A stretch of 64,000 bases of DNA from a virus (Duplodnaviria; Caudoviricetes): IMG/VR virus record IMGVR_UViG_3300022746_000016, positions 102,548-166,547 of that record, one strand, 5' to 3'. Numbering within the stretch: the first letter of the stretch is position 1; the number at the start of each line of letters is the position of its first letter. Positions 1 to 64,000 of the stretch are shown here, one piece after another. Position numbers and translations under genes: made by a program. Below the pieces are notes generated by a model. It made no database searches, was not told where the DNA came from, and saw only the letters and a list, made by a program, of their open reading frames with translations.

Positions 1-546
1 ATCATAATCGTCAAGCATGAGAGAAGTAGGCTCAATGTCAATAGCAGCAGTGTGTTTAAGATGCTGCATATAGAACCAAGTAGAATAACGCCCAAACTTG
101 TGAAGGTTTGTCTTAAGTACTCCCCAAAGTACATCAAAGTTTTGCTTAGAGCTACCCACATAGAACGATTCGAGTTTTTCACGTTGTGATCCATTTCCAA
201 TAAATTTCTGATATGATTCGAACATCACAGGTAGATGTCCCTTGTTCCACTTAGTGTCTGTCTGATAACGGAGACGTTTGTAGTTCTTAGAATTCCAGTC
301 AGTGATACGTCCAAGGTCAGCGAGTTCGTAGTCAGGGAATTCATTCTTCAACACCCATGCAGTTGGGAGTTGATACGTGTTTCCATATAGCCATGCAAGC
401 CAGATGCGTTCTTCATCGTTATGCTCATAGCGATCATTGAGATAGTTTGTAGCCCATACAGCTGGGTCACAATCATTATACTGTAATGACCAAGCATACC
501 AACGGATGAACGCTTCACGTCGGTTTTCTTTTAAGCGATAATCCAT
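1..546 (-). CDS. aGPT-PPlase clade 2 / amino acid:DNA transferase (AADT)-like protein, runs off the window edge
   Basis: Not in the ORF track. Manual translation from the ATG at 546 (TAATG overlap with the GNAT stop): MDYRLKENRREAFIRWYAWSLQYNDCDPAVWATNYL...ERIWLAWLYGNTY...RLRYQTDTKWNKG...LHKFGRYSTWFYMQHL. The WLAWLYG and FGRxSxWFY motifs resemble the HhH-glycosylase-fold aGPT-PPlase2 family. Confidence 0.7.
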   Translation of the reverse strand, partial: MDYRLKENRREAFIRWYAWSLQYNDCDPAVWATNYLNDRYEHNDEERIWLAWLYGNTYQLPTAWVLKNEFPDYELADLGRITDWNSKNYKRLRYQTDTKWNKGHLPVMFESYQKFIGNGSQREKLESFYVGSSKQNFDVLWGVLKTNLHKFGRYSTWFYMQHLKHTAAIDIEPTSLMLDDYD

Positions 547-1187
547 TATTTCAAAAAGTCCTCAAGTGATGGTTGATCCATCAGTGCTTCTCTTAACCAA
601 GCCTTACCGACTGTATCAATAGCAGCTTGTGTCTTAGCTTTCTTCTTTTCGCCCCAAGTGTATGACTCTAAACCTTCAGCAAGGAATTGAGCACGAGCCT
701 TAGCTGGTGGTAATGCTTGAAGTGGGTTTACGATTGCGTTGTCTCTGTAGGCAATTTGTTCGGCACGTGTAGCGAATAGTGGCTGGTCTGAGCGGAGTGA
801 ACCAGTCGGGTCAACTGCCCAAAACACCAAACCATTCCGATTGTGCCAGCCGACACTTGAGGGAGTACAAGAGATTTTAAGTCGTTGGACTTTTCGTTCT
901 TCGACTGCGTACTTGATCCACGCGTCCCAGCACTTGGACGCATAGCCTTTACCTTCTTGCCCTTCGAGCGTGACGATTTCGTAGAGGTTGGCATATCCAT
1001 CCCGATTAAATGTAGCAAAGATTAGAGAGACAACTTCACCGTTGACTTCGTAAGCCATTGGCAGAGACTTATCGTAGTTATGGAAACGAGTCCACAATGA
1101 GTGTGCAGCCGATAAGAACTTGGTGTTCTTACCAGCTGGACTCGATCCGATAAGCTGTTGTACTTTGGTTGAGTTTACAAGAATCAT
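546..1187 (-). CDS. GNAT-family acetyltransferase
   Basis: Acetyl-CoA motif A (VTLEGQEGKGYAS); C-terminal SLEDFLK; translationally coupled to neighbours. Confidence 0.75.
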   Translation of the reverse strand: MILVNSTKVQQLIGSSPAGKNTKFLSAAHSLWTRFHNYDKSLPMAYEVNGEVVSLIFATFNRDGYANLYEIVTLEGQEGKGYASKCWDAWIKYAVEERKVQRLKISCTPSSVGWHNRNGLVFWAVDPTGSLRSDQPLFATRAEQIAYRDNAIVNPLQALPPAKARAQFLAEGLESYTWGEKKKAKTQAAIDTVGKAWLREALMDQPSLEDFLK

Positions 1188-1870
1188 AATTGGTAATCTA
1201 CTGCACCTTCGATGTCTACTTTCTCGAGAGTATGAGACAAGTCAGCGTCGATAGTATGGTAGATGTTCATAGACAATGGAACAGTTGTATAGTTTAGGTT
1301 GGCGCGTTTAGCAACGTTAGCCGTAGAAGTAATTATACATCCGTCATCCAAAACTGTCAAATATAATGGTCGCTTACCATTGCGGTATGTGCGCAGTGTT
1401 CTGTCTGTGTGTAATTCACAAACAGCAAGGCTTGCATCTTTCCAGTGCTCTAGTGGGCTGTAGTCAGCGAGTGAACGGAGTAATAGTTCGGTGTCGTTCT
1501 TACCATCGCATGCGTATCCGTGCAAGACTTCCCAATCAGCAGGATCGTGCTGAGTAATAACACCATTATGGACAATTGATGTTGATTCATTTGCTATCGG
1601 TTGGTTATACAATAAATCGCTAGTACTATATCTGCAGTGACCAATAAGGTAAAGAGTACCATCGTCATCAACCATCTCCTCTAAATCATCTAGTTTTCTG
1701 AATTCATCCGCTGGGACTGGTTCTTTAAAAGTATGGATTACCCCACCTTTGAGGTAGGATAATCCAGTCGCATGCAGTCCACGAATACGAGATTCGTGGA
1801 ATACATTTCTAATCATATCAAAGTGGGTTGCTGTGGGTTTTTGAATCACAGCACCGATAACAGCACACAT
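1184..1870 (-). CDS. Class II (Ntn) glutamine amidotransferase domain protein
   Basis: N-terminal nucleophile M-C-A-V-I-G, then RGLHATG, GHCRYSTS, HNGVI and NDTE motifs; stand-alone, with no fused synthase domain. Confidence 0.85.
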   Translation of the reverse strand: MCAVIGAVIQKPTATHFDMIRNVFHESRIRGLHATGLSYLKGGVIHTFKEPVPADEFRKLDDLEEMVDDDGTLYLIGHCRYSTSDLLYNQPIANESTSIVHNGVITQHDPADWEVLHGYACDGKNDTELLLRSLADYSPLEHWKDASLAVCELHTDRTLRTYRNGKRPLYLTVLDDGCIITSTANVAKRANLNYTTVPLSMNIYHTIDADLSHTLEKVDIEGAVDYQL

Positions 1871-3240
1871 TAAAAGAAACTTTCTAAGTCGTTGGACTTG
1901 ATAGACTGTGGATGATACTTGTGCAATTCTTCAGTACCAAGTTTACGTTCTAGGTAATCATACCACTCTTTGTCTTCCCACATACCTTGACTCACACCAT
2001 TCCACAAGTGACGAGCAGAGCCATCTTCATTCTTATGACCTGGATGTTCTTTATCAAGACGACGAGATTCAACATATTCATAACGACAATCTTCGTATGC
2101 CTTAGAACCTAACTCAAGCATCTTCTCACGGAAATAGCATACCAAAGAAATACGCTCGGCAGATTCGTCTTCAAGAACAATCGGAGTATTTCCATGCATA
2201 ACTTCGTGGTTGTTGATCAAGAGTAAGTCACCTGGACGCACGTTCACAGCAACACGATACTCAGGAGCGATCAAATATCCACCAGAGTATTTACCATTGT
2301 TGGAAAGAACCAACAGGTTAGATAAACCAGTCTGCAAGTCACCAGCATCGTAGTGAGCAGCAGTTCTGAATGTCTTGTTCACAGTGATTGTAGTGAATGG
2401 AGTCCCTGGAACTAAGAAGCCTTGATCAATTTTCTTGGCAGCTTCCATCTGGTTGTTGTAACGCCATGGGAGCAAGTCCTTGAAACCTTTAGCAAGAGTC
2501 TGTAGGAATGGGAATGCCATCGCAAACTTTTCTGGTTCACGTTGAGTGTAAGATGTTGCACGACCATAAGGGATTCGTGGATAACGATCGAACCAACCAG
2601 CGATACCAGAGAACACACCATTGGCGTAAGTAGTGGAACACACATACTTCTTAACGATTCGATCTGCTTCTGCTTTCATCTCATCATTTGAGAGTTTCTT
2701 AGTTGCATCAACCCAAGTTTCGAAGTCGAAGCCATCTTTCTTAACTGCTTGGATACCCCAAACGTTGTTACGTGTAGATGGTTGTTCTTTCTTACCTTTG
2801 TGCGATGCACGGATCTCTTCAATTGGATCTTCACCAAACAAGTTGGCAGATGGATTAGAGAAATAGTCGATGACATCGTACTCGTACTCAGTAACCCACT
2901 CACGATTACCTAGCTTCTCGCCACGTGGACCAGCAGCCATACCACGGTTCTGTGTCTCTACTGCAGCTTCACGCAGACCAGCATAAGCTGCGTCTTGTTG
3001 TTCTTTACTGAAGTAGTTCTTACGGAACTTAAATGCGATGCGCAGTTCGTCAGTACCCTTGTCACAAGATGAGCAGTCTCTTCCAGTACCACACTCAGCT
3101 TGAGTTGCAATGTCACAGTTAGCTGGCATATAAACGTCAGCGTCTTCATCAACCAAAATGTCGTAATGTGATTCATCTAGGAATTGACCCTCAAGATGAG
3201 CGCAGTCATATTTTCTTTCTGCTACAATTACTTTAACCAT
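1870..3240 (-). CDS. TET/JBP-like 2OG-Fe(II) dioxygenase (nucleic-acid base oxidase)
   Basis: FTTITVNKTFRTAAHYDAGD (HxD), VMHGNTPI (distal His), RISLVCYFRE (2OG-binding Arg). Start set at MVKV (3240) behind a GGAG RBS. Confidence 0.8.
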   Translation of the reverse strand: MVKVIVAERKYDCAHLEGQFLDESHYDILVDEDADVYMPANCDIATQAECGTGRDCSSCDKGTDELRIAFKFRKNYFSKEQQDAAYAGLREAAVETQNRGMAAGPRGEKLGNREWVTEYEYDVIDYFSNPSANLFGEDPIEEIRASHKGKKEQPSTRNNVWGIQAVKKDGFDFETWVDATKKLSNDEMKAEADRIVKKYVCSTTYANGVFSGIAGWFDRYPRIPYGRATSYTQREPEKFAMAFPFLQTLAKGFKDLLPWRYNNQMEAAKKIDQGFLVPGTPFTTITVNKTFRTAAHYDAGDLQTGLSNLLVLSNNGKYSGGYLIAPEYRVAVNVRPGDLLLINNHEVMHGNTPIVLEDESAERISLVCYFREKMLELGSKAYEDCRYEYVESRRLDKEHPGHKNEDGSARHLWNGVSQGMWEDKEWYDYLERKLGTEELHKYHPQSIKSNDLESFF

Positions 3241-3251
3241 TTCTCTTCTCC

Positions 3252-4646
3252 TTAAAATTTCCAACCGTCAAAACTCTCAGCCTTAGCACGTTGACCAAAA
3301 TCACTCTTATCAAACATCGGAACATCATCCTTCTTATGACCAGCGTCCATCAAACCTTCTTGTGCGGATGCTTCCACATCGTAAAGTTTCATCTTAGCTC
3401 GATCAACTCCGATAACAAATCGTTTGTAAAAACCTGGATCGTTGTAACGATTCTTGAGTTGTTTAACGATAATCTGATTCAACTGCTCTAATTCTTCATT
3501 ACTTACCAACGCAAACATAAAGTCAGCAGTGGCAGGTAGACCGAAAGATTCTGAGGTATCTTCCAGCCCTGGATCGCTGTTTGTATAACCTGAACGAGTA
3601 GTCTGAGTAGCCGATACGATCGGTACGTTATACTCAACTGCAAGACCACGTAACTCTTCAGCAATTGCCTTAATATATGTATAAGAGTTAACTGAGCCAC
3701 CTTGCTTCATTCGTTGAGAAGCACAGATGTTCAAATAGTCAATCATAATGATATCGGGTTTAAACTCACGCTTCAACTTTAACTCTTCCAACAAGGCTCT
3801 GAAGTGTCCAGCATGGGCACCAGCAGTCGGGTATTCTTTGATGATCAACTTACCTTGAGTCTTCTTGGCCAACTTAGCCAGTCGTGATTCGTAGATATCC
3901 TTGTCAATCACTTTCAATTCGTCCATGGTCAGGTTAAGAAGGTTCGCGTCAATACGTTCGGCGATACGTTCTTCAGCCATCTCCATTGTTATGTATAAAA
4001 CATTTTTACCAGCACTTAGAGCACCAGCAGCAACGTGACACATAAACAGAGACTTACCAACACCAGTACCAGCTAGGACGATATTGAGAGTTTTCTTGGA
4101 CAGACCACCCTTGGTAATCTTGTTGAACATCTCAAGGTCGAAAGCAACCTTCTCTTCAACACGATGATAAAACTCATAGCGAGAGTCAGCGTCATCAAGA
4201 TAATCGTGACCAACATGATTATCAAATGAAACGGCAAGAGCATCAGAGAGAATAGATGGGATTGAATCAGTAGTGAACGTCTTGTCCCGACCTTCTTGGA
4301 TTCGGATGGAGGTAAGGATTGCATTATACACCGCCTTGTCTTTACAAAACTTCTCTGTGTTGGTAAGCAACCAGTCTTCATTGATTGGTGCATCAACAAG
4401 CGTATCAATAAACGAACTGACTTCAACAAGTTCTTTTTCGTTGATGTCAGTTCGGTTACTTACCTCGATTGCCAGAATCTCTTTTGTTACTGGCTTGTTA
4501 TACTTCGTGAAGAATTCTGAAATCTCGTTGATAATGATCGACTCTTTTCTGTCGATAAAATACTCACGCTTCAAAAACGGAATTACTTTTCGGCAGTAGT
4601 TCTCATCATAAATCAGTCTGCTCAGAATCTGTTGTTCTAATCTCAT
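3252..4646 (-). CDS. gp41: Replicative DNA helicase (T4 gp41-like)
   Basis: Walker A LAGTGVGKS, ITMEMAEE, DYLNIC, SATQTTRSG, KQLKNRY. Confidence 0.97.
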   Translation of the reverse strand: MRLEQQILSRLIYDENYCRKVIPFLKREYFIDRKESIIINEISEFFTKYNKPVTKEILAIEVSNRTDINEKELVEVSSFIDTLVDAPINEDWLLTNTEKFCKDKAVYNAILTSIRIQEGRDKTFTTDSIPSILSDALAVSFDNHVGHDYLDDADSRYEFYHRVEEKVAFDLEMFNKITKGGLSKKTLNIVLAGTGVGKSLFMCHVAAGALSAGKNVLYITMEMAEERIAERIDANLLNLTMDELKVIDKDIYESRLAKLAKKTQGKLIIKEYPTAGAHAGHFRALLEELKLKREFKPDIIMIDYLNICASQRMKQGGSVNSYTYIKAIAEELRGLAVEYNVPIVSATQTTRSGYTNSDPGLEDTSESFGLPATADFMFALVSNEELEQLNQIIVKQLKNRYNDPGFYKRFVIGVDRAKMKLYDVEASAQEGLMDAGHKKDDVPMFDKSDFGQRAKAESFDGWKF

Positions 4647-4938
4647 CAACCCCGCCTGTGTAGGAAATACTATTCTTTTGTAACTGGTCCATAATTATAA
4701 ATTGGAGCAAGTCACCGAGATAGTGCTCTAGTTCTTCTTTGATATAAGTGACACCTGCATCTTCATGCACCTCATAATCGAAATGCATTTTGCAGGTGTC
4801 ACCGTCTTCATCAAAGCTAACCGCACCGTAAGAGAAGATTATACCTGAGTATTCACCTTCTGTCAACTTGATTCGGTCTTGTTCGCCACTGCGACTCTCC
4901 AAGACTACGAATGGTGGTTTAGCTAGATGGTCACTCAT
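4606..4938 (-). CDS. gp40: gp40-like head vertex assembly chaperone
   Basis: Small acidic protein in the conserved uvsX-40-41 position. Confidence 0.6.
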   Translation of the reverse strand: MSDHLAKPPFVVLESRSGEQDRIKLTEGEYSGIIFSYGAVSFDEDGDTCKMHFDYEVHEDAGVTYIKEELEHYLGDLLQFIIMDQLQKNSISYTGGVDEIRTTDSEQTDL

Positions 4939-6001
4939 CGAATTCCAATTCCTCTAAGGCTTTGTCTAGATCGTCAGATTGAATCATATCAGATTGACCC
5001 ATAGAGTATTTGTTCTTGATGTAATCATAGAACGACTTCTGAGTCAACAGAGGCATCCAGAACTCTTTGGTATCTGTATCCTTGAGACGATACTTCTTGT
5101 CTTCAACAACACCAGTCTCTTGGTTTACTTGCGAATACCAACCATTGCTAGGCTTGATAACGTGTCCTGATTCGAGTGCAACATCAAGCAGACCAGACCA
5201 CTTGCTAATACCGCCATCGAAAGATACACTGACAGGGATTTTAGATTTTTCTTTAACATAACGACTTTTCTCTACGTTGATAATGAAGTTGTAACCGATA
5301 ACTTCAGTACCTTCTTTTTCTTGCTGACGACCAAGAATGAAGATGTTGTCGGCAGAGTAGTAAGAACCAGTACCACCACCAACGATATCCTTTGGATATA
5401 AACCAATTTCTTTGTAGGTGTGGTTCACTACAACCATCGGGATGTCTTTGATAGACAAGTGAGGTGTGACCATGCGGAATAAAGACTTCATCTGTTTAGC
5501 ACGAGACATATCGGCAACAGACTTGCCATCCAAAGCATCTTCAACTTCTTTCTTAGAAGCCAAGTTACCGATTGAGTCAATAACAATCATCAGACGATCT
5601 CCACGATCTACGTTCTGAAGCTGTTGCATGATGTCGAACTTCAATTGTTCTACGTCAGTAATAGGTGTATGGAGAACACGGTTAGTATCAATACCAAAGG
5701 AATCAAAGTAAGACTGTGGAGTACCGAATTCAGAGTCATAGAACAACAGAGCAGCGTCTGGATATTTGTCAAGGTAAGACTTGGCCATCAGCAAACTGAA
5801 TGCGGTCTTAAAGTGTTTAGATGGACCAGCCCACATTGTAAGCCCTGGAGTTAGACCACCATCAAGACGACCAGATAAGGCAACGTTGATGATTGGAATA
5901 GAAGTAGGAATCATATCCTTCTTAGTGAAGAACTTAGATACGTTAAGGACTGCAGAGTCCTTAATCGTAGTGTTCTTCTTGATTTTATCAAGAATGCTCA
6001 T
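4931..6001 (-). CDS. uvsX: RecA-like recombinase UvsX
   Basis: AGPSKHFKT, FYDSEFG, IDSIGNLAS, GGGTG. Confidence 0.97.
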   Translation of the reverse strand: MSILDKIKKNTTIKDSAVLNVSKFFTKKDMIPTSIPIINVALSGRLDGGLTPGLTMWAGPSKHFKTAFSLLMAKSYLDKYPDAALLFYDSEFGTPQSYFDSFGIDTNRVLHTPITDVEQLKFDIMQQLQNVDRGDRLMIVIDSIGNLASKKEVEDALDGKSVADMSRAKQMKSLFRMVTPHLSIKDIPMVVVNHTYKEIGLYPKDIVGGGTGSYYSADNIFILGRQQEKEGTEVIGYNFIINVEKSRYVKEKSKIPVSVSFDGGISKWSGLLDVALESGHVIKPSNGWYSQVNQETGVVEDKKYRLKDTDTKEFWMPLLTQKSFYDYIKNKYSMGQSDMIQSDDLDKALEELEFDE

Positions 6002-6009
6002 TATTATCC

Positions 6010-6393
6010 TTACAGAGATTTATACAAGGCAGATTGTGCCACGAATTGTTGCTTCCAACCCCACTCGTCGAGAACCAACTGATTAAAGATGTGTTCTTCG
6101 ACTTCGATGATTTCTTCAACCGATAACTCAAGCATACGAATCGCTCGGCTGTAGTTGTCAGCGTAATTCTGTGGGCTTTGTGGAAGATTTTTAATCTTAC
6201 GAATCTGTTCTAATTCGCCAGTGTTGGCCAACTTCAGATTCGTTTTAGCAAGTTTCACAACTGCGAGTTTGTAATCTGCTACAGCTTCATCATAATCAGC
6301 CACATGCTTGGTGGCATTTTCTTTCACGATCTTGAGCAACTCAAGACGATTCATCTTTACACTATTCATAACATTCCTTAATGGGTCACGCAT
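6010..6393 (-). CDS. Hypothetical protein
   Basis: 127-aa ORF packed in the operon with normal codon usage. Confidence 0.7.
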   Translation of the reverse strand: MRDPLRNVMNSVKMNRLELLKIVKENATKHVADYDEAVADYKLAVVKLAKTNLKLANTGELEQIRKIKNLPQSPQNYADNYSRAIRMLELSVEEIIEVEEHIFNQLVLDEWGWKQQFVAQSALYKSL

Positions 6394-6642
6394 TTATTTC
6401 AACCATTCCAATAGTTGGGCTTCATTCATCAAACCTACATGGCGTTTGATTTCATTCTCTTGGTCATCAACTAAAATCATAGTTGGTACAGAACGAACTT
6501 TGAACTCTTGAGAAAGCATAATGTTCTCGTCAATGTTCACGTCTTCGATAGGAATTGTAATCTTATCGGCTGCGCCTTTAACAACCATACTGAGTCCTTT
6601 ACATGGACCACACCATTCGGCATAAAATTTAAAAACTTTCAT
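6394..6642 (-). CDS. Thioredoxin
   Basis: WCGPC active site and cis-Pro motif SVPT. Confidence 0.93.
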   Translation of the reverse strand: MKVFKFYAEWCGPCKGLSMVVKGAADKITIPIEDVNIDENIMLSQEFKVRSVPTMILVDDQENEIKRHVGLMNEAQLLEWLK

Positions 6643-6662
6643 AACTTATCTCCTAAAAATAT

Positions 6663-6691
6663 ATTATACACTATCACCGTATGCAAGGCAA
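6663..6691 (-). promoter_or_regulatory. Sigma70-like promoter for the thioredoxin-uvsX-41-modification operon
   Basis: TTGCCT-17 bp-TATAAT on the minus strand. Confidence 0.7.
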
Positions 6692-7270
6692 TTATAATTC
6701 GTAACCAAACTGTTCAAAATCTTTCTTGTAGTAAAGACGAACCATATCTCTAGTCTCATCATCCCATTCAACCTTTTGTTTCGGATGGGAGTTGACTGTT
6801 TGTAACTTAACACCAAGACGACTTTCCAGAGGCTCCAAGTTTTCATACTTGAATATCTCAATCGGATAATCGCAGTCAATGAACATACTCTGAGTTCGGC
6901 TGATGCTGTCTGTAGAATTCTTAGTTCGATTAAACAGCACGTACTTTAACCATGGCTTGAAATCAAAATTCATATATGCCACGTAGTCTTGGTAGTCAGC
7001 TTTCTTCTGTTGTAAAGAATATGTATCATAGTAATCTTTGTACATAATCCTAGAGTAAGAAAAGATAGACTCGACTCTGTCGTATGGGTTTCTTGCAATA
7101 CAAAAAGAGAAGTCGGGTTTATACTTATGATACTCGCAACGATTAACCAAAGTAGATAAGAAATGGTGATTGTTCATCCACTTCTGATAGTTGATGTCTG
7201 GACTATCAATCATAGCATGGCGGACAGCAGAGCCAGCATTCTTAGGTATATGTAAAAATAGAACGTTCAT
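6692..7270 (-). CDS. Sulfotransferase (Sulfotransfer_2 / carbohydrate sulfotransferase-like)
   Basis: 5'-PSB motif FLHIPKNAGSA, 3'-PB motif RNPYDRVES, and C-terminal YKKDFEQFGY. Confidence 0.85.
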   Translation of the reverse strand: MNVLFLHIPKNAGSAVRHAMIDSPDINYQKWMNNHHFLSTLVNRCEYHKYKPDFSFCIARNPYDRVESIFSYSRIMYKDYYDTYSLQQKKADYQDYVAYMNFDFKPWLKYVLFNRTKNSTDSISRTQSMFIDCDYPIEIFKYENLEPLESRLGVKLQTVNSHPKQKVEWDDETRDMVRLYYKKDFEQFGYEL

Positions 7271-7806
7271 TTCTTATGTGGTACGTCAAATACAAAGGTT
7301 ACACGAACACAGTCGCCTATGTTCTTAGTCCCATGGGGTAGTTTATTGTTGAACCATAGCAGGGTTCCAGGTTCTACCGTAACAGATTCATCTCCCACTG
7401 TGTATATGTATCTGCCTTGGATGGACAGATGATAGCGGTCTCTAGTTTGGTAGTAACTTCCAATATCAATGTGCGTTCCAACTTCTCCACCAACTGGCAG
7501 AGATAGGAAACCACATCGACTGACTTTCTTAAAGTGTCGCTTAACGAAGCCAATGACTTCTGTGTGGTGTTGAATAGCTGGAGTTGGAATACAATACTCT
7601 GTGTCTCCAACGTACTGGTCTATATGTTCAACACCACCCATCACAAGCTGCAATACACCAGCTTGAACTTCGGGGAATCCATATGAGAGCATGGACTTAA
7701 CTCCATCTACTCTTTTCTGAACTCCCCAGTCCTCTGGGTATTTTTCTAACTGTGCCAAAATCTTTGACACATTTAAACCAGTCTTAATGATTCTAATGTT
7801 CTTCAT
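7267..7806 (-). CDS. Aspartyl/asparaginyl beta-hydroxylase-like 2OG-Fe(II) oxygenase
   Basis: HID...RYHLSI...LWFNNKLPH...RVTFVFD pattern. Confidence 0.8.
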   Translation of the reverse strand: MKNIRIIKTGLNVSKILAQLEKYPEDWGVQKRVDGVKSMLSYGFPEVQAGVLQLVMGGVEHIDQYVGDTEYCIPTPAIQHHTEVIGFVKRHFKKVSRCGFLSLPVGGEVGTHIDIGSYYQTRDRYHLSIQGRYIYTVGDESVTVEPGTLLWFNNKLPHGTKNIGDCVRVTFVFDVPHKK

Positions 7807-7841
7807 AGTAATCCAAAAAGGTTAAATTCCTATATACTTAT

Positions 7842-8426
7842 ATGAAACCATTTACCTACCTTATTAAGTGTATCCCAACTAACCAAGTTTACTATGGTGT
7901 TCGGTACTCATCAAACTGCCACCCAGACCAACTCTGGAACTCATACTTCACATCATCTAAAAGAGTTCATACTCTAATCGAAAAATATGGAGTAGAAAAC
8001 TTCCAAACTCAGATAAGAAGGACATTCTTAACTGCAGAAGAAGCGGTTAGATGGGAGACTAAAGTCTTATCTAAACTTAATGCTGCTAAGTCAGAGGTCT
8101 GGCTAAACTGTCAAAATGGAGACTACAAGTTCAAAAACAAAGGTGGATATAAACTACCAGAGTCTAAGAAAACTAATTTTAGAAAACCTAAAAGCGAGTC
8201 CCATAAACAGTCTATGAAAGATCGTTACAAAGTAAAACATAAACATTATAACGACGGTAAAAAGTCTTATTATCTTCCAGAAGATTCCCCTCTAATAACA
8301 GAGTTAAACCTAAAAGAAGGACAAGTTATAACAAAATGTCCACATTGCAGTAAAGAAGGTAAACTAAACGCAATGCTTAGATGGCACTTCAATAACTGCA
8401 AGACATCACCCGAAAAAACCCTCTAA
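7842..8426 (+). mobile_element. Free-standing Seg-like GIY-YIG homing endonuclease (antisense, overlaps the gp43 3' end)
   Basis: PFTYLI...YYGVRY...YFTSS...EEAVRWE...WLN; C-terminal CPHC...RWHFNNC; opposite strand to neighbours. Confidence 0.8.
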
Positions 8427-10892
8427 CGAACTTTCCTCTTGCGTCTTCCAACCTAGTGGCTCAATGACAATTTGTAAGGCATCCAAGAATACCTTTTCGA
8501 ATTGTTTGTCATAGTCAATATATGTATTCAATCCAAATTCGGCAGGTAGCTCTTGGCTGAACGCAATCACATCTTCCTGCAGAGGATTCGGAGTACGAAC
8601 ATACACGAACTTGATCTTATCACCATCTCGGATCGCAGCGTACTTCTTATCAAGTCCATGCTTCTTGATGTAGTGGTTATAAAGTAACGCACCACGAACA
8701 TGGATTGGAGTACCCTTCGTATAAATTGGAGAACCAGCATACTGTTTCATACCGTTGACACCACGAGGGAATGCTACGTCAGCTAGAGGCATCTTGTCAA
8801 AGTCCATCTTGAAGTCTGTGACATACTTATGGAGTTTCTTTTCATCACCTTCTAGAATAACACTAATGGAATCCTTTAGCTTGTCGCGGATGACGGCTGG
8901 AGTAGATGACTTGACCATCTCAAGACCCATAACCTTAACCTTAGGCTTAGCGAACTGCACACCTTCGGAGTTATGGACGTTCATAATGTATCGCTTCTTC
9001 GCAGTCCAGATGGCTTTGTCAGCAAGAACTTCTCGCTTCATAACCATCTTCTGAGAATACGCATTCATATATTGAGCCAATTCCTGATAACCAGTATCAA
9101 TGAATGGTTGGAAAATCTCTTCACAGACTTTGTCCATGTACTTGATCTTCTGTTCAGTGGTCTTACCAGCACAAGTATGTTCAACCAGAGTTTCCAGAGT
9201 CAGGTAGATTGAGTCAGTATCGATCGCAATAATGTAATCTTTACCTTCAGTCTTCATCACCTTGTTCATATATGCATTGATCTTGTTAGCCATCCAACGA
9301 ATGGACAACTGACCCGATGTAGTAATACCCTCAGCCATACGAATATCGAAGTATCGGAAATACTGATTACCCATCGCACCGTAAGCAGAGTTCAAAGCAA
9401 TCTTCATCGCCATCTGCAGGTTGTTCAGTCGGCTAATCTCTTTTAGGAGATGAACCTTTGACTTATCGTTCTGATACTCTTGTTCAACACCAAGCATCTG
9501 CTTCTTGAACTTAGAACGGTCTTTGTACATCTTCTCCATCAACTCGGGCATGAACCCTTTGATGTCTTTACGATAACACCAACCATTGGCAGTTACAGTT
9601 AGGTCTCGCTTGTGAGCGTAGCTAGTATCAACTTCTTGGTTGAGTAGCTTCTCAACAGTCACTGGGAGTTTCTCTGAAGTCAGAGTCTCTGGTGAAATGT
9701 TGTATTGCATAATCAAGTGAGGATACAATGAATTCAAGTCGAACGAAGCAACCCACTTGTGTAGACCAATCAATGGATCTTTAACGAACGCACCTTCAAA
9801 CTGAGCATCTTTACCAGAGTAAGACTTGGCTGGAATGACAATACCCTTTGCGCGCAGATGGTTATAGATGATAGAGTCCCACATACGTACCTGTGAGTAG
9901 ACATCTTCCATATTGATCTTGGCTTGGTAAGCCATGGTCAGATGCAATTCAAGCAGACGCATCTTATCGTCCATTCGGTCAACCAACTCTACGTCATGGA
10001 TGTTATACTCGACGAATTGTTGCCAATGGTTCGTGTAGAAGTCTTTGAATGATTCGCCTGGATTTTCTTTCTTGCGATCTCCAAGTTCTTGCTCGGCAAT
10101 GTAGTCAAGACGATATGACTCTTGCTTTTGGTAAGTGTACTTCTTGTAAAGTTCAAGGTAGTCCAGCTGAGCAATACCCACGATGTCATAATGAATCTCT
10201 TCATTACCTTTAATGAAAGTCTTACGCTCGTTGACATAGCCCCATGGACTAATCTTATTAGCAAAAGTCTCACCAAGTTCACGCGCAATTCGACGAACCA
10301 AATATGGCACGTCAAAAAAGTCAGTGTTCCAACCAGTAATGGCATCTGGATAGTTACCCTGCCAGAAAATCATAAACTCTTTAAGGAGTTGATGCTCTGT
10401 GGCACAGTTGATATAAACTAGATCGTCACGATTGTGAACGAACGCACCAACACCGAACGTGATGATACGCTTAGTGAATAGATCTTTAATCGTAATCAGT
10501 GTCACTTCTTCATTGGCAGTTTTGATATCTGGAAATCCAGATTCAGTCTTTGTCTCAATGTCGATAGTGAAGATCTTGAATAGATCCATGTCCCAGTTAA
10601 CAAGGGTGTCGTAAGTGTCGCTGAGATATTGGTAGGCGTAGTTGGTCTGTCCATAGACTGGAAAACCTTCGATACCTTCGTAACGTTTAATGAAGTCACG
10701 AGTCTCTCGAATAGATCCAGGCTTGACTTCATCAACGAATGTGCCCTCCAGTGTTTGCCACTTGGAGGGTTTCTTTGCTGGGACATAGAGAGTTGGGGAG
10801 AAGTCGATCTTACGTTTGTAAGGACGACCATTCTCGTAACCACGCACAAGGATCTTGTCCCCCATTGCGTGGGCTGATGTGTAAAATTCCAT
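8406..10892 (-). CDS. gp43: Family B DNA polymerase (T4 gp43-like)
   Basis: Exo I DIET, FDLNSLYP, KIALNSAYG, DTDS, KKRY; C-terminal SLEGFFG clamp peptide. Confidence 0.98.
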   Translation of the reverse strand: MEFYTSAHAMGDKILVRGYENGRPYKRKIDFSPTLYVPAKKPSKWQTLEGTFVDEVKPGSIRETRDFIKRYEGIEGFPVYGQTNYAYQYLSDTYDTLVNWDMDLFKIFTIDIETKTESGFPDIKTANEEVTLITIKDLFTKRIITFGVGAFVHNRDDLVYINCATEHQLLKEFMIFWQGNYPDAITGWNTDFFDVPYLVRRIARELGETFANKISPWGYVNERKTFIKGNEEIHYDIVGIAQLDYLELYKKYTYQKQESYRLDYIAEQELGDRKKENPGESFKDFYTNHWQQFVEYNIHDVELVDRMDDKMRLLELHLTMAYQAKINMEDVYSQVRMWDSIIYNHLRAKGIVIPAKSYSGKDAQFEGAFVKDPLIGLHKWVASFDLNSLYPHLIMQYNISPETLTSEKLPVTVEKLLNQEVDTSYAHKRDLTVTANGWCYRKDIKGFMPELMEKMYKDRSKFKKQMLGVEQEYQNDKSKVHLLKEISRLNNLQMAMKIALNSAYGAMGNQYFRYFDIRMAEGITTSGQLSIRWMANKINAYMNKVMKTEGKDYIIAIDTDSIYLTLETLVEHTCAGKTTEQKIKYMDKVCEEIFQPFIDTGYQELAQYMNAYSQKMVMKREVLADKAIWTAKKRYIMNVHNSEGVQFAKPKVKVMGLEMVKSSTPAVIRDKLKDSISVILEGDEKKLHKYVTDFKMDFDKMPLADVAFPRGVNGMKQYAGSPIYTKGTPIHVRGALLYNHYIKKHGLDKKYAAIRDGDKIKFVYVRTPNPLQEDVIAFSQELPAEFGLNTYIDYDKQFEKVFLDALQIVIEPLGWKTQEESSLEGFFG

Positions 10893-10925
10893 TAGTTCTT
10901 TCCGTACATTAGAAACATTAAAAAT

Positions 10926-10933
10926 TATAAATA
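10926..10933 (+). promoter_or_regulatory. T4-type late promoter TATAAATA for the endonuclease (probably leaderless mRNA)
   Basis: Exact TATAAATA ending 5 nt before the ATG at 10939; no SD sequence. Confidence 0.7.
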
Positions 10934-10938
10934 AAAGT

Positions 10939-11544
10939 ATGAAACCTACTATCCCATTTACCTATCTTATCCACTTCAAAGCGACAGACCAATATTATTA
11001 TGGTTCTCGATATAGAAAAGGATGCAACCCATCTGACTTATGGTCAGTATATTATACATCATCTAAAGTTATAAAACAACTAATCTTAGAACACGGTAAA
11101 GATGCGTTCACGGTATCTGTGAGAAAGATATTTAATACAGCAGAAGAGGCTAGAAAATGGGAATCTAGATTCTTAAATAAAGTCAAAGCAGCACAGTCAG
11201 ATAAATGGCTAAACAGGCATAACGGAGATGAGAAATTCTATGGGAGAGGGCACCATGGAAATTTGGGTAAAAAGTTATCACAATCCCATCGAGAAAATAT
11301 TAGCAAAGGGCAACTAGGAATAAAACGTGGTCCATTTTCTGAAGAACATCTAAGAAAAATATCAGAATATCGTCAGGGTAAGAAACATTCTCCTGAAGTA
11401 AAACAGAAAATGTCAGATTCTAGAAAAGGTATATCCAAGACGCTAAACTTAGTTACATGCCCGCATTGTGGTAAATCTGGCAAAGGTGGTAATATGACTA
11501 GATATCATTTCAACAGGTGTGCTCAGCTAACTGCTTTACCATAA
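10939..11544 (+). mobile_element. Free-standing Seg-like GIY-YIG homing endonuclease with NUMOD3-like repeats (antisense, overlaps the exonuclease 3' end)
   Basis: Paralogous N-terminus to 7842 (PFTYLI...YYGSRY...YYTSS); repeats GKKLSQSHRENIS / FSEEHLRKIS / GKKHSPEVKQKMS; C-terminal CPHC...RYHFNRC. Confidence 0.85.
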
Positions 11545-12095
11545 AGTAGTTGCATAGCATCATATGCGCAATCATGCACTGGATGGTGTTTGATAACTTG
11601 TGCTCGCTCGAAGTCTGGATGATCAACACCACAGTAACCATTTGTTGTGCCGTACAAGATATCTACTGCAGTGCGTACATCACGCCACTGTGCATATCCT
11701 GTCAACGGCTCCATGCCTAATTTTGTAGCCAATGAATCGATGGCTAACTGGTCAAGGGAACCACGTGCCCACATAGTTTGTTTACGTGAGTCTGGGTACT
11801 TGTTCATATAGTTATGAAGAATCGTCATACCATCTTCGGCTGAAACGTCTTCGCTAGATGGATCAAGGGAAACACGACGAACATACTCGTGTTGATTCTG
11901 CCACCACTCAAGTGTGGACAGAGTTACAGTGCGCCCGATCTTCGCCTGTTCTTTGGCTTTGAATTTCACAAAGCATGCTTCATCCAACATCTGCTGGTAG
12001 GATGGTTTCTTTTCTGGATCGAAATAGACCAATGCTGCAGATAGAACTACAGCATTGGACTCAACACCAAGTGTTTCAACGTCGAACATAAACAT
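11523..12095 (-). CDS. dexA: DEDDh 3'-5' exonuclease (DexA-like)
   Basis: FDVETLG, WARGSLD, WRDVRT, HHPVHDC. Confidence 0.8.
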   Translation of the reverse strand: MFMFDVETLGVESNAVVLSAALVYFDPEKKPSYQQMLDEACFVKFKAKEQAKIGRTVTLSTLEWWQNQHEYVRRVSLDPSSEDVSAEDGMTILHNYMNKYPDSRKQTMWARGSLDQLAIDSLATKLGMEPLTGYAQWRDVRTAVDILYGTTNGYCGVDHPDFERAQVIKHHPVHDCAYDAMQLLYGKAVS

Positions 12096-12097
12096 AA

Positions 12098-12304
12098 TTA
12101 AACCTCTCGGTTGCTAACGCAACTCTCAAATGTATCCCACAATTTATTAAATTTGATATCATACAAAGTCTTCAAACCGAGCAACAGATTAGCCAGTTGA
12201 TCTGGATCATTACCTTCCATTGACAATTCATATGCTAGCTGGATGTCATCAGTAACTTTCCATGCATCGAGGAGCTGCTGCTCTAAAACAAATCGATCAG
12301 TCAT
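12098..12304 (-). CDS. Hypothetical protein
   Basis: Start reassigned to MTDRF (12304); fits operon packing. Confidence 0.6.
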   Translation of the reverse strand: MTDRFVLEQQLLDAWKVTDDIQLAYELSMEGNDPDQLANLLLGLKTLYDIKFNKLWDTFESCVSNREV

Positions 12305-12704
12305 TGCTATTCTTTCTTGCTTGATATTCTGCTTCGTGTTTATCACACAGAGTGCGAATCCATCCACCACCACGTTGCTTACCAAGTTCACCGCAAGTTT
12401 CACATGTACGATTAGCCCAGTCTTCAGCCATCTGTACTAAACCACGAACGTAGTCATCTCCACCATCATAGTAGAAACGCAGTCCACCGAACTTCTCTTT
12501 AATCTGAGCCACAACTACCTGAGGTACAACTTGATCATTTCGGTTAGCCCAGTCAATGTGTTGTTGGATATTGGCACAAAGCACACTAATGATTGGCCAC
12601 CAACCTTTACCTATGGCAAAGCCACCATAAGCACCAACGAACATAGCAGGATATTCTTCCTCCATCCGTTTAGCAAAGGCGTCATACTCTTTCATATCAT
12701 CCAT
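12297..12704 (-). CDS. Conserved phage hypothetical protein with Zn-ribbon-like CxxC
   Basis: QIKEKFGGLRFY motif and CETCG...TLCDKH. Confidence 0.75.
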   Translation of the reverse strand: MDDMKEYDAFAKRMEEEYPAMFVGAYGGFAIGKGWWPIISVLCANIQQHIDWANRNDQVVPQVVVAQIKEKFGGLRFYYDGGDDYVRGLVQMAEDWANRTCETCGELGKQRGGGWIRTLCDKHEAEYQARKNSND

Positions 12705-12706
12705 TA

Positions 12707-13060
12707 TTATCCCCAAGTTCTATGATTTTCAGCGATGTGTTCAATACCATCATACTCTCCGATGTGCCAGTTAATTCCATCTGGGATTTCCACAACAGCT
12801 AACTCTGCGCAATCACCCCATGATGCCTCACCCATCTGCTCGACAACTTTCACGAGGTTTGGATCAGTCCGTTCGATCTCATACTCGCTCCAGTAGTTCT
12901 CATCAGAAATACTATCTCTGTAGTACTCGTAACGCATGATGCTTCGTTCTGGATACTTGTCCACAACGATCATGGTGATACCAGCCAGTGCTGCATACTT
13001 CACAATAGCCTCATGGCTCAAACCAAAGCCACCAAAGCAACGATTGATTACAACTTTCAT
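12707..13060 (-). CDS. Conserved phage hypothetical protein
   Basis: KVVINRCFGGFGLS...RTDPNLVKVVE...EYDGIE. Confidence 0.75.
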   Translation of the reverse strand: MKVVINRCFGGFGLSHEAIVKYAALAGITMIVVDKYPERSIMRYEYYRDSISDENYWSEYEIERTDPNLVKVVEQMGEASWGDCAELAVVEIPDGINWHIGEYDGIEHIAENHRTWG

Positions 13061-14352
13061 TTAATGTCCTTAGACGAGTCCGCAACTTCTTTGTCATCAC
13101 GAATCTCGAGAATGATAGGGAGGAACAAAGATTCTTCCCCAGCTTTGTTCTTGATTCTAGTATTATACTTGATCGCTGCGATCTTGTCAATTATTTCTTT
13201 ACCGAGAGTCTTGCGTTGGTCATCAGAGAAGCCAGAGCCAACTCGAACTTTAATTACACCATCGGCAGATTCACAGAGAATTGCACCAAGCATACCTGCA
13301 TACTTACCAGTACCTTCTTCGATACCTACAATCTTCAGATCGCATTCCAACTCACCTTTGAATTTGATCTGAGTCTTGGATCGTTTATCTTCCCAAACAC
13401 CACTGAGGTCTTTCAGGATGATACCTTCTTGACCCATGGACAGATATCGTTCGAAGATTACATTGGCTTCTTCGATATTCTGAACAACAGTCTTTTGGAC
13501 CAAATAAACTTTGTCTGGCTCATGAGTAGCCAGAAGATTAGCCAGAGTTTCGATTCGTTTCGAATATGGTGTACCACAGTATCCAGTTTCGAACATTACA
13601 TAAGGGATGATATCCCAAACAGTGGCACGAACCTTCGCTGCATCGGCTGCAGAGATTGTACCCTTGTTTGCTTTGTTAAGAATACCGTTGCCAGTTTGAC
13701 GATCGAGAATCTTGTCACCTTCCATGACCAGAAGTTCACCATCGAACACGCAGTCTATTGGACCAGCCATATCGATGAAGTCTTGTTCGAGGTTGCCAAG
13801 CAGTTGAATCTCTTTACCATTTCGGCTACGAAATTCGCATTTACCATCACGAACAATAGCGTTGAATCGCATACCATCCATCTTCAGCTGAACCATTGCT
13901 GGGAATTTAATCTTATCCACTAGCTTCTGCTCGAAAGGTGAGCAGAGCATAACAGGATATTCTATAATCAAACCCATCCACACATCATTGGCAGTAGATG
14001 CTTGCACACCACACTTCAGATCTTTCTGGATGATTCTCTCCATAACCTTAGCATCATCAGGCGAGAGGGCTTGTAGGATATTAGTTAAGTGGTCAATGGC
14101 TGCGTTACCAGTAACCAAACGCTCACGCAGATCGTAGAGAGCAGGGAGCATTGATGCTAATGAAGCAGGATGTCCAGTCGTGTTAGGTGTGTACGCTGGA
14201 ATCTTGCGTTGATAGAATTGAGTGAATGGACACAATGCCAGTCGAATCACTTCACGTAGCAACTCATTGTCTTTGTTTGCTTCCAACTGATCACGTTTGA
14301 AGTTGCGAGATGAGTTAGCAGCGAGGGATTCGAGGAATTTGTGGATGTTCAT
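13057..14352 (-). CDS. gp30: ATP-dependent DNA ligase (T4 gp30-like)
   Basis: KMDGMR adenylation motif, FDGEL, EGIILK, SLFLP. Confidence 0.95.
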   Translation of the reverse strand: MNIHKFLESLAANSSRNFKRDQLEANKDNELLREVIRLALCPFTQFYQRKIPAYTPNTTGHPASLASMLPALYDLRERLVTGNAAIDHLTNILQALSPDDAKVMERIIQKDLKCGVQASTANDVWMGLIIEYPVMLCSPFEQKLVDKIKFPAMVQLKMDGMRFNAIVRDGKCEFRSRNGKEIQLLGNLEQDFIDMAGPIDCVFDGELLVMEGDKILDRQTGNGILNKANKGTISAADAAKVRATVWDIIPYVMFETGYCGTPYSKRIETLANLLATHEPDKVYLVQKTVVQNIEEANVIFERYLSMGQEGIILKDLSGVWEDKRSKTQIKFKGELECDLKIVGIEEGTGKYAGMLGAILCESADGVIKVRVGSGFSDDQRKTLGKEIIDKIAAIKYNTRIKNKAGEESLFLPIILEIRDDKEVADSSKDIK

Positions 14353-14531
14353 TTTAACTCTTTGAATGTTCTATATTTGGTGTAGAAGGGCAGAGGCTTG
14401 GAAAACTTCTTCGTTGTCTTTGTATCGACATTGTAGAACGCAACCAGCTTGCACTTATCGTCAGTGACATAGTAGATGTGATTAGAAACCTTCTGGCTCC
14501 AATCCTTGGTTGTCTCTTGCAAGACTCTCAT
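14349..14531 (-). CDS. Small early hypothetical protein
   Basis: Start MRVLQE; ATGA-coupled. Confidence 0.6.
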   Translation of the reverse strand: MRVLQETTKDWSQKVSNHIYYVTDDKCKLVAFYNVDTKTTKKFSKPLPFYTKYRTFKELK

Positions 14532-14671
14532 TTCTTCATCCAAGTACGGGCACCAGATGGAGCCTTCTTTTTGGTTTCGATGACTTGGACTGTGCCACCA
14601 CGTTTGAGAAAAGCCTTCAATTGTTTTTCGGTTTCAGCACGCAACTCAGCTTTGGATTTTACTTGGAACAT
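14528..14671 (-). CDS. Small basic early hypothetical protein
   Basis: Start MFQVKS behind an AAGGGTG RBS; contains AFLKRGG. Confidence 0.55.
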   Translation of the reverse strand: MFQVKSKAELRAETEKQLKAFLKRGGTVQVIETKKKAPSGARTWMKK

Positions 14672-14684
14672 AGTCACCCTTTCA

Positions 14685-14882
14685 TTAAACAAAATCGTAC
14701 GCAGTTTCAGAACCAACTCGAGAGATGATTATACCACACTTCAACTTTTTAAGCAAGGCAGTTTCGAGTTTGACAGCTTCAGGTACTGAACACTCAACGA
14801 ACAGCGAACCGCAAGTAAACGATGCAGGAACATTACCCAAAACACTAGACACTTCAACCAACACGTCTTTTTCGAAACTCAT
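14685..14882 (-). CDS. Small early hypothetical protein
   Basis: Start MSFEKD behind AAGGA; first gene after the promoter. Confidence 0.6.
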   Translation of the reverse strand: MSFEKDVLVEVSSVLGNVPASFTCGSLFVECSVPEAVKLETALLKKLKCGIIISRVGSETAYDFV

Positions 14883-14913
14883 TTTCAGATCCTTTTCTCG
14901 ATTCATTAGATAT

Positions 14914-14993
14914 ATTATCGCTCAGAATCAAATAAAAGGCAACAACTAAATGCAATAACCCTACAATCCTGAGGGGATTGTAAGTTGTTGATT
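14914..14993 (-). promoter_or_regulatory. Early sigma70-like promoter with upstream palindrome and IHF-like site
   Basis: TTGCCT-17-GATAAT (14942-14914); CCCTAC-aatcc-TGAGGG at 14959-14975; AATCAACAACTTA on the minus strand at 14993-14981. Confidence 0.7.
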
Positions 14994-15004
14994 TATAAGG
15001 GATT

Positions 15005-16333
15005 TTAGAAGGCTTCTAGGACGTGTATAGGGAACACGTCATTCAGGGGCTGGAACCCCCACTCTGGGAGGTCGTAGGAACCTTTAGAGAGGCTTTTAGA
15101 GGGTCTTAGACCGATCTTAGGGTACAGGTCTTCGGTAAGCCACCAAGCATGCGAGATGACGATTTTAGAGCCTTCTTTTAGGTTTGCTCGGACATTCGTA
15201 AAGAACTTCAGGCGATCTTCTGAGGTGCAGTGGTTCAGAACGGAAAAGAGCAGGATGTAGTCGAACTTACCTTCGAACTGAAAATCTTTCACGACATATA
15301 GAGTTGGATTCTTTTCAGAACCTTCGGTTAGCTCTTTTGCAACTTTGATGAAGCTGTCGTTAAAATCAACGCCTGTGTAGTTCGATTCGTTCAAGTAAGA
15401 GATCAGATGTTCACCTGCTCTTAATGGACCACAACCAACATCAACCAGTTTGTGTTCTGGTTTTAATCCATTATCGATAAGAAGTTGAAGTTGGAACTGT
15501 CCTCGTTTATCCCATCGTTCTGCCTTACCACCAATCTGTTGTTTGTATGTTTCAGAATCAATGACTACTTTGCTATAGTCTTTCGGTAAACAGATAAAGG
15601 TATCATCAACGTAGTCATTGTTTGGTCCAGCAAAGTGAACAAGAACAGATCTTGGGTTTAGCTTATCACCAACAATAAGTTCACCACCGACTCTGTCTCG
15701 ATATAAGTCAGCCATCTTATCCATAAATCCTAAAGAAGAATCATACTTAACGATATACTCTTTTGGCCAGAATACTATGTCATGAGTCTTCTGAAGGTTT
15801 TGCCAGATGAATCTCTGCTCACCAAAGAATGGTGGGAACTTCTCTTTATACAAACCACTTTTAGAACCTAGATGATAATGCATCATCCAGTAGCTTGGAC
15901 GTTCTAAGAATTTCTGTAGCACATGGAGGTTGGATCCATCTGCTTTGAACTTTGATACACCAGAGTTAATAGGTGTGCCGATCTGATTCGTCCACCATCT
16001 GAATGCATATAACTGTTCGCCAGTATTGACTGGGTACTTGATAAGTTTCTCTGGATCTCCGATGAACACTTGATCAATATCCATAATGATAACTTCATCA
16101 TCAGAAGAAGCACCAATAAAGTTTGGATCGAAGAAACGAAGTTTGTTCCACTGTCTTTTTAAAAGAGGATCCTCACCAATAGGTATGACTACAATATTTT
16201 CGTCTAATCCAGAAGCATCCTCAGTCATACAAATGAATCGAATATCTGGAATGTGTTTGATGCTATTGTATAAACGATTCACATTCTTTGATGGGTACTT
16301 GGTACCATACTTGAGAGTACAAATGTGTATCAT
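15005..16333 (-). CDS. Glycosyltransferase (GT-A, DxD) fused to a class I SAM methyltransferase
   Basis: N-terminal CTLKYGTKY...WNKL...MDID...VHFAG; C-terminal LVDVGCG...GVD...FDYILLFSVLNH. Confidence 0.75.
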   Translation of the reverse strand: MIHICTLKYGTKYPSKNVNRLYNSIKHIPDIRFICMTEDASGLDENIVVIPIGEDPLLKRQWNKLRFFDPNFIGASSDDEVIIMDIDQVFIGDPEKLIKYPVNTGEQLYAFRWWTNQIGTPINSGVSKFKADGSNLHVLQKFLERPSYWMMHYHLGSKSGLYKEKFPPFFGEQRFIWQNLQKTHDIVFWPKEYIVKYDSSLGFMDKMADLYRDRVGGELIVGDKLNPRSVLVHFAGPNNDYVDDTFICLPKDYSKVVIDSETYKQQIGGKAERWDKRGQFQLQLLIDNGLKPEHKLVDVGCGPLRAGEHLISYLNESNYTGVDFNDSFIKVAKELTEGSEKNPTLYVVKDFQFEGKFDYILLFSVLNHCTSEDRLKFFTNVRANLKEGSKIVISHAWWLTEDLYPKIGLRPSKSLSKGSYDLPEWGFQPLNDVFPIHVLEAF

Positions 16334-16920
16334 TGTTCGTATCCAAACATTTCAAAATCTTGTTTAAAATAAGTTCTTACCATCTCTCGGCTTTCATCAT
16401 CATACATTTCTTCAGTTGGTTTTCTATCTGGATTGACACGTTCTTGTGGAACTACAATACCAGTCTCACGTTGGAATGTTTCCATATCTTCCATCTTGAA
16501 AATTCTAATATCAGATTTAGAATCCAAGTAACTGCTCTGAAGAAGAAAGTGGTGTGACACCGTAAGATAGTTGGCTAACTCGAATGTGTTAAAGTGAAAG
16601 AACTTTAACCACTCTTTGAAGTCTAAACTTAGAAATTTCTGATAAAACTCAATAGACTTTCTTCGCATAAAATGCGGTGGCTTGATATGTTTCTGTAAAT
16701 GGAAATATGTACTGACTGCTCTATCGTATGGGTTGCGCACGAACGTGAATGAGTAGTCTGGTGTGAAGTTATGGAACCTACATCTCGCCTCTAACTGTGC
16801 ATGAGTTAGATGAGATACCATCCACTCAATAGGAAAATTGTGATCAGGAGAATCTACAAGTGCCGTACGAATGGATGTCCCAGCTGTTTTTGGGATATGC
16901 AGGAACAGAACATTTTTCAT
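16330..16920 (-). CDS. Sulfotransferase (paralog of 6692-7270)
   Basis: FLHIPKTAGTS, RNPYDRAVS, FKQDFEMFGY. Confidence 0.85.
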   Translation of the reverse strand: MKNVLFLHIPKTAGTSIRTALVDSPDHNFPIEWMVSHLTHAQLEARCRFHNFTPDYSFTFVRNPYDRAVSTYFHLQKHIKPPHFMRRKSIEFYQKFLSLDFKEWLKFFHFNTFELANYLTVSHHFLLQSSYLDSKSDIRIFKMEDMETFQRETGIVVPQERVNPDRKPTEEMYDDESREMVRTYFKQDFEMFGYEQ

Positions 16921-16921
16921 A

Positions 16922-17839
16922 TCAAAGATGTTTAATTGGGATAACTTTCTTTTTAATAGAAATGTCTTGATTCATTGTAATGTACTGTTTTGTCTCAGGA
17001 CAAGATGAACATACATCTTCAGCAGTGTAAACAGTCTGCAAGAATTCTTCTACAGCAGAGTTATCATTAATATCTACACCATCATATTTTAAATATGGAG
17101 CCCACTCTGGATCATCTAGCTGTTCTTTAATAGCTAGCATATCTGAAAGGTACGCTGTATGAGAACACTTATATAATTTACCCTTATACAACTGAGGGCA
17201 ATTAGTCTCGCAGATCTTGAATGCTTTGTCTTTGTCAGAGTTAAATGGATAGACTTTATCACCTTCATACTTGATGATATGCCCCCAGATCTCTTTCTTA
17301 CGTTGCCATTCATTGGAGATCTCAATCCATCCAAAGTCTTGATCTTCATACAAAGTGTTTCTTCGCATGAACTTAATATTTTTGGCTATAGCTTTCTTAT
17401 AAAAATCTAAAACCTTCTCAGCAAGATTGTCTCTACTCTTATCACCTGGACCAACGTGGACTGATATTTTTAAAGTCATTCCACGTTCAACTAAATCAAG
17501 CAACCAATCGTCATGCTTATTAACATAGAAACCATTGGTCAACAACTTAACCTTCTTACCCTTTGAGATAAGATACTCACATACAGCTTTAGTGCCTTTG
17601 GGGTTGAGCAATGGCTCTCCACCAAGAATGTGGAATGTTCTTATCTCAGTTTTTTCTAGAAGGATTTCTAAGTCTTTGATAAGCTGTTCAATGTCTACAG
17701 ATTCGGAGACATCAACAAACTCTGAGTGATGAGAGCAACCAGAGCAAGTTAGGTTACATCCCATATGTGTATGGACATTTAGACGTTCTAAATTTCCACC
17801 ATACTTTTCTAGTATGGATTTTGCAAGATCGCCTTGCAT
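16922..17839 (-). CDS. Radical SAM protein
   Basis: CNLTCSGC (CxxxCxxC), LGGEPLL, TNG; C-terminal Cys cluster (CETNC...YKC...CSSC). Confidence 0.9.
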   Translation of the reverse strand: MQGDLAKSILEKYGGNLERLNVHTHMGCNLTCSGCSHHSEFVDVSESVDIEQLIKDLEILLEKTEIRTFHILGGEPLLNPKGTKAVCEYLISKGKKVKLLTNGFYVNKHDDWLLDLVERGMTLKISVHVGPGDKSRDNLAEKVLDFYKKAIAKNIKFMRRNTLYEDQDFGWIEISNEWQRKKEIWGHIIKYEGDKVYPFNSDKDKAFKICETNCPQLYKGKLYKCSHTAYLSDMLAIKEQLDDPEWAPYLKYDGVDINDNSAVEEFLQTVYTAEDVCSSCPETKQYITMNQDISIKKKVIPIKHL

Positions 17840-17841
17840 GA

Positions 17842-18123
17842 TTAAGGCATCACGTTAGCGATCTGGATTCCTGTACCGAAACGAGAGCTATACTCATTTC
17901 GCATTTCTACTGCTGGTTCACCTTCTGATGCAATTGCTGACTTATTCAGATAGATTTTACCATCAACGTATGGCATGTATGGTGCCAGTCCTACGCTAAT
18001 GCCAGAGTCTGTTGGTTGTAATACGATATTAGCTGCGTTGTCTAAATGATAACCACTATCAGAAGATGAGGATACATCAGCAATAAGTTCTTCACCATTA
18101 ATCAATTTAAATACTTTAATCAT
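17842..18123 (-). CDS. Conserved T4-like hypothetical protein (Sm-like fold suspected)
   Basis: KLINGEELIA...GLAPYMPY...FGTGI. Confidence 0.7.
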   Translation of the reverse strand: MIKVFKLINGEELIADVSSSSDSGYHLDNAANIVLQPTDSGISVGLAPYMPYVDGKIYLNKSAIASEGEPAVEMRNEYSSRFGTGIQIANVMP

Positions 18124-18124
18124 T

Positions 18125-18328
18125 TCATTCCTCTATAACAAGTTGTTCAATAAAATCTGCTGCTGCGTTTTGGTCTTGGAAAAACTTTATGTGAGTAGTT
18201 TCCATATCGAAGCAGTGTTGTGCGACTACCATAATCTGTTTGTTCTTATAAACAGATACCTTGAGTATCCAATCGCCACGTCGGACGGTGACGAACGAGA
18301 TAAGGTTGGGTGATAGTCTTGCTTTCAT
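18125..18328 (-). CDS. Hypothetical protein
   Basis: 67-aa ORF directly after a TAAATA late-promoter motif. Confidence 0.65.
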   Translation of the reverse strand: MKARLSPNLISFVTVRRGDWILKVSVYKNKQIMVVAQHCFDMETTHIKFFQDQNAAADFIEQLVIEE

Positions 18329-18334
18329 ACCTAA

Positions 18335-18341
18335 TATTTAG
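18335..18341 (-). promoter_or_regulatory. Late-promoter-like CTAAATA ahead of the 18328-15005 operon
   Basis: Same CTAAATA motif that precedes gp3, gp18 and fibre genes; ATG 6 nt downstream. Confidence 0.55.
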
Positions 18342-18898
18342 GTACGATTACGTCTCCAGTAGAAGTCGAAAGCATTATAATTTGTTTTTATGATCATATC
18401 ATAAACTGCCATTCTATCTAAATATGCGTCTTTCATCACTGTCGCTGTGGTTGCTGGTTGGATGCCGACTGTAGCATCGGACTCACCATACTCACTAACG
18501 ATCGTCATCTCATTCTTGCTGGCGATATGACGCATGGCTTTGTTCTCAGTCAAGCAGTGCATAAACACTTCCTTGATGCCTTGAGTGCGTAACCAAGTTA
18601 CTGCACGATCGAACATCTCTTGAGCTAATCCATTACCACGATATTGTTTATCTACAGAACAACCAAGTTCGGCATCAGAATCTTTAACTGCTGCGTGACA
18701 AGCAGCAATAATATTACCATCAACATCTTCACAACCAAACCACTTTGACTCGTCATTGAATGAAGAGTGGATGTAGTTCTCTATAAAGTTATCAGAAACC
18801 ATCGCACCAAAACGTAGGCGACGATCTTCTCCCTGTAGCGATGTTAAATGCGCAACAAGTTTGTCTTGATCTATTTGAGTTAATTTTCTTGGAATCAT
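18338..18898 (-). CDS. GNAT acetyltransferase
   Basis: DRRLRF, AELGCSVDKQYRGNGLA, CLTENKAMRHIA. Confidence 0.85.
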   Translation of the reverse strand: MIPRKLTQIDQDKLVAHLTSLQGEDRRLRFGAMVSDNFIENYIHSSFNDESKWFGCEDVDGNIIAACHAAVKDSDAELGCSVDKQYRGNGLAQEMFDRAVTWLRTQGIKEVFMHCLTENKAMRHIASKNEMTIVSEYGESDATVGIQPATTATVMKDAYLDRMAVYDMIIKTNYNAFDFYWRRNRT

Positions 18899-18906
18899 AA
18901 TTGATG

Positions 18907-18926
18907 ATGGGGACTTGCGTCCCCAT
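18907..18926 (-). terminator. GNRA-loop hairpin (weak terminator or RNA-stabilising stem)
   Basis: ATGGGGAC-GCAA-GTCCCCAT with no long U-tract. Confidence 0.55.
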
Positions 18927-18930
18927 TCTT

Positions 18931-19089
18931 TTAAGCCATTTTGTTTCTTAACGCTCTCGCATAATACTGTCGTTCGAGTTGTTCGACATGCATTGGTGTC
19001 TGAGGGTCATGAGCTAAAATGTATTCTTCTAAAGTTTGGGATCTATCACGGAACACATAAACAAAGAATTGTTTTAGTGCTTGTAACAT
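18931..19089 (-). CDS. Small hypothetical protein (52 aa)
   Basis: Manual translation MLQALKQFF...EEYILAHDPQTPMHVEQLERQYYARALRNKMA*; TAATG-coupled to hsp20. Confidence 0.65.
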   Translation of the reverse strand: MLQALKQFFVYVFRDRSQTLEEYILAHDPQTPMHVEQLERQYYARALRNKMA

Positions 19090-19577
19090 TATTCACCTTC
19101 GTTTAGAAGTTGCTTGCCTTTACCAGCCTTAACTGGAACCTTCTTAGCTTTTTGCTCTTCTGGTACCAATTTGTCCAAAGCGATCTTCAAGATGCCATTG
19201 AACAACTCAGCGTCCTTAACTTCATAAGAATCACCGATAGCCCATGCACGAGTGAACGCACGGTTGGCGATACCTTTGAACAAATAGTCAGCAGTCTCAT
19301 CTACATCAGTAGACTGAGTATTGCCTTTAACGATTAGCTTACCACCGTCGATTGTTACGTCGATTTCGTTTGTGGCGAAACCAGCTACAGCAATCTCGAT
19401 TGTGTAAGTGTTACCGTCTTTACGGACATTGAATGGTGGGTAGTTTGGGATGTCTTTAGTCAAGTCATCATGCAATGCTTGCATGCGTTTGAATTGGTCA
19501 TCGAAACCGACAAACACTTTGTCGAAGTCTTTGAAAAGGTCTTGGCTAAAGAATGCAGGTACGAATGATTTCGTCAT
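19089..19577 (-). CDS. hsp20: Small heat-shock protein (Hsp20/IbpA-like)
   Basis: NYPPFNV, IEIAVAGF, YLFKGIANRAFTR, NGILKIAL; start MTKS behind AGGAG. Confidence 0.93.
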   Translation of the reverse strand: MTKSFVPAFFSQDLFKDFDKVFVGFDDQFKRMQALHDDLTKDIPNYPPFNVRKDGNTYTIEIAVAGFATNEIDVTIDGGKLIVKGNTQSTDVDETADYLFKGIANRAFTRAWAIGDSYEVKDAELFNGILKIALDKLVPEEQKAKKVPVKAGKGKQLLNEGE

Positions 19578-19729
19578 TTGAGTTTCTCCTATTAAGCGAG
19601 TAAGTGATAAAAATTGTCTCCTCGAAAGCAAGACAGTGCTGGTTACTTTATCCAGCGGCAATTAACGAATGCCAGTGAAATCTCTCGGACGCCTATACCG
19701 TAGACGACAACAGCCCTAAGGTGGGTTCT
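19578..19729 (-). ncRNA. Structured 5' leader of hsp20 with ROSE-like thermometer hairpins
   Basis: Several stems; UCGCU...AGGAG pairs over the SD, and a second UUGCU-UUCG-AGGA hairpin lies just upstream. Confidence 0.55.
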
Positions 19730-19909
19730 TTACGCTGCTGTTTGGGCAGCTTTTGCAGCAGCTTGTGCTTCTGCTTCTAATGCTTGTGCTTGTGGGTCGC
19801 CCTGTTCTTTAATCTTACCGATCAAAGCTACAACCTCATCGAATGGGTGTTTACCAAGTGTACGAAGAATAGTATTTACTTCTGCAATAGTCAATTCAAG
19901 TTTAATCAT
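19730..19909 (-). CDS. Small hypothetical protein (59 aa)
   Basis: Manual translation MIKLELTIAEVNTILRTLGKHPFDEVVALIGKIKEQGDPQ...AAQTAA*. Confidence 0.7.
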   Translation of the reverse strand: MIKLELTIAEVNTILRTLGKHPFDEVVALIGKIKEQGDPQAQALEAEAQAAAKAAQTAA

Positions 19910-19948
19910 TTTGTTTTCTTTCCTATGTTATAGTGAAATTCCCAATGT

Positions 19949-20016
19949 TATAAATATTGGTATGGGTCACGAGATTGCCGTCTCTACCCATTCTAGATCT
20001 ACTTAGGAGAACCAGC
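19949..20016 (+). promoter_or_regulatory. Late promoter TATAAATA plus hairpin leader of the endonuclease
   Basis: TATAAATA at 19949-19956; ATGGGT...GAGA-ttgccg-TCTC-T-ACCCAT stem; AGGAG SD before the ATG at 20017. Confidence 0.65.
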
Positions 20017-20580
20017 ATGAGTATTTATTCAATCTATACCGCTACCAACAAAATAACAAAGAAAGTTTATGTTGGTTTCGCAACCAACTTCCATCAAAGA
20101 GTACTTCGTCATAAAGCACTCTATCCAAATTCCCCAAAGAAACTATACACAGCTATACGAAAATATGGCTGGGGTGCTTTTCTATGGGAAGAGATTTATG
20201 TTTCTACCGATAAAGAGCACTGTCTTAATGCAATGGAGCAGTTCTTTATAGAGGAATTTGATTCCATCAATTCTGGCTATAATACCACGAAAGGTGGAGC
20301 AGGAGTCCTTGGTGTTAATACCGAAACTGTTTGGATAAATGACGGTAAAAATCACAAAAGAGTTAAATTCAACTCACCGATACCAGAAGGATGGGTTCTT
20401 GGTAGAACCAAAATTTCTCGTAAAGTTAAAATGTCTAATGAATCAAAACAAACTATTAGTCATAAAAACAAAGAGCATGGCGTTTTTGCTAAACTGAATT
20501 GTCAAAAATCTCCATGCCCCCATTGCGGTATCTTTATGAATCTAGGTAATTTAACTAGACACATAAAGGCGAAGCACTAA
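20017..20580 (+). mobile_element. Free-standing GIY-YIG homing endonuclease (antisense, abuts the regA stop)
   Basis: SIY...VYVG...R...E...GYN core; WINDG...IPEGWVLGR motif; C-terminal CPHC...RHIKAKH. Confidence 0.85.
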
Positions 20581-21000
20581 TCACTTAGCTTTCTTACCGA
20601 TATTGTACTTGGGTACTAATTCCCACTGGTCTTTTTCTTTATAAGAGACCACCTTAATTTGAGATAGCGAAGCCTTTTGATCAGCTTGCGTAGTATTTAG
20701 GATCTTTAACAGATCCCAGTCCTGTAACAAACTAGCAATTGCGTTACGTCTCTCGATATCACCTGCAGTGATATTCGATTCTTTACCATCGAGCGCAAAC
20801 AATTCCTTGAAGTGCACGATGAAGTACCGACCTTGCTTATGTAAGATATGGCAAGATTGGTATAGCTTTTGTTCTTTTCTTGAGGCAATCCCGATACGGG
20901 TTAGAGTTTCACGAACCTTCAGAAATGCATCTGGTTCAGGCAACGTCACCTCGAGCATGGACTCAGGAGTCCAGTCGTAATAAATCACTTCAACAGTCAT
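20581..21000 (-). CDS. regA: Translational repressor RegA
   Basis: FLKVRETLTRIGIAS, LYQSCHILHKQGRYFIVHFKELF, PKYNIG. Confidence 0.97.
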   Translation of the reverse strand: MTVEVIYYDWTPESMLEVTLPEPDAFLKVRETLTRIGIASRKEQKLYQSCHILHKQGRYFIVHFKELFALDGKESNITAGDIERRNAIASLLQDWDLLKILNTTQADQKASLSQIKVVSYKEKDQWELVPKYNIGKKAK

Positions 21001-21386
21001 GATTTTCCACCTTTGTATAATTTTTCTTTTATCATAATCAAGTGTTCATCGGAAAGGACACTCAGTGCCTCTTTCGCCTTTTCGCTTGAATACCCATAGT
21101 ACTCTTTTACGAGTTCTAAAGAAGCAGACTCAGCGTCGGCTTTTGCCCATTTACTGAAACGACGCTTCTTCGAAATAGTATTTAGGAAAAAAGAAAATTG
21201 CCAGTCAGGTGGGCATTGGTGATGTTGGTTCATCGAGTTTGCCTGCATAACTGTATCGGGGAAATATCCCAAGGCTCGGTTCACAATAAACTTCACCTTG
21301 TTATAGTCTTTAACTGCTTCTGGATCTCCTGCTAGTAAATCAACTTTGGTTTCGTTGATGGCTTTCACATAGTCGAATGGGCTCAT
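20997..21386 (-). CDS. gp62: Clamp loader small subunit
   Basis: IVNRAL, KRRFSKW, VKEYYGYS; position before regA. Confidence 0.92.
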   Translation of the reverse strand: MSPFDYVKAINETKVDLLAGDPEAVKDYNKVKFIVNRALGYFPDTVMQANSMNQHHQCPPDWQFSFFLNTISKKRRFSKWAKADAESASLELVKEYYGYSSEKAKEALSVLSDEHLIMIKEKLYKGGKS

Positions 21387-21706
21387 TTAGCAAACCCAAC
21401 TTCCTTCAGATTCTCTGGAGTAGCAGCGAATCTTGTATCTGGAAAACGAGATGCCAGAGAGTCTTCTAACTCTTTACGAGTTGGAGCCTGAGCCATAAAC
21501 TCATCGGTCTCTTTATTGAAGACATAGTATTGACCACTATGTTGTTCGATCTTGATATTGATTAGCTCGTCCTCGATTTCTCCAAGGTCTTGGTCGAGTT
21601 GTTTCATTATGTAATCAACTCGACGCTTGGCTAACTCCTCGCGGAGAACCCAACCCAGAATAAAGCCTAATGCGAAAACGCCAAAGATAGACAAAAAATC
21701 TTCCAT
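21383..21706 (-). CDS. Hypothetical protein with N-terminal transmembrane helix
   Basis: FLSIFGVFALGFILGWVL; inserted between gp44 and gp62. Confidence 0.7.
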   Translation of the reverse strand: MEDFLSIFGVFALGFILGWVLREELAKRRVDYIMKQLDQDLGEIEDELINIKIEQHSGQYYVFNKETDEFMAQAPTRKELEDSLASRFPDTRFAATPENLKEVGFAK

Positions 21707-21713
21707 ATCAACC

Positions 21714-22667
21714 TCACTTGAATTTACATTGCATCATAATCTCAGTCAGCGCAGCCATAATGTTCAACTCATGGTCAGCGACGAATGCAGCTTTGTATTG
21801 ATAGTCAGCTAGGATCAAAACCAATGAAGGAATTGAACCAGCTTCCATCGTCGAAGCAGAAGTATCGTACAATTCGCGGAACAATGAAACTGTATCAGCA
21901 TCTGAGTTCTTAGCAACCCACTTACGGACGTTGGCGTAGTCTTTCTCTTTGAGATTCTTTACCAAGTCTTTATAGGATTCTTCGTTGAGGTTCAGGAGAA
22001 TGCCTGAATCAATCTTACCAGAAACAGAGTAACGTTGAAGTTCATTCAACATACGACGATAATCTGGAAAGTATTTAGTGACCAATTCAGCCACTACCTT
22101 TGGATCGAATTCAACACCCTCTTGTTTCAGAATCTGAGTAGCACGTTTAAAGAATGTACCAGCCAGTTGCTGTTTGTCTTTGTTGTCGATTTTAAAGTCG
22201 ATAACTGCACAACGAGAGTGGAGAGGTTCGATAATCTTGTTCTTGTAGTTACAAGTAAAGATGAAGCGACAGTTGTTACTGTATTCTTCAATGAACGAAC
22301 GTAGCGCAGGTTGAACCGACTGAGCATTCATATAATCAGCTTCGTCGATAATGATAATCTTCTTAGCGTCTGTCAATGAAACAGTCGTAGCAAAACCTTT
22401 GATAGTGGTACGAAGAACGTCGATTGAACGACCTTCCTCGGATCCGTTTACCATAATATACTCAGCACCGATCTCGTTACAGAGAGCCTTTGCTACAGTA
22501 GTCTTACCTACACCAGCAGTACCAGAGAATAAAAAAGTGGGTAGCTCGCCCTGAGCAATGTACTCTTTAAACGTCTTCTTAAGTGCATCTGGCAGGACAC
22601 ACTCATCGATCGTTTGTGGACGGTATTTCTCTACCCACAGAAACTGTTCTTCACGGGAGTCAATCAT
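21714..22667 (-). CDS. gp44: Clamp loader AAA+ subunit
   Basis: WVEKYRP, GTAGVGKTT, IDEAD, SRC. Confidence 0.97.
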   Translation of the reverse strand: MIDSREEQFLWVEKYRPQTIDECVLPDALKKTFKEYIAQGELPTFLFSGTAGVGKTTVAKALCNEIGAEYIMVNGSEEGRSIDVLRTTIKGFATTVSLTDAKKIIIIDEADYMNAQSVQPALRSFIEEYSNNCRFIFTCNYKNKIIEPLHSRCAVIDFKIDNKDKQQLAGTFFKRATQILKQEGVEFDPKVVAELVTKYFPDYRRMLNELQRYSVSGKIDSGILLNLNEESYKDLVKNLKEKDYANVRKWVAKNSDADTVSLFRELYDTSASTMEAGSIPSLVLILADYQYKAAFVADHELNIMAALTEIMMQCKFK

Positions 22668-22669
22668 AA

Positions 22670-22963
22670 TCAATCTTTCATAAACAAAAATAATGGCACA
22701 GAGTTATCGTCATCTGGTTTGAAATTTATCTTACCATTAGTCAATTCCCAAGCCTCAATACACATATTACGTAGTTGGTATTTGTGTCTGCTCTTAGAAG
22801 CACTTTCAGCAAAAAACAATCGCGGGTCTTCATACTTTTTATGATGCTTACACCACTTCATTTTAACCTGACGATTACCCCACAAGTCAGTAGTGTAGAT
22901 CTCATCTTTAGGTAAAACTTTTCTGTCGACCCGAGCAATATGATTCTTACGTTTATTCATCAC
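22670..22963 (-). CDS. Hypothetical basic protein
   Basis: 97-aa ORF with a GGAG RBS between gp45 and gp44. Confidence 0.6.
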   Translation of the reverse strand: MMNKRKNHIARVDRKVLPKDEIYTTDLWGNRQVKMKWCKHHKKYEDPRLFFAESASKSRHKYQLRNMCIEAWELTNGKINFKPDDDNSVPLFLFMKD

Positions 22964-22978
22964 AACTCCATAACAAAT

Positions 22979-22998
22979 AAGAGGGATTACTCCCTCTT
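22979..22998 (-). terminator. Hairpin after gp45
   Basis: AAGAGGGA-GTAA-TCCCTCTT. Confidence 0.6.
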
Positions 22999-23001
22999 CA
23001 A

Positions 23002-23658
23002 TCAGAACTCAAATGTAGAGTCAGCTTCAACCGCAACGTAATAGACCAAGTCGCCGTTACCCTTAAAGCGAGAGATCTTCTTGCTTGAGATGCTAACAGT
23101 GTAGTCACCTGGAATCATCTTCAGGTTTTCTACTTTCAAGTTCACTTTGAAAGTCTTGTCAGTTGTACCGACTGGCTCGCTGAAAGAGTTACCAGTGGCA
23201 TTCTTCTTGTCACCAACAACTGCAGTAATTGTTGAACCATCACCGACGATAGAAACGTCAGATGCACGAAGGACAGACGCAGTGCGATGAATCATATTCA
23301 ACATCGCAGCAGTAACTGTGAACTCAATCTCAGCTTCTGGGAATGTGATAGACTTTTGTGGAGCAGTCAATACGCTTGCGTCTGCAGCGAAATACTTGAT
23401 GCTCATATTACCTTGTTTGATGGTAACATACTTCTCGCTAAAGTCCAACTCTGGATCTTCGAACAGAGACATCGCACCCAAGAACTCATTCAAGTCATAG
23501 ATGCCGAAGTCTGGGAAAGTCTCAGACACAGTGGCGTCAGCCATTACGTTCTTCTGTGCAGAGATGGTAGCCAACTTGTTACCTGACTTCAAAAGCAAAT
23601 TGCTATTGATGCTAGCAAAGTTTTTAATCAGGGCAGTTGTTTCTTTAGATAATTTCAT
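23002..23658 (-). CDS. gp45: Sliding clamp
   Basis: MKLSKET...KNFASIN...FGIYDLNEFL...YYVAVEADS. Confidence 0.96.
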   Translation of the reverse strand: MKLSKETTALIKNFASINSNLLLKSGNKLATISAQKNVMADATVSETFPDFGIYDLNEFLGAMSLFEDPELDFSEKYVTIKQGNMSIKYFAADASVLTAPQKSITFPEAEIEFTVTAAMLNMIHRTASVLRASDVSIVGDGSTITAVVGDKKNATGNSFSEPVGTTDKTFKVNLKVENLKMIPGDYTVSISSKKISRFKGNGDLVYYVAVEADSTFEF

Positions 23659-23693
23659 ATTTTCTCCAAGTGATAATATACTATGTATAAAAG

Positions 23694-23722
23694 ATTATAC
23701 GTCAAGAGGCTCATTTAGCCAA
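23694..23722 (-). promoter_or_regulatory. Sigma70-like promoter for gp45
   Basis: TTGGCT-17-TATAAT. Confidence 0.6.
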
Positions 23723-23724
23723 AT

Positions 23725-24105
23725 TTATTTTGTTTTTTTGTACTCATTGAACTCAGCAACAAGACGCTCGTGTTCTTGATGTGAGCAGTACAGAGTCCAT
23801 TCACGAACAACATCTTTGTATGTGACATTGTCTTCGATAGTTGTTACAGGCTCTGCCATCATATAACCGATAATTGTTTTATGATTCTGAGTACCATCCA
23901 TACATTTGTTGCGCTCGATAGAAAATGCATTCATTGTAGCCCAGTCAAGAGAATAACTAGCAGATGCATACTCACCTTCAAGACGACTCTCGTATGCAGC
24001 TAACTTATTTTCGAGCAGATTAATCTTCTGCTGAAGCGCAACATTTTCAGTAGCCAGTTTATAGGACTGGTCATCCTCTTTCTTTTCCCAAGACCACAGA
24101 CTCAT
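23725..24105 (-). CDS. Hypothetical protein (N-terminal coiled coil)
   Basis: 126-aa ORF in the operon. Confidence 0.65.
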   Translation of the reverse strand: MSLWSWEKKEDDQSYKLATENVALQQKINLLENKLAAYESRLEGEYASASYSLDWATMNAFSIERNKCMDGTQNHKTIIGYMMAEPVTTIEDNVTYKDVVREWTLYCSHQEHERLVAEFNEYKKTK

Positions 24106-24106
24106 A

Positions 24107-24439
24107 TTATTCCTTTGAGTATTTTACATCGTGTTCGTACAAAAACATCAAGCAACACATTGCGTGTGCTAAGTGGTGGATACCTGATTCGGGATCCATC
24201 TGTTCTCCACTTTTGTATGCCCAGAGATGACGCTGCATCGCATCAAAATAACGACGCTTAGAATCTGGAACTTGCTTCCAATTATCTGGTTCATACTTCT
24301 CGGCTCCGAACGTGAGAACCTTTACAGTCTCAGCCAAAGCGAGTGGAGGTAGTAAACCATATTGAAGTTTACCACCATCAAATTTGCGACCACCAGTTGT
24401 AGCTAACTGGGATGCTTTAACTTCGTCGATAGTTGCCAT
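24107..24439 (-). CDS. DUF5664 / dATP-dGTP diphosphohydrolase N-terminal-like protein
   Basis: KFDGGK...FGAEKY..DNW...AMQRHL...DPESGIHHLAHA. Confidence 0.8.
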   Translation of the reverse strand: MATIDEVKASQLATTGGRKFDGGKLQYGLLPPLALAETVKVLTFGAEKYEPDNWKQVPDSKRRYFDAMQRHLWAYKSGEQMDPESGIHHLAHAMCCLMFLYEHDVKYSKE

Positions 24440-24453
24440 TGTCTCTCCAAGAG

Positions 24454-24473
24454 ATGGGGGACGAATCCCCCAT
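24454..24473 (-). terminator. UUCG-loop hairpin
   Basis: ATGGGGGA-TTCG-TCCCCCAT. Confidence 0.55.
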
Positions 24474-24478
24474 TTCGA

Positions 24479-24742
24479 TTAGCGTTGTGCTGTAAAAGCA
24501 GTAGCACCCAAGAGTGCATTAGCAGCAGCGATGATACGCTTGCTTGGCTTGCCAATGCGGTACTTAGTAGTTTCTGTACCGTCATGCAACTTAGCACGGT
24601 TGCTATAGATGCAATGACCTTGACTACGCAATTGGTGAATTGCATCGTGTGGATTCTTCAAACCAAATGAGCCAGAGATCTGCTTAGCAGTAACTTCGGC
24701 ACCAGTAGACAAGTAATTCAACAACTTAGCTTGTTTAGACAT
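24479..24742 (-). CDS. Winged-HTH DNA-binding protein
   Basis: Start MSKQAKLL; VTAKQISGSFGLKNPHDAIHQLRSQG, then KYRIG wing. Confidence 0.7.
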   Translation of the reverse strand: MSKQAKLLNYLSTGAEVTAKQISGSFGLKNPHDAIHQLRSQGHCIYSNRAKLHDGTETTKYRIGKPSKRIIAAANALLGATAFTAQR

Positions 24743-24771
24743 ATAATAAACTCCATAATAAACCATCAACG

Positions 24772-24807
24772 AAAAAAGCTGACAAGAGGATGGCATCTCT
24801 TGTCAGC
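24772..24807 (-). terminator. Rho-independent terminator
   Basis: GCTGACAAGAG-loop-CTCTTGTCAGC followed by TTTTTT. Confidence 0.8.
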
Positions 24808-24828
24808 GAACACTAAACTTATTTTTAA

Positions 24829-25317
24829 TTAGACTTCGATGCCATTCTCACGTAGGATCTGGTTGAAGTCTTCAGTCTCGTCATCGTAAGCCATAGACTC
24901 ATCGATAACTTTCTGTAGACGATTCAGGTCAGACTTAGTCTCTTTCTCCACAGCTTTTGCAGCTGGAGTGGACTTGACCTTGACGGTCTTAGCCTTAGCA
25001 AGTTTTGCAACTTTGGCTTTAGCCTTAGCGACAGGTGCAGCTTTATCTGCAACTTCCTTGTGGAATGCCTTCAACTCATCTGCAGTTGGGACTGGGAGTT
25101 GGTACACACCACGCTCAACTTTGTTTGCAGCGAACAACCAGTTAGGATAACCGATCTTCTCACCCTTGGAGCCAGTACGTTGGTCACGGAATTCGTAGTA
25201 GATTGCAGCACATTCCTTCAGAGTAATCTGAGGTGACTTCTTATACTGAGGTGCAGCTTCCAAAGTGGCTACAACGAAACGTTTCTGGGCGAGGGACAAA
25301 GCAGCGAATTTCAACAT
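24829..25317 (-). CDS. Early hypothetical protein with Lys/Ala-rich linker
   Basis: Start MLKF behind AAGGA; AKAKAKVAKLAKAK stretch. Confidence 0.75.
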   Translation of the reverse strand: MLKFAALSLAQKRFVVATLEAAPQYKKSPQITLKECAAIYYEFRDQRTGSKGEKIGYPNWLFAANKVERGVYQLPVPTADELKAFHKEVADKAAPVAKAKAKVAKLAKAKTVKVKSTPAAKAVEKETKSDLNRLQKVIDESMAYDDETEDFNQILRENGIEV

Positions 25318-25358
25318 AATAAATTTCCTTTTACAAAGAGTTTTCAAGATAAGACATT

Positions 25359-25408
25359 AGTATACTACAAAGGGGATTACAAGTCAACAAGTATTTGTAA
25401 TCCCCTAC
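25359..25408 (-). promoter_or_regulatory. Early sigma70-like promoter with CCCTAC half-site
   Basis: TTGACT-17-TATACT (25387-25359); CCCTAC at 25403-25408. Confidence 0.75.
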
Positions 25409-25411
25409 GGA

Positions 25412-26557
25412 TTAGAAGGGAATCTCGTCCGTTGGGTTTGTAGCTGTGGGTAGAACAGGGGCGACAACCTCTGGAGCAGGGGTTGCAACCTTGTCGTAGA
25501 GGTCGATAAAGGCTGTTTTAGTAGCCGAATCGAAACGATTACAACAGAGTTCTACCGCCTTCTCACGCTTCTTAAAGATAGCGTAAGCACGTACAATGTG
25601 GATCATACGACGAGTCGTAATTGTTTCATCCACACCACCATCGGCAAAGGTGCGACGGATAGCGTCAGCCCACTTCACCAATGTCTCTGCGAATTCCTGG
25701 TCTTCACAACCGTAGGAAACCATCAGATTCTCGATAATCTTCTGCTCGATCTTTGCAGAAGGATAATCCTGTTCGAACGTCACAGCGAATCGCTCTAAGA
25801 ATGCTTCGTTCAACACGTTGGTACCAATGTATCGACCATCGTCTGAGCCTTTACCCTTAGTGTTAGCAGTGGCGAACACGTTGAAACCTTCTTTGGGTAC
25901 GATCATCTCATTCTTCAGTTTGAAGTAGTATGGCTTACCTTCGAGGATGGGTTGTAAGCACAACAGAGTGTTAGCAGAACCAGCATCAATTTCGTCCAAC
26001 AAGAGAGTCGTACCATTGCGCATAGCAATGAGCACTGGACCTTCGACAATGTTCACGTTGCCGTCTTCCAGAGTTTTAGTACCGATGAGTTGTTCTTCGT
26101 CAGTCATCATGTTCAAGTTAACACGGATGAGAGGGCGTTTGTGTTTAGCACAAATTTGCTCGATCATCGTAGACTTACCGTTACCAGTTGGACCACTGAT
26201 GTAGGCAGGATAGAAGATTTTAGACTTGATGATGTTTTCCAAGTCAGTATAGTTGCCGAATGGCACGAAGTTTGCATCTTTTTTCGGGATGAGCGAGTCT
26301 GTATTTGTTAAGTCCACTTGGAATGATTCTTTCACGTCTTCAGTTTTCACTGCGACTGCAGCATTACCATCGATGGCGTACAAGCCACGACCAGCTTTAG
26401 TCTTCATAAGCCAGAGAGGGAACTTCTCTGTTTTTAGTTTAGCCATAACTTCCATTAGCTGGGGACGACTTACAACACCCTTCGTTTGCACGTCAGGATA
26501 CATTGCATGCATCTTAGCCTCAAAAGTCTCACGAAACGCCACATCGGTCTTCGCCAT
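25412..26557 (-). CDS. MoxR/CobS-like AAA+ ATPase
   Basis: GPTGNGKS, LLDEID, ATANTKGKG, NEAFLERF, TTRR. Confidence 0.9.
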   Translation of the reverse strand: MAKTDVAFRETFEAKMHAMYPDVQTKGVVSRPQLMEVMAKLKTEKFPLWLMKTKAGRGLYAIDGNAAVAVKTEDVKESFQVDLTNTDSLIPKKDANFVPFGNYTDLENIIKSKIFYPAYISGPTGNGKSTMIEQICAKHKRPLIRVNLNMMTDEEQLIGTKTLEDGNVNIVEGPVLIAMRNGTTLLLDEIDAGSANTLLCLQPILEGKPYYFKLKNEMIVPKEGFNVFATANTKGKGSDDGRYIGTNVLNEAFLERFAVTFEQDYPSAKIEQKIIENLMVSYGCEDQEFAETLVKWADAIRRTFADGGVDETITTRRMIHIVRAYAIFKKREKAVELCCNRFDSATKTAFIDLYDKVATPAPEVVAPVLPTATNPTDEIPF

Positions 26558-26593
26558 CAAATTCTCCATAATAAACAACCAATCAATAACCTA

Positions 26594-26676
26594 ATTATTA
26601 CTCAATTCAGGATTAATGTCAAGCAATAACCCCACTAAAAGTAGGGGAATAAATCCCCTGTAAAATCAACAACTTA
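26594..26676 (-). promoter_or_regulatory. Early sigma70-like promoter with palindrome and IHF-like site
   Basis: TTGACA at 26622-26617 with an AATAAT -10; CCCCAC-taaaa-GTAGGG at 26630-26646; AATCAACAACTTA at 26664-26676. Confidence 0.7.
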
Positions 26677-28821
26677 CGCAACGTAGCCGATGAATCGGTT
26701 CAAGAGAACACGACTAGTCTTCTTAACGTTCAGGAATTTGCTGAAGTTTCTTGCAATGGCTTTAGCGTTTGCATCACCAGTGACTGTTAACTCACCCTCT
26801 TCAATCTTGGTAGATTCTTGGGGGATGATAAAAAGTTCATCACGACCAGTGTTCTTTACCGAAGCAAAACCATCAGCCTTGAATTCCTTGCGCCATGTGT
26901 CAACCAACAAGTCTTTGCTGCCAGTAAATTCTGGTAGATTGGAACTGATAACCCATTCCAAATCACGACGAGCATTGCGTGTAACGTAGAAACCAAGCAC
27001 AACGATGTCGTGACGATCTTTGATCATACGCAGCAGAACCTCTGTTTGTTTGCTAGAAGTTCGGTTGATCTCATATGTCTTCTGAGTACGATCGTCGCGG
27101 ATGTAATGCTTCAGCTTGATGCGTTTATATGTCGAGCCAACATATTCATTACGAACTTCATGCAGATTACCAGTCTTATGAGAAGTCATCGCGCCACCCT
27201 CGCCATCAGTAAGAGTAATCAACGTCATCTTTTCGATGTTGTTGTTCTTGATGTAAGTGCCAAGATTATGGTAGATCCAACCGAGTGCTTCGTTCAATGG
27301 AGTGCCACCCATGGAGTAGCCTTTGTTCCAGAAGAACTTAAAGTCTAACACACGTTTACACATAGTGTTGAACTCTGAAGTGGTCATACGATTAGAGAAG
27401 ATCTCCAACATATGCATAGTGTTCGTGGCATTCGACAGATATGACTCATCAGAAGCAGCACGAGCACGATGTACTTCACGTTGTTTCTCATAGTAAGCAT
27501 GATTATAGTCACGCTCATTGTATTGAGAAGTGAATGCCAACACACGATATGGAATCTGAGTGCGGTTACAGAACATTGCCAAGTTGATAACTTGTTTCAA
27601 CGTGTCTTCCATAACGCCAGACATAGAACCTGACCAGTCCAACAAGAAAACCATACCATGGTTTTTACCTTGTGGTAGAACAGTTACACGCTTAAATAGA
27701 TCGTCTTGCAGCTTGTAGGCGTAGACTTTCTTCATGTCCAAAGAACCAGACTTGGAGATCTGAGCGCGTTTGTAGATCTGCGCAGACTTACGCATCTCAA
27801 ATTCTTTGACCAAGTAGTTCACAGCGCGTTGAGAGTCAGTCTTGAACTTCTCGAAGCCCGCATCGATTTTATTTTGTTGTTCGATATAGTCTGGACGTTT
27901 TTCCAAAGTCTCTTTATCATACCAAGCAAGACCAGTCTTCTCAGAAGTTTCTTTTAGAATCTGTTTGAATGGAATGATAGGATCAGAAACATAAGCATCA
28001 TCAATCTTATGGTAGAAGTATTGAGTATCAGTGTCTGCCAAGTCTTGCAACTTGTCTTGGAAAGAACGTTCTGTCTTAGACTCCAAGTCGTCATCAGTTA
28101 CATCTTTCTGTTTGGGAGCAGTACCCTTCTGTTGCTCTTTACCAGCACCACGATCTTCCTGCTCCATATCATCGTCTGAATCTGGATCCCAGTCGTCATC
28201 AGTCTCAGCTTCTTCGTCAGCGTCACCTTCTTCGGCACGTTGCTTTGCAGCCTTCTCAGCTTCTTCTTCAGCCTTAGCTTTTGAGTATGCGTAGATGTCC
28301 TTAGCCAAGTCGATGATTTCATCGATGGTCTCAGTCTTCTCAGCACGATTAACGAATGGCTTTTCATCTGGATCGAATGTTACACCACATTGGAAACCAG
28401 CTTTAAAGTACAAGTTGATTTTGTCGATGAGCAACAACTGGTCAAAATCTTGGACTTGTTTCACACCAAAGAAGTCACGATCGTTCAGTTGTTTGTAGCC
28501 TTCGTTCATGCGTTTACGCAGACCTGGATACTTACGCTTGATCATCTTCTCGATACGCACATCTTCCAGTACGTTGAGATAAGACATCATGCTCTTATTT
28601 TCGTTGATTGGTTTTAGGTACTCTTCGCCTGTATACAAGGCGTGACCCACTTCGTGACCGATGAGCATATCCTCAATCTCTGGAGTCATATCTTTCCAGA
28701 CTGGGATCGTCAGTACACGATTCTTAATGTCGAACGATGCAGTGCGTGCACGAGCACGAACCACGTTCAGGTTTTCTGTAGCCAGCAAACGTGCTGACAA
28801 GTCACTTGCTTGAATTTCCAT
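26674..28821 (-). CDS. CobT-like partner: HExxH metallopeptidase-like N-domain, acidic linker, VWA domain
   Basis: GHEVGHAL...NVLEDVRIE; MIDAS DWSGS, GGTP, LTDGE. Confidence 0.85.
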   Translation of the reverse strand: MEIQASDLSARLLATENLNVVRARARTASFDIKNRVLTIPVWKDMTPEIEDMLIGHEVGHALYTGEEYLKPINENKSMMSYLNVLEDVRIEKMIKRKYPGLRKRMNEGYKQLNDRDFFGVKQVQDFDQLLLIDKINLYFKAGFQCGVTFDPDEKPFVNRAEKTETIDEIIDLAKDIYAYSKAKAEEEAEKAAKQRAEEGDADEEAETDDDWDPDSDDDMEQEDRGAGKEQQKGTAPKQKDVTDDDLESKTERSFQDKLQDLADTDTQYFYHKIDDAYVSDPIIPFKQILKETSEKTGLAWYDKETLEKRPDYIEQQNKIDAGFEKFKTDSQRAVNYLVKEFEMRKSAQIYKRAQISKSGSLDMKKVYAYKLQDDLFKRVTVLPQGKNHGMVFLLDWSGSMSGVMEDTLKQVINLAMFCNRTQIPYRVLAFTSQYNERDYNHAYYEKQREVHRARAASDESYLSNATNTMHMLEIFSNRMTTSEFNTMCKRVLDFKFFWNKGYSMGGTPLNEALGWIYHNLGTYIKNNNIEKMTLITLTDGEGGAMTSHKTGNLHEVRNEYVGSTYKRIKLKHYIRDDRTQKTYEINRTSSKQTEVLLRMIKDRHDIVVLGFYVTRNARRDLEWVISSNLPEFTGSKDLLVDTWRKEFKADGFASVKNTGRDELFIIPQESTKIEEGELTVTGDANAKAIARNFSKFLNVKKTSRVLLNRFIGYVA

Positions 28822-28823
28822 TA

Positions 28824-29012
28824 TTAAACCTCAAAGGCTTGCGCCATCTCATAATCAGTTAGGATCTTTTCCAACGACCCACGATCGACCAACCTGAATC
28901 CATCGTTCAGTAGATCAAATTCTACCTCATCTTTGAAACCATAGTCAAATGCTAGTGATGCAAGTTCAAAGTCGTTAAAGTCTTTCCACATAGTGGCGAT
29001 TGTCTGCATCAT
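28824..29012 (-). CDS. Small acidic early hypothetical protein
   Basis: 62-aa ORF behind AAGGA. Confidence 0.55.
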   Translation of the reverse strand: MMQTIATMWKDFNDFELASLAFDYGFKDEVEFDLLNDGFRLVDRGSLEKILTDYEMAQAFEV

Positions 29013-29125
29013 ATATCAATTCCTTCACTTCACAACCATTAGCATAAATTTCGGCACATGCCCGAATCCAAAACATCATTATTTTACCCTCTTTTACAAT
29101 CAGGTATCTCGAATTCGTAGACATT

Positions 29126-29192
29126 ATTTTACTCCAGTTGGTGATAAAAGGCAAGGGATAAATGACAAAACCCTACACAGGGTAGGGTTATT
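29126..29192 (-). promoter_or_regulatory. Early sigma70-like promoter with perfect palindrome
   Basis: TTGCCT-17-TAAAAT (29154-29126); AACCCTAC-acagg-GTAGGGTT at 29169-29189. Confidence 0.75.
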
Positions 29193-29218
29193 ATTTATGG
29201 AAACCAAAAGAGTTACTT

Positions 29219-30937
29219 TTAGGGAGCAGCAATCACACTGAAGTCATTGCGTTTCTCAAACTTAATCACACTTCTAAACTTGTCAAACAGTTGATCACCT
29301 TTGTGAGAGATGACAAAGATGTTGGTGTTGTCACCGAAGCCATTCATCAGGTTCAAGAAATAATCAGTACCAGCTGTGTCGAGGGAAGAGTCGAAAATCT
29401 CATCAAGCAACAACAGGTTGGTGTTCACTGAGTTTTTCATCTTAGCAACCTGACGCCATGTGAACAGAATCGCTAAGTCAATACGCATCTTCTCACCTTC
29501 AGAGAATGAAGCATAAGTGAAATCATCACGGTGACGCGACTTAACGATCTCATTGAATGCTTCATCTAGCTCGAAGTGGATGTACGCATCCATCGCAGTC
29601 AGGTACTTATTAATCAACTTATTCATCACGGGAAGATACTCACGGATGATTGCAGTCTTGATACCAGTGTCTTTCAAAAGAACAGCGGCAACTTCTTCGA
29701 TGTTACGTTGCTCTTGGAGTTGAGTCTTAGCATTGATTTTATTCATTGCTTCTTGTGCCAACTCTTTCAACTTACGCTTTTCTTCATCAACATTTGTTGT
29801 GTCAGCCTTTGCTGCTTCAATCTCTTTTTGCATAGAAGCATTGAGTTTATTCAGCATACTGATTTGAGCATTGTATGTAGAGACAGTGATGTTCTTATCA
29901 GTAATTTCTTTTAGGATCTCATTGATGTCATACAGCTGAGTATTCAACTTAGTAAGAACTTTATTCAAGTCTTCTACTCTGGCATTCTCAGCTTCGATCT
30001 TATCATTCAACTCTTTAAGTAACGCTTCTTTATGAGAGTCTGGAATGTCTTGTGAGCAGGACGGGCAAACATCGTTCTCATTGAAGAACTCGGTGTGATG
30101 TGTACAGTGTTCAACTTTGGCAACGACTTTAGATTTAAGCCCCTTCGCTCTTTCAATGTCGTTATCAATCTCACTCTTTTTCTCAGTGCGTGATTGGAGT
30201 GTGGCAATCTCAGCAAGTGCCTGAGCCACCGTAATTTCGCTTCGCTGTATTTCTGAGTTATTACTTTGGATTTTAGAAAGTAAAGATTCAATAGCTTCTG
30301 ACTTGGCATCTGTAAGAGTTTTAATGAGAAGAGATTGTCCATCAACTTTAGTCTTCGCAGTTGTAATCTCCCCCTCAATCCTCTTGATAGTGTCCTTAGT
30401 CTCATTAGCTTTTTCTTTCAAAATCGTATTCATTGTAGAGAAGATACGAATGTCAAGGATGTCTTCGATAACTTCACGTCGTTGCGCAGAAGATAACTGC
30501 ATGAATGGAACAAAAGAAGCAGAACCCAAAATAACTACTTGAGTGAATGTCTTGTAGTTCAATCGTAGAATCTGTTGCTCGAGAACCTTCTGGTAATCAC
30601 GACTGGCAGCGTCTTGGTTAACCATCTCGTTATCACACCAGATCTCAAAGACGTTTGGTTTGATACCACGAATGATTTTATACTCTTTGCTGTTGATAGA
30701 GAATTCAATTTCAACAACACATCCCTTACCATTGATAGAGTTTACAAGCTGACCCTTGTTGATATTACGAAAGGGTTTGCCGAATAGACCAAAGCACAAT
30801 GCATCTAAGATTGTGCTTTTACCTTCACCGTTCTTACCGATGATAAGAGTCGTGCTTGATTTGTTCAGTAATACTTTATTGAACGAGCTTCCAGTGGATA
30901 GAAAGTTTTTCCACTGGACAGACTTAAATAGAATCAT
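29219..30937 (-). CDS. gp46: Rad50/SbcC-like recombination ATPase
   Basis: GKNGEGKS, CPSC zinc hook, FSEGE signature, LLDE. Confidence 0.97.
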   Translation of the reverse strand: MILFKSVQWKNFLSTGSSFNKVLLNKSSTTLIIGKNGEGKSTILDALCFGLFGKPFRNINKGQLVNSINGKGCVVEIEFSINSKEYKIIRGIKPNVFEIWCDNEMVNQDAASRDYQKVLEQQILRLNYKTFTQVVILGSASFVPFMQLSSAQRREVIEDILDIRIFSTMNTILKEKANETKDTIKRIEGEITTAKTKVDGQSLLIKTLTDAKSEAIESLLSKIQSNNSEIQRSEITVAQALAEIATLQSRTEKKSEIDNDIERAKGLKSKVVAKVEHCTHHTEFFNENDVCPSCSQDIPDSHKEALLKELNDKIEAENARVEDLNKVLTKLNTQLYDINEILKEITDKNITVSTYNAQISMLNKLNASMQKEIEAAKADTTNVDEEKRKLKELAQEAMNKINAKTQLQEQRNIEEVAAVLLKDTGIKTAIIREYLPVMNKLINKYLTAMDAYIHFELDEAFNEIVKSRHRDDFTYASFSEGEKMRIDLAILFTWRQVAKMKNSVNTNLLLLDEIFDSSLDTAGTDYFLNLMNGFGDNTNIFVISHKGDQLFDKFRSVIKFEKRNDFSVIAAP

Positions 30938-31992
30938 TAAACAACCTCGATGTTAACTGCTTCGGTATATAAACCTTGCATGAATGTCTTAATCTGTTCT
31001 TTGTCGACATCAGTTGTAATAGAGTCGATATAATGAGTAAGAACAGAGACAGTATCTTCTAGAGAAATTTCTTCGCCAATTTCGCCTTCGCTGAATTCAG
31101 ACATATCTTCAACGATCTTAATATCAGCACATCCTTTATTATACAGCTTGGCAATGAATTTGTCAAATTTGTAGAAGTCAGTTTTGTTTAGAACAATTAA
31201 CTTCACATACATATTCTTCAAGTCAATTACGTCGAGGTCAATCGGCTCGACTTCTTTATCGTCGTACTCGATTCTTTCGAACATTCGATAAGGATTTGGT
31301 ATGAACTGGAGTCCTCGAGTGTCTGTATCGAACAGGTGGAATCCTCGGGGATCGTTATAGTCCTGCCAAGTAAGTTCATACGGATTTCCGAGATAATGAA
31401 TATGCTTGTCAGAAGAGCGATGGTGATAATGACCACTGAATACAAGATCAAATTTTTCAAAAATGCTTTTATCAAGTCCATCATGCGATTCCATTCCTCT
31501 ATACATCGAGAAGCCAGCGATCTCGAAATGTCCCATACAAATTTCTGCTTTAGTGTTCTGCATCATATCAAGTGATTCTTGATAGTTTTCAGGACAGATC
31601 CATGGCATCATGCAAATGGATGTACCATCAACAACGATGGTTTCTGGTTCATCAATAACGATAACGTTACTGTATTCTTGTAGAAGTAAGTCTGGAGAGT
31701 TTACCTCATTAGTATTTTTGAAATAAGTGTCATGATTACCAGCCAACATATGAACAGTAATGCCACGCTCTTCAAGTTTGTCGAAAAACATTTTCTTAGC
31801 TCTGTCGAGGGCATAGAAGTTGACGTACTTGCGTCGATCAAAAGTATCACCGAGAATAAGAACGGTGTCAATACCATTATCATCAATAGTAGGAAAGAAT
31901 GTATTGTCATAGAACTTTTGGAAGAAGTCTAAAAAAGCGATACTATCATTACGTGCACCAAAATGCATGTCTGTAATAATGGCTACCTTCAT
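30937..31992 (-). CDS. gp47: Mre11/SbcD-like nuclease
   Basis: TDMHFG, GDTFD, GNHD, GHYH. Confidence 0.97.
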   Translation of the reverse strand: MKVAIITDMHFGARNDSIAFLDFFQKFYDNTFFPTIDDNGIDTVLILGDTFDRRKYVNFYALDRAKKMFFDKLEERGITVHMLAGNHDTYFKNTNEVNSPDLLLQEYSNVIVIDEPETIVVDGTSICMMPWICPENYQESLDMMQNTKAEICMGHFEIAGFSMYRGMESHDGLDKSIFEKFDLVFSGHYHHRSSDKHIHYLGNPYELTWQDYNDPRGFHLFDTDTRGLQFIPNPYRMFERIEYDDKEVEPIDLDVIDLKNMYVKLIVLNKTDFYKFDKFIAKLYNKGCADIKIVEDMSEFSEGEIGEEISLEDTVSVLTHYIDSITTDVDKEQIKTFMQGLYTEAVNIEVV

Positions 31993-32156
31993 GTGCGATC
32001 TTCCTTCTTAACCTCATTGTCTGGATATAGTTTAACTTCAATAACACTTTCTCTAGGACATGTCAGAGAAAACTCAGATGCCTCTTGGAATGTTTTGAAA
32101 GTTTTAGTGACAACGGTATTGCTACCTGTTGCCATGTAATAACTAACTTTATACAT
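31989..32156 (-). CDS. Small hypothetical protein (55 aa)
   Basis: Manual translation MYKVSYYMATGSNTVVTKTFKTFQEASEF...EDRT*; coupled at both ends. Confidence 0.6.
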   Translation of the reverse strand: MYKVSYYMATGSNTVVTKTFKTFQEASEFSLTCPRESVIEVKLYPDNEVKKEDRT

Positions 32157-33376
32157 TAGATAAAACCCACCTTTCGGTTTGCTGTTGCAGTTGGTTGATT
32201 TTGCTGAACGTGGAACACTTCAGCGATTGAATACTTTTCAGTTTCTTTACCGCGTGGCTTGGCTGGCAGAGAGACATTCAATTTGTCTGCCAATGTTTGT
32301 GCTTGTGGGAGAGTCAAGTTATCGAATGTAACGATATCGAAACAACGACCTGGACGAACCAGTGCAGAGTCAATGTCACGGATAGATGGCAGGTTAGTAG
32401 AGAAGATCATCTTCTTACCTTTGGTAGTCACAAGACCATCACCAACGTTCAAGAAACGATGCATCATTGTGTTGCCGTCAGAACGAGACTTCAAGAATGC
32501 GTCAGAGTCTTCCAACACCATAACACTTGTGTCGTCTTCGATAAAGCGAGCGAACAAATAATCTTTCTCAAGAATAGCTGCATCGTATGTAACCATCGCA
32601 GATGATTCAGTGTGAGACAACAGACCACGAATGAATGTAGTCTTACCAGTTCCAGGTGGACCAATCAAAAGGAGAATGTTTGCAGAAGATTCCATGAAGC
32701 GATCGTAGTAGTCAGTCAACTTTTCGCCATTGAGGAATGGGTACATCTCGTCAACTGGGAGACGATCACGATTGAGTGGAACGTTGACAGAGTTACCATC
32801 GCTGGAGTAGATCCATTCGATGTAAGAAGTTACAATGTCGAACTTACCTGTAACCAAGTCAATGATGTATTCAACAAACACTTCATCACCAAATGCACGT
32901 ACAGTTGTTGAGTTACTATTCACAGAGTATGTGACATAGTTTAAGTCTTCTTCTTCAACGATGAATCCAGAAGACGCAGAACCTTGCACGAAGAGACAAC
33001 CTTCAAATTCTTCTTCAGACCATTCAGCCCAAGCCTTACGGTTGGCAAGAACAGTAGTCTCGCGGTGTAAAGTCTGCTTGTTTGCAGCCACTCGTTTCTG
33101 TAAGATTTCTGTAGTGATCAAGTCACTGAAATCAGAAACACCCATGAAAACTTTATTATCACTGTTACTCATAAACTCTTTCAAATTTGTCATGTCATCA
33201 TAATGATCGAACGTATAACCTTTCAACGTTCGCTTAGAACCAGCAGCTGCTCTTACACGATTGCGTCTTGCAGTTCTTGGTCGCCCACCAGCATAACCAG
33301 ATCGAATCCGATTAAGGAATGAACTTACTTCACTCGGAGTCGCCGCTGGACGGGTTTGTATCGCCTTGGTAGTCAT
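32156..33376 (-). CDS. AAA+ ATPase (classical-clade-like) with Arg-rich N-terminal extension
   Basis: GPPGTGKT, VLEDSD, STN...IDSALVRPGRCFD; C-terminal KVGFI. Confidence 0.85.
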   Translation of the reverse strand: MTTKAIQTRPAATPSEVSSFLNRIRSGYAGGRPRTARRNRVRAAAGSKRTLKGYTFDHYDDMTNLKEFMSNSDNKVFMGVSDFSDLITTEILQKRVAANKQTLHRETTVLANRKAWAEWSEEEFEGCLFVQGSASSGFIVEEEDLNYVTYSVNSNSTTVRAFGDEVFVEYIIDLVTGKFDIVTSYIEWIYSSDGNSVNVPLNRDRLPVDEMYPFLNGEKLTDYYDRFMESSANILLLIGPPGTGKTTFIRGLLSHTESSAMVTYDAAILEKDYLFARFIEDDTSVMVLEDSDAFLKSRSDGNTMMHRFLNVGDGLVTTKGKKMIFSTNLPSIRDIDSALVRPGRCFDIVTFDNLTLPQAQTLADKLNVSLPAKPRGKETEKYSIAEVFHVQQNQPTATANRKVGFI

Positions 33377-33905
33377 CTACTTCACCTATAAAATCATCTA
33401 GAGAGGTTTGCTTCTTTTTAGCTTTTGCAGCCTTCTTTGTAATAAAGGAATCATCGAATGTATGGTTGTTCTGCATAAAGTCGAGATAAGCATTATGGAA
33501 TTCGCCACCATCGTCTTGGTCTTGCAATTCAAACGCTTCAAACGGCATGTCCTGAATCAGCTTACCCTTAATGTATGATTGCTTCTTCTCTTTAGCAATT
33601 CTACGCAAGAAAGCATAGTAAATGATTTGAGTGAAGTAAGCGAAAGGATTGTTTGATTTAGATGGATCGAAGTTATTGATGTACTGTAGACAGTTCTCGA
33701 TTCCATCTGAAATCATCTCCTCACGATAAGAGTAGTTGATAAAGTTCGGCTTGTACGAAAGGTGATTGGCAATTTTTAGAATACATTCGCCGATGTAGTT
33801 GCTAACTTGGGGTGGTGGTAATCCCTTCTCCTTAGCGTCGAGGACTTTAGTTCGATACTCCGAGATTGCCACCAGAAAGTCAGCGTTATTTACGTAGTGT
33901 GCCAT
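33330..33905 (-). CDS. gp55: Late-transcription sigma factor
   Basis: HYVNN, YSYREEMISDGIENC, NPFAYFTQI; SLDDF near the C-terminus. Confidence 0.96.
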   Translation of the reverse strand: MAHYVNNADFLVAISEYRTKVLDAKEKGLPPPQVSNYIGECILKIANHLSYKPNFINYSYREEMISDGIENCLQYINNFDPSKSNNPFAYFTQIIYYAFLRRIAKEKKQSYIKGKLIQDMPFEAFELQDQDDGGEFHNAYLDFMQNNHTFDDSFITKKAAKAKKKQTSLDDFIGEVDDYQGDTNPSSGDSE

Positions 33906-33941
33906 ACATGATATTTTCCTTTGATTAACAAAGCAACAGTA

Positions 33942-33970
33942 AGTATACCTCTGTAGCAACTGCAAGACAA
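33942..33970 (-). promoter_or_regulatory. Sigma70-like promoter for gp55
   Basis: TTGTCT-17-TATACT. Confidence 0.65.
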
Positions 33971-34061
33971 CTTTATCTGCATTGCAATTTAGATTTGCTT
34001 ATTTAGTTGACTTAGGGCATAATTCACTGTGTTAGGGTTGATGCTGAATAGAGTAACTTAG

Positions 34062-34496
34062 TTAGTGTCTAGTATCGTTTCCTTCGATATAGATTCCTTC
34101 TCCATCTCCTTCTTCTGGTTCGATCTCGTCATCGAGAGCATCCCCGAATGCTTCAACCAGAGCTGCAATCTTTTGCTTCTCTTCTTTAGAAGGTTCTCTT
34201 AACTCTACATCATTGTGCTCCTGCACGATTCGTATGTAGTGAGGCACGAACGATGAATGCATCGCTTTTATGAATAACACATTCTTCTTATCTATCAAGT
34301 AAGAATCGTCTCTCGAAAACTGGCAGAATGGAGCAGCTGTCACGTGTTCTTTTCCTGTCGCAAAGTTCGGTGTTGTCTTTACAACCATCGGATGCAGCAA
34401 TTCAATATACGTATCGTCTTCCTCTTGCAAGGCAGACATTACCTGTTCACCACTAGTAAATTTGACTACAACGAAAACTTCTTTTCCAGTTAGCAT
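34062..34496 (-). CDS. Conserved hypothetical protein downstream of uvsW
   Basis: VKFTSGEQV; typical uvsW-X-gp55 synteny of aquatic T4-like phages. Confidence 0.7.
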   Translation of the reverse strand: MLTGKEVFVVVKFTSGEQVMSALQEEDDTYIELLHPMVVKTTPNFATGKEHVTAAPFCQFSRDDSYLIDKKNVLFIKAMHSSFVPHYIRIVQEHNDVELREPSKEEKQKIAALVEAFGDALDDEIEPEEGDGEGIYIEGNDTRH

Positions 34497-35971
34497 AGTA
34501 CTACCTCTACGACTTTCAATTTAAATTCTTCTTCTGCATACGTCTTGTAACGTTCTGCAGCATGGTTCAGCGTATGATTTTTCCAAGACTTCCAATGTAA
34601 ATCATCGGCAAGGTCATAGAGATTACAATGCGTCTTGCCACTCTTCAATCGCAAGCCACGACCAATAGATTGTAAGTTACGAATCTTAGACTTAGATGGT
34701 GATGCGAAAATTACGTTCTCGATCGAAGGAATGTTAATACCAGTAGAGAATGTACCGTATGATGCAACAATAATAGCATCTTCTTCGCTTTCGCAAATAT
34801 GACGAATTGCTTCGCGATCTGCAGTATCAGTACCACCATAAACAAAGAAAATCTTTCTCTTATTATGGGCTTTGTCTTTGATTAGATCGTATAGAACTTT
34901 ACCGTGTTTCTCAACATACTGGAATAACACAAGAGTGTTACCACCTGATTTTATAGCCAAGTTACGGATAAAGTTATTACGTTGTTCTTGTCCAACGATA
35001 AAATCCATCTCTTCTTGGTATGTGTTATTCTTTCTTACCTTGCGCACTTCATCATTATACTTCAATAAGATACAAGTGATGTTTAGCGTAGCAAGTTTGT
35101 TAGAATCCATCAATGCTTTAGTAGTGGTAACTCTATGCACTGGACCAAACATACCTTCAAGAACCAGACGGTGAACCTTCTTGTTATCTAGCGTACCAGT
35201 TGTCCCGATACGATAACGAATATTGTCCATCTTTTCCATAACTGTTGTTAAGGATTTTGCTTTGAATTGGTGAGCCTCGTCTCCGAAGATAACATCAAAC
35301 TGAGCGAACCACGACTTTGGTTGTAGGTATACCGACTGCCAAGTAGTAATCAAGACGCTTGATGTAAAGTCTTTACTGAATCCAGCGTATAACTTTTGAC
35401 ACTTACGGTCAACATCCCATCCATTAGCAGAAGAATAATCTTTAAAGTCTGCGTGTAACTGCTCAACAAGAGATGTTGTTGGCACAATAATGATACACTT
35501 ACGTTTATTCGCAACGTGGTATCTCATTGTCGTGTAAATGATAAATGACTTTCCAGAAGCAGTCGGAGATAATAGCAGTGTGCGCTCTTGATCGAGAGCA
35601 GTCTTTACTGCTTCTATCTGATAGTCTCGAATCTCGATAGGTTGGCCACGACCCATAGGGTTTAGTGACTTGGCGTATGCTTCTACCTGTTCTGCTGTAA
35701 TACCGTTACGTGTTAGAACTGGAGTTACATACTCTAATTCATATCCGTTACGTGTAGCGAATTCCTCAACGTATGCCACCAAACCGACATACAATGTCTT
35801 TCTTATTTGGTCATACAAACGCACCTTACCATCCCACAAACGCGCTCTATATTGTGGAGTGAATTTAGCACCTGGATATTCGTAGGTAAAGAAGTCTGCT
35901 AGTTCTTGTTCGATGCTGGCATCAGAAAAGACTCTTACATAAACCTCATCGAGTTTCTCAATCTTAATCAT
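34490..35971 (-). CDS. uvsW: SF2 helicase UvsW
   Basis: SPTASGKS, DEAH, TTGT, QSIGRGLR. Confidence 0.96.
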   Translation of the reverse strand: MIKIEKLDEVYVRVFSDASIEQELADFFTYEYPGAKFTPQYRARLWDGKVRLYDQIRKTLYVGLVAYVEEFATRNGYELEYVTPVLTRNGITAEQVEAYAKSLNPMGRGQPIEIRDYQIEAVKTALDQERTLLLSPTASGKSFIIYTTMRYHVANKRKCIIIVPTTSLVEQLHADFKDYSSANGWDVDRKCQKLYAGFSKDFTSSVLITTWQSVYLQPKSWFAQFDVIFGDEAHQFKAKSLTTVMEKMDNIRYRIGTTGTLDNKKVHRLVLEGMFGPVHRVTTTKALMDSNKLATLNITCILLKYNDEVRKVRKNNTYQEEMDFIVGQEQRNNFIRNLAIKSGGNTLVLFQYVEKHGKVLYDLIKDKAHNKRKIFFVYGGTDTADREAIRHICESEEDAIIVASYGTFSTGINIPSIENVIFASPSKSKIRNLQSIGRGLRLKSGKTHCNLYDLADDLHWKSWKNHTLNHAAERYKTYAEEEFKLKVVEVVLC

Positions 35972-36408
35972 TACATCCCTGCTAGGAACTTCTTCCATTC
36001 AACGGCAGTCTTAATTTGCCAGTCTCTGGCTTTAATTTGTCCGAGAATTGATTCCAAAAAGTATATCATTGTTTCAAGGTAGTCGATCTTTACTTTCATT
36101 GTGTTAAGATCGCTGTCTCCTGAGAGGAATTCATCCATCTCATTCTTTAGTGGTTTAACACCCTGCCATTGTGGCCAGTCGAGTGCAGTCAACTCTTCAC
36201 GTGAGAGTTCACCACGATAGTATCTGAATTTGTTTTTGCGTAAGATGTTGTAGTCAGAACTGAACTTTGTATGTTTCAGTTTTACATTGACTAAAAGTTT
36301 GACGTACTTAGCGTGTAGCTTTGGTGTAGCGGTGGTAGTCTCACCGAGGTAGTTGTCGTCGATCTCGCAATCAACGTCCCACATTTCTTGTATCTGCTCA
36401 ATATTCAT
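35971..36408 (-). CDS. uvsY: Recombination mediator UvsY
   Basis: PKLHAKY, YYRGE, IKTAVEWKKF; position before uvsW. Confidence 0.9.
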   Translation of the reverse strand: MNIEQIQEMWDVDCEIDDNYLGETTTATPKLHAKYVKLLVNVKLKHTKFSSDYNILRKNKFRYYRGELSREELTALDWPQWQGVKPLKNEMDEFLSGDSDLNTMKVKIDYLETMIYFLESILGQIKARDWQIKTAVEWKKFLAGM

Positions 36409-36447
36409 AATAACTCCATTTTATAAAGCCTAGTGGCTAAACATCAA

Positions 36448-36966
36448 TTACAATAATTTATACCATCCAAATTTAAATGTTACTGATGCAACAACGTAGC
36501 TGACATCGTCATTTGTAGAAGCGAATCTCATCGAATCGATAGTAGTTGGAAACACATCATAGAACTGTATAGTCTGGATAGCTTGGTTGTTACTATCTAG
36601 GATCTGCAGCGTAGCATCAGAATAGTTCTTTGCTAATTCACCATATGCAGTAGTATCCAATGCATTGTGTGCGATGTATTGATCATAGCTTTCTGGGAAT
36701 CCAAGAGCGACGATCCAGTTATACATTGTTCTGTAATTAGTCATATTCTCATCAACCAAGAATTGTACTGTCAGTGGATCGTACTGTAACGTATCACCTG
36801 GAACTGGTTGCGTTGAGAATGGCGTAGAAAACGCTGGTTCTCCAAGGTTAATCCCTGGAAGAGTTACCTCTTGACAATGGAATGAAATATCAGGTAGCTT
36901 AGTGATACTAAACTGAAACCCATTCGGTGACAGAGGACTTAAATTGGAAGGAATAGATGTAGCCAT
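36448..36966 (-). CDS. gp3: Tail tube terminator / tail completion protein
   Basis: LSPNGFQF, FLVDENMTNY, SDATLQIL; follows gp23 as in cyanophage-type genomes. Confidence 0.88.
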   Translation of the reverse strand: MATSIPSNLSPLSPNGFQFSITKLPDISFHCQEVTLPGINLGEPAFSTPFSTQPVPGDTLQYDPLTVQFLVDENMTNYRTMYNWIVALGFPESYDQYIAHNALDTTAYGELAKNYSDATLQILDSNNQAIQTIQFYDVFPTTIDSMRFASTNDDVSYVVASVTFKFGWYKLL

Positions 36967-36971
36967 ACAAT

Positions 36972-36978
36972 TATTTAG
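36972..36978 (-). promoter_or_regulatory. Late promoter (CTAAATA)
   Basis: 5 nt upstream of the gp3 ATG. Confidence 0.6.
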
Positions 36979-36983
36979 GAATG

Positions 36984-37008
36984 AAAAAAGGCTCCCGAAG
37001 GAGCCTTT
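36984..37008 (-). terminator. Rho-independent terminator of gp23 (cUUCGg)
   Basis: AAAGGCTCC-TTCG-GGAGCCTTTTTT. Confidence 0.9.
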
Positions 37009-37044
37009 AGATTACTACCTATCTTACGATAGGAGTCTAACCGA

Positions 37045-38364
37045 TTACAGCAAGTTAGTAACTTTAACTTTACGGTAGTAGTAGTTTGCGTTCGCAGTCA
37101 AATTGTCTTGACCAGAAGTGCCATCATCCAAGTTAACGAATGGGTTAGCAACTAGACCGTAACGAGTCTTGAAACCAATCTTTGGTTGGAAGCTGTTTGG
37201 ATCAACAGCACGAACCATTTGCAATGGAACGTATGGGCAGTAGAACAAACCAGCGTCGAATGCAGAAGCACCCTTGTAACCAACTACGAAGAATTGGCTG
37301 TTAGAAACGTTAGAAGTGTATGGGTCAACATAAACTTTGTACTTACCGTTTAGAACACCAGCGAAAGTAGTAGAAGTGTCATCTACAGTCAATGCGTTCT
37401 TACCAGTGATACCAGATTGGTAATCAAGAACACCAGCCATCGCCAATGCAGACGCAACGTCAGCAGAAGTGATGATGATGTTACCACGTCCACGACGTGT
37501 TTGTTGACCGATAGCGTTGGCTTCACGTTCGATTTGGAACATTAGACCTTTGAACTTTTCAACAGACCAGCGACCGTTAGAGTCAACGTCCAAGTCGAAA
37601 GTACCTTGAGTAGCAGTACCAACTGCAGCACCAACTTTAGCAGTGTTGTAGATTGTACGGATAACTTCACGGTTGATTTCAGCCAAGATTTCTGTAGACA
37701 AGATGTTAGACAACTCGCCTTCAGCATCCAAACCATGCACAGACTTCAAGTCTTGTGCCAACTCGATAGAGTATTCAGCCTTCAAAGCACGAGTCTTAGC
37801 AACAACAGATGCCTTCTCGATAGAGAATGCCATTTGAGCGAAAGAACCGTCACCAGAACCGCCTTGACCTAAACGCTCAGCAGCTACAGTAGAGATACCA
37901 CGACCAACTGCATCAGAACCGCCTAGAGCAGAACCAGCAGAAGCGTCAGTACCGTCACCAGAGAAACCAGAGTTAACTTCGTTGAACAATGCTTCAGTAC
38001 CGTTTTGAGTAGTGTAGCGAGACTTCATAGCGAAGATCAAGCCAGTTGGTTGAGTCATTGGTTGAACACCAGCAACATCATAAGCGATCAATTGTGGCAT
38101 CGCACGGCGAACCAAAGAGATCAATACTGGATCGAAACCAGCAACACCACCAGTAGCACCGCCACCAACAGTACCGATTTGACCGCCAGTACCGTTTGTA
38201 GGAGAACCTTCAAACAATGCTTCGGCTTGCTTAGCCATTTCGCGTTCTTGGTTTTCCAAAAGAACAGCAGTAACTTCCTTACGGTAGTTATCTTTAATTG
38301 GGGCAGAACCTTCGTGGTTCAGAACTGGTGCCCACTTTTCCATTAATTGTTGACGTGTTGTCAT
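37045..38364 (-). CDS. gp23: Major capsid protein
   Basis: FDPVLISLVRRAMP, GVQPM, RALKAEYSIELAQDL, FYCPYVPL, FQPKIGFKTRYG. Confidence 0.98.
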   Translation of the reverse strand: MTTRQQLMEKWAPVLNHEGSAPIKDNYRKEVTAVLLENQEREMAKQAEALFEGSPTNGTGGQIGTVGGGATGGVAGFDPVLISLVRRAMPQLIAYDVAGVQPMTQPTGLIFAMKSRYTTQNGTEALFNEVNSGFSGDGTDASAGSALGGSDAVGRGISTVAAERLGQGGSGDGSFAQMAFSIEKASVVAKTRALKAEYSIELAQDLKSVHGLDAEGELSNILSTEILAEINREVIRTIYNTAKVGAAVGTATQGTFDLDVDSNGRWSVEKFKGLMFQIEREANAIGQQTRRGRGNIIITSADVASALAMAGVLDYQSGITGKNALTVDDTSTTFAGVLNGKYKVYVDPYTSNVSNSQFFVVGYKGASAFDAGLFYCPYVPLQMVRAVDPNSFQPKIGFKTRYGLVANPFVNLDDGTSGQDNLTANANYYYRKVKVTNLL

Positions 38365-38385
38365 TTTATATTTCCTTTAAAATTT

Positions 38386-39396
38386 TTATTTGTTGAGAAC
38401 TGATAGGTATGCAGACATCTTAGGGTCAACTGTTTTCACAGTAGTACCTTCAGCCAACATCTCTACTGGTGCATCAGTAACCACAGATTGCTCTGCGATT
38501 GTTTTTGTTGTGAAGTAATTTTCACGAATAGTCTTCAACTTTTGTTCGAAAGACGCTTCATCTTCGAAAGATAGTTCTTCAACCAAACCTAAGAATTTCT
38601 CTTGTTCAGTATCAGTCAAACCTTCAGAGATAGACTTTACCAACTGAGCTTGCTTAGACTCAGACAGGCTCTTAGAAAGAGCGATGTTAGCTTCTAGTTG
38701 CTCGTTTAGTTTTGCTTCGAGTTCAGCAACTGTGTTTTCCATTTCACCAAGAACGTCGTAACGCTCTTCTGGAATTTCAACATAGTGTTCTTCGAATAGG
38801 TCTTTCATACCAAGGATAAAACTCTCCATGATTTCAGACTTCATACCACGCTCAAGGGCGATTTCATTCTGTGCAATCCACTGCTCGGCAATATAGCCAA
38901 GGTATCCATCAACTTGTTCAACAATTCCCTGTGTATTCTGCTCAACTTGCTCAGCAAGTTGAGCTTCGAATTCTTCTTCGATACGTGCTAGCTCTTCAGC
39001 AACACGTGTAGTGACAGCAGCTTCGAAAATGGTAGTCGCTTTTTCGCGGAACTCTTCAGAGAGTTCTTCACCATTCATAAGTGCGTCGATATCTTCTTTA
39101 ACGCCTTTAACGGCATTACCTTTACGTACTGGAGATTGGTCACCATTCTTTGGATTCGCAGAACCCTCTGGTGCCTTCTCAGCATCTTTTTCATCTTCTA
39201 CGTTATTGCGTGCGCTGTCTGGGTTAGCAGCAGGTGATTGTGCTGGAACAGCATCACCTTGACGAATAACTGATTGATCGCCAGCATGTGCATTACCAGT
39301 AGTAGAATCACTACCACCTTCTTTGCCTGCAAACTTAGCTTCATTTAACTTTTTAGATTCTGCCAAAATTTCGGCAATTTTTTGTTCGATTGACAT
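38386..39396 (-). CDS. gp22: Prohead core scaffold protein
   Basis: LSEEFREKATTIFEAAV; Glu-rich coiled coil; synteny. Confidence 0.92.
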   Translation of the reverse strand: MSIEQKIAEILAESKKLNEAKFAGKEGGSDSTTGNAHAGDQSVIRQGDAVPAQSPAANPDSARNNVEDEKDAEKAPEGSANPKNGDQSPVRKGNAVKGVKEDIDALMNGEELSEEFREKATTIFEAAVTTRVAEELARIEEEFEAQLAEQVEQNTQGIVEQVDGYLGYIAEQWIAQNEIALERGMKSEIMESFILGMKDLFEEHYVEIPEERYDVLGEMENTVAELEAKLNEQLEANIALSKSLSESKQAQLVKSISEGLTDTEQEKFLGLVEELSFEDEASFEQKLKTIRENYFTTKTIAEQSVVTDAPVEMLAEGTTVKTVDPKMSAYLSVLNK

Positions 39397-39425
39397 CGTT
39401 TTCTCCTGTAACTGGATAGTTCTGT

Positions 39426-39435
39426 TATTTATTTA
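39426..39435 (-). promoter_or_regulatory. Late promoter (TAAATA) for gp22-23
   Basis: Tandem TAAATAAATA on the minus strand. Confidence 0.55.
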
Positions 39436-39439
39436 TTAT

Positions 39440-40093
39440 TTATCTGATTTTACTCAGAAAGTGTTGGAAAGCCTGAATCTTTGCTTCCTCTAGGTTTCTA
39501 GAAGAAGTTCTCTTAACGAAAGATCTTACCTCTTCGATATTTTGTTCCACAAACTTTCCATCAACAAAAATCCACTCTTTGCCCTCCATAATACCACGAA
39601 CGAATGCGTCAGGGGCAGATGGGTCTGCTACAATATCAGCAGCAGTAGATAACATAAAGTCATCTTGAACAACGTTGATTCCCTCATTATTCATTTTGAG
39701 AGAACCCATGGCTCTTGAAGAAACACCAAGATTTGCACCACCGTCTAATAGACCACGAGCAATTTGTCCCATTGGAGTTTCTAAAATCTTTGCTTTACCG
39801 ATCCAGTTAGTACCTTCTTTACGAAGATCAACGATCAGGTGAGACACACGATCCAAATTGATGGATGGAGTATCTGGGTGTCCTAGTTCACCGTATGCAC
39901 GGTTAGATTGAACAGATTCTTTAAGGTAACGACCAACTTCACGATCCATGATACCTTCTTGGTACATGCGCTTGTTGCGGTTAACAATATTTGATTGTAG
40001 AAAAACACCTTCAATAAAGTATTGTTTACCTTTACCTAATTTCTCTTCAACAATAAGTTTAGTCTCTTCGACTGTTTCTCTAATCAGCTTCAT
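39440..40093 (-). CDS. gp21: Prohead protease
   Basis: NRNKRMY, GELGHP, VSH, GVSSRAMGS, DIVADPSAP. Confidence 0.96.
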   Translation of the reverse strand: MKLIRETVEETKLIVEEKLGKGKQYFIEGVFLQSNIVNRNKRMYQEGIMDREVGRYLKESVQSNRAYGELGHPDTPSINLDRVSHLIVDLRKEGTNWIGKAKILETPMGQIARGLLDGGANLGVSSRAMGSLKMNNEGINVVQDDFMLSTAADIVADPSAPDAFVRGIMEGKEWIFVDGKFVEQNIEEVRSFVKRTSSRNLEEAKIQAFQHFLSKIR

Positions 40094-40095
40094 AT

Positions 40096-40560
40096 TTAAA
40101 CCTTATCTGGAGAACCATTTAGTGTGGTAGAAGCACCAACACGGCTTTCGTCGTCGTAAGCACCGTATGTAACAGTCTCAACTTTAGTGTCCCATCCAGC
40201 GACTTTACGTAGAACCAAATAACCAGTGACGGCTTTAGCTACATCATTTGTTACAACAATGTCTGCTGTGTTGTTAGTATTATCAGAAATGCCGATGGAG
40301 TTTAGGTCTAACATTGGAGCGTTTTCTGGAGCACATGCGATAATGTTTTTACCGTCACGAACAATACGGAGACCAGCTCCAAGTTCGCCTGTAGAAACAA
40401 ACTTAACGATATTAACCTTCGGAGTACCACCAACTGTCAACGCTTGAGTAGCAGCACCCAATGTGTTAAGAGCCAACGTACCAGACTCAGCCGCGACTGT
40501 GTCGAAGTGTACGATAACTTCTTGGTTTGTATTTTTAACTGTTGTGAAAATTACAGCCAT
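40096..40560 (-). CDS. Hypothetical head-region protein
   Basis: Beta-rich 154-aa ORF in the head operon. Confidence 0.65.
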   Translation of the reverse strand: MAVIFTTVKNTNQEVIVHFDTVAAESGTLALNTLGAATQALTVGGTPKVNIVKFVSTGELGAGLRIVRDGKNIIACAPENAPMLDLNSIGISDNTNNTADIVVTNDVAKAVTGYLVLRKVAGWDTKVETVTYGAYDDESRVGASTTLNGSPDKV

Positions 40561-40562
40561 CT

Positions 40563-41096
40563 TTATTCCTCTATTTGTTCAAGCACAGATAGAAAGTTCT
40601 CTTTGGACTCTCTCATGTACTCAATAATCTCTGTTTGATTACCTAATAACTTATTTAGGCGTTCTTGCGTTTGCTCGCTAATTGCTACAATGCTATCATC
40701 AGCAAGCACATAATGCAGTTTACCTTCAACAATTCTATCAAGTTTATTCAGAGCACGAATGTCTTGAACAACTGGGTCAACACTGAACATATTGGAAGAA
40801 GCAAGTTGGATATATGTTTCGATTAACGTATCTGTGACTTTAACATCGTGGTATTCTTTAATGATACTAGCGACTTTAGCGTCTGATATTTCTTCGTATA
40901 GTTCTTTTGAGACTTGTTCTTCTATCTTTTGCGCAGTGTATTCTTGTTTAACGTCGAGCCTTGCTTCTTCCAAAGACTTGAACTTTGTTGGTTCACCATC
41001 AATTGTTACAGTACCGTCAACCATTTCAATTAGGCGACCATATGAGCGGAGAACTTCTCCGCTGTGTAGTTTACTGGTGAACTCGTTGTAATTCAT
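40563..41096 (-). CDS. Prohead core-like hypothetical protein (gp68 position)
   Basis: Acidic helical ORF between portal and protease. Confidence 0.6.
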   Translation of the reverse strand: MNYNEFTSKLHSGEVLRSYGRLIEMVDGTVTIDGEPTKFKSLEEARLDVKQEYTAQKIEEQVSKELYEEISDAKVASIIKEYHDVKVTDTLIETYIQLASSNMFSVDPVVQDIRALNKLDRIVEGKLHYVLADDSIVAISEQTQERLNKLLGNQTEIIEYMRESKENFLSVLEQIEE

Positions 41097-41467
41097 TTTT
41101 TAGATTGTTCTGGGTGTTTAGCGTAGTATGCACCAAGAGCCATCTTGATACGTTCTTTCTTAGACTTACCTTCGAAGCGAGGGTCATCGCTATGAACGAA
41201 GTCTTTGATAACTGCGCTAGTTGGAGTCTTAGCAGTAATAACTTCATCCAACTGTTCTTCAGTCATTGTTTCAACAGACTCAGCAGTGATCATTGGATCT
41301 GATACTTCAGTTGGAACAGATACGAACATATTCTGTGCCACTGTAACACGCATATCGTCTAGCTTAGCAGAAATCTTTTCTGCCATTGCAGCTTGGAATG
41401 CACCCTCTAAAGCAACTGCATCTTTCTGAAGCATTGCTGTTACTAATTGTTGTGTAGTTTCACTCAT
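41093..41467 (-). CDS. Prohead core protein (gp67-like position)
   Basis: Start MSETT behind AAGGA; FQAAMAEKISAKLD; C-terminal FEGKSKKERIKMALGAYY. Confidence 0.65.
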   Translation of the reverse strand: MSETTQQLVTAMLQKDAVALEGAFQAAMAEKISAKLDDMRVTVAQNMFVSVPTEVSDPMITAESVETMTEEQLDEVITAKTPTSAVIKDFVHSDDPRFEGKSKKERIKMALGAYYAKHPEQSKK

Positions 41468-41468
41468 T

Positions 41469-43061
41469 TCATTTTCCTTTCGGTTTATCTTCTGGTTCAG
41501 GTGGTTGATTATCATCCATCTGTGGAGCATTGTAAGCCATATAATTATCGCTAGCAGCTTGTCCAACAGCAGCCAATGTGCCATCGAACTGAGCATTAGC
41601 CATATGGTAATCTTCTTCAGCGTCCATTTGTTTCTGCATCTCAGCGATGAGTTCTTCATCTTGGAACAGAATGTTTTCTTTGATCCATTGCATAGAGTAG
41701 AACTTACCAATGTATGGTTCTACTTGTTGTAGAGCACCAAGACGAGCCATAAGGATTTCATTATCCTTTAGTTCAGCATAATGGTTATCTTCAACGAAGT
41801 CATAACGGATGTCTTGTTTGATGTCTTCCCATTCATCGGCGCGAATAATATTCTTTGCAATCATCTGAACACGTAATGCATCTGTGAACAGATTAGCAAA
41901 GTGTTTACGTAGACGAGCAACGAACTTATGGAACTTAATCTCATCACGAGAGATTTCAGTTGCACGACCGATTGAGAACCCTTGTTGTTCTTGCATACGA
42001 CCAACAGGTACGTTCAATGCGTGGAACAATTTGTTCTGGAAGTATTCGATGTCTTGAATGTCGCCGAGATTCTGACCACCTGGAAGTGTAGTAATCTCAG
42101 TACCCTTACCACCTTCACGACGTGGCATCCAGAAGTCTTCCATCATTGACATATGCTTACGGTCATCACGAACTTCACCAGTAGTAGCATCGTAAACTAT
42201 CTTATTACGGAACTTGTTCATAATGTCAGTTACATACTGTTCGGCTTTAACCTTAGGTAAGTTACCAACGTCAATGTAGAAAATTCTACGTTCAGGGGCA
42301 CGACTAATACGATAGATGACCATAGAGTCTTCGATCATCTTTAGTTGGTTTACTGGCTTGATTGCTTTGTGTAGGTATGACAACATCATACCAGTGTTAG
42401 CATCTAGGTAACCAGAAGGAGCATAAACTACTGAGTCGAGGGATAACTTAACACCCTGTGTAGTTTGCTCTGTAATTCCTTTGTCATTGAACAGATAGTA
42501 CTCTTCGATCTGCTTAATGATTTCAACACCCTTAGGAGAGCGTTCTTTAATAACGTTCTTGATGCGACGAATCTTGCGTGGATCAATGTAACGTAATTCT
42601 GCGATACCGTTCTTTGGATTCTTTTCATCCAAAAGGATCTGATAGTAGAGGCGACCATCAACGTACCAAGTACGGAATAGATCGTGTCCACGGAAATCTA
42701 GTTTGATAAGTTTCAACACAGTTTCGAACTCATCACGCATCTTCTTCTTGATAGATTCAGATACTTCTACATCGTCTAAATTGATGTTTACAGACTTACC
42801 TTTTTCATCAACGATAATTGCTTCGTTTACGATGTCTTCAATAGCTGAATCACAATCGCTGTACTGAGCAACTTCACGATAACGACGAATGAGGTCATTT
42901 TCATTCTTAATGACCCCATCCAAGTCCATAACCATACCATAGTAACCACCAGCATTAACACCAGTGTTTACTACAGTTGAGCCATCTCCTGCCGAAGGAG
43001 AGACAACGCTCCCGATCGGCAGTTCTTTTTTACGGCTTATTTCAAACCCAAAAAATTGCAT
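41469..43061 (-). CDS. gp20: Portal protein
   Basis: WYVDGR, YRISRAPERRIFYIDVGN, EDFWMPRREGGKGTEI. Confidence 0.98.
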   Translation of the reverse strand: MQFFGFEISRKKELPIGSVVSPSAGDGSTVVNTGVNAGGYYGMVMDLDGVIKNENDLIRRYREVAQYSDCDSAIEDIVNEAIIVDEKGKSVNINLDDVEVSESIKKKMRDEFETVLKLIKLDFRGHDLFRTWYVDGRLYYQILLDEKNPKNGIAELRYIDPRKIRRIKNVIKERSPKGVEIIKQIEEYYLFNDKGITEQTTQGVKLSLDSVVYAPSGYLDANTGMMLSYLHKAIKPVNQLKMIEDSMVIYRISRAPERRIFYIDVGNLPKVKAEQYVTDIMNKFRNKIVYDATTGEVRDDRKHMSMMEDFWMPRREGGKGTEITTLPGGQNLGDIQDIEYFQNKLFHALNVPVGRMQEQQGFSIGRATEISRDEIKFHKFVARLRKHFANLFTDALRVQMIAKNIIRADEWEDIKQDIRYDFVEDNHYAELKDNEILMARLGALQQVEPYIGKFYSMQWIKENILFQDEELIAEMQKQMDAEEDYHMANAQFDGTLAAVGQAASDNYMAYNAPQMDDNQPPEPEDKPKGK

Positions 43062-43079
43062 TATATAACCTTCAGTTTA

Positions 43080-43667
43080 TTATAGAGGGATAGAGCCAAC
43101 TGGAGTATCAACGCTAACGTTAACACCGAATCCAGAAGAAGCACCAGTAGCAGAAGTGAAGAAGTTGTATGTGAATTCCACATCAAACTGTTCAATTGCG
43201 TTTTGTTGCTCGTAGTCTAAACCGATAGCACCGATAGCTGTAGGGAAAGCATCAACGAACTTGTAAGTCTTAATGATGCCACCGTTACGATCTAGTTGGT
43301 GGATTTGCAAGTCAACTTGATAGTCAGAAGGATTAACACGACCGTTAGTAGTGTCATAGTTCTGGATACCAGATTGCCATTGTTCTAATGCGTTACGAAT
43401 ACCAAAAGTAGTATCGTTATAGATTGTTACAGTCCATGGTTGGAATGTACGTTCACCAGCAAAGTTAACTGGGCGTCCCTTAAACAAGACTGGAATAGTC
43501 TCGATAGTTGACGCAGGTAGTTGAGCAGCCTTACACAAGAACTGTGCACGTTGTCCAGCTACCGCACCCAATGTAACGAAGGATGGGAATGTTAGTTCGG
43601 CACGGAATTGGTTAGGGCGAGCGCCCCCGCCAATCATCTGTGACTTAAAATCAGCAATATTTGCCAT
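43080..43667 (-). CDS. gp19: Tail tube protein
   Basis: GGARPNQF, AGERTFQPWTVTIYND; TAAATA upstream at 43690-43695. Confidence 0.95.
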   Translation of the reverse strand: MANIADFKSQMIGGGARPNQFRAELTFPSFVTLGAVAGQRAQFLCKAAQLPASTIETIPVLFKGRPVNFAGERTFQPWTVTIYNDTTFGIRNALEQWQSGIQNYDTTNGRVNPSDYQVDLQIHQLDRNGGIIKTYKFVDAFPTAIGAIGLDYEQQNAIEQFDVEFTYNFFTSATGASSGFGVNVSVDTPVGSIPL

Positions 43668-43703
43668 TTAAATTCTCCTTATTCTTTCTTATTTATTCTC
43701 TAA

Positions 43704-45881
43704 TTAAGCACCTAATTCGCTGAAGCTAATGCTAGAACGAGCAGCCACGAAGTTTAGAGTAATAAAGTTGATAGAACGGTTTGGCTTAACGAAGATGTCA
43801 GCAACAAAGTTGTTAGAGTCAATTACTTGACCAGTGTTGTTAGACTCATCGCACTTAACAGCGAAATCTGTAATACCACGACGACCTTGAATGTCACGTA
43901 GGAATGGCTCGATCAAGTTCTTGAACTGAGCGCGAGTGAATGGATCGTTGAATTCGAACAATTGATACTTAGCAGCAGTAGCGATAGCTTTTTCCATAAC
44001 AATGAACAAGCGACGAACGTTGATACGATCGAAAGCAGATGGCTTAGCCAACAATGTCTTGTCACCGAATAGAACAGTACCTTCTCCTGGGAATGTAACG
44101 ATTGGGTTTACACCAGCTTTGTACAGGATATCGCGATCTGCTTTAGTTGGATTGTGAGCCAACTTAACAACGTTCTTGATTTGACCACGGTTTAGACCAG
44201 ATGGAGAGAACCATGGGTCGTTAGTGTAATCAGTGCGTGCACATAGACCAGCAGTGTCACCGTTCAATGGGATCCAACGATACTTATCGTTGTAACGGTC
44301 ATATTGGTACTTGAAGCCAGAGTCAAGAACAGCATAAGAAGTGCTTGGTAGAGCATTACGGTATGCAACAATCTTGTCAGTAGCGTTAGAACCTGTACCG
44401 ATGATTGGTTCACCAGTAGAAACGTTTTCTGCAGAAGCAAATACAACGCAGTCCAAACGAACTTCAGCAACGTTACTGATAACGTAGTCAACAACAGCAG
44501 CAGAAGCCTTACCCATTGGAATCAATGATACGTCATATTGAGCATCATCAGCAAACAAAGAGTAAGCAGTCATCAATTGGCCATCAGTAGCAGTAAGGTT
44601 ATCTACACCACCAGATAGTGAACGAGTAACAGCAGAGCCAAGAGTAGCAAAAGTTGTAGACTGAGCAGCAGCACCCCAGTTAGTGCCACCAACAGGGTGA
44701 TCCATCCAGTAGATGTATTCAGAGTTTGTGTTGATAACGTTCTTGTAGTAGTTATTTGTACCGTCAGACTTCTTAGCATCAGATGCCTTAGAAGCAAACG
44801 CAAATTTTTCTAGAACAGTTCCTGGAATACCAGTCCATGCGCCACCTTCGTCAACAACGATAACGTGAACTTCATCATTAGTACCATTAACATTAGCAGC
44901 GTATGTAGATGTGCTTGGAGCAGCATCGAAGTTAGATTTATAAGCAACATTCCATGCAGTCCAAGTAGCTGAGTCAACGATAGAAACTGCAATAGAGTTA
45001 CCTAAAGTTCCTGGGAAACGAGCAGCAAATTCACCAACAACACCTTCACCATTAGAGAAAGATTGTAGGTAAACGTCAGAGTTGTTAATCTTAACACCAC
45101 CGACTGTAATTTCAGCAGTAGCAGTAGCAGTTGTTCCAGAATCTGGATCAGCCACAGTAACTGTTGGAGCAGAAGTGTAACCAGTACCAGATTCGTTGAT
45201 AACGATACCAGTAACAGTAGAAGCAGAGATAGAAACAGATCCTACAGTAGCACCTGCACCAGTAGCAGAAACGATCTGAACTGTTGGAGCAGAAGTGTAA
45301 CCAGAACCAGCTGTATCGATAACGATAGCAGTAATAGCGCCACCAGAGATAGTTGCGTGAGCAGTAGCAGTAGTACCACCAGCAACTTGTGGAGCAGAGA
45401 TGTTTACTGTAGCTGAAGCATAGTTAGCGCCACCACCAGAAACAGCGATACCAGTAACGCCACCACCAGAAAGACGAGCAGTACCAGTAGCTTGAATGCC
45501 ACCAGCAATGTCTGGAGCAGAGAATGCTACTTCTGGAATAGAAGTATAACCAGAACCTTGGTTGCCTACAGAGACACCAGTAACAGTACCAGTTTGAGTT
45601 GCAACAGCGTTACGTTGTGTAGCAGTGTCAGCACGGCTAACTAATAGGCTATTTGTATAAGACAGGAAGTTTGCTGCAGTAAAGAAAGATTGGGCATTGG
45701 CGTCTTGTGGCTTACCGAATAGACGAACTAATTCGTTCTCGGAAGTGACAGATGTAGGAGCCAAAACTGGACCCCAAGCAAACGCACCAGCAAAAGCTCC
45801 ACGTGAGCTAGACACGGCTGGAACGATTGATGAAAAATCTTTTTCTACGACTGCAACGCCTGGAGATAATTGGAAAGGCAT
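43704..45881 (-). CDS. gp18: Tail sheath protein with inserted GxGY beta-repeats
   Basis: [30 protein letters not shown]; CTAAATA upstream at 45938-45944. Confidence 0.97.
45159..45304. repeat. 26-nt direct repeat inside gp18
   Basis: AACTGTTGGAGCAGAAGTGTAACCAG at 45159 and 45279, encoding GYTSAPTV twice. Confidence 0.8.
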
Positions 45882-45962
45882 TGTAATTCTCCTTGTTAAT
45901 AAGTTTTTACTTTAGACAGAAAATCGTGTCTACATTTTATTTAGTTTTTACAAGTTTTCAAC

Positions 45963-47540
45963 TCAGAAATTCAATGGCTCGGCATCGCCGTCTCCATTAT
46001 CATAGAATCCGAATGGCGTCAGTTCCTCTTCGATAGCTTGCATTTGTTTCTTATACATAATTTCGCGGAGGTTTACATTATTTAGCTCTTTGAAATATGG
46101 GTTAGTTGTGAGCCAACCAAAGAGAACCAAGGGCATTACCAAGTCATCGTGATAACCTTCGTCTGCTGCATATGACCCCTTAACCTCAATAAACGTGGAG
46201 ATCTCAGAGATTGTATCAGCATCGTTGACAATCAGCTTATTTTCTTCGACCATCGCTTTGAAGTTGTGACATCCAATGCGTTTGACCTTTTTGTCAGTGT
46301 TCACACCCAGTTGAGTTTTACCTCCACCGAAGCCACCACCGATATATTGACCATTTGTTTGACGGTTGACCATTAGAATGTTCTCGTATTCGAGTTCACT
46401 ATAAAGGATGTGAGCAACCTGTTCACTAATGTTCGTTTCAATTAAGATATATGCCTCATTGTATTCCTTACCAATCTTGTATAAAACGTTAGGATACAAT
46501 AGGGGACTAATCTCGTTATTTCTATACTTACCAACAATTCGGTAAGGTACTTCTGTGATGTCGATAATCTGGAAGGCAGAGTGGTCTCCACCAACACCCT
46601 TAGCAACGTCAGCAATAATACAGTATACGTGTCCAGCAGATGGACGAACGTAAATATCTAGACCATCTTTCTGATAGATGATTGGGTCTACAGACATTTT
46701 AGCGATAACATCGGCGTTAACCAGTGTTAAGCTAGAACCCAAGAACTTACATACAACCTCTTGATTGTACTTGAGTTCACCGAGCATAGCCTTTTGTTCA
46801 GCTGCCCACTTCTCATCACGACCTGGAATTTCCCAGTAAGGAATGAATAGTGGTACGAATCCGTTACGTCCATTCTCAGCATCATTCCAGAATTTCCAGA
46901 AGTGATTGTAACCAAGTGGCGTAGAAGATAAAAGAATCTTTGTTGTTTGACCCGCAGAAATAGTAGGGTAAACAGAAGTAAAGAACTGTTCAGCAACAGT
47001 GTTTGGAATAATCGCAGCTTCGTCAACGTACAATAAGTTTACAGACTTACCACGAATACCAGAAGCAGACGTCGCTGCAGTGAATACCTTAGAGCCGTTC
47101 TCTAATTCGATGTCACCTTTGTTCCAAGTTGTAACACCTTGTTGCAACCACATTGGAAGAGCCTCGTACATAGTCTGATAACGATCCAATACTTCACGTG
47201 CAGCAGTGGCTTTGTTAGCCAAAATCGCTACATTTTTGTTTGATTGGAATAGAGTGTACCAGAGAATGTAGGCGGCAGAAGTAGTAGTCTTACCCTGTTG
47301 ACGCCCTTCCATAAGAATAACACGACGGTTATTATGGATGACATTGATTTTGTTTTTCTGACAATCATATAATGCAAACTTAATAAGACCATGGTCAAGA
47401 GAAACGATATAGCAGTAGTTCTCAATAAAGTAGATCGGGTCTTGAGAACACTTGATATACTCTTGAACCTGTTCAGGAGTAAATTGTACCTGAACACCAG
47501 CTGCCTTTAAGTTCGCGTTTGAATTATAATTTTCTGCCAT
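45963..47540 (-). CDS. gp17: Terminase large subunit
   Basis: GRQQGKTT, YVDEAA, STPLG, ADVAKG, HDDLVM. Confidence 0.97.
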   Translation of the reverse strand: MAENYNSNANLKAAGVQVQFTPEQVQEYIKCSQDPIYFIENYCYIVSLDHGLIKFALYDCQKNKINVIHNNRRVILMEGRQQGKTTTSAAYILWYTLFQSNKNVAILANKATAAREVLDRYQTMYEALPMWLQQGVTTWNKGDIELENGSKVFTAATSASGIRGKSVNLLYVDEAAIIPNTVAEQFFTSVYPTISAGQTTKILLSSTPLGYNHFWKFWNDAENGRNGFVPLFIPYWEIPGRDEKWAAEQKAMLGELKYNQEVVCKFLGSSLTLVNADVIAKMSVDPIIYQKDGLDIYVRPSAGHVYCIIADVAKGVGGDHSAFQIIDITEVPYRIVGKYRNNEISPLLYPNVLYKIGKEYNEAYILIETNISEQVAHILYSELEYENILMVNRQTNGQYIGGGFGGGKTQLGVNTDKKVKRIGCHNFKAMVEENKLIVNDADTISEISTFIEVKGSYAADEGYHDDLVMPLVLFGWLTTNPYFKELNNVNLREIMYKKQMQAIEEELTPFGFYDNGDGDAEPLNF

Positions 47541-48283
47541 TAGAAATTGTTCATCCAGCTCTCGTTGGATACTGTTACTGTAGTTGCGTCACCCTGTGCG
47601 GTATATACTCTATTCGGAGCATTAAAGTTCTCGTTCTGACCAATGTTAGCATTAACCTGAGTGATGACGTTTTTATCAGAGATTGGACCATATAGGTTCA
47701 TCTTCAATTGGAAATTCAAAGTGTGTATGACAAAACGACGATCTTGAAAAGATCCATCATAGTTATCTTCAACTTGAACGCTCTGTAAAACGATAGGCAC
47801 ATCAGATTGAATGCCCATCTCTGGGATAGAATTGATTGTTAGAGTATACTCAGGTGTGAACGTTGGAAGAATTTGTTCCAAAATCTGTAGACCATCTTCT
47901 TGAGTCTTGGTTAAGATATACAAAGACATATCAAGATTGTAAGGTACTGGAGTATACACAGTCGGTTGAGATGTGCCAGTGCCAGATTTAACTTGCTGCA
48001 TACGATTAGTCTTACGAGAAGGGTCGTAGTTATAGCCAGTAATCTCGAACGACATTCTTGGTAGAGTCGTGTAAGTATTATTCTCTAGGTTCGGATCCCC
48101 ATCTAAACGAACAATCCATTTTTCTTTTGGAGCGTATGCTAATGGAATCTGTAAACGCTGTGCAGTCTGACCAGTAACAGAATCACCTTGTTTGCGATCG
48201 ATATAGATGTCACTGAATAGTCGTCCGAAAGCGACAATGCTTTTACGAATGATGCCGTGATAGTAGATATTTCCGTTAAGCAT
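47540..48283 (-). CDS. gp15: Tail sheath stabiliser / terminator
   Basis: IPLAYAPKEKW, LPRMSFE, QILEQILPTFTP. Confidence 0.94.
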   Translation of the reverse strand: MLNGNIYYHGIIRKSIVAFGRLFSDIYIDRKQGDSVTGQTAQRLQIPLAYAPKEKWIVRLDGDPNLENNTYTTLPRMSFEITGYNYDPSRKTNRMQQVKSGTGTSQPTVYTPVPYNLDMSLYILTKTQEDGLQILEQILPTFTPEYTLTINSIPEMGIQSDVPIVLQSVQVEDNYDGSFQDRRFVIHTLNFQLKMNLYGPISDKNVITQVNANIGQNENFNAPNRVYTAQGDATTVTVSNESWMNNF

Positions 48284-49182
48284 TATTTAATCTCACCGAA
48301 TGGATTGGTTTCATCGAAGTTTATTACCGAAGCAGCTTCTTCTTTAAAGCTGTTGTTATCTCCATATGAGCTAGGTACATCGATGTTAGCTTGGATAATA
48401 GCAGTAGCTGCTGCTCCAATACCATCACCAACAATGTCTAATACAGGAGGTGTCTGGTAATGATTGCCTACATTCTGAATAGTGATACTTGTTATCTGCC
48501 CATTGCTAATAACTGGTGTTAATACTGCTCCATATCCAGAACTACTTGTTGTATTAACAGTTGCATTGGTATAACCAGACCCATTTGAAGTCATAACAAT
48601 CTGAGTAATCTGACCATTAGGGTTTCTTGTTGTATTTGTGTTGAATGTCTTTAGTGACTCGAACGTGTCAATAGCAGGGATACCAGTATCAATAGCTTCA
48701 GAAGCATACTGGAACAATTCAATTTGTAGCTTGTAAACATACAGCTTACCCAACTGATAGAATGGGTCTTGGTGTTGTACGAATTTGATTTCGAACAAAC
48801 CTTTTGATAGTGGGAAATAGATTAAGTCACCTTCGTTCGGACGAGAAGGTACAGTTGTTACACCGTAGCGACCAACAAATTGTTCCCAACGACGACGAGC
48901 AACAACCAACGTGGCAGACTGTTCGACCATTAAACCAAACTTCTGGATGAATGCACCTTGTCCACCGAAAGAGTCGACGTTCTCGAAATACATCTCAATA
49001 GGGAATGCAGACTTGAATTCTGATAGGCGGTCTTCACCAAGAATCTCGTCTTTTGAAACTAATGTTCTTGGAATGTACATAACCTCGTTGCCGTATATAC
49101 GTAACGATTCAATAATCAGGTCTTCGACTAGAGACTGTTCGCCTCTAGTGCCCTGTGTGAAATAAACATTAGTTGTTGACAT
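48283..49182 (-). CDS. gp14: Neck protein
   Basis: YIPR, RPNEGDLIYFP, FYQLGK, NPFG; carries a GSGY repeat insertion. Confidence 0.93.
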   Translation of the reverse strand: MSTTNVYFTQGTRGEQSLVEDLIIESLRIYGNEVMYIPRTLVSKDEILGEDRLSEFKSAFPIEMYFENVDSFGGQGAFIQKFGLMVEQSATLVVARRRWEQFVGRYGVTTVPSRPNEGDLIYFPLSKGLFEIKFVQHQDPFYQLGKLYVYKLQIELFQYASEAIDTGIPAIDTFESLKTFNTNTTRNPNGQITQIVMTSNGSGYTNATVNTTSSSGYGAVLTPVISNGQITSITIQNVGNHYQTPPVLDIVGDGIGAAATAIIQANIDVPSSYGDNNSFKEEAASVINFDETNPFGEIK

Positions 49183-49183
49183 C

Positions 49184-50140
49184 TTAGCCCATCATAAAGT
49201 TTAATGGCGCAGACTTGTTTTGCAATTCGTCTTCTAGTTGAGCGATCTCAGTTGTAGCTTCAAGATATAGTTTATCGCCATCCAATGTAACACCACCTGG
49301 AAGTTGGATACCAGAAAACTTCTTAATGTTTACAGCCCACTGTTTCTTAATCAAAGCAATAACATAACGCTTTAACCAAGCCTCATTCCAGATCTTAGAC
49401 CATTGGGCGGGATCCATTGCTCGGTAGCATTTGATAATGATGTAATCTCCAAACTGTACATCAGACTGCCAGTTAATATCGAGATACATACGGTCTTGTA
49501 GACGGTTGAATCGGAAATTGTTCTTACCGTTTAGAGTCCAGTCTAGCAAGTCCAAGTGTTGCATAACTGTTGTGTAGTAAATGATAGATGTAGATGTTAA
49601 ATCATACAAGTCATTCAAACGCAACTGGTACTGTAAGTCGAAAATGTTCTTAGAAGATGATGCTTGTCCGATAGAAAGTACATCAGTAATACCATAGACA
49701 TAGTCTGGGATATTGATGTAACGATTATCATATTCACGTGGAGTGATAGAAACTGTAGTTGCAGTCACTGTTGTGCCGTGGATAGCTTCACCTGGAATAA
49801 ATGTACCAACGATGTTCTTAACTAGCAATAGAGTGCCAGCAGACATACGTTGTGATTCGCGAGTTACGGTAGCTTTAGCTCCAGAAGTAGCGCCAGTGAT
49901 ATGTTCTTCTAATTTAAACTGACTTGCGACTGGGTCAGTTAGAACGATCTCAGAAGCACGAATCTGCTGCTTTAGATAAATCTCTTCAACACCTTCGTAA
50001 TGGTACAGACGCCAGTAATCCAGAGCTTCGTCAATACGATCTTCGATCTGGTCATCGTCCACGTTGATTTCGAGAACAGGAGCACCGAGTGCTCTCAAAG
50101 CATACTGCTTTAGTGATTCTCGTGATGTTGGAATTGCCAT
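49184..50140 (-). CDS. gp13: Neck protein
   Basis: LRALGAPVLEINVDDDQ, LPGGVTLDG. Confidence 0.94.
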   Translation of the reverse strand: MAIPTSRESLKQYALRALGAPVLEINVDDDQIEDRIDEALDYWRLYHYEGVEEIYLKQQIRASEIVLTDPVASQFKLEEHITGATSGAKATVTRESQRMSAGTLLLVKNIVGTFIPGEAIHGTTVTATTVSITPREYDNRYINIPDYVYGITDVLSIGQASSSKNIFDLQYQLRLNDLYDLTSTSIIYYTTVMQHLDLLDWTLNGKNNFRFNRLQDRMYLDINWQSDVQFGDYIIIKCYRAMDPAQWSKIWNEAWLKRYVIALIKKQWAVNIKKFSGIQLPGGVTLDGDKLYLEATTEIAQLEDELQNKSAPLNFMMG

Positions 50141-50141
50141 A

Positions 50142-51749
50142 TTAGTTTCCTAGCTTAGCTTTTAATTCTTCGATTTGTTTTTGTTGTTCTTTGATAGCTT
50201 CAATCAACAATGGTACAATACGATCGTACTGAACTGTCATATACTGTGGGTCGATAGGAGCTGGAGCAATAACTTCAGGTAATACTGCTTTAACTTGTTG
50301 CGCTGAAACCCCGACTTGCTGGATAGAAGCATCATATCCTAAAGCAACAGCAGTTTCGTTCGCGTGGTAATGGAAACCATCTAGAGAAAGAACTTTCTCT
50401 AGAGCGTTTTCGATCAAACCAGTACGGGTCTTTAGACGATCATCTGAGAAGTAAGCAGCAATAGTAGTTGTTGCTGTAATGTTACCAGTAACTGTTAGTG
50501 TACCAGTAATAGTTGGAGAAGCAGACAAAACTACGCTACCGCTACCAGTAGATGTAGTTGTACCAGTGCCGCCGTTAGCAACAGGTAATGTACCAGTAAC
50601 ACCAGTAGTTAGTGGAAGACCAGTACAGCTAGTCAACGTACCAGAAGATGGTGTGCCAAGAACAGGAGTTGTGAGTACTGGGCTAGTTAATGTTTTGTTT
50701 GTTAATGTATCAGTGGTAGCTTTACCAACTAATGTATCAGTTGCTGCTGGTAAAGTCAGAGTACCAGAAGCAGCAGCTGTTGCAATCAAACGAGTAGTAC
50801 CAGAAGTAGAACCTGCAAAGTCGATTGGAGTGTTAGTTAATAGACGTGTATAGTTCCAACCACCTTGTTTAGCTGCTGCAGTGCCTGCTGCATTTTCGGC
50901 AAAGAATTCCAATTCGCCGTTAGATGCACCAGCAGATGTTTCTGCACGAATATATGTAAATTTGTCTACAGAAGAAACACCGCCAAGAGAAGACCACGCA
51001 CCTGACGCATAACCTTCAAAACCAACAGTATCAGTATTGTAACGAACCATACCAACAGCTGGAGTCGCTGGGCGCTGAGCAGTAGTACCTACTGGGAGTG
51101 TCCAGTTACTATTGCCAGTTGCAGTTAAAATATCTAGACCACCAATAGAAGTAGCAGTAGCACCAAGTGCGACTGTAGTAGAACCAATAGTAACTGCACC
51201 AGCTGCCCAAGTAGGAGCATAACCAGCACCAGCCGACTTCAAGAATGTGCCAGCAGCACCAGCAGTAATGAACGTAGTTAGGGATGTATCTGATTGAATA
51301 ACTAACTGTCCAGCAGAACCACCAGCAATGTTAGTAGCAGTAGCAGCAAGAGCAGATGTACCAGCAGAGATAGAAGAAGCTGACACCCAAGTTGGAGAGT
51401 TAGTACCACCAGATACTAGAATCTGACCAGAAGTACCAGCTGCAGTTAATGCCAAACCAGAAGCACCAGAGTATGCAACAGCACCAGCTACTGCAGAAAG
51501 AGCAGAACCAGTACCACCGTACCCTAAACCAACAGCAGAACCCTGCCAAACAGAACCTGTACTGAATGTTTTATTCAGTGCTGTTTGCGCAGAGATGTTG
51601 TTAAGCATGGTAGCACCGCCACCAGCTGTAGTACCGTCGTGTAGACGGATGGTTTTAAGATCGGTATCAACAGAAATTTCACCAGCTGCGCCAGTGAACG
51701 CATTGTTCTGTGTTGTTGTACCTCGTCTAAATTGTACTTGTGTTGACAT
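50142..51749 (-). CDS. Tail fibre protein with C-terminal intramolecular chaperone (peptidase S74-like)
   Basis: N-terminal QVQFRRGTT...GEISVDTD...HDGTTAGG; Gly/Thr-rich shaft; YFSDDRLK...GVSAQQV...VQYDRIVPLLIEAIKE. Confidence 0.85.
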   Translation of the reverse strand: MSTQVQFRRGTTTQNNAFTGAAGEISVDTDLKTIRLHDGTTAGGGATMLNNISAQTALNKTFSTGSVWQGSAVGLGYGGTGSALSAVAGAVAYSGASGLALTAAGTSGQILVSGGTNSPTWVSASSISAGTSALAATATNIAGGSAGQLVIQSDTSLTTFITAGAAGTFLKSAGAGYAPTWAAGAVTIGSTTVALGATATSIGGLDILTATGNSNWTLPVGTTAQRPATPAVGMVRYNTDTVGFEGYASGAWSSLGGVSSVDKFTYIRAETSAGASNGELEFFAENAAGTAAAKQGGWNYTRLLTNTPIDFAGSTSGTTRLIATAAASGTLTLPAATDTLVGKATTDTLTNKTLTSPVLTTPVLGTPSSGTLTSCTGLPLTTGVTGTLPVANGGTGTTTSTGSGSVVLSASPTITGTLTVTGNITATTTIAAYFSDDRLKTRTGLIENALEKVLSLDGFHYHANETAVALGYDASIQQVGVSAQQVKAVLPEVIAPAPIDPQYMTVQYDRIVPLLIEAIKEQQKQIEELKAKLGN

Positions 51750-51772
51750 AGTTTTCCTCTAATTCGATATAT

Positions 51773-54640
51773 TTAGGCTTGTGCTTCAGACCAGAACAAG
51801 TTTACGTTAACGTTCGAAGCACTACCACTCGAAGCGATGTTCTTAACAACAACAGCTAAAACGTCTGGACCATCTGGATAGTTTGAGTAACCACCGATGG
51901 CAGAGTTTGTTAATTCCTTCAAGTTCTTCAAGTCAATCTCAGCGAAACCAGCTGGCTGACCAAGTGTTGAGAAGTTTTGCTCACCTGGAGTTGCTGCAGT
52001 AGTAGTACTCGTAGAAATCTGAGCAAATGATGGTTGAGAACCAAGTGCTGCTGTGTTAACAGCTTGCCAAGTTAGTGTTGATGCGTCAATGTTACCTGGA
52101 TTCAAGATACCATATACCTGAACAGGCACGTCTGATTGAATCTGTAAGTTTTGTAGCAGTAACTGCGAACGGTTAATTAAGTCACGGTCTCCGAACGCGC
52201 CAGCAATTGAGTTTGATACAGATGGAGCTAAACGCAAGAAGAATGCAGTTTTAGACTGTCCACCAGCAAGTGTAATACCTGTTGCAGCGTAGTTGAAGTA
52301 GTAACCACGATCTGAGTCAAAGTTACCGTCCATAATATAAGAAGAACCCCAGTGGTTAACAACGGGAGAGCAAGTACAGCTGATTAAAGTTACAGCGTTG
52401 TATCCGTTACCAACAGCATGGACTGCAGCAGAACCAGCAGTAAATGTCTTATTAGAACCACCAACGAACATCGTAAATGACGCGCCACGTGTAAGACCTG
52501 TTAGTGTATTGCCAGACTTACCTGTATACGCAATACACTCGTTTTCTACCATAACTACACCACCAGTAGAAGGGAAACGTGTAGCATCTACCAGATCCAT
52601 ACTTGTAGCAGTATTAGTCATTGAGTTAGCTAGACGATCACGAGCAGATTCATTGATAGCTTGGTAACGCACAGCAGAGTTACCTGAACGCATATACGCT
52701 TCATCGTTCACGTTGTTTTGTTTCATACGATGAACAAGAATCATATTACCGTCACCACCACGACACATAAAGTCGATGAAACCAGCACCATACCAAGAGA
52801 ATGAGATACCAAGCATCTGCATCTTGTTTAGGTTAATGTTGTAACCAGAAATACCAGTACCATCAATCTTATCGATGTTAAACTGAGACTGTGGAATACG
52901 TTGGTCTAGAACTTGAGCAATTTTAATACCAGATGCGTTGTTAACACCACGATATTCTGGATTAACTGTCATAGTAGTATCATCAGTGATAGAACCAACG
53001 CGATAAGTCATACCACGAATAACGATAGAATCTCCAACCTTTAGCTGTTGCGTGAATCGTGTAGAAGTACCAGTAATAGCTTGAGAACCAGCAGTTGCAG
53101 TAATAAAGCCAGACAACTGGTATGTTGCAGAACGTTTAACAACAGCAAGTTCTTGTCCGTCGAATTCCCAGAATAATCCGTTTTGATCATCGAATGGACC
53201 GCAACGAGTAGTTGCTCCAATCCAGTTTTTAACAGTTACACGTGGTAAGTTAGTAATAACAGCTGCAGTTCCACCAAGTGTAGTAGTCGCAGCAACAGTA
53301 AATGTAGATTCGTTTGTGATACCAGTAACACCGTATGTACCATTATAACCAGAAGTTACAACACCAGCAATCTGAACAGTAGCACCAACCTGAAGACCAT
53401 GGTCAATTTCAGTAGATACTGTAATAACAGAACCAACAGTTGTACCTGATGCAGAGATCTGGTCTAGGTTTAGAACTGGGTTAAACAAAACACCAGAAGT
53501 CCAGAGAATACCTTTACCAGACTGGTAACGCATATACTTCTTAGTCTGACGAGAGACAGAAGCACCATGTGATGGTAGGAATGTGCCAATGTTAACACCC
53601 CCGTCAAATGGACGATGTTGAACGTAAGCGTCTGAACGAGTATAAGTTTTAGCTACAATAGCAGAGTTAGCGACTGCTCCACCAACTCGAGCAGTAAATG
53701 TAAATGTCGTTGGAGATGGAACAGTTTCGATAAAGAAGTTACCACCCATTAGTGTGTGGTTAGTGCCAACAGATGTTACAACGTTAACGATAGGAGCACC
53801 TGGAACTAAACCATGGGGTGCGGAACAAGTCACTGTAATTTTAGATGGAGAGTTAGCATCAGAAACATATCCAGTAATTGGAAGTTCAGCTCCAGCATAG
53901 AAACCACCACGACGAGCATATGTTGATTGGTTGTAAACAGAAGTGCCGTTTACACCAACGATACCCTTGGCGAAGAATGTAAATGTGACTGTATCTGGAA
54001 CAGTAGCTACAACGAAAGCACCTTCAGCACGAGCAGCATTAGAAACACCAGCAGTACCGAAGATAATAACTGGCTGCGCTACGGCAAGACCATGAGGTTG
54101 TGAACAAGTCACAGTCATAACAGATGGGTTACCACCGTCTGATGTGATGTTAGATACGAACAAGTCAAGACCTGGTTTTTCGTAAATACCTGGAATTCCG
54201 CGGATGTCAGAGTAGTTCTGCCACTTAGTTGGCTGTAGACCATATTCAAAGTCAGCGTCAATCAATGACTGTGGTTGAGCAACGCGCATACGTTCAATAG
54301 CATCGACGCCGAATGCATAAGGACGAATAATGTTACCGACTTGTTTTGGAGCATCAGTATAGATCGCAATCTTATCTGTGCTAAGCATAGTAGAAGTATC
54401 AGCTGCGAATGTTACAGTTGAAACTCCAGGCTGTTCTGAGTAGAACGTAGTGATGTCGCTTGGATCGTATACGATTGAACCATTCTTAGTAGGGTCACCA
54501 ATCGCATAGATGTTTGTTTGTTGTGTCTTGTTCGCAATAATCAATAGTTGAGTCAGATCAACTTTTCCAGGAAACTTGAGTGTACCTTGTCCTGCTGCGT
54601 TAGGGGAGAATATGTATTTTTCAATTAACTGACGTGCCAT
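51773..54640 (-). CDS. Large virion structural protein (955 aa) with repeated beta modules
   Basis: Three ITVTxxxxHGL...FTF repeats; DADFEYGLQPTKW, RYQSGKG, WYGAG, HWGSS. Confidence 0.7.
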   Translation of the reverse strand: MARQLIEKYIFSPNAAGQGTLKFPGKVDLTQLLIIANKTQQTNIYAIGDPTKNGSIVYDPSDITTFYSEQPGVSTVTFAADTSTMLSTDKIAIYTDAPKQVGNIIRPYAFGVDAIERMRVAQPQSLIDADFEYGLQPTKWQNYSDIRGIPGIYEKPGLDLFVSNITSDGGNPSVMTVTCSQPHGLAVAQPVIIFGTAGVSNAARAEGAFVVATVPDTVTFTFFAKGIVGVNGTSVYNQSTYARRGGFYAGAELPITGYVSDANSPSKITVTCSAPHGLVPGAPIVNVVTSVGTNHTLMGGNFFIETVPSPTTFTFTARVGGAVANSAIVAKTYTRSDAYVQHRPFDGGVNIGTFLPSHGASVSRQTKKYMRYQSGKGILWTSGVLFNPVLNLDQISASGTTVGSVITVSTEIDHGLQVGATVQIAGVVTSGYNGTYGVTGITNESTFTVAATTTLGGTAAVITNLPRVTVKNWIGATTRCGPFDDQNGLFWEFDGQELAVVKRSATYQLSGFITATAGSQAITGTSTRFTQQLKVGDSIVIRGMTYRVGSITDDTTMTVNPEYRGVNNASGIKIAQVLDQRIPQSQFNIDKIDGTGISGYNINLNKMQMLGISFSWYGAGFIDFMCRGGDGNMILVHRMKQNNVNDEAYMRSGNSAVRYQAINESARDRLANSMTNTATSMDLVDATRFPSTGGVVMVENECIAYTGKSGNTLTGLTRGASFTMFVGGSNKTFTAGSAAVHAVGNGYNAVTLISCTCSPVVNHWGSSYIMDGNFDSDRGYYFNYAATGITLAGGQSKTAFFLRLAPSVSNSIAGAFGDRDLINRSQLLLQNLQIQSDVPVQVYGILNPGNIDASTLTWQAVNTAALGSQPSFAQISTSTTTAATPGEQNFSTLGQPAGFAEIDLKNLKELTNSAIGGYSNYPDGPDVLAVVVKNIASSGSASNVNVNLFWSEAQA

Positions 54641-54649
54641 GTTATATCC

Positions 54650-55285
54650 TTAGAAACCAAAAATAATAGAATAACCAAGATAGTCTGATTTGACTGATTG
54701 GTCAATGTTGTTTAACGAGATAATACCCGTAAAGCTCAATACACCTAAGTCGTAGATGTTACTAGAAACCTCAGTCAATAAACCAAGATTTTCTGATACT
54801 GTGACGTTTGAATCTGCAACAGAACCCAAGTCTGATTGAGATGTAGCGAAAACAGCAGATGCCACAACAGCATTTGAATCGGCGTTAATCCAATTAGAGC
54901 CAGTGTAAGTTAATACTTGTTGTGGTTGTGGGTTAACCAGAGCGACATCGTCTAGGTTAACAATTGTATTTGATTCCCACTTAACCCCAGTACCTGTAGA
55001 AGTTAAATGTTGGCCAATAGTGCCAGTCGTGGAGTTTGCTGTTAATGTGCCAGTCAACGTTAAGTTGTCGGCAGTAGCACTATTAAGAGAAGGGGATGTG
55101 AGAGTTTTATTAGTTAGAGTCTCAGTAGCTGAAGAAGAACCGAGATAACTTATTTGATTAGAAGAATTCTTGAAATACAGTTTACCATCAGCATAGTTTA
55201 ATGCCAATTCACCGTAAGCCAAATCAGTCGTCAGTGGAACTTTTGCGCCAACTGATGACTTTTTGAGTATGATAGTATTACTCAT
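54650..55285 (-). CDS. Fibre/collar-associated structural protein
   Basis: LAYGELALNYADGKLYFK; TETLTNKTLTSP; LDDV...VLTY.G..W. Confidence 0.7.
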   Translation of the reverse strand: MSNTIILKKSSVGAKVPLTTDLAYGELALNYADGKLYFKNSSNQISYLGSSSATETLTNKTLTSPSLNSATADNLTLTGTLTANSTTGTIGQHLTSTGTGVKWESNTIVNLDDVALVNPQPQQVLTYTGSNWINADSNAVVASAVFATSQSDLGSVADSNVTVSENLGLLTEVSSNIYDLGVLSFTGIISLNNIDQSVKSDYLGYSIIFGF

Positions 55286-55307
55286 CCATCTTCCTAAAAA
55301 GGTTAAA

Positions 55308-55327
55308 GCTGGGGTAAAAACCCCAGC
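55308..55327 (-). terminator. Hairpin / terminator
   Basis: GCTGGGGT-TTTT-ACCCCAGC-TTT. Confidence 0.6.
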
Positions 55328-55350
55328 GAACTAATTGTATTTAGTCAGTA

Positions 55351-57348
55351 TTAATAAGTGCCGCCGTCAATGTTGAAACCATCTAGAGTAGATGTTCCAG
55401 CACCAGCACCAGTGATATTACCATAAGCAGTAATAGTACCAGTAGCACTCAATGTTGTAAACGCACCAGAAGAAGCAGTAGAAGCTCCGATTGGAGTGTT
55501 ATTGACAGATCCACCGCTAACAGTAGCGCCAGTGATAGTCTTGTTTGTGAGAGTCTCATCACCAGCAAGTGTAGCTAATGTACCAGTTGTTGGCAATGTA
55601 ACGCTGGTTGCGCCAGTCATTGTCAATGTACTTGCGTAAGCACCAGCAGTAGTAAGGTTACCGCCAAGAGTAATAGTCTTAGTGCCGTTGTTAACACCAG
55701 TACCACCATAAGTTGGAGATACTAAATCACCTTGCCAAGTACCAGTACCGATTGTACCAAGAGTAGTGATAGATGTTTGACCAACATAAGTTGATGCGAT
55801 ATCGATACTATCAGCGTTAACAGTGATTCGGTTAGAAGTTCCAACAACAGCCAACACACCAGATGTTAGTGTTAGACCGTCGCCAGCAACAGTAGACTTT
55901 AACTGTAGATTATCTGCAGAGATCTCTAAACCACCAGTAGAAGCAACGTTTACTTCTAGAGTATAACCGTTCTTAGAAAGACCGTTACCTGCAATCAGAG
56001 TACCAGAGCTAGAGAATAGAGTGAATGCTAAGTCTGTGGTACCAAGAACAATTGGGTCATTAGTAGTTAGAACGAAACCAGTGTCGCTATTTGCAGTACC
56101 TTGTTCAACGAAACAGAACATACCAGAAGTGACTTCACCACCTGGATTGTTATCTGCATCAGCAGAACGAACCCACGCACCAGAAGCGACTACGTAGATA
56201 CCATTCTGAGATGCTGTGTTTTGGTCTTTAACAAGAACACGGTCACCAACAGAAAGAGCTACACCATCAATAGTTTGTGTATTAGAAAGAGTGATGTTAG
56301 CAGTTGTAGCAACTTTAACAGAACCTTTGATATCTAAACCAGAACGAGCAGCGTCAACGTAGTACTTTGTAGCAGCATCAGAGTCTGCTACAGGTTCTGC
56401 TAAGTTAGTGATACGAGAAGAAGAAACATCAACAGTACCTGTGCCATTAGGGTCTAGAACAATGTTACCATTAGTATCAGTAGAAGAAATAGCGTTACCA
56501 GTAACACGAATATTTCCAACATCTACTTGAGTAAGACCTGCAATAGTAGTTGAAGAACCACCAAGAGCAATAGTTGTAGTACCGAATGTTACAGAACTAT
56601 TAACAAGAGAAGAATTTCCGATATTAGTTAGCGTATTAGAAGCACCACTAATAGTCTTGTTTGTTAAAGTCTGAGATCCAGTTAGCGTAGCTACAGTTGA
56701 ATCGATATCGAATGTTACTGTATTTGCTGTGACGCTAGATGTAATACCAGTACCACCAACGAAACCTAGTGTCTCACTTAGAAGAGAGATTCCATCAGAT
56801 CCAGTATCACCAGTAATGTTTAGAGTTGTGGCAATATTTGCTGTAGAGACAGCAGTGATTAGACCCTTACCGTTTACTGTAATAATAGGAATCGCAGTAG
56901 CAGAACCAAATTGACCAGTGTTACTGTTAACAGTCGCTAATGTGATTGCTTGGCTGTAGTTAGCAGAGCCATCGAAAGAACCAGAAGCAGTAGCGTCACC
57001 AGTAAAGGCAATAGTACGGGCAGTTGCTAGCTTAGTTGCAGTATCAGCATTACCTGTCAATGATGCAGTAATTGTACCAGCAGTAAAGTTACCTGAAGCA
57101 TCACGCTTAACTAAAGTAGAAGCTGTGTTTAGGTTGGTCGCAGCAGTAACCATATCGGTGAAGAACTTACCACCGATGACTACGTGACTTGCAGCATTAC
57201 CTGCAGTTTCTGAACCCATACCGATGTATAATCTGTCACCACCGTTGGATCCGTTGTCTGCTAAAGCAGAATAGGCTAATTCACCAGCTCCAAGGGTACT
57301 AGGGTTCCCAGATACTGATGAGCGTTTAATTCTAATAATTGATGCCAT
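55351..57348 (-). CDS. Tail-fibre-like structural protein
   Basis: LGAGELAYS; DAATKYYVD; GDRVLVKDQ...NGIY; C-terminal IDGGTY. Confidence 0.75.
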   Translation of the reverse strand: MASIIRIKRSSVSGNPSTLGAGELAYSALADNGSNGGDRLYIGMGSETAGNAASHVVIGGKFFTDMVTAATNLNTASTLVKRDASGNFTAGTITASLTGNADTATKLATARTIAFTGDATASGSFDGSANYSQAITLATVNSNTGQFGSATAIPIITVNGKGLITAVSTANIATTLNITGDTGSDGISLLSETLGFVGGTGITSSVTANTVTFDIDSTVATLTGSQTLTNKTISGASNTLTNIGNSSLVNSSVTFGTTTIALGGSSTTIAGLTQVDVGNIRVTGNAISSTDTNGNIVLDPNGTGTVDVSSSRITNLAEPVADSDAATKYYVDAARSGLDIKGSVKVATTANITLSNTQTIDGVALSVGDRVLVKDQNTASQNGIYVVASGAWVRSADADNNPGGEVTSGMFCFVEQGTANSDTGFVLTTNDPIVLGTTDLAFTLFSSSGTLIAGNGLSKNGYTLEVNVASTGGLEISADNLQLKSTVAGDGLTLTSGVLAVVGTSNRITVNADSIDIASTYVGQTSITTLGTIGTGTWQGDLVSPTYGGTGVNNGTKTITLGGNLTTAGAYASTLTMTGATSVTLPTTGTLATLAGDETLTNKTITGATVSGGSVNNTPIGASTASSGAFTTLSATGTITAYGNITGAGAGTSTLDGFNIDGGTY

Positions 57349-57362
57349 CTTTTATTTCTCCA

Positions 57363-57608
57363 TTAAAATTCTCCACCTTCCATGTTCTGAGCATCGAGGG
57401 TGGTTGTGGATGTCCACTTGTTTGTTGTTGTTTTGTATACCAAAATAGACCCATTAACCTTAATTGTGGCATCAACGTCTGCGATATCAGACATTGATTC
57501 AACAACAGCAGGGTTAGCCACATTTGATGAAGAAAGTGTAAGAACACCCTCAGAGACTGCTACCTGAAGTGCTTCATCGGGTTGTACAATAGCGATTGTA
57601 TCTGACAT
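57363..57608 (-). CDS. Small structural protein
   Basis: DIADVD...GSILVY...W; C-terminal MEGGEF. Confidence 0.65.
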   Translation of the reverse strand: MSDTIAIVQPDEALQVAVSEGVLTLSSSNVANPAVVESMSDIADVDATIKVNGSILVYKTTTNKWTSTTTLDAQNMEGGEF

Positions 57609-57614
57609 TATGTT

Positions 57615-57950
57615 TTAAATCTGTGTAATTTGCTGAGAGACTGTCACGATTCCTTCTACGACTCTAGTTTTAAAACCAGAAGGAGAAGTGATTTCTACGT
57701 CATATAACCATCGTCCAGCTGGAATGGTAGACGATTGAGTTGAGTCAAGCTGTAGGCGTACTTTGCCATTTACAGCATCGTAGATAGAAGCTGTGAAATT
57801 ATAAGCAGTTGAGGATGTGTATGACTTTCTCATCTGAGAAGCCACTGTATATCCTGTTAAATTTAGAGCCTGTCCGTTAGTTGCAGCCACAGTGATGATA
57901 TTACTGTAGTTTGCTCCAGCGTCCACGAAAAGGTTACTGATTGTCGCCAT
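57615..57950 (-). CDS. BppU-like / baseplate-associated Ig-like protein
   Basis: LNLTGYTVASQMRK...GRWLYDVEI...RVVEG. Confidence 0.7.
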   Translation of the reverse strand: MATISNLFVDAGANYSNIITVAATNGQALNLTGYTVASQMRKSYTSSTAYNFTASIYDAVNGKVRLQLDSTQSSTIPAGRWLYDVEITSPSGFKTRVVEGIVTVSQQITQI

Positions 57951-57980
57951 GTCTTAATCCTAAAACGATTCTTATCTTCT

Positions 57981-57988
57981 TATTTATA
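57981..57988 (-). promoter_or_regulatory. Late promoter TATAAATA
   Basis: Exact consensus on the minus strand, just after a terminator. Confidence 0.7.
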
Positions 57989-58002
57989 ATCTTGGAGAAT
58001 GC

Positions 58003-58022
58003 AAAAAGCGCCCGAAGGCGCT
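58003..58022 (-). terminator. Rho-independent terminator (cUUCGg)
   Basis: AGCGCC-TTCG-GGCGCTTTTT. Confidence 0.85.
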
Positions 58023-58024
58023 GA

Positions 58025-58675
58025 TTATTTGTAGTAGTTTTCCAGTTTACCCCTGAATTCATCGTCTACTGTATTACCAGTTCTCATATAATTGTGCAGT
58101 CTAATATCAGGAGACTCTAAAAGGAGGTTAATATATCTTCTTGGATACTTAGAAGGTTTTCTTGGTGTAACTGCGTGCCAAGAAGAAGTTAAGTTTGGGA
58201 ATATGATAAAACTATTCGCTTCGTATTTAATTACTGTAGTTTTTTTAGTAGTAGGGTTCATGAGAAGCAGATCACCACCAGAATTTTCTTCCTCATCTTG
58301 GTGTTTGAAGTACCATAATCCTACTAAAAATTTATCACCAGTATCTAAATGCCATCCTCTAATTTTATACGGTAACTCTGAAGCCTTGTTCTCAGAGTAT
58401 AAAATTCTTGGTTTAAGTTTAAACTGTTTATCTGCTAATTTAGGATATTCTACAATAAAGTCATTTGCGAACACTTCATAACATTGCATCATAATAGATG
58501 AGATTTTAGAAAAAAGTTCTAAGTTTTCTAAGGGAATGTTAGATCGATTGCCAGTTGCAACATTATATTCTTTATGTGTGATATTATCCCATTCCTTTAT
58601 AACATCTTCATATAAATCTTGATCTATGCTACCTTTTATATGTGGGAATGGATCGTTAGAGTAAGATAAGTTCAT
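58025..58675 (-). CDS. 2OG-Fe(II) oxygenase (prolyl-hydroxylase-like)
   Basis: DPFPH, WHLD, GGDL, SWHAV, R.YINL. Confidence 0.8.
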   Translation of the reverse strand: MNLSYSNDPFPHIKGSIDQDLYEDVIKEWDNITHKEYNVATGNRSNIPLENLELFSKISSIMMQCYEVFANDFIVEYPKLADKQFKLKPRILYSENKASELPYKIRGWHLDTGDKFLVGLWYFKHQDEEENSGGDLLLMNPTTKKTTVIKYEANSFIIFPNLTSSWHAVTPRKPSKYPRRYINLLLESPDIRLHNYMRTGNTVDDEFRGKLENYYK

Positions 58676-59582
58676 CTAGGGGTAACCTTTGTTCAAAATG
58701 AGAAATTGCTCGTGTTCTAATTCTATCCACGGCATCACTTGCATATATGTTTATACAATAGTGTCTAACGTAATAAGTTAACCACTGTTCTAAATCTACT
58801 GGAATAGTAGTATTTATAGCCTGTTCTGGAGAATCACAAACAACTGCCATTTCCATATATTCAGTCTCGCCGAATACTGCAACTGGTTTATTACATATTA
58901 GTGCTTCAATTCCAGACATGCTTGAAGCTGTCCACATCATATCACAATGTTTAATTAGGTGGTAGAGTGGTGTAGTATAATCAATAGAGGCATACAAACT
59001 ATGTTCATTTAATTCTGAAAACCATCTAACTGGATTGTGATGATCAATGCATCCAGAGTGCCATTTAAATATAACATGTCTTTTAGATTCTCTTGACCAT
59101 GATATAATTTCTTTAGCTAGTTTACTAAAATCTTTTCTATACCAAACAGTAGAACCTGTATTCTGCATAGAAACTAAAATAAAGTTTTCTGGAAGATATA
59201 CTTGCGTAAGTGGCGGTTGTGTATATCTTGTGAATTTTCCAGAATTATATAAGTCTAATAGTTTTTTCTGTATTCCTATTTCTACCTTACACTTTTTATA
59301 AATGTCATTTGGTTGAAAGTTTAAAAATCCATAACCTTGTGGCAGAAGTTTACCTAACCATGGAGCTGGAGAACCATAGTTATAATACAAAAATGGTTGA
59401 TCTATATTTTCTTTTTTATCACCATTTTTGTATCGAATAATACCATCTACATCTAATCCTTCAATAGCAGATTCTATTACGCTATTAAACTGTTCAATAT
59501 AAGATACATTTCTATGTTTGAATATTTGATCGAGACGTTCTGCTTTATAGGTTTGTCCGTCGACTTTATCAAACTGTATCAT
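58656..59582 (-). CDS. KpsS/KpsC-like capsule polysaccharide glycosyltransferase
   Basis: FILVSMQ...VIFKWH...TASSMSGIEALICNKPVAVFG resembles the Capsule_synth C-terminal motif (NSTVGLEAL...KPV..G). Confidence 0.65.
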   Translation of the reverse strand: MIQFDKVDGQTYKAERLDQIFKHRNVSYIEQFNSVIESAIEGLDVDGIIRYKNGDKKENIDQPFLYYNYGSPAPWLGKLLPQGYGFLNFQPNDIYKKCKVEIGIQKKLLDLYNSGKFTRYTQPPLTQVYLPENFILVSMQNTGSTVWYRKDFSKLAKEIISWSRESKRHVIFKWHSGCIDHHNPVRWFSELNEHSLYASIDYTTPLYHLIKHCDMMWTASSMSGIEALICNKPVAVFGETEYMEMAVVCDSPEQAINTTIPVDLEQWLTYYVRHYCINIYASDAVDRIRTRAISHFEQRLPLDELILL

Positions 59583-60091
59583 CTATTAAAACCGTATGCA
59601 AATCTTGGTGAAGGTGAATGTACGCAATGCCAAAGTAAATTATTTTTATCTACTTTGAATTCTCTCTGAGTCCATCCAATATAATCCATATCGTCAACAA
59701 TAGTACCTGTAAATGGATCTTTATATCTGAAAATCCCAGGTTTATTGGTAAAAATAATGTAGACTCTAGTTCCAACATTATCTGAGTTTGTGTGCCAATC
59801 TATGCAACTATTTTGAGTATAATACATTGTGTTAGTGCAAGATTTAGCTCCAAGAATATCGATAACTTCTTTTACGAAAGGTTGATCTTTTCTTTGCATA
59901 TCAAATGCACCAAAATTCATAGATGCTTTAGTATTATCTTGCGTCTTTGGAATAGCAGTTATAAAATTATCGAATGCTAATTTACTGACATTACCAATAG
60001 GCTTACCTTTAGCAAATTCTAATCCAAAGTTTTTAATTTCTTCTGTCAGAATTTTAATGATATTTTCTGATGGAATAGATTTCTTAATCAT
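59579..60091 (-). CDS. 2OG-Fe(II)/cupin-like oxygenase
   Basis: WHTN...RVY...FRY...WHCV...R.AYG. Confidence 0.6.
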   Translation of the reverse strand: MIKKSIPSENIIKILTEEIKNFGLEFAKGKPIGNVSKLAFDNFITAIPKTQDNTKASMNFGAFDMQRKDQPFVKEVIDILGAKSCTNTMYYTQNSCIDWHTNSDNVGTRVYIIFTNKPGIFRYKDPFTGTIVDDMDYIGWTQREFKVDKNNLLWHCVHSPSPRFAYGFNR

Positions 60092-60830
60092 TATTTCTCC
60101 AATTATCTGATATCCACTTCACAGCTTGTTTATCTATGTATTCTAATTCTAAAACTTGATGCTGACTTGGAAACCCATGGAAAGAACAAATCATACCGTT
60201 TTCTGGTGGTTTATATCCTCTATAAATGTTTTGGTTATATACATTTATATCATCTCGTTTATGTCCGAACCTAAAAGACCAAATCCACTCATTTGGTAAA
60301 ATTTTAATATCTTTTTGGTTTCTACTTAAGTGGTATAATGCAATAAGAGGTTGTTCATTACCTCTAATAAGTTTATACCCACTAGCTACTTTTTTCTTAA
60401 AGAAATCAAAAAAGTCGTACCAATATTTTGGATTAAATACCATTACTGCGCCATGATATGTTGTAATATCTCTCTTTAAAAAATCAAGAGACATACACCA
60501 CTTTTCTTCAGGGAATATAAACAGAGGATCTAAAGATGAGACAATAACTACATCTAAGTCTAAGTATAATGTTTTTCGTTCAGGTAGTGTCCCCTTAACA
60601 AACATAGACTCTTTATACCATTGATTCTCATGAGAACCAACATCATGCAACCAATCTATCGGACATGGCTTACAAATCACTTCTTGTCTAATATTAGAAG
60701 GGTCATCTGTTATACAGTAAAAGTCAAACTCCATGGTAAGATTCCTCTTGACCATGGAGTATAGATTGTTTACATAATCACTTGTGTAAAGGGTTCCCCA
60801 CTTTACACATACCACGTTAACTTTTGACAT
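60084..60830 (-). CDS. Glycosyltransferase (GT-A, DxD); paralog of the 16333 N-domain
   Basis: VCVKWGTLY...FYCITDD...WYK...LYLDLDVVI...FHG.P. Confidence 0.8.
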   Translation of the reverse strand: MSKVNVVCVKWGTLYTSDYVNNLYSMVKRNLTMEFDFYCITDDPSNIRQEVICKPCPIDWLHDVGSHENQWYKESMFVKGTLPERKTLYLDLDVVIVSSLDPLFIFPEEKWCMSLDFLKRDITTYHGAVMVFNPKYWYDFFDFFKKKVASGYKLIRGNEQPLIALYHLSRNQKDIKILPNEWIWSFRFGHKRDDINVYNQNIYRGYKPPENGMICSFHGFPSQHQVLELEYIDKQAVKWISDNWRNND

Positions 60831-61237
60831 TACTTAGCGTTAAGCATATTCTCAATTTGTTGTAACTCATCTTGTGTAACAACACCATCAGAAAGAATTT
60901 CTTTAATCTTAGGGTCATTTGGAAATAATGAAGCTAAATGTGTAACAAGATCTTGATATTTCTTTGTTTCAGCTTGAGTTATAGCCTGTTGAATTTGTTT
61001 CTGTTGTTCGATATATTCAATAACTTCTTTTGTTTCCATTTTAATTAGACCCAACTTATTTGGAATCATTGTGTCTGTAGATGGATCATAAAATAAATCA
61101 TGCCAATCTGTATCATCTGGAAACTGATCTACTGATTTTTCAATAGCTGTAGTTCCAGTGTGATTCATAAAAGATGGTATTGGTTCATTAGACCAAGCAT
61201 TAACGCTGTTATCTGAATCGTTAATCAAAAAATACAT
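60830..61237 (-). CDS. Hypothetical protein (possible fibre assembly chaperone)
   Basis: Start MYFLIND behind AGGAG; directly follows the fibre genes. Confidence 0.55.
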   Translation of the reverse strand: MYFLINDSDNSVNAWSNEPIPSFMNHTGTTAIEKSVDQFPDDTDWHDLFYDPSTDTMIPNKLGLIKMETKEVIEYIEQQKQIQQAITQAETKKYQDLVTHLASLFPNDPKIKEILSDGVVTQDELQQIENMLNAK

Positions 61238-61250
61238 TTTATTTATCTCC

Positions 61251-61580
61251 TTAAGCTGAACCGATTGTTCTATAGTAAACACGAACTTGAATAGTACCAG
61301 CGTCAACCGTACTATCACCAGTAGTATCTACGTTGGCAGAACGATACCAACCAAATCCACCCAGTACCATAGTTGATGGACTTAAACCGAAGTTAAGAGT
61401 AGGACCAATCCAACTTGTTGGCACAGCATATGTAACTTCAGAAGCACTATAGTTTACTGTGCCTCTTATGTTTTGGCCAAGATATCCAGTAGCTTGAGAT
61501 CCACCAAGTAACGTTGGTCTTGTTGATTGTACTGTACCATCACCAAAAGTGATGTTACCGTTTCCTAATGTAACTGCCAT
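61251..61580 (-). CDS. Small tail-fibre tip-like protein
   Basis: ITFGDGTVQST; C-terminal VYYRTI. Confidence 0.6.
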   Translation of the reverse strand: MAVTLGNGNITFGDGTVQSTRPTLLGGSQATGYLGQNIRGTVNYSASEVTYAVPTSWIGPTLNFGLSPSTMVLGGFGWYRSANVDTTGDSTVDAGTIQVRVYYRTIGSA

Positions 61581-61586
61581 GAGTTA

Positions 61587-62864
61587 TTACCCCTTATTCT
61601 TTAGAAGTTCTACTTCTTTATTTAGTTCTTTAATCGCTGCGAATGCTAGAGCGCACAGCTTCTGATAATCTACTGCTAGAGTACCATCTTCACGATGACG
61701 AACAGCAATAGGGAATACTTCTTCTACGTCTTGGGCGACTACACCAAAGTCTGCTTTCTGAACAAAATAACCATCTTCACCACCATGGGCGGAGATATAT
61801 TCATCAGTCCAATCATACAACTTACCACCGATATGATTTACTTTAGAAAGTGCGTCTGGAATATCAGTGATATTTTCCTTTAGATTTTTATCTGAAGAAT
61901 AATATGCAACGATCTGGTTAGTTGCGCGAATTTCACCAGCAGTACCAGAACCAGCAGTACCGACACCTAGTGAGTTAAATTGTACGTTAGAAGTTGTAGC
62001 AACTGCTTGTCCGATAGAAACTGTCTTACCGACAACTGTAACGCCAGTACCAGCTACTGGACGAGCATCAGTATTGATAGTAATATCACCAGAAACGCCG
62101 TCAGCATTTGTGATTTGAATATCAGTACCAGCAACTAAAGTACGAGTAGATGCAGTACCAGCACCAGTACGAACGATAATACCAGTTGTTGTTAAACCAG
62201 CTACGGCAACCAAGTCTGCATCATATGCTTGAACGTCTGTACCGATGGCCAAACCTAAGTTCGTACGAGCAACCGCCATAGTAGAAGAACCAACAATAGT
62301 TCGACCAGTAGCAGTGAAGTCTGTAACAGAAGCAGTAGAAGCTGCAGTAAAGTATGGAATTTTATCTGCAGCAGATGTAACACCAGCCAGTGCAGCTAGG
62401 TCAGCATCGTATGCTTGAACGTCTGTACCAATAGCTAGCCCCAGAGAAGTTCTTGCTCCAGCAGCAGTTGTAGCGCCAGTACCACCGTTAGGGATAGACA
62501 GTGCTGTAGTAAGAGAGCTAATTGCGCCGCTAGTAATAGCAGCTTCACCAGAAAACTTACCAGAGAAGTTAGTAGCTGTGATTGTAGCACCAGAGAAGTT
62601 ACCTGTAGAGTCACGTGTGACTACAGAACTTTTATCTACTGCAACGGGCATACCAGAAGAGGTATTTAGACCGTCTAAGACGTCAGCGTCTAGACCAGAT
62701 CCAGTGCCATCTACAGTTAGCAATTTACTCAGAACATCGGCAGCAGTATAGCTAGTTGCTAATAGACGAGTACCAATGTCTGTATTGAGGCTACTAAAGT
62801 TATTGTCGACTTCCGTGTTGGTAAGTGGACTACCTTTAGTCGCTCTTAATGTAATTGTTGCCAT
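61587..62864 (-). CDS. Tail fibre with C-terminal intramolecular chaperone
   Basis: KGSPLTNTEVDNNF; GSGLDADVLDG; LGLAIGTDVQAYDADL twice; YSSDKNLK...GVVAQDV...VDYQKL. Confidence 0.85.
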   Translation of the reverse strand: MATITLRATKGSPLTNTEVDNNFSSLNTDIGTRLLATSYTAADVLSKLLTVDGTGSGLDADVLDGLNTSSGMPVAVDKSSVVTRDSTGNFSGATITATNFSGKFSGEAAITSGAISSLTTALSIPNGGTGATTAAGARTSLGLAIGTDVQAYDADLAALAGVTSAADKIPYFTAASTASVTDFTATGRTIVGSSTMAVARTNLGLAIGTDVQAYDADLVAVAGLTTTGIIVRTGAGTASTRTLVAGTDIQITNADGVSGDITINTDARPVAGTGVTVVGKTVSIGQAVATTSNVQFNSLGVGTAGSGTAGEIRATNQIVAYYSSDKNLKENITDIPDALSKVNHIGGKLYDWTDEYISAHGGEDGYFVQKADFGVVAQDVEEVFPIAVRHREDGTLAVDYQKLCALAFAAIKELNKEVELLKNKG

Positions 62865-62883
62865 TTAAGGATTTCCTTTTGGT

Positions 62884-63117
62884 TCATTCTTTTATTTTTT
62901 TATCTAAAAGCTGTTGAAGCATTGATTTAATATCTTGCATCTCAGTCTTCAAATTTGTTATCTCTTGTGAGTTCTGTATGATTAAATTCTCACGATCCTC
63001 AGCCTTTTGGCGTCGGGTCATATATTCTTCATATTCTGTTCTGCTAGTATTTATAATGGCTCCGTTAGTTGTATCTCTAACTAAGCCATCATTACCAAGT
63101 ACCTTTAAGTAGTCCAT
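62884..63117 (-). CDS. Conserved small coiled-coil protein after the baseplate gene
   Basis: LVRDTTNGAIIN...IKSMLQQLL. Confidence 0.7.
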   Translation of the reverse strand: MDYLKVLGNDGLVRDTTNGAIINTSRTEYEEYMTRRQKAEDRENLIIQNSQEITNLKTEMQDIKSMLQQLLDKKIKE

Positions 63118-64000
63118 TATGGGCAGGCAATAATTCTCAAGTCTCTAATTACTGGAACTGCACAGCTATTTGTAGACTGCATAACGATCTTAATTACAAT
63201 ACCATCAAATGGTGTCATACCACTTAAAGAGTAGTCTGCATCATAGAATGCATCGTTACCGTTTTCTACCTTAGTGATTGTAGAATCTGGTGTGATCAGA
63301 GTATATTTAGTAGAAGCCAGTTGTGCGCTATCACCCAGAGAAGTCTTGTAGTAAACCTTAATATCAGCTTCGTTAGGGATATTAGCAGCGAACTTGATTC
63401 TCATATATGTAGAGCTAAAGTTAAACTTAACTGGAGTAGTTACATACTTGCTTGTAGTTGAGCTACCAGATGGAGCGATCTCGTCAAAGAACAATTCGCG
63501 TAGAGCAACGCTAACACCAGAAGTAGTAACAGATTCAACTGTACCAGTGAAACCACCAAGAGTGATAGTTGCAGTAGTACCGTTATCACTAAAGTTAGTA
63601 ACTAGGTATGTACCATTGTTACCAGAGTTAGAAGAACCAGCAAGAGTTACATAGCGTCCGATACCGATACTTGCCATCAAACCACGAACTGTAGAGTTTG
63701 TAGATGTAAAGCCAGTAGCAGTGAACGCATAAGCACCAGTAGAACCAGTGAAGATTGTCTTAGTGTCCAAAGCAGCTACGTTGGTATTAGCCTCAGTAGG
63801 AGAATTGATAGAGTTAGAGATAGCAACTAAACTCGCGCGAGCAGTATCAATCACTGGAGAAACTGCATCGTTAGTTGTAGAGATAAGAGCAGTAAATGTG
63901 ACTGACTTAGCGCCACCAAGAGCAGAGTTGACTTCGTTAATCTCAGAAGCGATAACACGTGGAGTATAGAAGTAAGTATCTTCCTTAACTAAGCAAGGAG
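63117..64000 (-). CDS. C-terminal part of a large baseplate/structural protein (start outside the window)
   Basis: Reading frame stays open to the window end; SPVIDT, SKYVT, KIVMQS, VPVIRDLRIIA. Confidence 0.7.
   Translation of the reverse strand, partial: PCLVKEDTYFYTPRVIASEINEVNSALGGAKSVTFTALISTTNDAVSPVIDTARASLVAISNSINSPTEANTNVAALDTKTIFTGSTGAYAFTATGFTSTNSTVRGLMASIGIGRYVTLAGSSNSGNNGTYLVTNFSDNGTTATITLGGFTGTVESVTTSGVSVALRELFFDEIAPSGSSTTSKYVTTPVKFNFSSTYMRIKFAANIPNEADIKVYYKTSLGDSAQLASTKYTLITPDSTITKVENGNDAFYDADYSLSGMTPFDGIVIKIVMQSTNSCAVPVIRDLRIIACP

What the first reader, a model, noticed from the sequence alone, without database searches (positions are those of the whole stretch)
1..3240. Candidate DNA hypermodification pathway: TET/JBP oxidase + glutamine amidotransferase + GNAT + AADT-like transferase
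Seen: four translationally coupled genes (TAATG/ATGA overlaps) directly downstream of gp41, co-oriented with the replication operon. Established: TET/JBP enzymes oxidise the 5-methyl group of T or 5mC in DNA. aGPT-PPlase2/AADT enzymes (ViI-, M6- and PaMx11-type phages) displace phosphate from 5-phosphomethyl-dU with an amine or amino acid, and PaMx11 ends in acetylated 5-aminomethyl-dU. Those characterised pathways get hmdU from a dUMP hydroxymethylase. Inference: here hmU or hmC could be made post-replicatively by the TET/JBP enzyme. The synthase-less Ntn amidotransferase could supply NH3 (or cleave a transferred Gln/Glu) to give an aminomethyl base, which the GNAT then acylates. I do not know of this route being biochemically characterised, though such gene neighbourhoods may have been noted bioinformatically.
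Basis: partly seen in the sequence, partly recalled or inferred. Interest (0 to 1): 0.88.

Follow-up and report, generated by a model that had tools for sequence, protein, structure and literature searches.

The report
Phage thymine hypermodification gene cluster
A T4-like freshwater phage carries a tightly packed operon that most likely oxidises thymine in its own DNA and rebuilds it into an acylated aminomethyl-uracil, a kind of cluster already noted in print but with a glutamine-using step whose role nobody has assigned.

Summary
Downstream of gp41, on the minus strand, lie overlapping genes for a TET/JBP dioxygenase (456 aa), a stand-alone Ntn glutamine amidotransferase, a GNAT and an AADT. 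The AADT runs off the window.

The 96%-complete genome has ThyX but no C5-methyltransferase and no ThyA-like hydroxymethylase, so thymine is the likely substrate.

Among 46 related viral contigs with enough downstream sequence, 43 keep GATase plus AADT. Three replace the whole module with a cytidylyltransferase and a glycosyltransferase.

Two results link the GATase to the AADT:
- A predicted complex scores 0.93 against 0.00 for the best control, with the GATase active-site loops at the interface.
- Natural GATase-AADT fusion proteins occur in other phages next to 5-hmdU kinases, thymidylate-synthase-like genes and GNATs.

Best reading: T → 5-hmU → 5-phosphomethyl-U → 5-aminomethyl-U (glutamine-derived NH3) → N-acylated base.

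TET + kinase + AADT + GATase neighbourhoods are already described (Lee 2021; O'Toole 2026), so this is a new member of a known kind. The GATase-AADT hypothesis is specific, testable, and was not found in print.

The parts
3252..4649 (-). gp41-like DnaB replicative helicase; the upstream neighbour and first gene of the co-oriented block (context)
   Evidence: DnaB_C at E 2.1e-21. phrog_19 at E 1.4e-129. gp41 is present upstream of the TET in 67 of 67 related loci that have at least 1.5 kb of upstream sequence.
1870..3240 (-). Long-form (456 aa) TET/JBP 5-methylpyrimidine dioxygenase (5mYOX); proposed thymine-to-5-hmU dioxygenase acting on DNA
   Evidence: Tet_JBP at E 1.9e-26. Start is the ATG at 3240, preceded by GGAG. 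H296, D298, H349 and R363 (456-aa numbering) are invariant in 36 sequences. AF2 model has pLDDT 89.7. Best PDB folds are TET2, CcTet and NgTet1, E 1.7e-10 to 5.2e-10. 3135 homologues at E <= 1e-5.
1184..1870 (-). Stand-alone class II (Ntn) glutamine amidotransferase, glutaminase domain only (228 aa); proposed NH3-donor subunit for the AADT
   Evidence: GATase_6 at E 2.4e-9. C2, R80, N102-G103 and D126 are invariant in 14 sequences. In a profile match to PDB 1xff they lie on the GlmS AHTRWAT, VVHNG and ETDTE stretches. Predicted complex with the AADT scores 0.93 against a best control of 0.00. 37% identical to the N-terminal half of the natural fusion P0276.
546..1187 (-). GNAT-family acyltransferase (213 aa) with a Lys-rich C-terminal half; proposed N-acylase of the aminomethyl base
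   Evidence: Acetyltransf_1 at E 5.6e-6, 27.1 bits against a cut-off of 20.7. It is the most conserved gene of the cluster, with mean column identity 89% in 14 sequences. No BLAST relative in cultured phages. No similarity to PaMx11 gp48.
1..546 (-). N-terminal 182 residues of the AADT (amino acid:DNA transferase, 339 aa in all). The gene continues beyond the window start to genome 102074. After it, outside the window, come o154 (genome 101613-102077), a P-loop kinase (genome 101011-101616) and the HExxH protein o231 (genome 100295-100990).
   Evidence: ADDT PF18724 at E 1.2e-20 for the full protein. 26% identical to ViI gp247 at E 5e-24. E241 and C245 align with Glu and Cys in 8 other AADTs. 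Kinase: PF18751 at 32 bits against a cut-off of 27, and 22% identity to PaMx11 gp49 at E 2e-4.

Best explanation
The locus is a post-replicative thymidine-hypermodification operon of a T4-like phage, transcribed with the replication genes.

Step 1 (inferred from family, fold and genome context). The 456-aa TET/JBP dioxygenase hydroxylates thymine in phage DNA to 5-hydroxymethyluracil.

Step 2 (inferred from homology). The P-loop kinase just outside the window phosphorylates it to 5-phosphomethyl-dU.

Step 3 (the new proposal). The stand-alone Ntn glutaminase and the AADT form one two-subunit class II amidotransferase. The GATase hydrolyses free glutamine. The NH3 passes to the AADT, whose Cys/Glu site has expelled phosphate to leave an exocyclic methylene. 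The product is 5-aminomethyl-dU.

Step 4 (inferred). The GNAT acylates that primary amine, most simply with acetyl-CoA. The end base would be the same as PaMx11's 5-acetylaminomethyl-dU, reached by a different route.

My odds: about 0.85 that the cluster hypermodifies T starting from TET-made 5-hmU; about 0.55 that GATase and AADT together install NH3; about 0.35-0.4 that the whole four-step product is right.
For: Families and catalytic residues. All families score above curated cut-offs. The HxD...H triad and the 2OG arginine are invariant in 36 TET sequences. The TET model's best folds are TET2, NgTet1 and CcTet. The GATase residues C2, R80, N102-G103 and D126 are invariant and align to the GlmS glutaminase domain. 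That they correspond to GlmS Cys1, Arg73, Asn98-Gly99 and Asp123, the nucleophile, oxyanion hole and glutamine alpha-carboxylate/alpha-amino binders, is recalled knowledge. AADT E241 and C245 align with the Glu/Cys pair of ViI gp247; the paper section read reports that pair as essential. The kinase is homologous to PaMx11 gp49, a listed 5-hmdU DNA kinase (table read).

Substrate. The genome is 96% complete. It has no PF00145 hit at E <= 1, no PF00303 hit at E <= 1, and ThyX at E 2.6e-43.

Co-occurrence. Of 46 related loci with at least 2.6 kb downstream of the TET, 43 have GAT + AADT, 35 also have this GNAT, and 3 have none of these. Of 29 loci with at least 5.5 kb, 27 have GAT + AADT + kinase. 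The 3 exceptions carry a cytidylyltransferase plus a GT1 glycosyltransferase instead. So the TET is the constant precursor-maker and the decoration modules are swapped behind it.

GATase-AADT coupling.
- Complex prediction: score 0.93 in 3 of 3 runs, best of 3 controls 0.00. The mark was reached by 58 of 80 solved complexes and 2 of 110 mismatched pairs; these counts hold only roughly because I used my own alignments. The runs agree in at least 98% of contacts, and the partner's pLDDT is 94. The interface uses GATase residues 1, 28-33, 81-83 and 103-104, that is, the active-site loops.
- The AADT interface stretch RYEHNDE is invariant in GATase-linked AADTs and differs in the AADTs of Cr30, VioletZ, ViI and Cygsa01, none of which had a GATase in the stretch I read.
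- A 608-aa natural protein has GATase_6 followed by ADDT. Five IMG/VR loci, 4 of them distinct, hold uninterrupted fusion ORFs of about 625 aa. These sit beside HMUDK_HMUD1 or HMUDK_hel kinases and thymidylate-synthase-like genes, and 2 of the 4 have a GNAT within 1.5 kb.

Amine intermediate. In variant loci an Amidoligase_2 gene sits where the GNAT is. Both enzyme types make amides on a free amine.

Literature. Phage 5mYOX enzymes oxidise T in DNA, and clade C1 is linked with GATases, kinases and AADTs (O'Toole 2026, sections read). PaMx11 acetylates 5-aminomethyl-dU (Lee 2021, passages read).
Against: No experiment bears on this locus, and no modified base has been measured.

The characterised AADTs use glycine, serine or putrescine. 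Ammonia as the nucleophile has no precedent.

The characterised phage T-dioxygenases are about 290-300 aa. The subclass linked to GATase/kinase/AADT needed a ParB-like activator. This genome has no ParB_N hit at E <= 10 and no relative of two candidate activators. Some ParB-less clade C1 enzymes were inactive in E. coli assays, so the long-form TET could behave differently.

The kinase is PF18751, not the HMUD1/HMUD2 families of most tested kinases. ViI gp243 is PF18747.

The complex score is a model's confidence and used my own paired alignments. The tool returns no coordinates, so I could not check whether the GATase faces the AADT's Cys/Glu site.

The GNAT's acyl donor and acceptor are unknown. 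Its profile found no PDB relative below E 0.79.

In variant loci the GATase sits next to an amidoligase, a pairing also seen in unrelated phages. So the NH3 could serve a later amidation instead.
Confidence: 0.6

Rival explanations
1. The AADT transfers a whole amino acid, such as glutamine or glutamate, through its alpha-amine, as in the known pathways. The GATase only tailors. Either it deamidates an appended glutamine, giving a glutamyl-thymine like that of SP10, or it supplies NH3 to a later amidation of an appended carboxylate. The GNAT caps the remaining amine.
For: All characterised AADTs use amino acids or putrescine. SP10 DNA carries alpha-glutamylthymidine. In variant loci the GATase is directly followed by an Amidoligase_2 gene. 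GAT-II + amidoligase pairs without any AADT occur in Pseudomonas phage tf and Vibrio phage BA6.
Against: The GATase keeps the invariant Arg and Asp that, from recalled knowledge of GlmS, hold the free alpha-carboxylate and alpha-amino groups of glutamine. An N-alpha-alkylated, DNA-bound glutamine would fit poorly. The GATase-first, AADT-second domain order of the fusions is, from recalled knowledge, that of classical class II amidotransferases, which pass NH3 to the C-terminal domain. The predicted interface buries the GATase active-site loops against the AADT. No Bacillus phage appears among the organism names tallied for the 124 records that hold a relative of this GATase, so glutamyl transfer in SP10 seems not to need one. 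The GATase stays with AADT and kinase in loci that have no amidoligase.
Confidence: 0.22
2. The TET acts on 5-methylcytosine, and the cluster hypermodifies cytosine through 5-hmC, as in the clade A/B phage TET systems.
For: Phage TETs of clades A/B oxidise 5mC. A kinase acting on TET-made 5hmC was suggested there for some contigs. The best solved-structure matches are 5mC dioxygenases; the Foldseek list showed no JBP oxygenase domain to compare with.
Against: No C5-methyltransferase (PF00145) at E <= 1 in the 96%-complete genome. No dCMP hydroxymethylase-like gene. ThyX is present. O'Toole 2026 reports that only 6% of 5mYOX pathways co-occur with a C5-MT and that clusters with kinase/AADT/GATase belong to the T-dioxygenase clade. 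Tested AADTs and 5-HMUDKs act on uracil derivatives.
Confidence: 0.05
3. The cluster does not modify DNA bases to completion. The TET makes sparse, sequence-specific 5-hmU marks with a regulatory role, or the downstream enzymes act on something other than DNA, such as RNA, a small molecule or a protein.
For: O'Toole 2026 found only partial, sequence-selective T oxidation and raised an epigenetic-like role. GAT-II/amidoligase/ATP-grasp sets in other phages have no known DNA link.
Against: The AADT and kinase families are so far tied only to DNA thymidine hypermodification. The genes are translationally coupled to the TET and to the replication genes. The module is replaced as a block by a glycosyltransferase module behind the same TET.
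Confidence: 0.08

Closest known systems
Clade C1 phage 5mYOX (T-dioxygenase) gene neighbourhoods of O'Toole et al. 2026 (PMC13229309) and the TET_JBP-containing contigs of Lee et al. 2021 (PMC8989533)
   Same: A TET/JBP enzyme without a neighbouring C5-methyltransferase or dUMP hydroxymethylase, next to a P-loop kinase, an AADT and a GATase. It is read as in-situ production of 5-hmU for thymidine hypermodification.
   Different: Here the dioxygenase is a 456-aa long form, against about 290-300 aa for the tested enzymes. No ParB-like gene is found. The host genome is T4-like, with the cluster fused to the gp41 operon. Those papers assign no function to the GATase. I could not see their supplementary datasets, so this very contig may be listed there.
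Pseudomonas phage PaMx11 pathway to 5-acetylaminomethyl-dU (gp46 AADT, gp47 FAD lyase, gp48 acetyltransferase, gp49 kinase)
   Same: Kinase → AADT → primary aminomethyl base → GNAT acetylation is the same logic, and the end product may be the same. The kinases are detectably homologous (22% identity, E 2e-4).
   Different: PaMx11 gets 5-hmU from a thymidylate-synthase-like gene before replication. It makes the amine by adding glycine and cutting it back with a flavoprotein. Here a TET and a GATase stand in those places. No FAD enzyme is in the cluster. The GNATs are unrelated (E 5.4) and the AADTs barely align (E 0.37).
Salmonella phage ViI gp247 (serine:DNA transferase) with its 5-HMUDKs
   Same: This is the closest biochemically characterised AADT: 26% identity over 313 residues, E 5e-24, with the Glu/Cys motif aligned.
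   Different: ViI uses serine O-linkage and a PLP decarboxylase. Its kinase gp243 is PF18747. No GATase was seen in the 32-kb ViI stretch I read, and the predicted GATase-contact stretch differs.
Caulobacter phage Cr30 (cultured T4-like phage)
   Same: A long-form TET 48% identical to this one (annotated 'putative SNF2 DNA repair protein'), an AADT (32%) and a kinase (38%) in one region.
   Different: No GATase or GNAT homologue in the 19-kb region. A weak TET-associated glycosyltransferase match (E 8.5e-4) and an annotated inositol-1-phosphate synthase lie nearby. My one search found no paper on Cr30 DNA modification.
Class II (Ntn) glutamine amidotransferases such as GlmS, PurF and AsnB
   Same: An N-terminal Cys nucleophile, the Arg / Asn-Gly / Asp glutamine site, and, in the fusion proteins, a glutaminase domain followed by an acceptor domain.
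   Different: The acceptor domain would be a DNA-base transferase acting on polymeric DNA. In this phage the two domains are separate polypeptides.
Base J synthesis in kinetoplastids (JBP1/2 plus a glucosyltransferase)
   Same: Post-replicative T → 5-hmU by a TET/JBP enzyme, followed by decoration. The three variant loci with a glycosyltransferase behind the same TET are the nearer analogue.
   Different: Here decoration goes through phosphorylation and amination, not glycosylation.

Membership tests
TET/JBP 5-methylpyrimidine dioxygenase (PF12851) | Profile match above the curated cut-off | tested here: met
   92.7 bits against 34.9, E 1.9e-26.
TET/JBP 5-methylpyrimidine dioxygenase (PF12851) | HxD...H iron triad and the 2-oxoglutarate-binding Arg | tested here: met
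   H296, D298, H349 and R363 are invariant in 36 sequences of 32-81% identity. Assigning them to these roles rests on recalled knowledge and on the TET2 alignment.
TET/JBP 5-methylpyrimidine dioxygenase (PF12851) | TET-type double-stranded beta-helix fold | tested here: met
   AF2 model pLDDT 89.7. Foldseek: TET2 7ne6_A at E 1.7e-10 (TM 0.46/0.49), CcTet, and NgTet1 at E 5.2e-10.
TET/JBP 5-methylpyrimidine dioxygenase (PF12851) | Oxidises T rather than 5mC in DNA | not testable with these tools
   Context only: no C5-MT, no hydroxymethylase, ThyX present.
ParB-dependent subclass of phage T-dioxygenases (O'Toole 2026) | A cognate ParB-like gene in the neighbourhood | tested here: not met
   No PF02195 match at E <= 10 in the genome. 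No relative of the ParB_N protein of locus L040 or of VioletZ gp1 (best E 0.017 over 29 aa). The o231 model has no ParB-like PDB match. o154 was not folded.
Class II (Ntn) glutamine amidotransferase | N-terminal catalytic Cys directly after Met1 | tested here: met
   The protein starts M-C, and C2 is invariant in 14 of 14 sequences. It aligns to residue 1 of 1xff.
Class II (Ntn) glutamine amidotransferase | Glutamine-binding Arg, Asn-Gly oxyanion hole and Asp | tested here: met
   R80, N102-G103 and D126 are invariant. They align with the GlmS stretches AHTRWAT, VVHNG and ETDTE. The residue roles are recalled.
Class II (Ntn) glutamine amidotransferase | Acceptor (synthase) domain on the same chain | tested here: not met
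   The 228 aa hold the glutaminase domain only. The acceptor is proposed in trans (AADT) and is fused in relatives.
GNAT acyltransferase (PF00583) | Profile match above the curated cut-off | tested here: met
   27.1 bits against 20.7, residues 33-110.
GNAT acyltransferase (PF00583) | Acyl-CoA binding and N-acylation of a DNA base | not testable with these tools
   The PDB profile search gave only E 0.79. No similarity to PaMx11 gp48.
AADT / aGPT-Pplase2 (PF18724) | Profile match above the curated cut-off | tested here: met
   74.7 bits against 26.2.
AADT / aGPT-Pplase2 (PF18724) | Essential Cys with a neighbouring Glu (mutated in M6 gp51 and ViI gp247) | tested here: met
   E241 and C245 are invariant in 16 sequences. 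They align with Glu and Cys of ViI gp247, Cr30, VioletZ and Cygsa01.
AADT / aGPT-Pplase2 (PF18724) | Uses a free amino acid or amine as nucleophile | not testable with these tools
   Here NH3 from glutamine is proposed instead.
5-hmdU DNA kinase | P-loop kinase of a base-modification-linked family, adjacent to an AADT | tested here: met
   PF18751 at 32.0 bits against 27. The Walker A stretch GVPGTGKT is visible. The same family scores E 4e-72 in mycobacteriophage VioletZ gp4, next to its TET and AADT.
5-hmdU DNA kinase | Homology to a biochemically tested 5-HMUDK | tested here: inconclusive
   22% identity to PaMx11 gp49 at E 2e-4 for the single comparison. ViI gp243 belongs to another Pfam family.
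PaMx11-type 5-AcNmdU pathway | dUMP hydroxymethylase plus glycine-AADT plus FAD lyase | tested here: not met
   No PF00303 in the genome. No FAD enzyme among the cluster ORFs. The AADTs barely align.

The most novel reading that the evidence does not exclude
The stand-alone Ntn glutaminase and the AADT together form a glutamine-dependent amidotransferase whose acceptor is a base in polymeric DNA. In other phages the two are fused into one 608-626-aa protein. The enzyme would convert 5-phosphomethyl-dU directly to 5-aminomethyl-dU. To my knowledge (recalled, and from literature) no amidotransferase acting on DNA has been described. In this phage it would complete a fully post-replicative four-enzyme route from plain thymine to an N-acylated aminomethyl-uracil. 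That route is convergent with PaMx11's product but shares neither its hmU source nor its amine-forming chemistry. The same slot behind the TET is a swap site for radical-SAM, amidoligase, ParB-like and glycosyltransferase modules.
Probability: 0.45. Interest if true: 0.75.

Novelty: new member of a known kind. Interest (0 to 1): 0.55.

Why it matters
Hypermodified thymines shield phage DNA from restriction enzymes and other nucleases. Each new enzyme step also widens the toolbox for writing chemistry onto DNA.

The kind of cluster is already in print, but the GATase in it has no assigned role. Here three independent lines point to one concrete reaction that can be reconstituted with existing reagents (5-hmdU DNA, ATP, glutamine). 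The lines are conserved glutamine-site residues, a high-scoring predicted complex with clean controls, and natural GATase-AADT fusions in other phage lineages.

The dioxygenase family is large: 3135 homologues at E <= 1e-5. In the 80 closest viral contigs it sits in T4-like gp41 operons, and the sequencing runs that hold most of this stretch are labelled freshwater. A post-replicative T modification may therefore be common in such phages, which would matter for sequencing, restriction-based methods and host-defence studies.

Caulobacter phage Cr30 offers a cultured relative in which to test the TET, kinase and AADT steps.

Tried and rejected
Close cultured relative. Megablast of window 1-6000 against 50,697 phage records found only 7 short hits of at most 3% coverage.

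Literature.
- One search on DNA modification in Cr30 gave nothing relevant.
- In the DLP6 paper, the held text of the sentence on the 18-enzyme restriction panel is cut, so no result could be read.
- Iyer et al. 2013 is not held. What I say of it comes from Lee 2021's account or is recalled.
Dataset S10 and Figs S3-S4 of O'Toole 2026, and the contig list behind Fig. 2 of Lee 2021, may already contain this contig or the fusion genes.
- Searches found no paper that assigns a role to the GATase or describes a GATase-AADT fusion. A 'find' for fusion/fused/GATase in O'Toole 2026 gave only the one co-occurrence sentence.

Solved structures by sequence. GATase alone: no hit at E <= 0.01. AADT: nothing meaningful. 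GNAT profile: E 0.79. o231 profile: E 0.16.

o231 and o154.
- o231 as a SprT-like zincin is not established. Pfam SprT-like scored only E 0.053. The Atlas gave only viral hypothetical clusters and a 0.84 lead. A confident model (pLDDT 89.9) had no PDB match below E 0.07.
- o154: no Pfam, PHROG or Atlas hit.

ParB-like activator. None found. Absence by sequence is weak evidence, because VioletZ gp1 upstream of its TET also has no Pfam match.

Sequencing runs. Three RNA-labelled freshwater libraries hold the 8-kb stretch letter for letter in contigs of 16.8-34.7 kb. These are contigs, may be DNA carry-over or the window's own source, and show neither transcription nor base modification. No raw or long reads were on offer, so the idea of looking for miscalls at T could not be tried.

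GNAT against 'phages' by tblastn: no match.

GATase relatives in cultured phages are about 26% identical, longer proteins in amidoligase/ATP-grasp sets without an AADT. They do not inform this pathway directly.

Full report
WHAT IS THERE

The window is bases 102548-166547 of a 166,547-bp IMG/VR virus record that CheckV estimates at 96% complete. On the minus strand of window 1-6001 lie, in order of transcription:
- UvsX (4931-6001) and a 110-aa ORF;
- a gp41-type DnaB helicase (3252-4649);
- a Tet_JBP protein;
- a class II GATase (1184-1870);
- a GNAT (546-1187);
- an AADT that runs off the window (1-546).

All four target families score above Pfam's curated cut-offs. PHROGs places the TET in phrog_24024 (E 1.5e-163, unknown function) and the AADT in phrog_3271.

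Reading the junctions: gp41 ends TAA, then GGAG, then ATG at 3240. So the TET is 456 aa (1870-3240), as in most homologues. TET/GAT, GAT/GNAT and GNAT/AADT overlap as TAATG, ATGA and TAATG.

BEYOND THE WINDOW

I fetched genome 90000-108000 (L002).
- The AADT is 339 aa (ADDT, 74.7 bits).
- It overlaps a 154-aa ORF with no family match.
- That ORF overlaps a 201-aa P-loop kinase (PF18751 Ploopntkinase3, 32.0 bits against a cut-off of 27).
- A 231-aa ORF with an invariant HExxH follows after 21 nt.

The same Pfam kinase family scores E 4e-72 in mycobacteriophage VioletZ gp4, which sits beside that phage's Tet_JBP-like gp2 and AADT gp3. The kinase is also weakly but detectably similar to PaMx11 gp49, a listed 5-hmdU DNA kinase (22% identity, E 2e-4).

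WHICH BASE

Six-frame family searches of the genome gave three results:
- no DNA C5-methyltransferase (PF00145, E <= 1);
- no thymidylate-synthase-fold enzyme, the fold of dUMP and dCMP hydroxymethylases (PF00303, E <= 1);
- a ThyX (E 2.6e-43).

The phage therefore makes dTMP, cannot be seen to make 5mC, 5-hmdU or 5-hmdC nucleotides, and carries a 5-methylpyrimidine dioxygenase. Thymine in DNA is the obvious substrate. This is inference from context, not a test of specificity.

THE DIOXYGENASE

The iron triad and 2OG arginine (H296, D298, H349, R363) are invariant in 36 sequences down to 32% identity.

The AF2 model is confident (pLDDT 89.7). Its best PDB matches are human TET2, Coprinopsis CcTet and Naegleria Tet1 (E 1.7e-10 to 5.2e-10).

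A full scan of 1.84 billion representatives found 1659 relatives at E <= 0.001. They fall into two tiers. About two dozen clusters are full length (430-470 aa, 40-60% identity). Many proteins of about 300 aa match only residues about 200-390. So this is a long form with extra N- and C-terminal parts.

Cultured phages with the long form are Caulobacter phage Cr30, Stenotrophomonas phage DLP6, phage C48C1 and, more distantly, Synechococcus phage S-CBWM1. In Cr30, DLP6 and S-CBWM1 it is annotated 'SNF2 DNA repair protein'; in C48C1 it is a hypothetical protein.

CONSERVATION AND MODULARITY

IMG/VR holds 354 relatives of the TET, and the best 80 (70-94% identity) were kept. I scored them by tblastn (E <= 1e-5, at least 50% of the query covered).
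- gp41 is upstream in 67 of 67 loci that have at least 1.5 kb upstream.
- Of 46 loci with at least 2.6 kb downstream, 43 have GATase + AADT, 35 also have this GNAT, and 3 have neither.
- Of 29 loci with at least 5.5 kb downstream: 22 have all of GATase, GNAT, AADT, kinase and o231; 4 lack only the GNAT; 1 lacks the GNAT and o231; 2 have only o231.

The variants are informative.
- Some loci insert one or two radical-SAM genes, one with a B12-binding domain, between AADT and kinase.
- The GNAT-less loci carry an Amidoligase_2 gene in its place, with a low-molecular-weight phosphatase. One of them also has another GNAT and a 431-aa ParB_N protein.
- The three loci without GATase/AADT/kinase carry a cytidylyltransferase and a GT1 glycosyltransferase directly behind the TET.

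The TET is thus the constant, and the decoration chemistry behind it is exchanged as blocks. That is what one expects if the TET makes the common 5-hydroxymethyl precursor.

Cr30 has the TET, an AADT (32% identity) and the kinase (38% identity) but no GATase or GNAT in the 19 kb read. S-CBWM1 has sugar-nucleotide genes next to its TET.

THE GATase

It is only the glutaminase domain.
- In 14 sequences of 48-81% identity the start M-C is invariant, as are R80 (in HCRYST), N102-G103 (HNG) and D126 (ND-E).
- A profile of them aligns to the isolated glutaminase domain of E. coli GlmS (1xff, E 0.0056). These residues fall on Cys1, the AHTRWAT arginine, VVHNG and ETDTE.
- From established knowledge of GlmS and PurF (recalled), these are the nucleophile, the oxyanion hole, and the two residues that hold the free alpha-carboxylate and alpha-amino groups of L-glutamine.

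So it looks like a true glutaminase for free glutamine, and it needs an acceptor partner.

THE PARTNER

Three lines point to the AADT.

(i) In the related loci the GATase always travels with the AADT and the kinase, whatever tailoring genes lie between them.

(ii) complex prediction with my alignments of both proteins gave 0.93 in each of three runs against 0.00 for the best of three controls. The mark was reached by 58 of 80 solved complexes and 2 of 110 mismatched pairs. Those counts hold only roughly, because my own alignments were used. The runs share at least 98% of contacts, and the partner's pLDDT is 94.
- The model supports binding; it does not show it.
- The interface uses GATase residues 1, 28-33, 81-83, 103-104, 106-109, 145-147, 165-168, 182-185 and 224-228, which is the face that bears the catalytic loops.
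- On the AADT it uses 38-46, 67-80, 120 and 279-285.
- The AADT stretch RYEHNDE is invariant in GATase-linked AADTs and differs in the AADTs of Cr30, VioletZ, ViI and Cygsa01.
- I know of no solved complex of this kind, so memory is an unlikely source of the score.

(iii) A search for longer relatives of the AADT returned one protein of 608 aa carrying GATase_6 (residues 74-182) followed by ADDT (303-519).
- Its N-terminal part is 37% identical to this GATase (E 2e-22) and also starts M-C.
- Its C-terminal part is 32% identical to this AADT (E 2e-51) and keeps the Cys/Glu motif.
- Five IMG/VR loci (four distinct phages) encode uninterrupted relatives of about 625 aa, 43-64% identical to it.
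- These loci have no TET. They have HMUDK_HMUD1 or HMUDK_hel kinases (3 of 4 distinct loci) and thymidylate-synthase-like genes (2 of 4). A GNAT lies within 1.5 kb in 2 of 4: L096 at E 7e-9, and L097 weakly at 21.3 bits against a cut-off of 20.7.

So the GATase-AADT unit is a module of its own. It works behind either source of 5-hmU and is repeatedly accompanied by an acyltransferase.

MECHANISM PROPOSED

T → 5-hmU (TET; Fe/2OG) → 5-phosphomethyl-U (kinase; ATP) → an exocyclic methylene on the AADT's Cys/Glu site, attacked by NH3 released from glutamine by the docked GATase → 5-aminomethyl-U → N-acylation by the GNAT.

The Cys/Glu site is E241/C245, aligned with ViI gp247. The mechanism follows Lee 2021, read.

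- Steps 1 and 2 rest on homology and context.
- Step 3 rests on the three lines above.
- Step 4 rests on analogy with PaMx11 gp48, which acetylates 5-aminomethyl-dU, and on the fact that an amidoligase, another amide-forming enzyme, can take the GNAT's slot.

The GNAT is unrelated in sequence to gp48, and its acyl donor is unknown.

RESULTS AGAINST THE READING

- The tested phage T-dioxygenases are shorter, and the subclass tied to GATase/kinase/AADT needed a ParB-like activator. I find none here, and some ParB-less clade C1 enzymes were inactive in E. coli.
- No AADT is known to use ammonia.
- GAT-II + amidoligase pairs exist without AADTs, so NH3 could feed a later amidation.
- The complex tool gives no coordinates, so I could not check that the GATase faces the AADT active site.
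- Nothing shows that the genes are expressed. RNA-labelled libraries hold the stretch only as long contigs.

WHAT IS KNOWN

Lee et al. 2021 (passages and one section read) already report viral contigs that lack a dUMP hydroxymethylase, encode a TET_JBP protein beside thymidine-hypermodifying genes, and carry glutaminotransferase and amidoligase genes of unknown function.

Burke et al. 2021 (passages read) showed that one phage TET oxidises T.

O'Toole et al. 2026 (outline and sections 5, 6, 11, 12 and 13 read) proved T-dioxygenase activity in vivo and in vitro. They state that clade C1 is 'consistently linked' with GATases, P-loop kinases and AADTs.

I did not find in print (searches; find 118) any role for the GATase, the GATase-AADT fusion, or this T4-like long-form, ParB-less arrangement. 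Supplements that I could not open may list it.

VERDICT

This is a new member of a known kind. It carries a specific and apparently unpublished mechanistic hypothesis, a glutamine-dependent DNA amidotransferase, that can be tested directly.

Interest is 0.55. The novel reading has probability about 0.45 and would merit about 0.75 if true.

Noticed in passing
L002:10296-10991 (-) = genome 100295-100990, just outside the window: A 231-aa protein (o231) with an invariant H117-E118-x-x-H121 plus E159, H165 and C166. It follows the kinase in 34 related loci and stays behind the TET even in the glycosyltransferase-type variants. The AF2 model is confident (pLDDT 89.9) but has no PDB fold match (best E 0.07). 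Leads to SprT-like are only weak (Pfam E 0.053, Atlas 0.84).
   Followed up: partly
L002:11614-12078 (-) = genome 101613-102077: A 154-aa ORF translationally coupled between AADT and kinase. It has no Pfam, PHROG or Atlas match. Only the C-terminal half is conserved (19 sequences). It is absent from some otherwise complete loci.
   Followed up: partly
Related loci L010, L015, L040, L063, L039, L058, L064: The slot behind the TET is a swap site. Inserts seen: one or two radical-SAM genes (one with a B12-binding domain); Amidoligase_2 plus a low-molecular-weight phosphatase; a 431-aa ParB_N protein with a second GNAT; or a cytidylyltransferase plus a GT1 glycosyltransferase replacing GATase/GNAT/AADT/kinase altogether.
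   Followed up: partly
L096-L100 (IMG/VR) and protein P0276: Natural single-chain GATase_6-ADDT fusion proteins (608-626 aa) in phages that use thymidylate-synthase-like genes and HMUD1/HMUDK_hel kinases instead of a TET. An SNF2-family helicase lies upstream in L099.
   Followed up: yes
L004 (Caulobacter phage Cr30, KF301602.1 about 51.8-60.7 kb): A cultured T4-like phage carries the long-form TET (annotated 'putative SNF2 DNA repair protein'), an unannotated AADT (E 2.4e-54), the kinase, a weak TET-associated glycosyltransferase match and an annotated inositol-1-phosphate synthase. My one literature search found no report on its DNA modification. The label 'SNF2 DNA repair protein' on TET homologues in Cr30, DLP6, S-CBWM1 and HTVC112P looks like an annotation carried over from JBP2.
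   Followed up: partly
L002:3434-10265 (-) = genome 93433-100264: Downstream of the cluster lie a Lys-rich 459-aa ORF without a family, a cytidylyltransferase-like protein of 292 aa, a Dps/ferritin-like protein, a DUF6267 protein (E 7.4e-95) and a 921-aa protein with an N-terminal cytidylyltransferase-like domain. Most recur in the related loci.
   Followed up: no
window 6394-8426: A thioredoxin (6394-6642), a Sulfotransfer_2-family protein (6692-7270) and an Asp/Asn beta-hydroxylase-like cupin (7267-7806) lie on the minus strand. A SegE-like GIY-YIG endonuclease (7842-8426) lies on the plus strand.
   Followed up: no
window 1-8000: Three RNA-labelled freshwater metatranscriptome libraries hold the stretch letter for letter in contigs of 16.8-34.7 kb. 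One of them may be the source of the record. This shows presence, not transcription.
   Followed up: partly
window 3252-4649: The closest cultured gp41 is that of Methylophilales phage Melnitz (66% identity), followed by T4-like cyanophages (about 62%). The host of this phage is unknown.
   Followed up: no
genome 100250-100310 (between o231 and o459): The 30-nt spacer holds an inverted repeat (TAGTTAGT ... ACTAACTA) around CTATAAT. It may be a promoter or a terminator marking the end of the operon.
   Followed up: no

Follow-up and report, generated by a model that had tools for sequence, protein, structure and literature searches.

How can a homing endonuclease gene settle in a phage operon whose genes leave no room between them? 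This question is raised by a 64,000-nt stretch (hereafter the window; positions 102,548-166,547 of IMGVR_UViG_3300022746_000016) of a 166.5-kb T4-like virus record, which was assembled from a metagenome and stems from an uncultured freshwater T4-like phage. Amid minus-strand genes the window holds three intact plus-strand GIY-YIG endonuclease genes (HEG1, HEG2 and HEG3), which a sequence-only reading had described as lying tail-to-tail with core genes, and their coordinates do give a 21-nt overlap with gp43, a 22-nt overlap with a dexA-like exonuclease gene and an abutting arrangement with regA. In cassette-free IMG/VR relatives the same three gene pairs overlap stop-to-start, and since the stop of the upstream gene and the start of the downstream gene overlap, there is no intergenic space at these junctions. 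The insertion points were found 5-15 codons inside the upstream gene, hence not at the intergenic position expected of free-standing homing endonuclease genes. Considering the observed architecture, the duplication of gene ends, the divergence confined to the tails, the patchy distribution and the recent transfer of whole units between diverged backbones, the three genes can, as far as sequence tells, with good confidence be regarded as mobile free-standing GIY-YIG cassettes which carry replacement gene tails and settled in junctions lacking intergenic space.

The three endonuclease genes

HEG3 was matched by the Pfam GIY-YIG model (PF01541) at 25.2 bits (cut-off 22.6) and was aligned to the I-TevI catalytic domain (1MK0/1LN0, E 0.003) with SIY/YVG/R/E/N in place, HEG2 was matched by NUMOD3 at 24.1 bits (cut-off 20.4), and HEG1 and HEG2 scored 23.9 and 22.9 bits against SegE_GIY-YIG (PF19835), slightly below the cut-off of 25. 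A PDB sequence search with HEG2 gave no meaningful match. PHROG 314 ('homing endonuclease') was matched by all three (HEG1 E 1.7e-17, HEG2 5.4e-26, HEG3 1.9e-19), and by its predicted N-terminal catalytic domain each is classed as a GIY-YIG homing endonuclease. The CPHC motif previously noticed at each nuclease end is present in all three, as part of a C-terminus of the form CPHC-x11/12-H-x3/4-C/H, for which no Pfam match was obtained in the three proteins. That these are the only credible plus-strand genes was borne out, as the remaining plus-strand ORFs of at least 110 aa in the 64 kb are all nested in longer minus-strand ORFs, and no PHROG family was found for the four non-HEG plus-strand ORFs scanned. 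The supposed independence from introns also held, with 0 Rfam matches at E<=1 in a scan of 7000-21500, and the ORFs of gp43, the dexA-like gene and regA each end in frame with their own stop codon, as is expected where a free-standing gene involves neither intron nor intein. A promoter and terminator scan of 7000-21500 gave site counts not above those of shuffles and no minus-strand terminator inside the cassettes. Counting both strands, the 64 kb contain five copies of the exact late-promoter-like box TATAAATA, and the only two plus-strand copies lie, as had been read before, just upstream of HEG2 and HEG3; no such box was found for HEG1.

Because the sequence was assembled from a metagenome, this layout might be put down to chimerism of the contig or to antisense ORFs that are spurious. 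Such an artefact is extremely improbable, as the same cassettes are found at the same junctions on independent IMG/VR contigs (L005, L006, L007 and L015; L161; L229-L231), the ORFs have family-level matches, and mismatch-free contigs from runs X1 and X3, which are possibly the window's own source runs, span 7000-14906 across HEG1 and HEG2. Among the matches listed, no contig joints skipping a cassette were found. Run X3 holds an empty-site relative together with a 90% HEG3 variant.

The dexA/gp43 junction

HEG2 (10939-11544, plus strand; 201 aa, GIY-YIG and NUMOD3, CPHC finger) converges with the gene of a dexA-like 3'-5' exonuclease (11523-12095, minus strand; 190 aa), the replacement tail of which (..QLLYGKAVS*; 11523-11552, minus strand) is nearest to a distant-clade tail type. 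An orphan native dexA tail (..FLMYGKN*; 10893-10919, minus strand) lies beyond the HEG2 start and leads by a TAATG overlap onto the gp43 start, the same overlap by which the empty site is characterized in 61 of 80 relatives. For orphan significance the observed alignment score was set against 2000 shuffles, whereby the dexA score of 21 was reached by none of them (0/2000); the 12 closest cassette-free relatives are identical to this orphan at 24-25 of 30 nt, and at 19 of 19 beside the ATG. The HEG2 copy of the TATAAATA box (10926-10933, plus strand) stands only 5 nt ahead of the HEG2 ATG, a poor fit to a normal leader.

As compared to locus L004, four of the five tail codons of dexA are synonymously changed (20 of 182 overall), and the tail differs in amino acids too (QLLYGKAVS* vs MLMYGKN*). 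Codons 179-187 match a distant clade (70-78% overall identity) at 22-23 of 27 nt, but the window's own clade (95-97% identity) at 16-17 of 27 only. The dexA tail hence looks like a foreign distant-clade allele that would have been carried with the cassette, not like a tail recoded in place. Alternatively, a simple intergenic insertion could have been followed by drift, meaning that one illegitimate recombination duplicated a few codons and that the tail, neither carried with the element nor playing a part in immunity, diverged where it stood. In T4, short duplications have reportedly resulted from illegitimate double-strand-break repair (Parker et al. 1999), which counts for this explanation; however, the dexA tail fits the distant clade far better than its own, and tail divergence affects 80% of codons and thereby greatly exceeds the whole-gene synonymous divergence of 11-27% towards the nearest empty-site relative, which renders insertion followed by drift unlikely.

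The regA junction

HEG3 (20017-20580, plus strand; 187 aa, I-TevI-like GIY-YIG endonuclease, CPHC...H...H finger at the C-terminus) abuts the gene of the translational repressor RegA (20581-21000, minus strand; 139 aa), whose replacement tail (VPKYNIGKKAK*) occupies 20581-20616 on the minus strand. Downstream of regA follows p59, a 59-aa gene (19730-19909, minus strand), and alignment to cassette-free relatives located the orphan native regA tail to 19906-19947 (minus strand). Within it, 19906-19932 (YNIGKKTK* with the ATGA overlap) is identical at 27/27 nt to four cassette-free relatives and 19933-19947 carries the tail further back, in degenerate form, as far as the W-E codons, the translational overlap at the empty regA/p59 site being ATGA in 28 loci. 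The orphan's alignment score of 26 was reached by 0/2000 shuffles, and the orphan is closer than the working tail to 28/28 cassette-free junctions (mean 24.5 vs 19.4 of 27; 4 exact). The TATAAATA box of HEG3 (19949-19956, plus strand) is followed by a 5' leader (19957-20016, plus strand) with a conserved hairpin (about 19957-19996) and AGGAG before the ATG.

Relative to L005, 8 of the last 10 regA codons are synonymously changed, as compared to 23 of 114 overall. The postulate of synonymously recoded tails is nevertheless too simple, given dexA, where amino acids change as well and the tail resembles a foreign allele. For the regA tail the signal of foreign origin is weak (26/30 to a distant clade vs 24/30), and this marginal preference agrees with insertion followed by drift. 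The same holds for the extra nucleotide constraint on tails at empty sites, where third-base conservation is moderately raised (0.86 vs 0.73), as a faster change of the tail could result from release from the constraint of the overlapping start signal. Against drift, the window and L229 are 88-97% identical per 40-nt bin over 19920-20639, with flanks at 55-80%, and this island reaches some 60 nt into the 3' end of regA.

The proposal of replacement C-termini with orphaned native copies gains from these comparisons: orphans match the cassette-free relatives and current tails do not, divergence is confined to the duplicated segment (short, about 18-45 nt), and the orphans keep a purine-rich stretch and the stop/start overlap, by which the old tail would stay coupled to the next gene. 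Each of the three HEG ORFs runs antisense to the replacement tail that it overlaps or abuts.

The gp43/cupin junction

At its 3' end HEG1 (7842-8426, plus strand; 194 aa, SegE-like GIY-YIG endonuclease, CPHC...H...C finger at the C-terminus) overlaps, on the opposite strand, the replacement tail (last 5 codons and stop; 8406-8423, minus strand) of gp43, the gene of an 828-aa family-B DNA polymerase (8406-10892, minus strand). Each third base of this tail is unlike the cassette-free form, and relative to L001 seven of eight tail codons are synonymously changed (214 of 803 overall). In 44 of 80 relatives the empty site is an 8-nt overlap of gp43 with a downstream cupin / Asp-Arg-hydroxylase-like gene (7267-7806, minus strand), which starts with TTG within the gp43 tail in cassette-free relatives and with ATG AAG in the window; here, the downstream gene owes its new ATG to the HEG1 cassette. 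The spacer from the HEG1 start to the cupin start (7807-7841, minus strand) may contain a degenerate gp43-tail remnant. It has only the 7-mer TTTGGAT (7811-7817) in common with the native tail, and a gp43 orphan in this spacer was not significant (shuffles p 0.20-0.35; protein-level p 0.61), hence a retained native C-terminus was not found at gp43. With dexA and regA significant and gp43 not, the earlier statement that orphan copies accompany 'at least two' cassettes was exactly right.

The HEG1 mobile tract (7795-8417), delimited by identity to L007, differs at 5 of 623 nt (99.2% identity), whereas its flanks show 22/143 and 20/95 mismatches (79-85% identity). The island extends over the four terminal codons of gp43 and over the spacer on the far side, which argues against divergence in place.

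Distribution and mobility

HEG1 was present in 4 of 80 gp43 loci, HEG2 in 0 of 80 gp43 loci and HEG3 in 0 of 87 regA-bearing loci. Presence/absence polymorphism and lateral movement with flanking DNA, both characteristic of free-standing homing endonuclease genes, are therefore found here, and the identity islands between backbones confirm the mobility that had been assumed for a homing element. Judged by these alignments, the cassettes are mobile between backbones. A metagenome scan with HEG2 gave no relative closer than 49%, and no identity island was found between the window and L161 (73%).

It could instead be reasoned that the genes are domesticated and non-mobile, the nucleases or late antisense transcripts serving the phage (e.g., in early-gene shut-off or the degradation of host or competitor DNA) and the duplications being old rearrangement scars. 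The ORFs are intact, the late-promoter-like boxes of two of them face the early operon and the HEG3 leader has a conserved hairpin, all of which would suit such a role. However, the genes are absent from most close relatives, the identity islands document recent lateral movement, and in L231 the gene is split over two ORFs, a fate that a selfish element would be expected to meet, so that domestication is judged very unlikely.

The antisense-plus-orphan layout was found to recur in relatives (L161, L229, L230 and L231) and in an unrelated gene context, that of '..ETYWSM*' genes (L163/164, L165/249 and L244; p 0.002-0.033, like all p values given here uncorrected for multiple testing). Because loci with a common cassette have common ancestry, these amount to about 3-4 independent contexts, not 10. 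Among further antisense relatives the orphan is weak in L233, L162 and L242, and none was found in L203, L243 and L278. No convergent gene accompanies 46 of the 74 homologues on viral contigs (for the most part remote matches restricted to the C-terminus), and in cultured phages three homologues share the strand of the genes beside them; the antisense layout is thus not a property of the whole family. Cultured phages were useless for junction comparison, because their gp43 identity is at most 53%; megablast of 7000-12500 against them gave a single 47-nt match. Other inserts at the same junctions, inspected for gp43/cupin (9/19) and dexA/gp43 (2/17), are same-strand accessory genes and not endonucleases, and were rejected as further cases.

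Comparison with known homing systems

In the literature searched, in which subscription journals were thinly covered, no published account of an antisense, tail-replacing layout in phages was found. The T4 seg/mob genes (SegA-G, MobE), known for 'intronless homing', are, according to a T4 homing review (PMC2988022), likewise GIY-YIG genes outside introns and beside conserved genes, patchily distributed, inherited with flanking sequence and driven by late or middle promoters, segD being antisense as well. They are described there as intergenic, whereas the genes of the window sit antisense within the last codons at a zero-length junction, carry a replacement tail and keep the native one; the word stem 'duplicat' is absent from that review.

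A further comparison is offered by fungal mitochondrial mORFs with C-terminal duplication (Allomyces atp6; Glomus atp6, atp9, cox2 and nad3), where the gene is completed by a diverged C-terminus of foreign origin that came with the insertion, and the native one stays downstream and matches a close relative (PMC3630166, PMC6279837). This combination of a diverged inserted and a relative-matching native C-terminus was found for dexA and regA. In mORFs the endonuclease is encoded after the inserted tail, on the strand of the tail and frequently in frame with it, a feature seen in none of the three cassettes with their antisense ORFs. Furthermore, their duplications measure 50-280 nt, as compared to about 18-45 nt in the window, and their native copy is a pseudogene, as compared to one forming the next gene's start region.

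The MobA/gene 60 cassette carries HomR, a homologous stretch (67-81% DNA identity) which replaces the host coding sequence containing the nick site and overlaps the endonuclease ORF out of frame, forming one mobile unit (10.1101/2022.08.31.505936). Unlike the nucleases of the window, MobA belongs to the HNH enzymes, is encoded on the strand of its host gene and splits this mid-gene, with the native copy deleted and translational bypassing required. In the mobE-split nrdA of Aeromonas phage Aeh1, too, insertion-derived sequences are functional host-protein tails (PMC3045599); there, the gene is split into two polypeptides with new interaction tails, whereas the cassettes of the window recreate the native end of the protein. 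Both the fungal mitochondrial elements with C-terminal duplication and the MobA/gene 60 cassette have a phage counterpart in the layout described here.

Proposed mechanism and implications

Each cassette runs antisense to the early-gene operon and carries a diverged copy of the upstream gene's last 5-13 codons, partly overlapping the nuclease 3' end on the opposite strand, so that the upstream gene stays complete. At dexA and regA the native tail is left outside the gene on the far side of the cassette, where it would still provide the next gene with a purine-rich ribosome-binding stretch and the stop/start overlap. During co-infection the nuclease is assumed to cut cassette-free genomes at or near the junction, and the break would be repaired from the cassette-bearing genome, with homology provided on one side by the gene body and on the other by the orphan together with the gene that follows. 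By being split and diverged, the target may guard the carrier both against its own nuclease and against deletion between the repeats. Finally, the nucleases may be made late from the TATAAATA boxes, at a time when the phage can dispense with the early genes to which they run antisense.

By bringing a spare gene end, selfish nucleases would gain a route into packed phage operons that involves neither introns, inteins nor bypassing. Core proteins of replication and regulation would thereby have their C-terminal alleles exchanged between diverged phages by homing, which bears on how mosaicism in 'core' genes is read. For annotation, antisense overlaps and short orphan gene ends constitute a trap. 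Three natural enzyme/target pairs are predicted, the empty and filled sites of which are known from sequence.

More tentatively, and with considerable doubt, a phage GIY-YIG lineage specialised in translationally coupled junctions might be envisaged, as stop/start-overlapped junctions are held constant by two genes and would hence be good homing targets. If so, the elements would be self-contained 'junction adaptors', moving with a gene end of foreign origin and in some cases with a new start codon, and each homing event would swap the C-terminal allele of an essential protein, such as the conserved ..SSLEDFFG end of the polymerase. In I-TevI autorepression a homing-site-like sequence overlaps the endonuclease's late promoter (PMC2988022), and in the window the orphan half-sites abut the TATAAATA boxes, a likeness of position only; by analogy with I-TevI, the native half-site next to the late promoter might then be the nuclease's own operator.

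Genomic context and the nuclease genes

The window represents bases 102548-166547 of a 166,547-bp IMG/VR virus record rated 96% complete, and possesses the gene content of a T4-like phage, including gp43 (a family-B polymerase), an exonuclease resembling dexA, the translational repressor regA, a DNA ligase and Hsp20. Among cultured phages, gp43 is at best 53.3% identical to its counterparts from Synechococcus and Prochlorococcus myophages and marine single-cell viruses, and a megablast search against cultured phages yielded nothing beyond 47 nt. Close relatives were found exclusively as uncultured contigs, comprising 80 loci with gp43 (78-99% identity) and 80 loci with regA. The public sequencing runs which hold window sequence are labelled as freshwater, and mismatch-free contigs from runs X1 and X3, which may be the window's own source, cover 7000-14906, which argues against a misassembly.

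All credible genes of the window locate to the minus strand, except for HEG1 (7842-8426), HEG2 (10939-11544) and HEG3 (20017-20580), which are encoded on the plus strand, whereby HEG1 overlaps the end of gp43 by 21 nt, HEG2 that of the dexA-like gene by 22 nt and HEG3 abuts the regA stop. The remaining plus-strand ORFs of at least 110 aa are nested in longer minus-strand genes, and none of the four scanned matched a family. HEG1, HEG2 and HEG3 match PHROG 314 'homing endonuclease' (E 1.7e-17 to 5.4e-26); HEG3 scores above the Pfam GIY-YIG cut-off and, aligned to the I-TevI catalytic domain, retains the GIY, YVG, Arg, Glu and Asn positions, HEG2 exceeds the Pfam NUMOD3 cut-off, and both HEG1 and HEG2 score slightly below the SegE_GIY-YIG cut-off. 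Each of the three proteins ends C-terminally in CPHC-x11/12-H-x3/4-C/H. ORFs and family matches hence confirm what the sequence-only reading had described, namely three antisense nucleases with these overlaps and CPHC ends, and its idea of an intron-less element agrees with an Rfam search of 7000-21500 which returned no family match at E<=1, thus giving no group I or II intron there.

Empty sites, orphan tails and working tails

In cassette-free relatives, no intergenic space exists at any of the three gene pairs. The dexA-like gene ends in ..MLMYGKN-stop, and its stop runs into the start of gp43 as TAATG (61/80 loci); gp43 ends in ..SSLEDFFG-stop and the downstream cupin gene starts with TTG within these codons, giving an 8-nt overlap (44/80 loci); regA ends in ..YNIGKKxK-stop with an ATGA overlap to the following 59-aa gene (28 loci). 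The remaining loci carry same-strand accessory genes at the junctions, reach a contig edge or have different neighbours. Two of the junctions are insertion hot spots: inserts of 500-1199 nt with same-strand accessory genes reside between gp43 and the cupin gene in 19/80 loci (ORFs of 191-223 aa in the nine inspected, L002, L019, L025, L044, L045, L062, L071, L073 and L079), and inserts of 225-509 nt between the dexA-like gene and gp43 in 17/80 loci (L013 and L025 inspected).

Copies of the native gene ends, i.e., orphans, were proposed to lie beyond at least two of the cassettes, which holds for dexA and regA, whereas the gp43 candidate is not statistically significant. The dexA orphan comprises the 27 nt immediately upstream of the gp43 ATG and aligns with the native dexA end; compared with the 12 closest relatives, the 19 nt beside the ATG are identical and 24-25/30 nt match overall. 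The alignment score was equalled by none of 2000 shuffles. Upstream of the 59-aa gene, the 27 nt of the regA orphan are identical in four relatives, and the alignment extends approximately 44 nt upstream to the W-E codons with two 3-nt gaps (0/2000 shuffles). The cassette-free junctions match the orphans rather than the working tails, i.e., the replacement gene ends, as the earlier interpretation demands; for regA, this applies to 28/28 junctions (mean 24.5 vs 19.4 of 27). Both orphans retain a GGAAAG stretch and the stop/start overlap, and probably still serve translation initiation of the next gene. The 35-nt spacer behind HEG1 shares just TTTGGAT with the native gp43 end, which is not significant (p 0.20-0.35; p 0.61 in a second test). 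Here, the cupin gene starts with a new ATG AAG in every HEG1-bearing genome, replacing the TTG of L001, L008, L009 and others.

When compared with their nearest empty-site relatives, the working tails diverge mainly within the duplicated codons. Synonymous changes were found in 8/10 tail codons of regA as compared to 23/114 in the whole gene (vs L005), in 4/5 (9/21 nt) as compared to 20/182 for dexA (vs L004) and in 7/8 as compared to 214/803 for gp43 (vs L001). The term 'synonymous recoding', as used previously, nevertheless overreaches, as the dexA working tail is also changed in its protein sequence (QLLYGKAVS-stop) and resembles the allele of a distant clade: its best match (22-23/27 nt) is with DAMQLMYGK tails from a clade 70-78% identical overall, whereas only 16-17/27 nt match the window's own clade. 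The dexA tail is therefore best read, on sequence grounds, as a foreign allele that arrived together with the nuclease element, comparable to the fungal examples. The signal of foreign origin is weak for regA (26 vs 24 of 30).

Mobility of the cassettes

HEG1 was identified at the same position on four contigs (L005, L006, L007 and L015). Between the window and L007, the HEG1 tract (7795-8417) differs at 5/623 nt, whereas the flanks differ at 22/143 (gp43) and 20/95 nt (cupin gene); this near-identical tract covers the nuclease gene and the spacer together with the final four codons of gp43 and the new cupin start. As the new ATG AAG (7795-7841 region) falls inside the transferred tract, the cassette seems to provide the following gene with a substitute start. 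Likewise, 40-nt bins of the HEG3 tract (19920-20639) share 88-97% identity with L229, whose HEG3 is 91% identical, as compared to 55-80% outside; on one side the tract takes in the final ~60 nt of regA, on the other it ends within the orphan. HEG2 was found in none of the 80 gp43 loci, and HEG3 in none of the 87 regA-bearing loci of the gp43 and regA sets. Run X3 contains short contigs from an empty-site relative, which span the 59-aa gene and the 23 nt identical to the orphan up to 19932, and then enter regA with ..EKDQWELVPK (read from the consensus); since the same run holds a 421-nt contig approximately 90% identical to HEG3, empty and filled alleles co-occur. As the alignments show, the cassette is a unit which transfers between diverged backbones; it is composed of a replacement tail, a nuclease gene in antisense orientation and either the orphan or a new start, to which two of the cassettes add a promoter-like box.

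Promoter-like boxes and the HEG3 leader

Only two plus-strand TATAAATA boxes exist in the 64 kb, located immediately upstream of HEG2 and HEG3, matching the earlier assignment of an exact late promoter to two cassettes; the window scan found none for HEG1. These boxes suggest that the nuclease genes may be expressed late, against the early operon. The HEG2 box (10926-10941 region) ends 5 nt before the ATG, with the same spacing in the related locus L161 (~2475-2497), so that either a leaderless or near-leaderless late mRNA is formed or the box is not a promoter. The HEG3 5' leader (19949-20022; L229:2433-2506; L230:2433-2506; L231:2374-2447) is strongly conserved, though the proteins are only 53-91% identical. 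Within it, a hairpin of 14 pairs is predicted (~19957-19996), one pair of which covaries (G-C to U-A in L231) and which leaves the AGGAG before the ATG uncovered; it might have a regulatory role as an RNA hairpin or be bound by a protein. A 7579-nt contig from run X1 matches the window solely at 10930-10948 (HEG2 start region) and 19951-19995 (HEG3 leader, four differences), which indicates similar nuclease 5' regions at other loci or phages of that community.

Proposed mechanism and comparison with known systems

The homing steps suggested here build on GIY-YIG homing biology as covered in a review (PMC2988022). During mixed infection, the nuclease would cut the empty junction, and repair would rely on homology to the gene body at one end of the break and, at the opposite end, to the orphan and the following gene. 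The carrier would be protected from its own nuclease because its copy of the site lies in two parts, one of which has diverged, and this tail divergence would also abolish a direct repeat able to delete the element. The orphans' left edges may be the original break points. According to Parker et al. 1999, illegitimate break repair with one-sided homology reportedly led to such duplications in T4. The observation of the sequence-only reading stands confirmed, and its interpretation, namely insertion at C-terminal codons with a new tail brought in and the old one left behind, is largely right, setting aside synonymous recoding, the gp43 orphan and the putative immunity.

The closest parallels are the fungal mitochondrial mORF elements, where a foreign C-terminus is inserted and the native one retained (PMC3630166; PMC6279837). 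Among phages, the closest cases are the MobA/gene 60 cassette (bioRxiv 10.1101/2022.08.31.505936), in which host sequence has been deleted and the insert supplies a substitute of 67-81% identity, and the split nrdA of Aeh1, with tails created by mobE (PMC3045599). T4 free-standing nuclease genes are described as intergenic, in that review, from which the stem 'duplicat' is absent (PMC2988022); a study of ICP1-type phages uses the stem solely for repeats within nuclease genes (PMC10448857). The present cassettes differ in their antisense orientation with overlap, the very short duplications, the stop/start-overlap position and a retained copy which apparently keeps its function. A phage description of this layout was not found in the literature searched, which missed most subscription-journal papers.

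Recurrence of the layout

L161 possesses a HEG2-like gene (73%) antisense on the dexA end, with a 19-nt overlap and, beyond the nuclease gene, a remnant reading LMYG (uncorrected p 0.014-0.027). On regA, L230 carries a 79% identical nuclease (working YNIGKKRSD-stop vs orphan YNIGKKRND-stop) and L231 a broken gene for a 53% identical one (YNIGKKISS.. vs YNIGKKIKTEVNT-stop), both with uncorrected orphan p values of 0.002-0.003. Another phage group has nucleases that share 44-53% identity with the N-terminus of HEG2 and are positioned antisense at the end of a short '..ETYWSM'-stop gene, with a '..YWSM'-stop remnant beside the nuclease start in L163/164, L165/249 and L244 (uncorrected p 0.003-0.033). 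Among 74 viral-contig homologues, 46 lacked a convergent gene by the criterion used, four ran off the locus edge and 24 were tested, of which six reached p<=0.033 (uncorrected) in the automated orphan test. A hand-set test gave p<=0.018 (uncorrected) in 6/12 cases, with WIN_HEG1, L278, L243, L242, L233 and L162 above this value; L203 showed no orphan in the tests. Three cultured-phage homologues are encoded on the same strand as their neighbour genes, and the antisense-plus-orphan layout is not universal among homologues. As cassette-sharing loci share ancestry, the clear independent contexts amount to three (dexA, regA and the ETYW gene), plus gp43 without orphan.

In one lineage (L162:361-1984 and L242:1432-3145), nuclease-like ORFs flank the dexA-like gene on both sides, one lying antisense at the 3' end, where a weak '..YFGKF'-stop remnant precedes gp43, the other, a HEG2 relative, head-to-head with the start of the dexA-like gene. 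The same virus record encodes two further small GIY-YIG-like genes, one of 169 aa on the minus strand (G000:C1:69886-70086; L237:1255-1764) and one of 131 aa on the plus strand (G000:C1:24989-25252; L238:1417-1812), both adjoining stretches free of long ORFs that might contain RNA genes.
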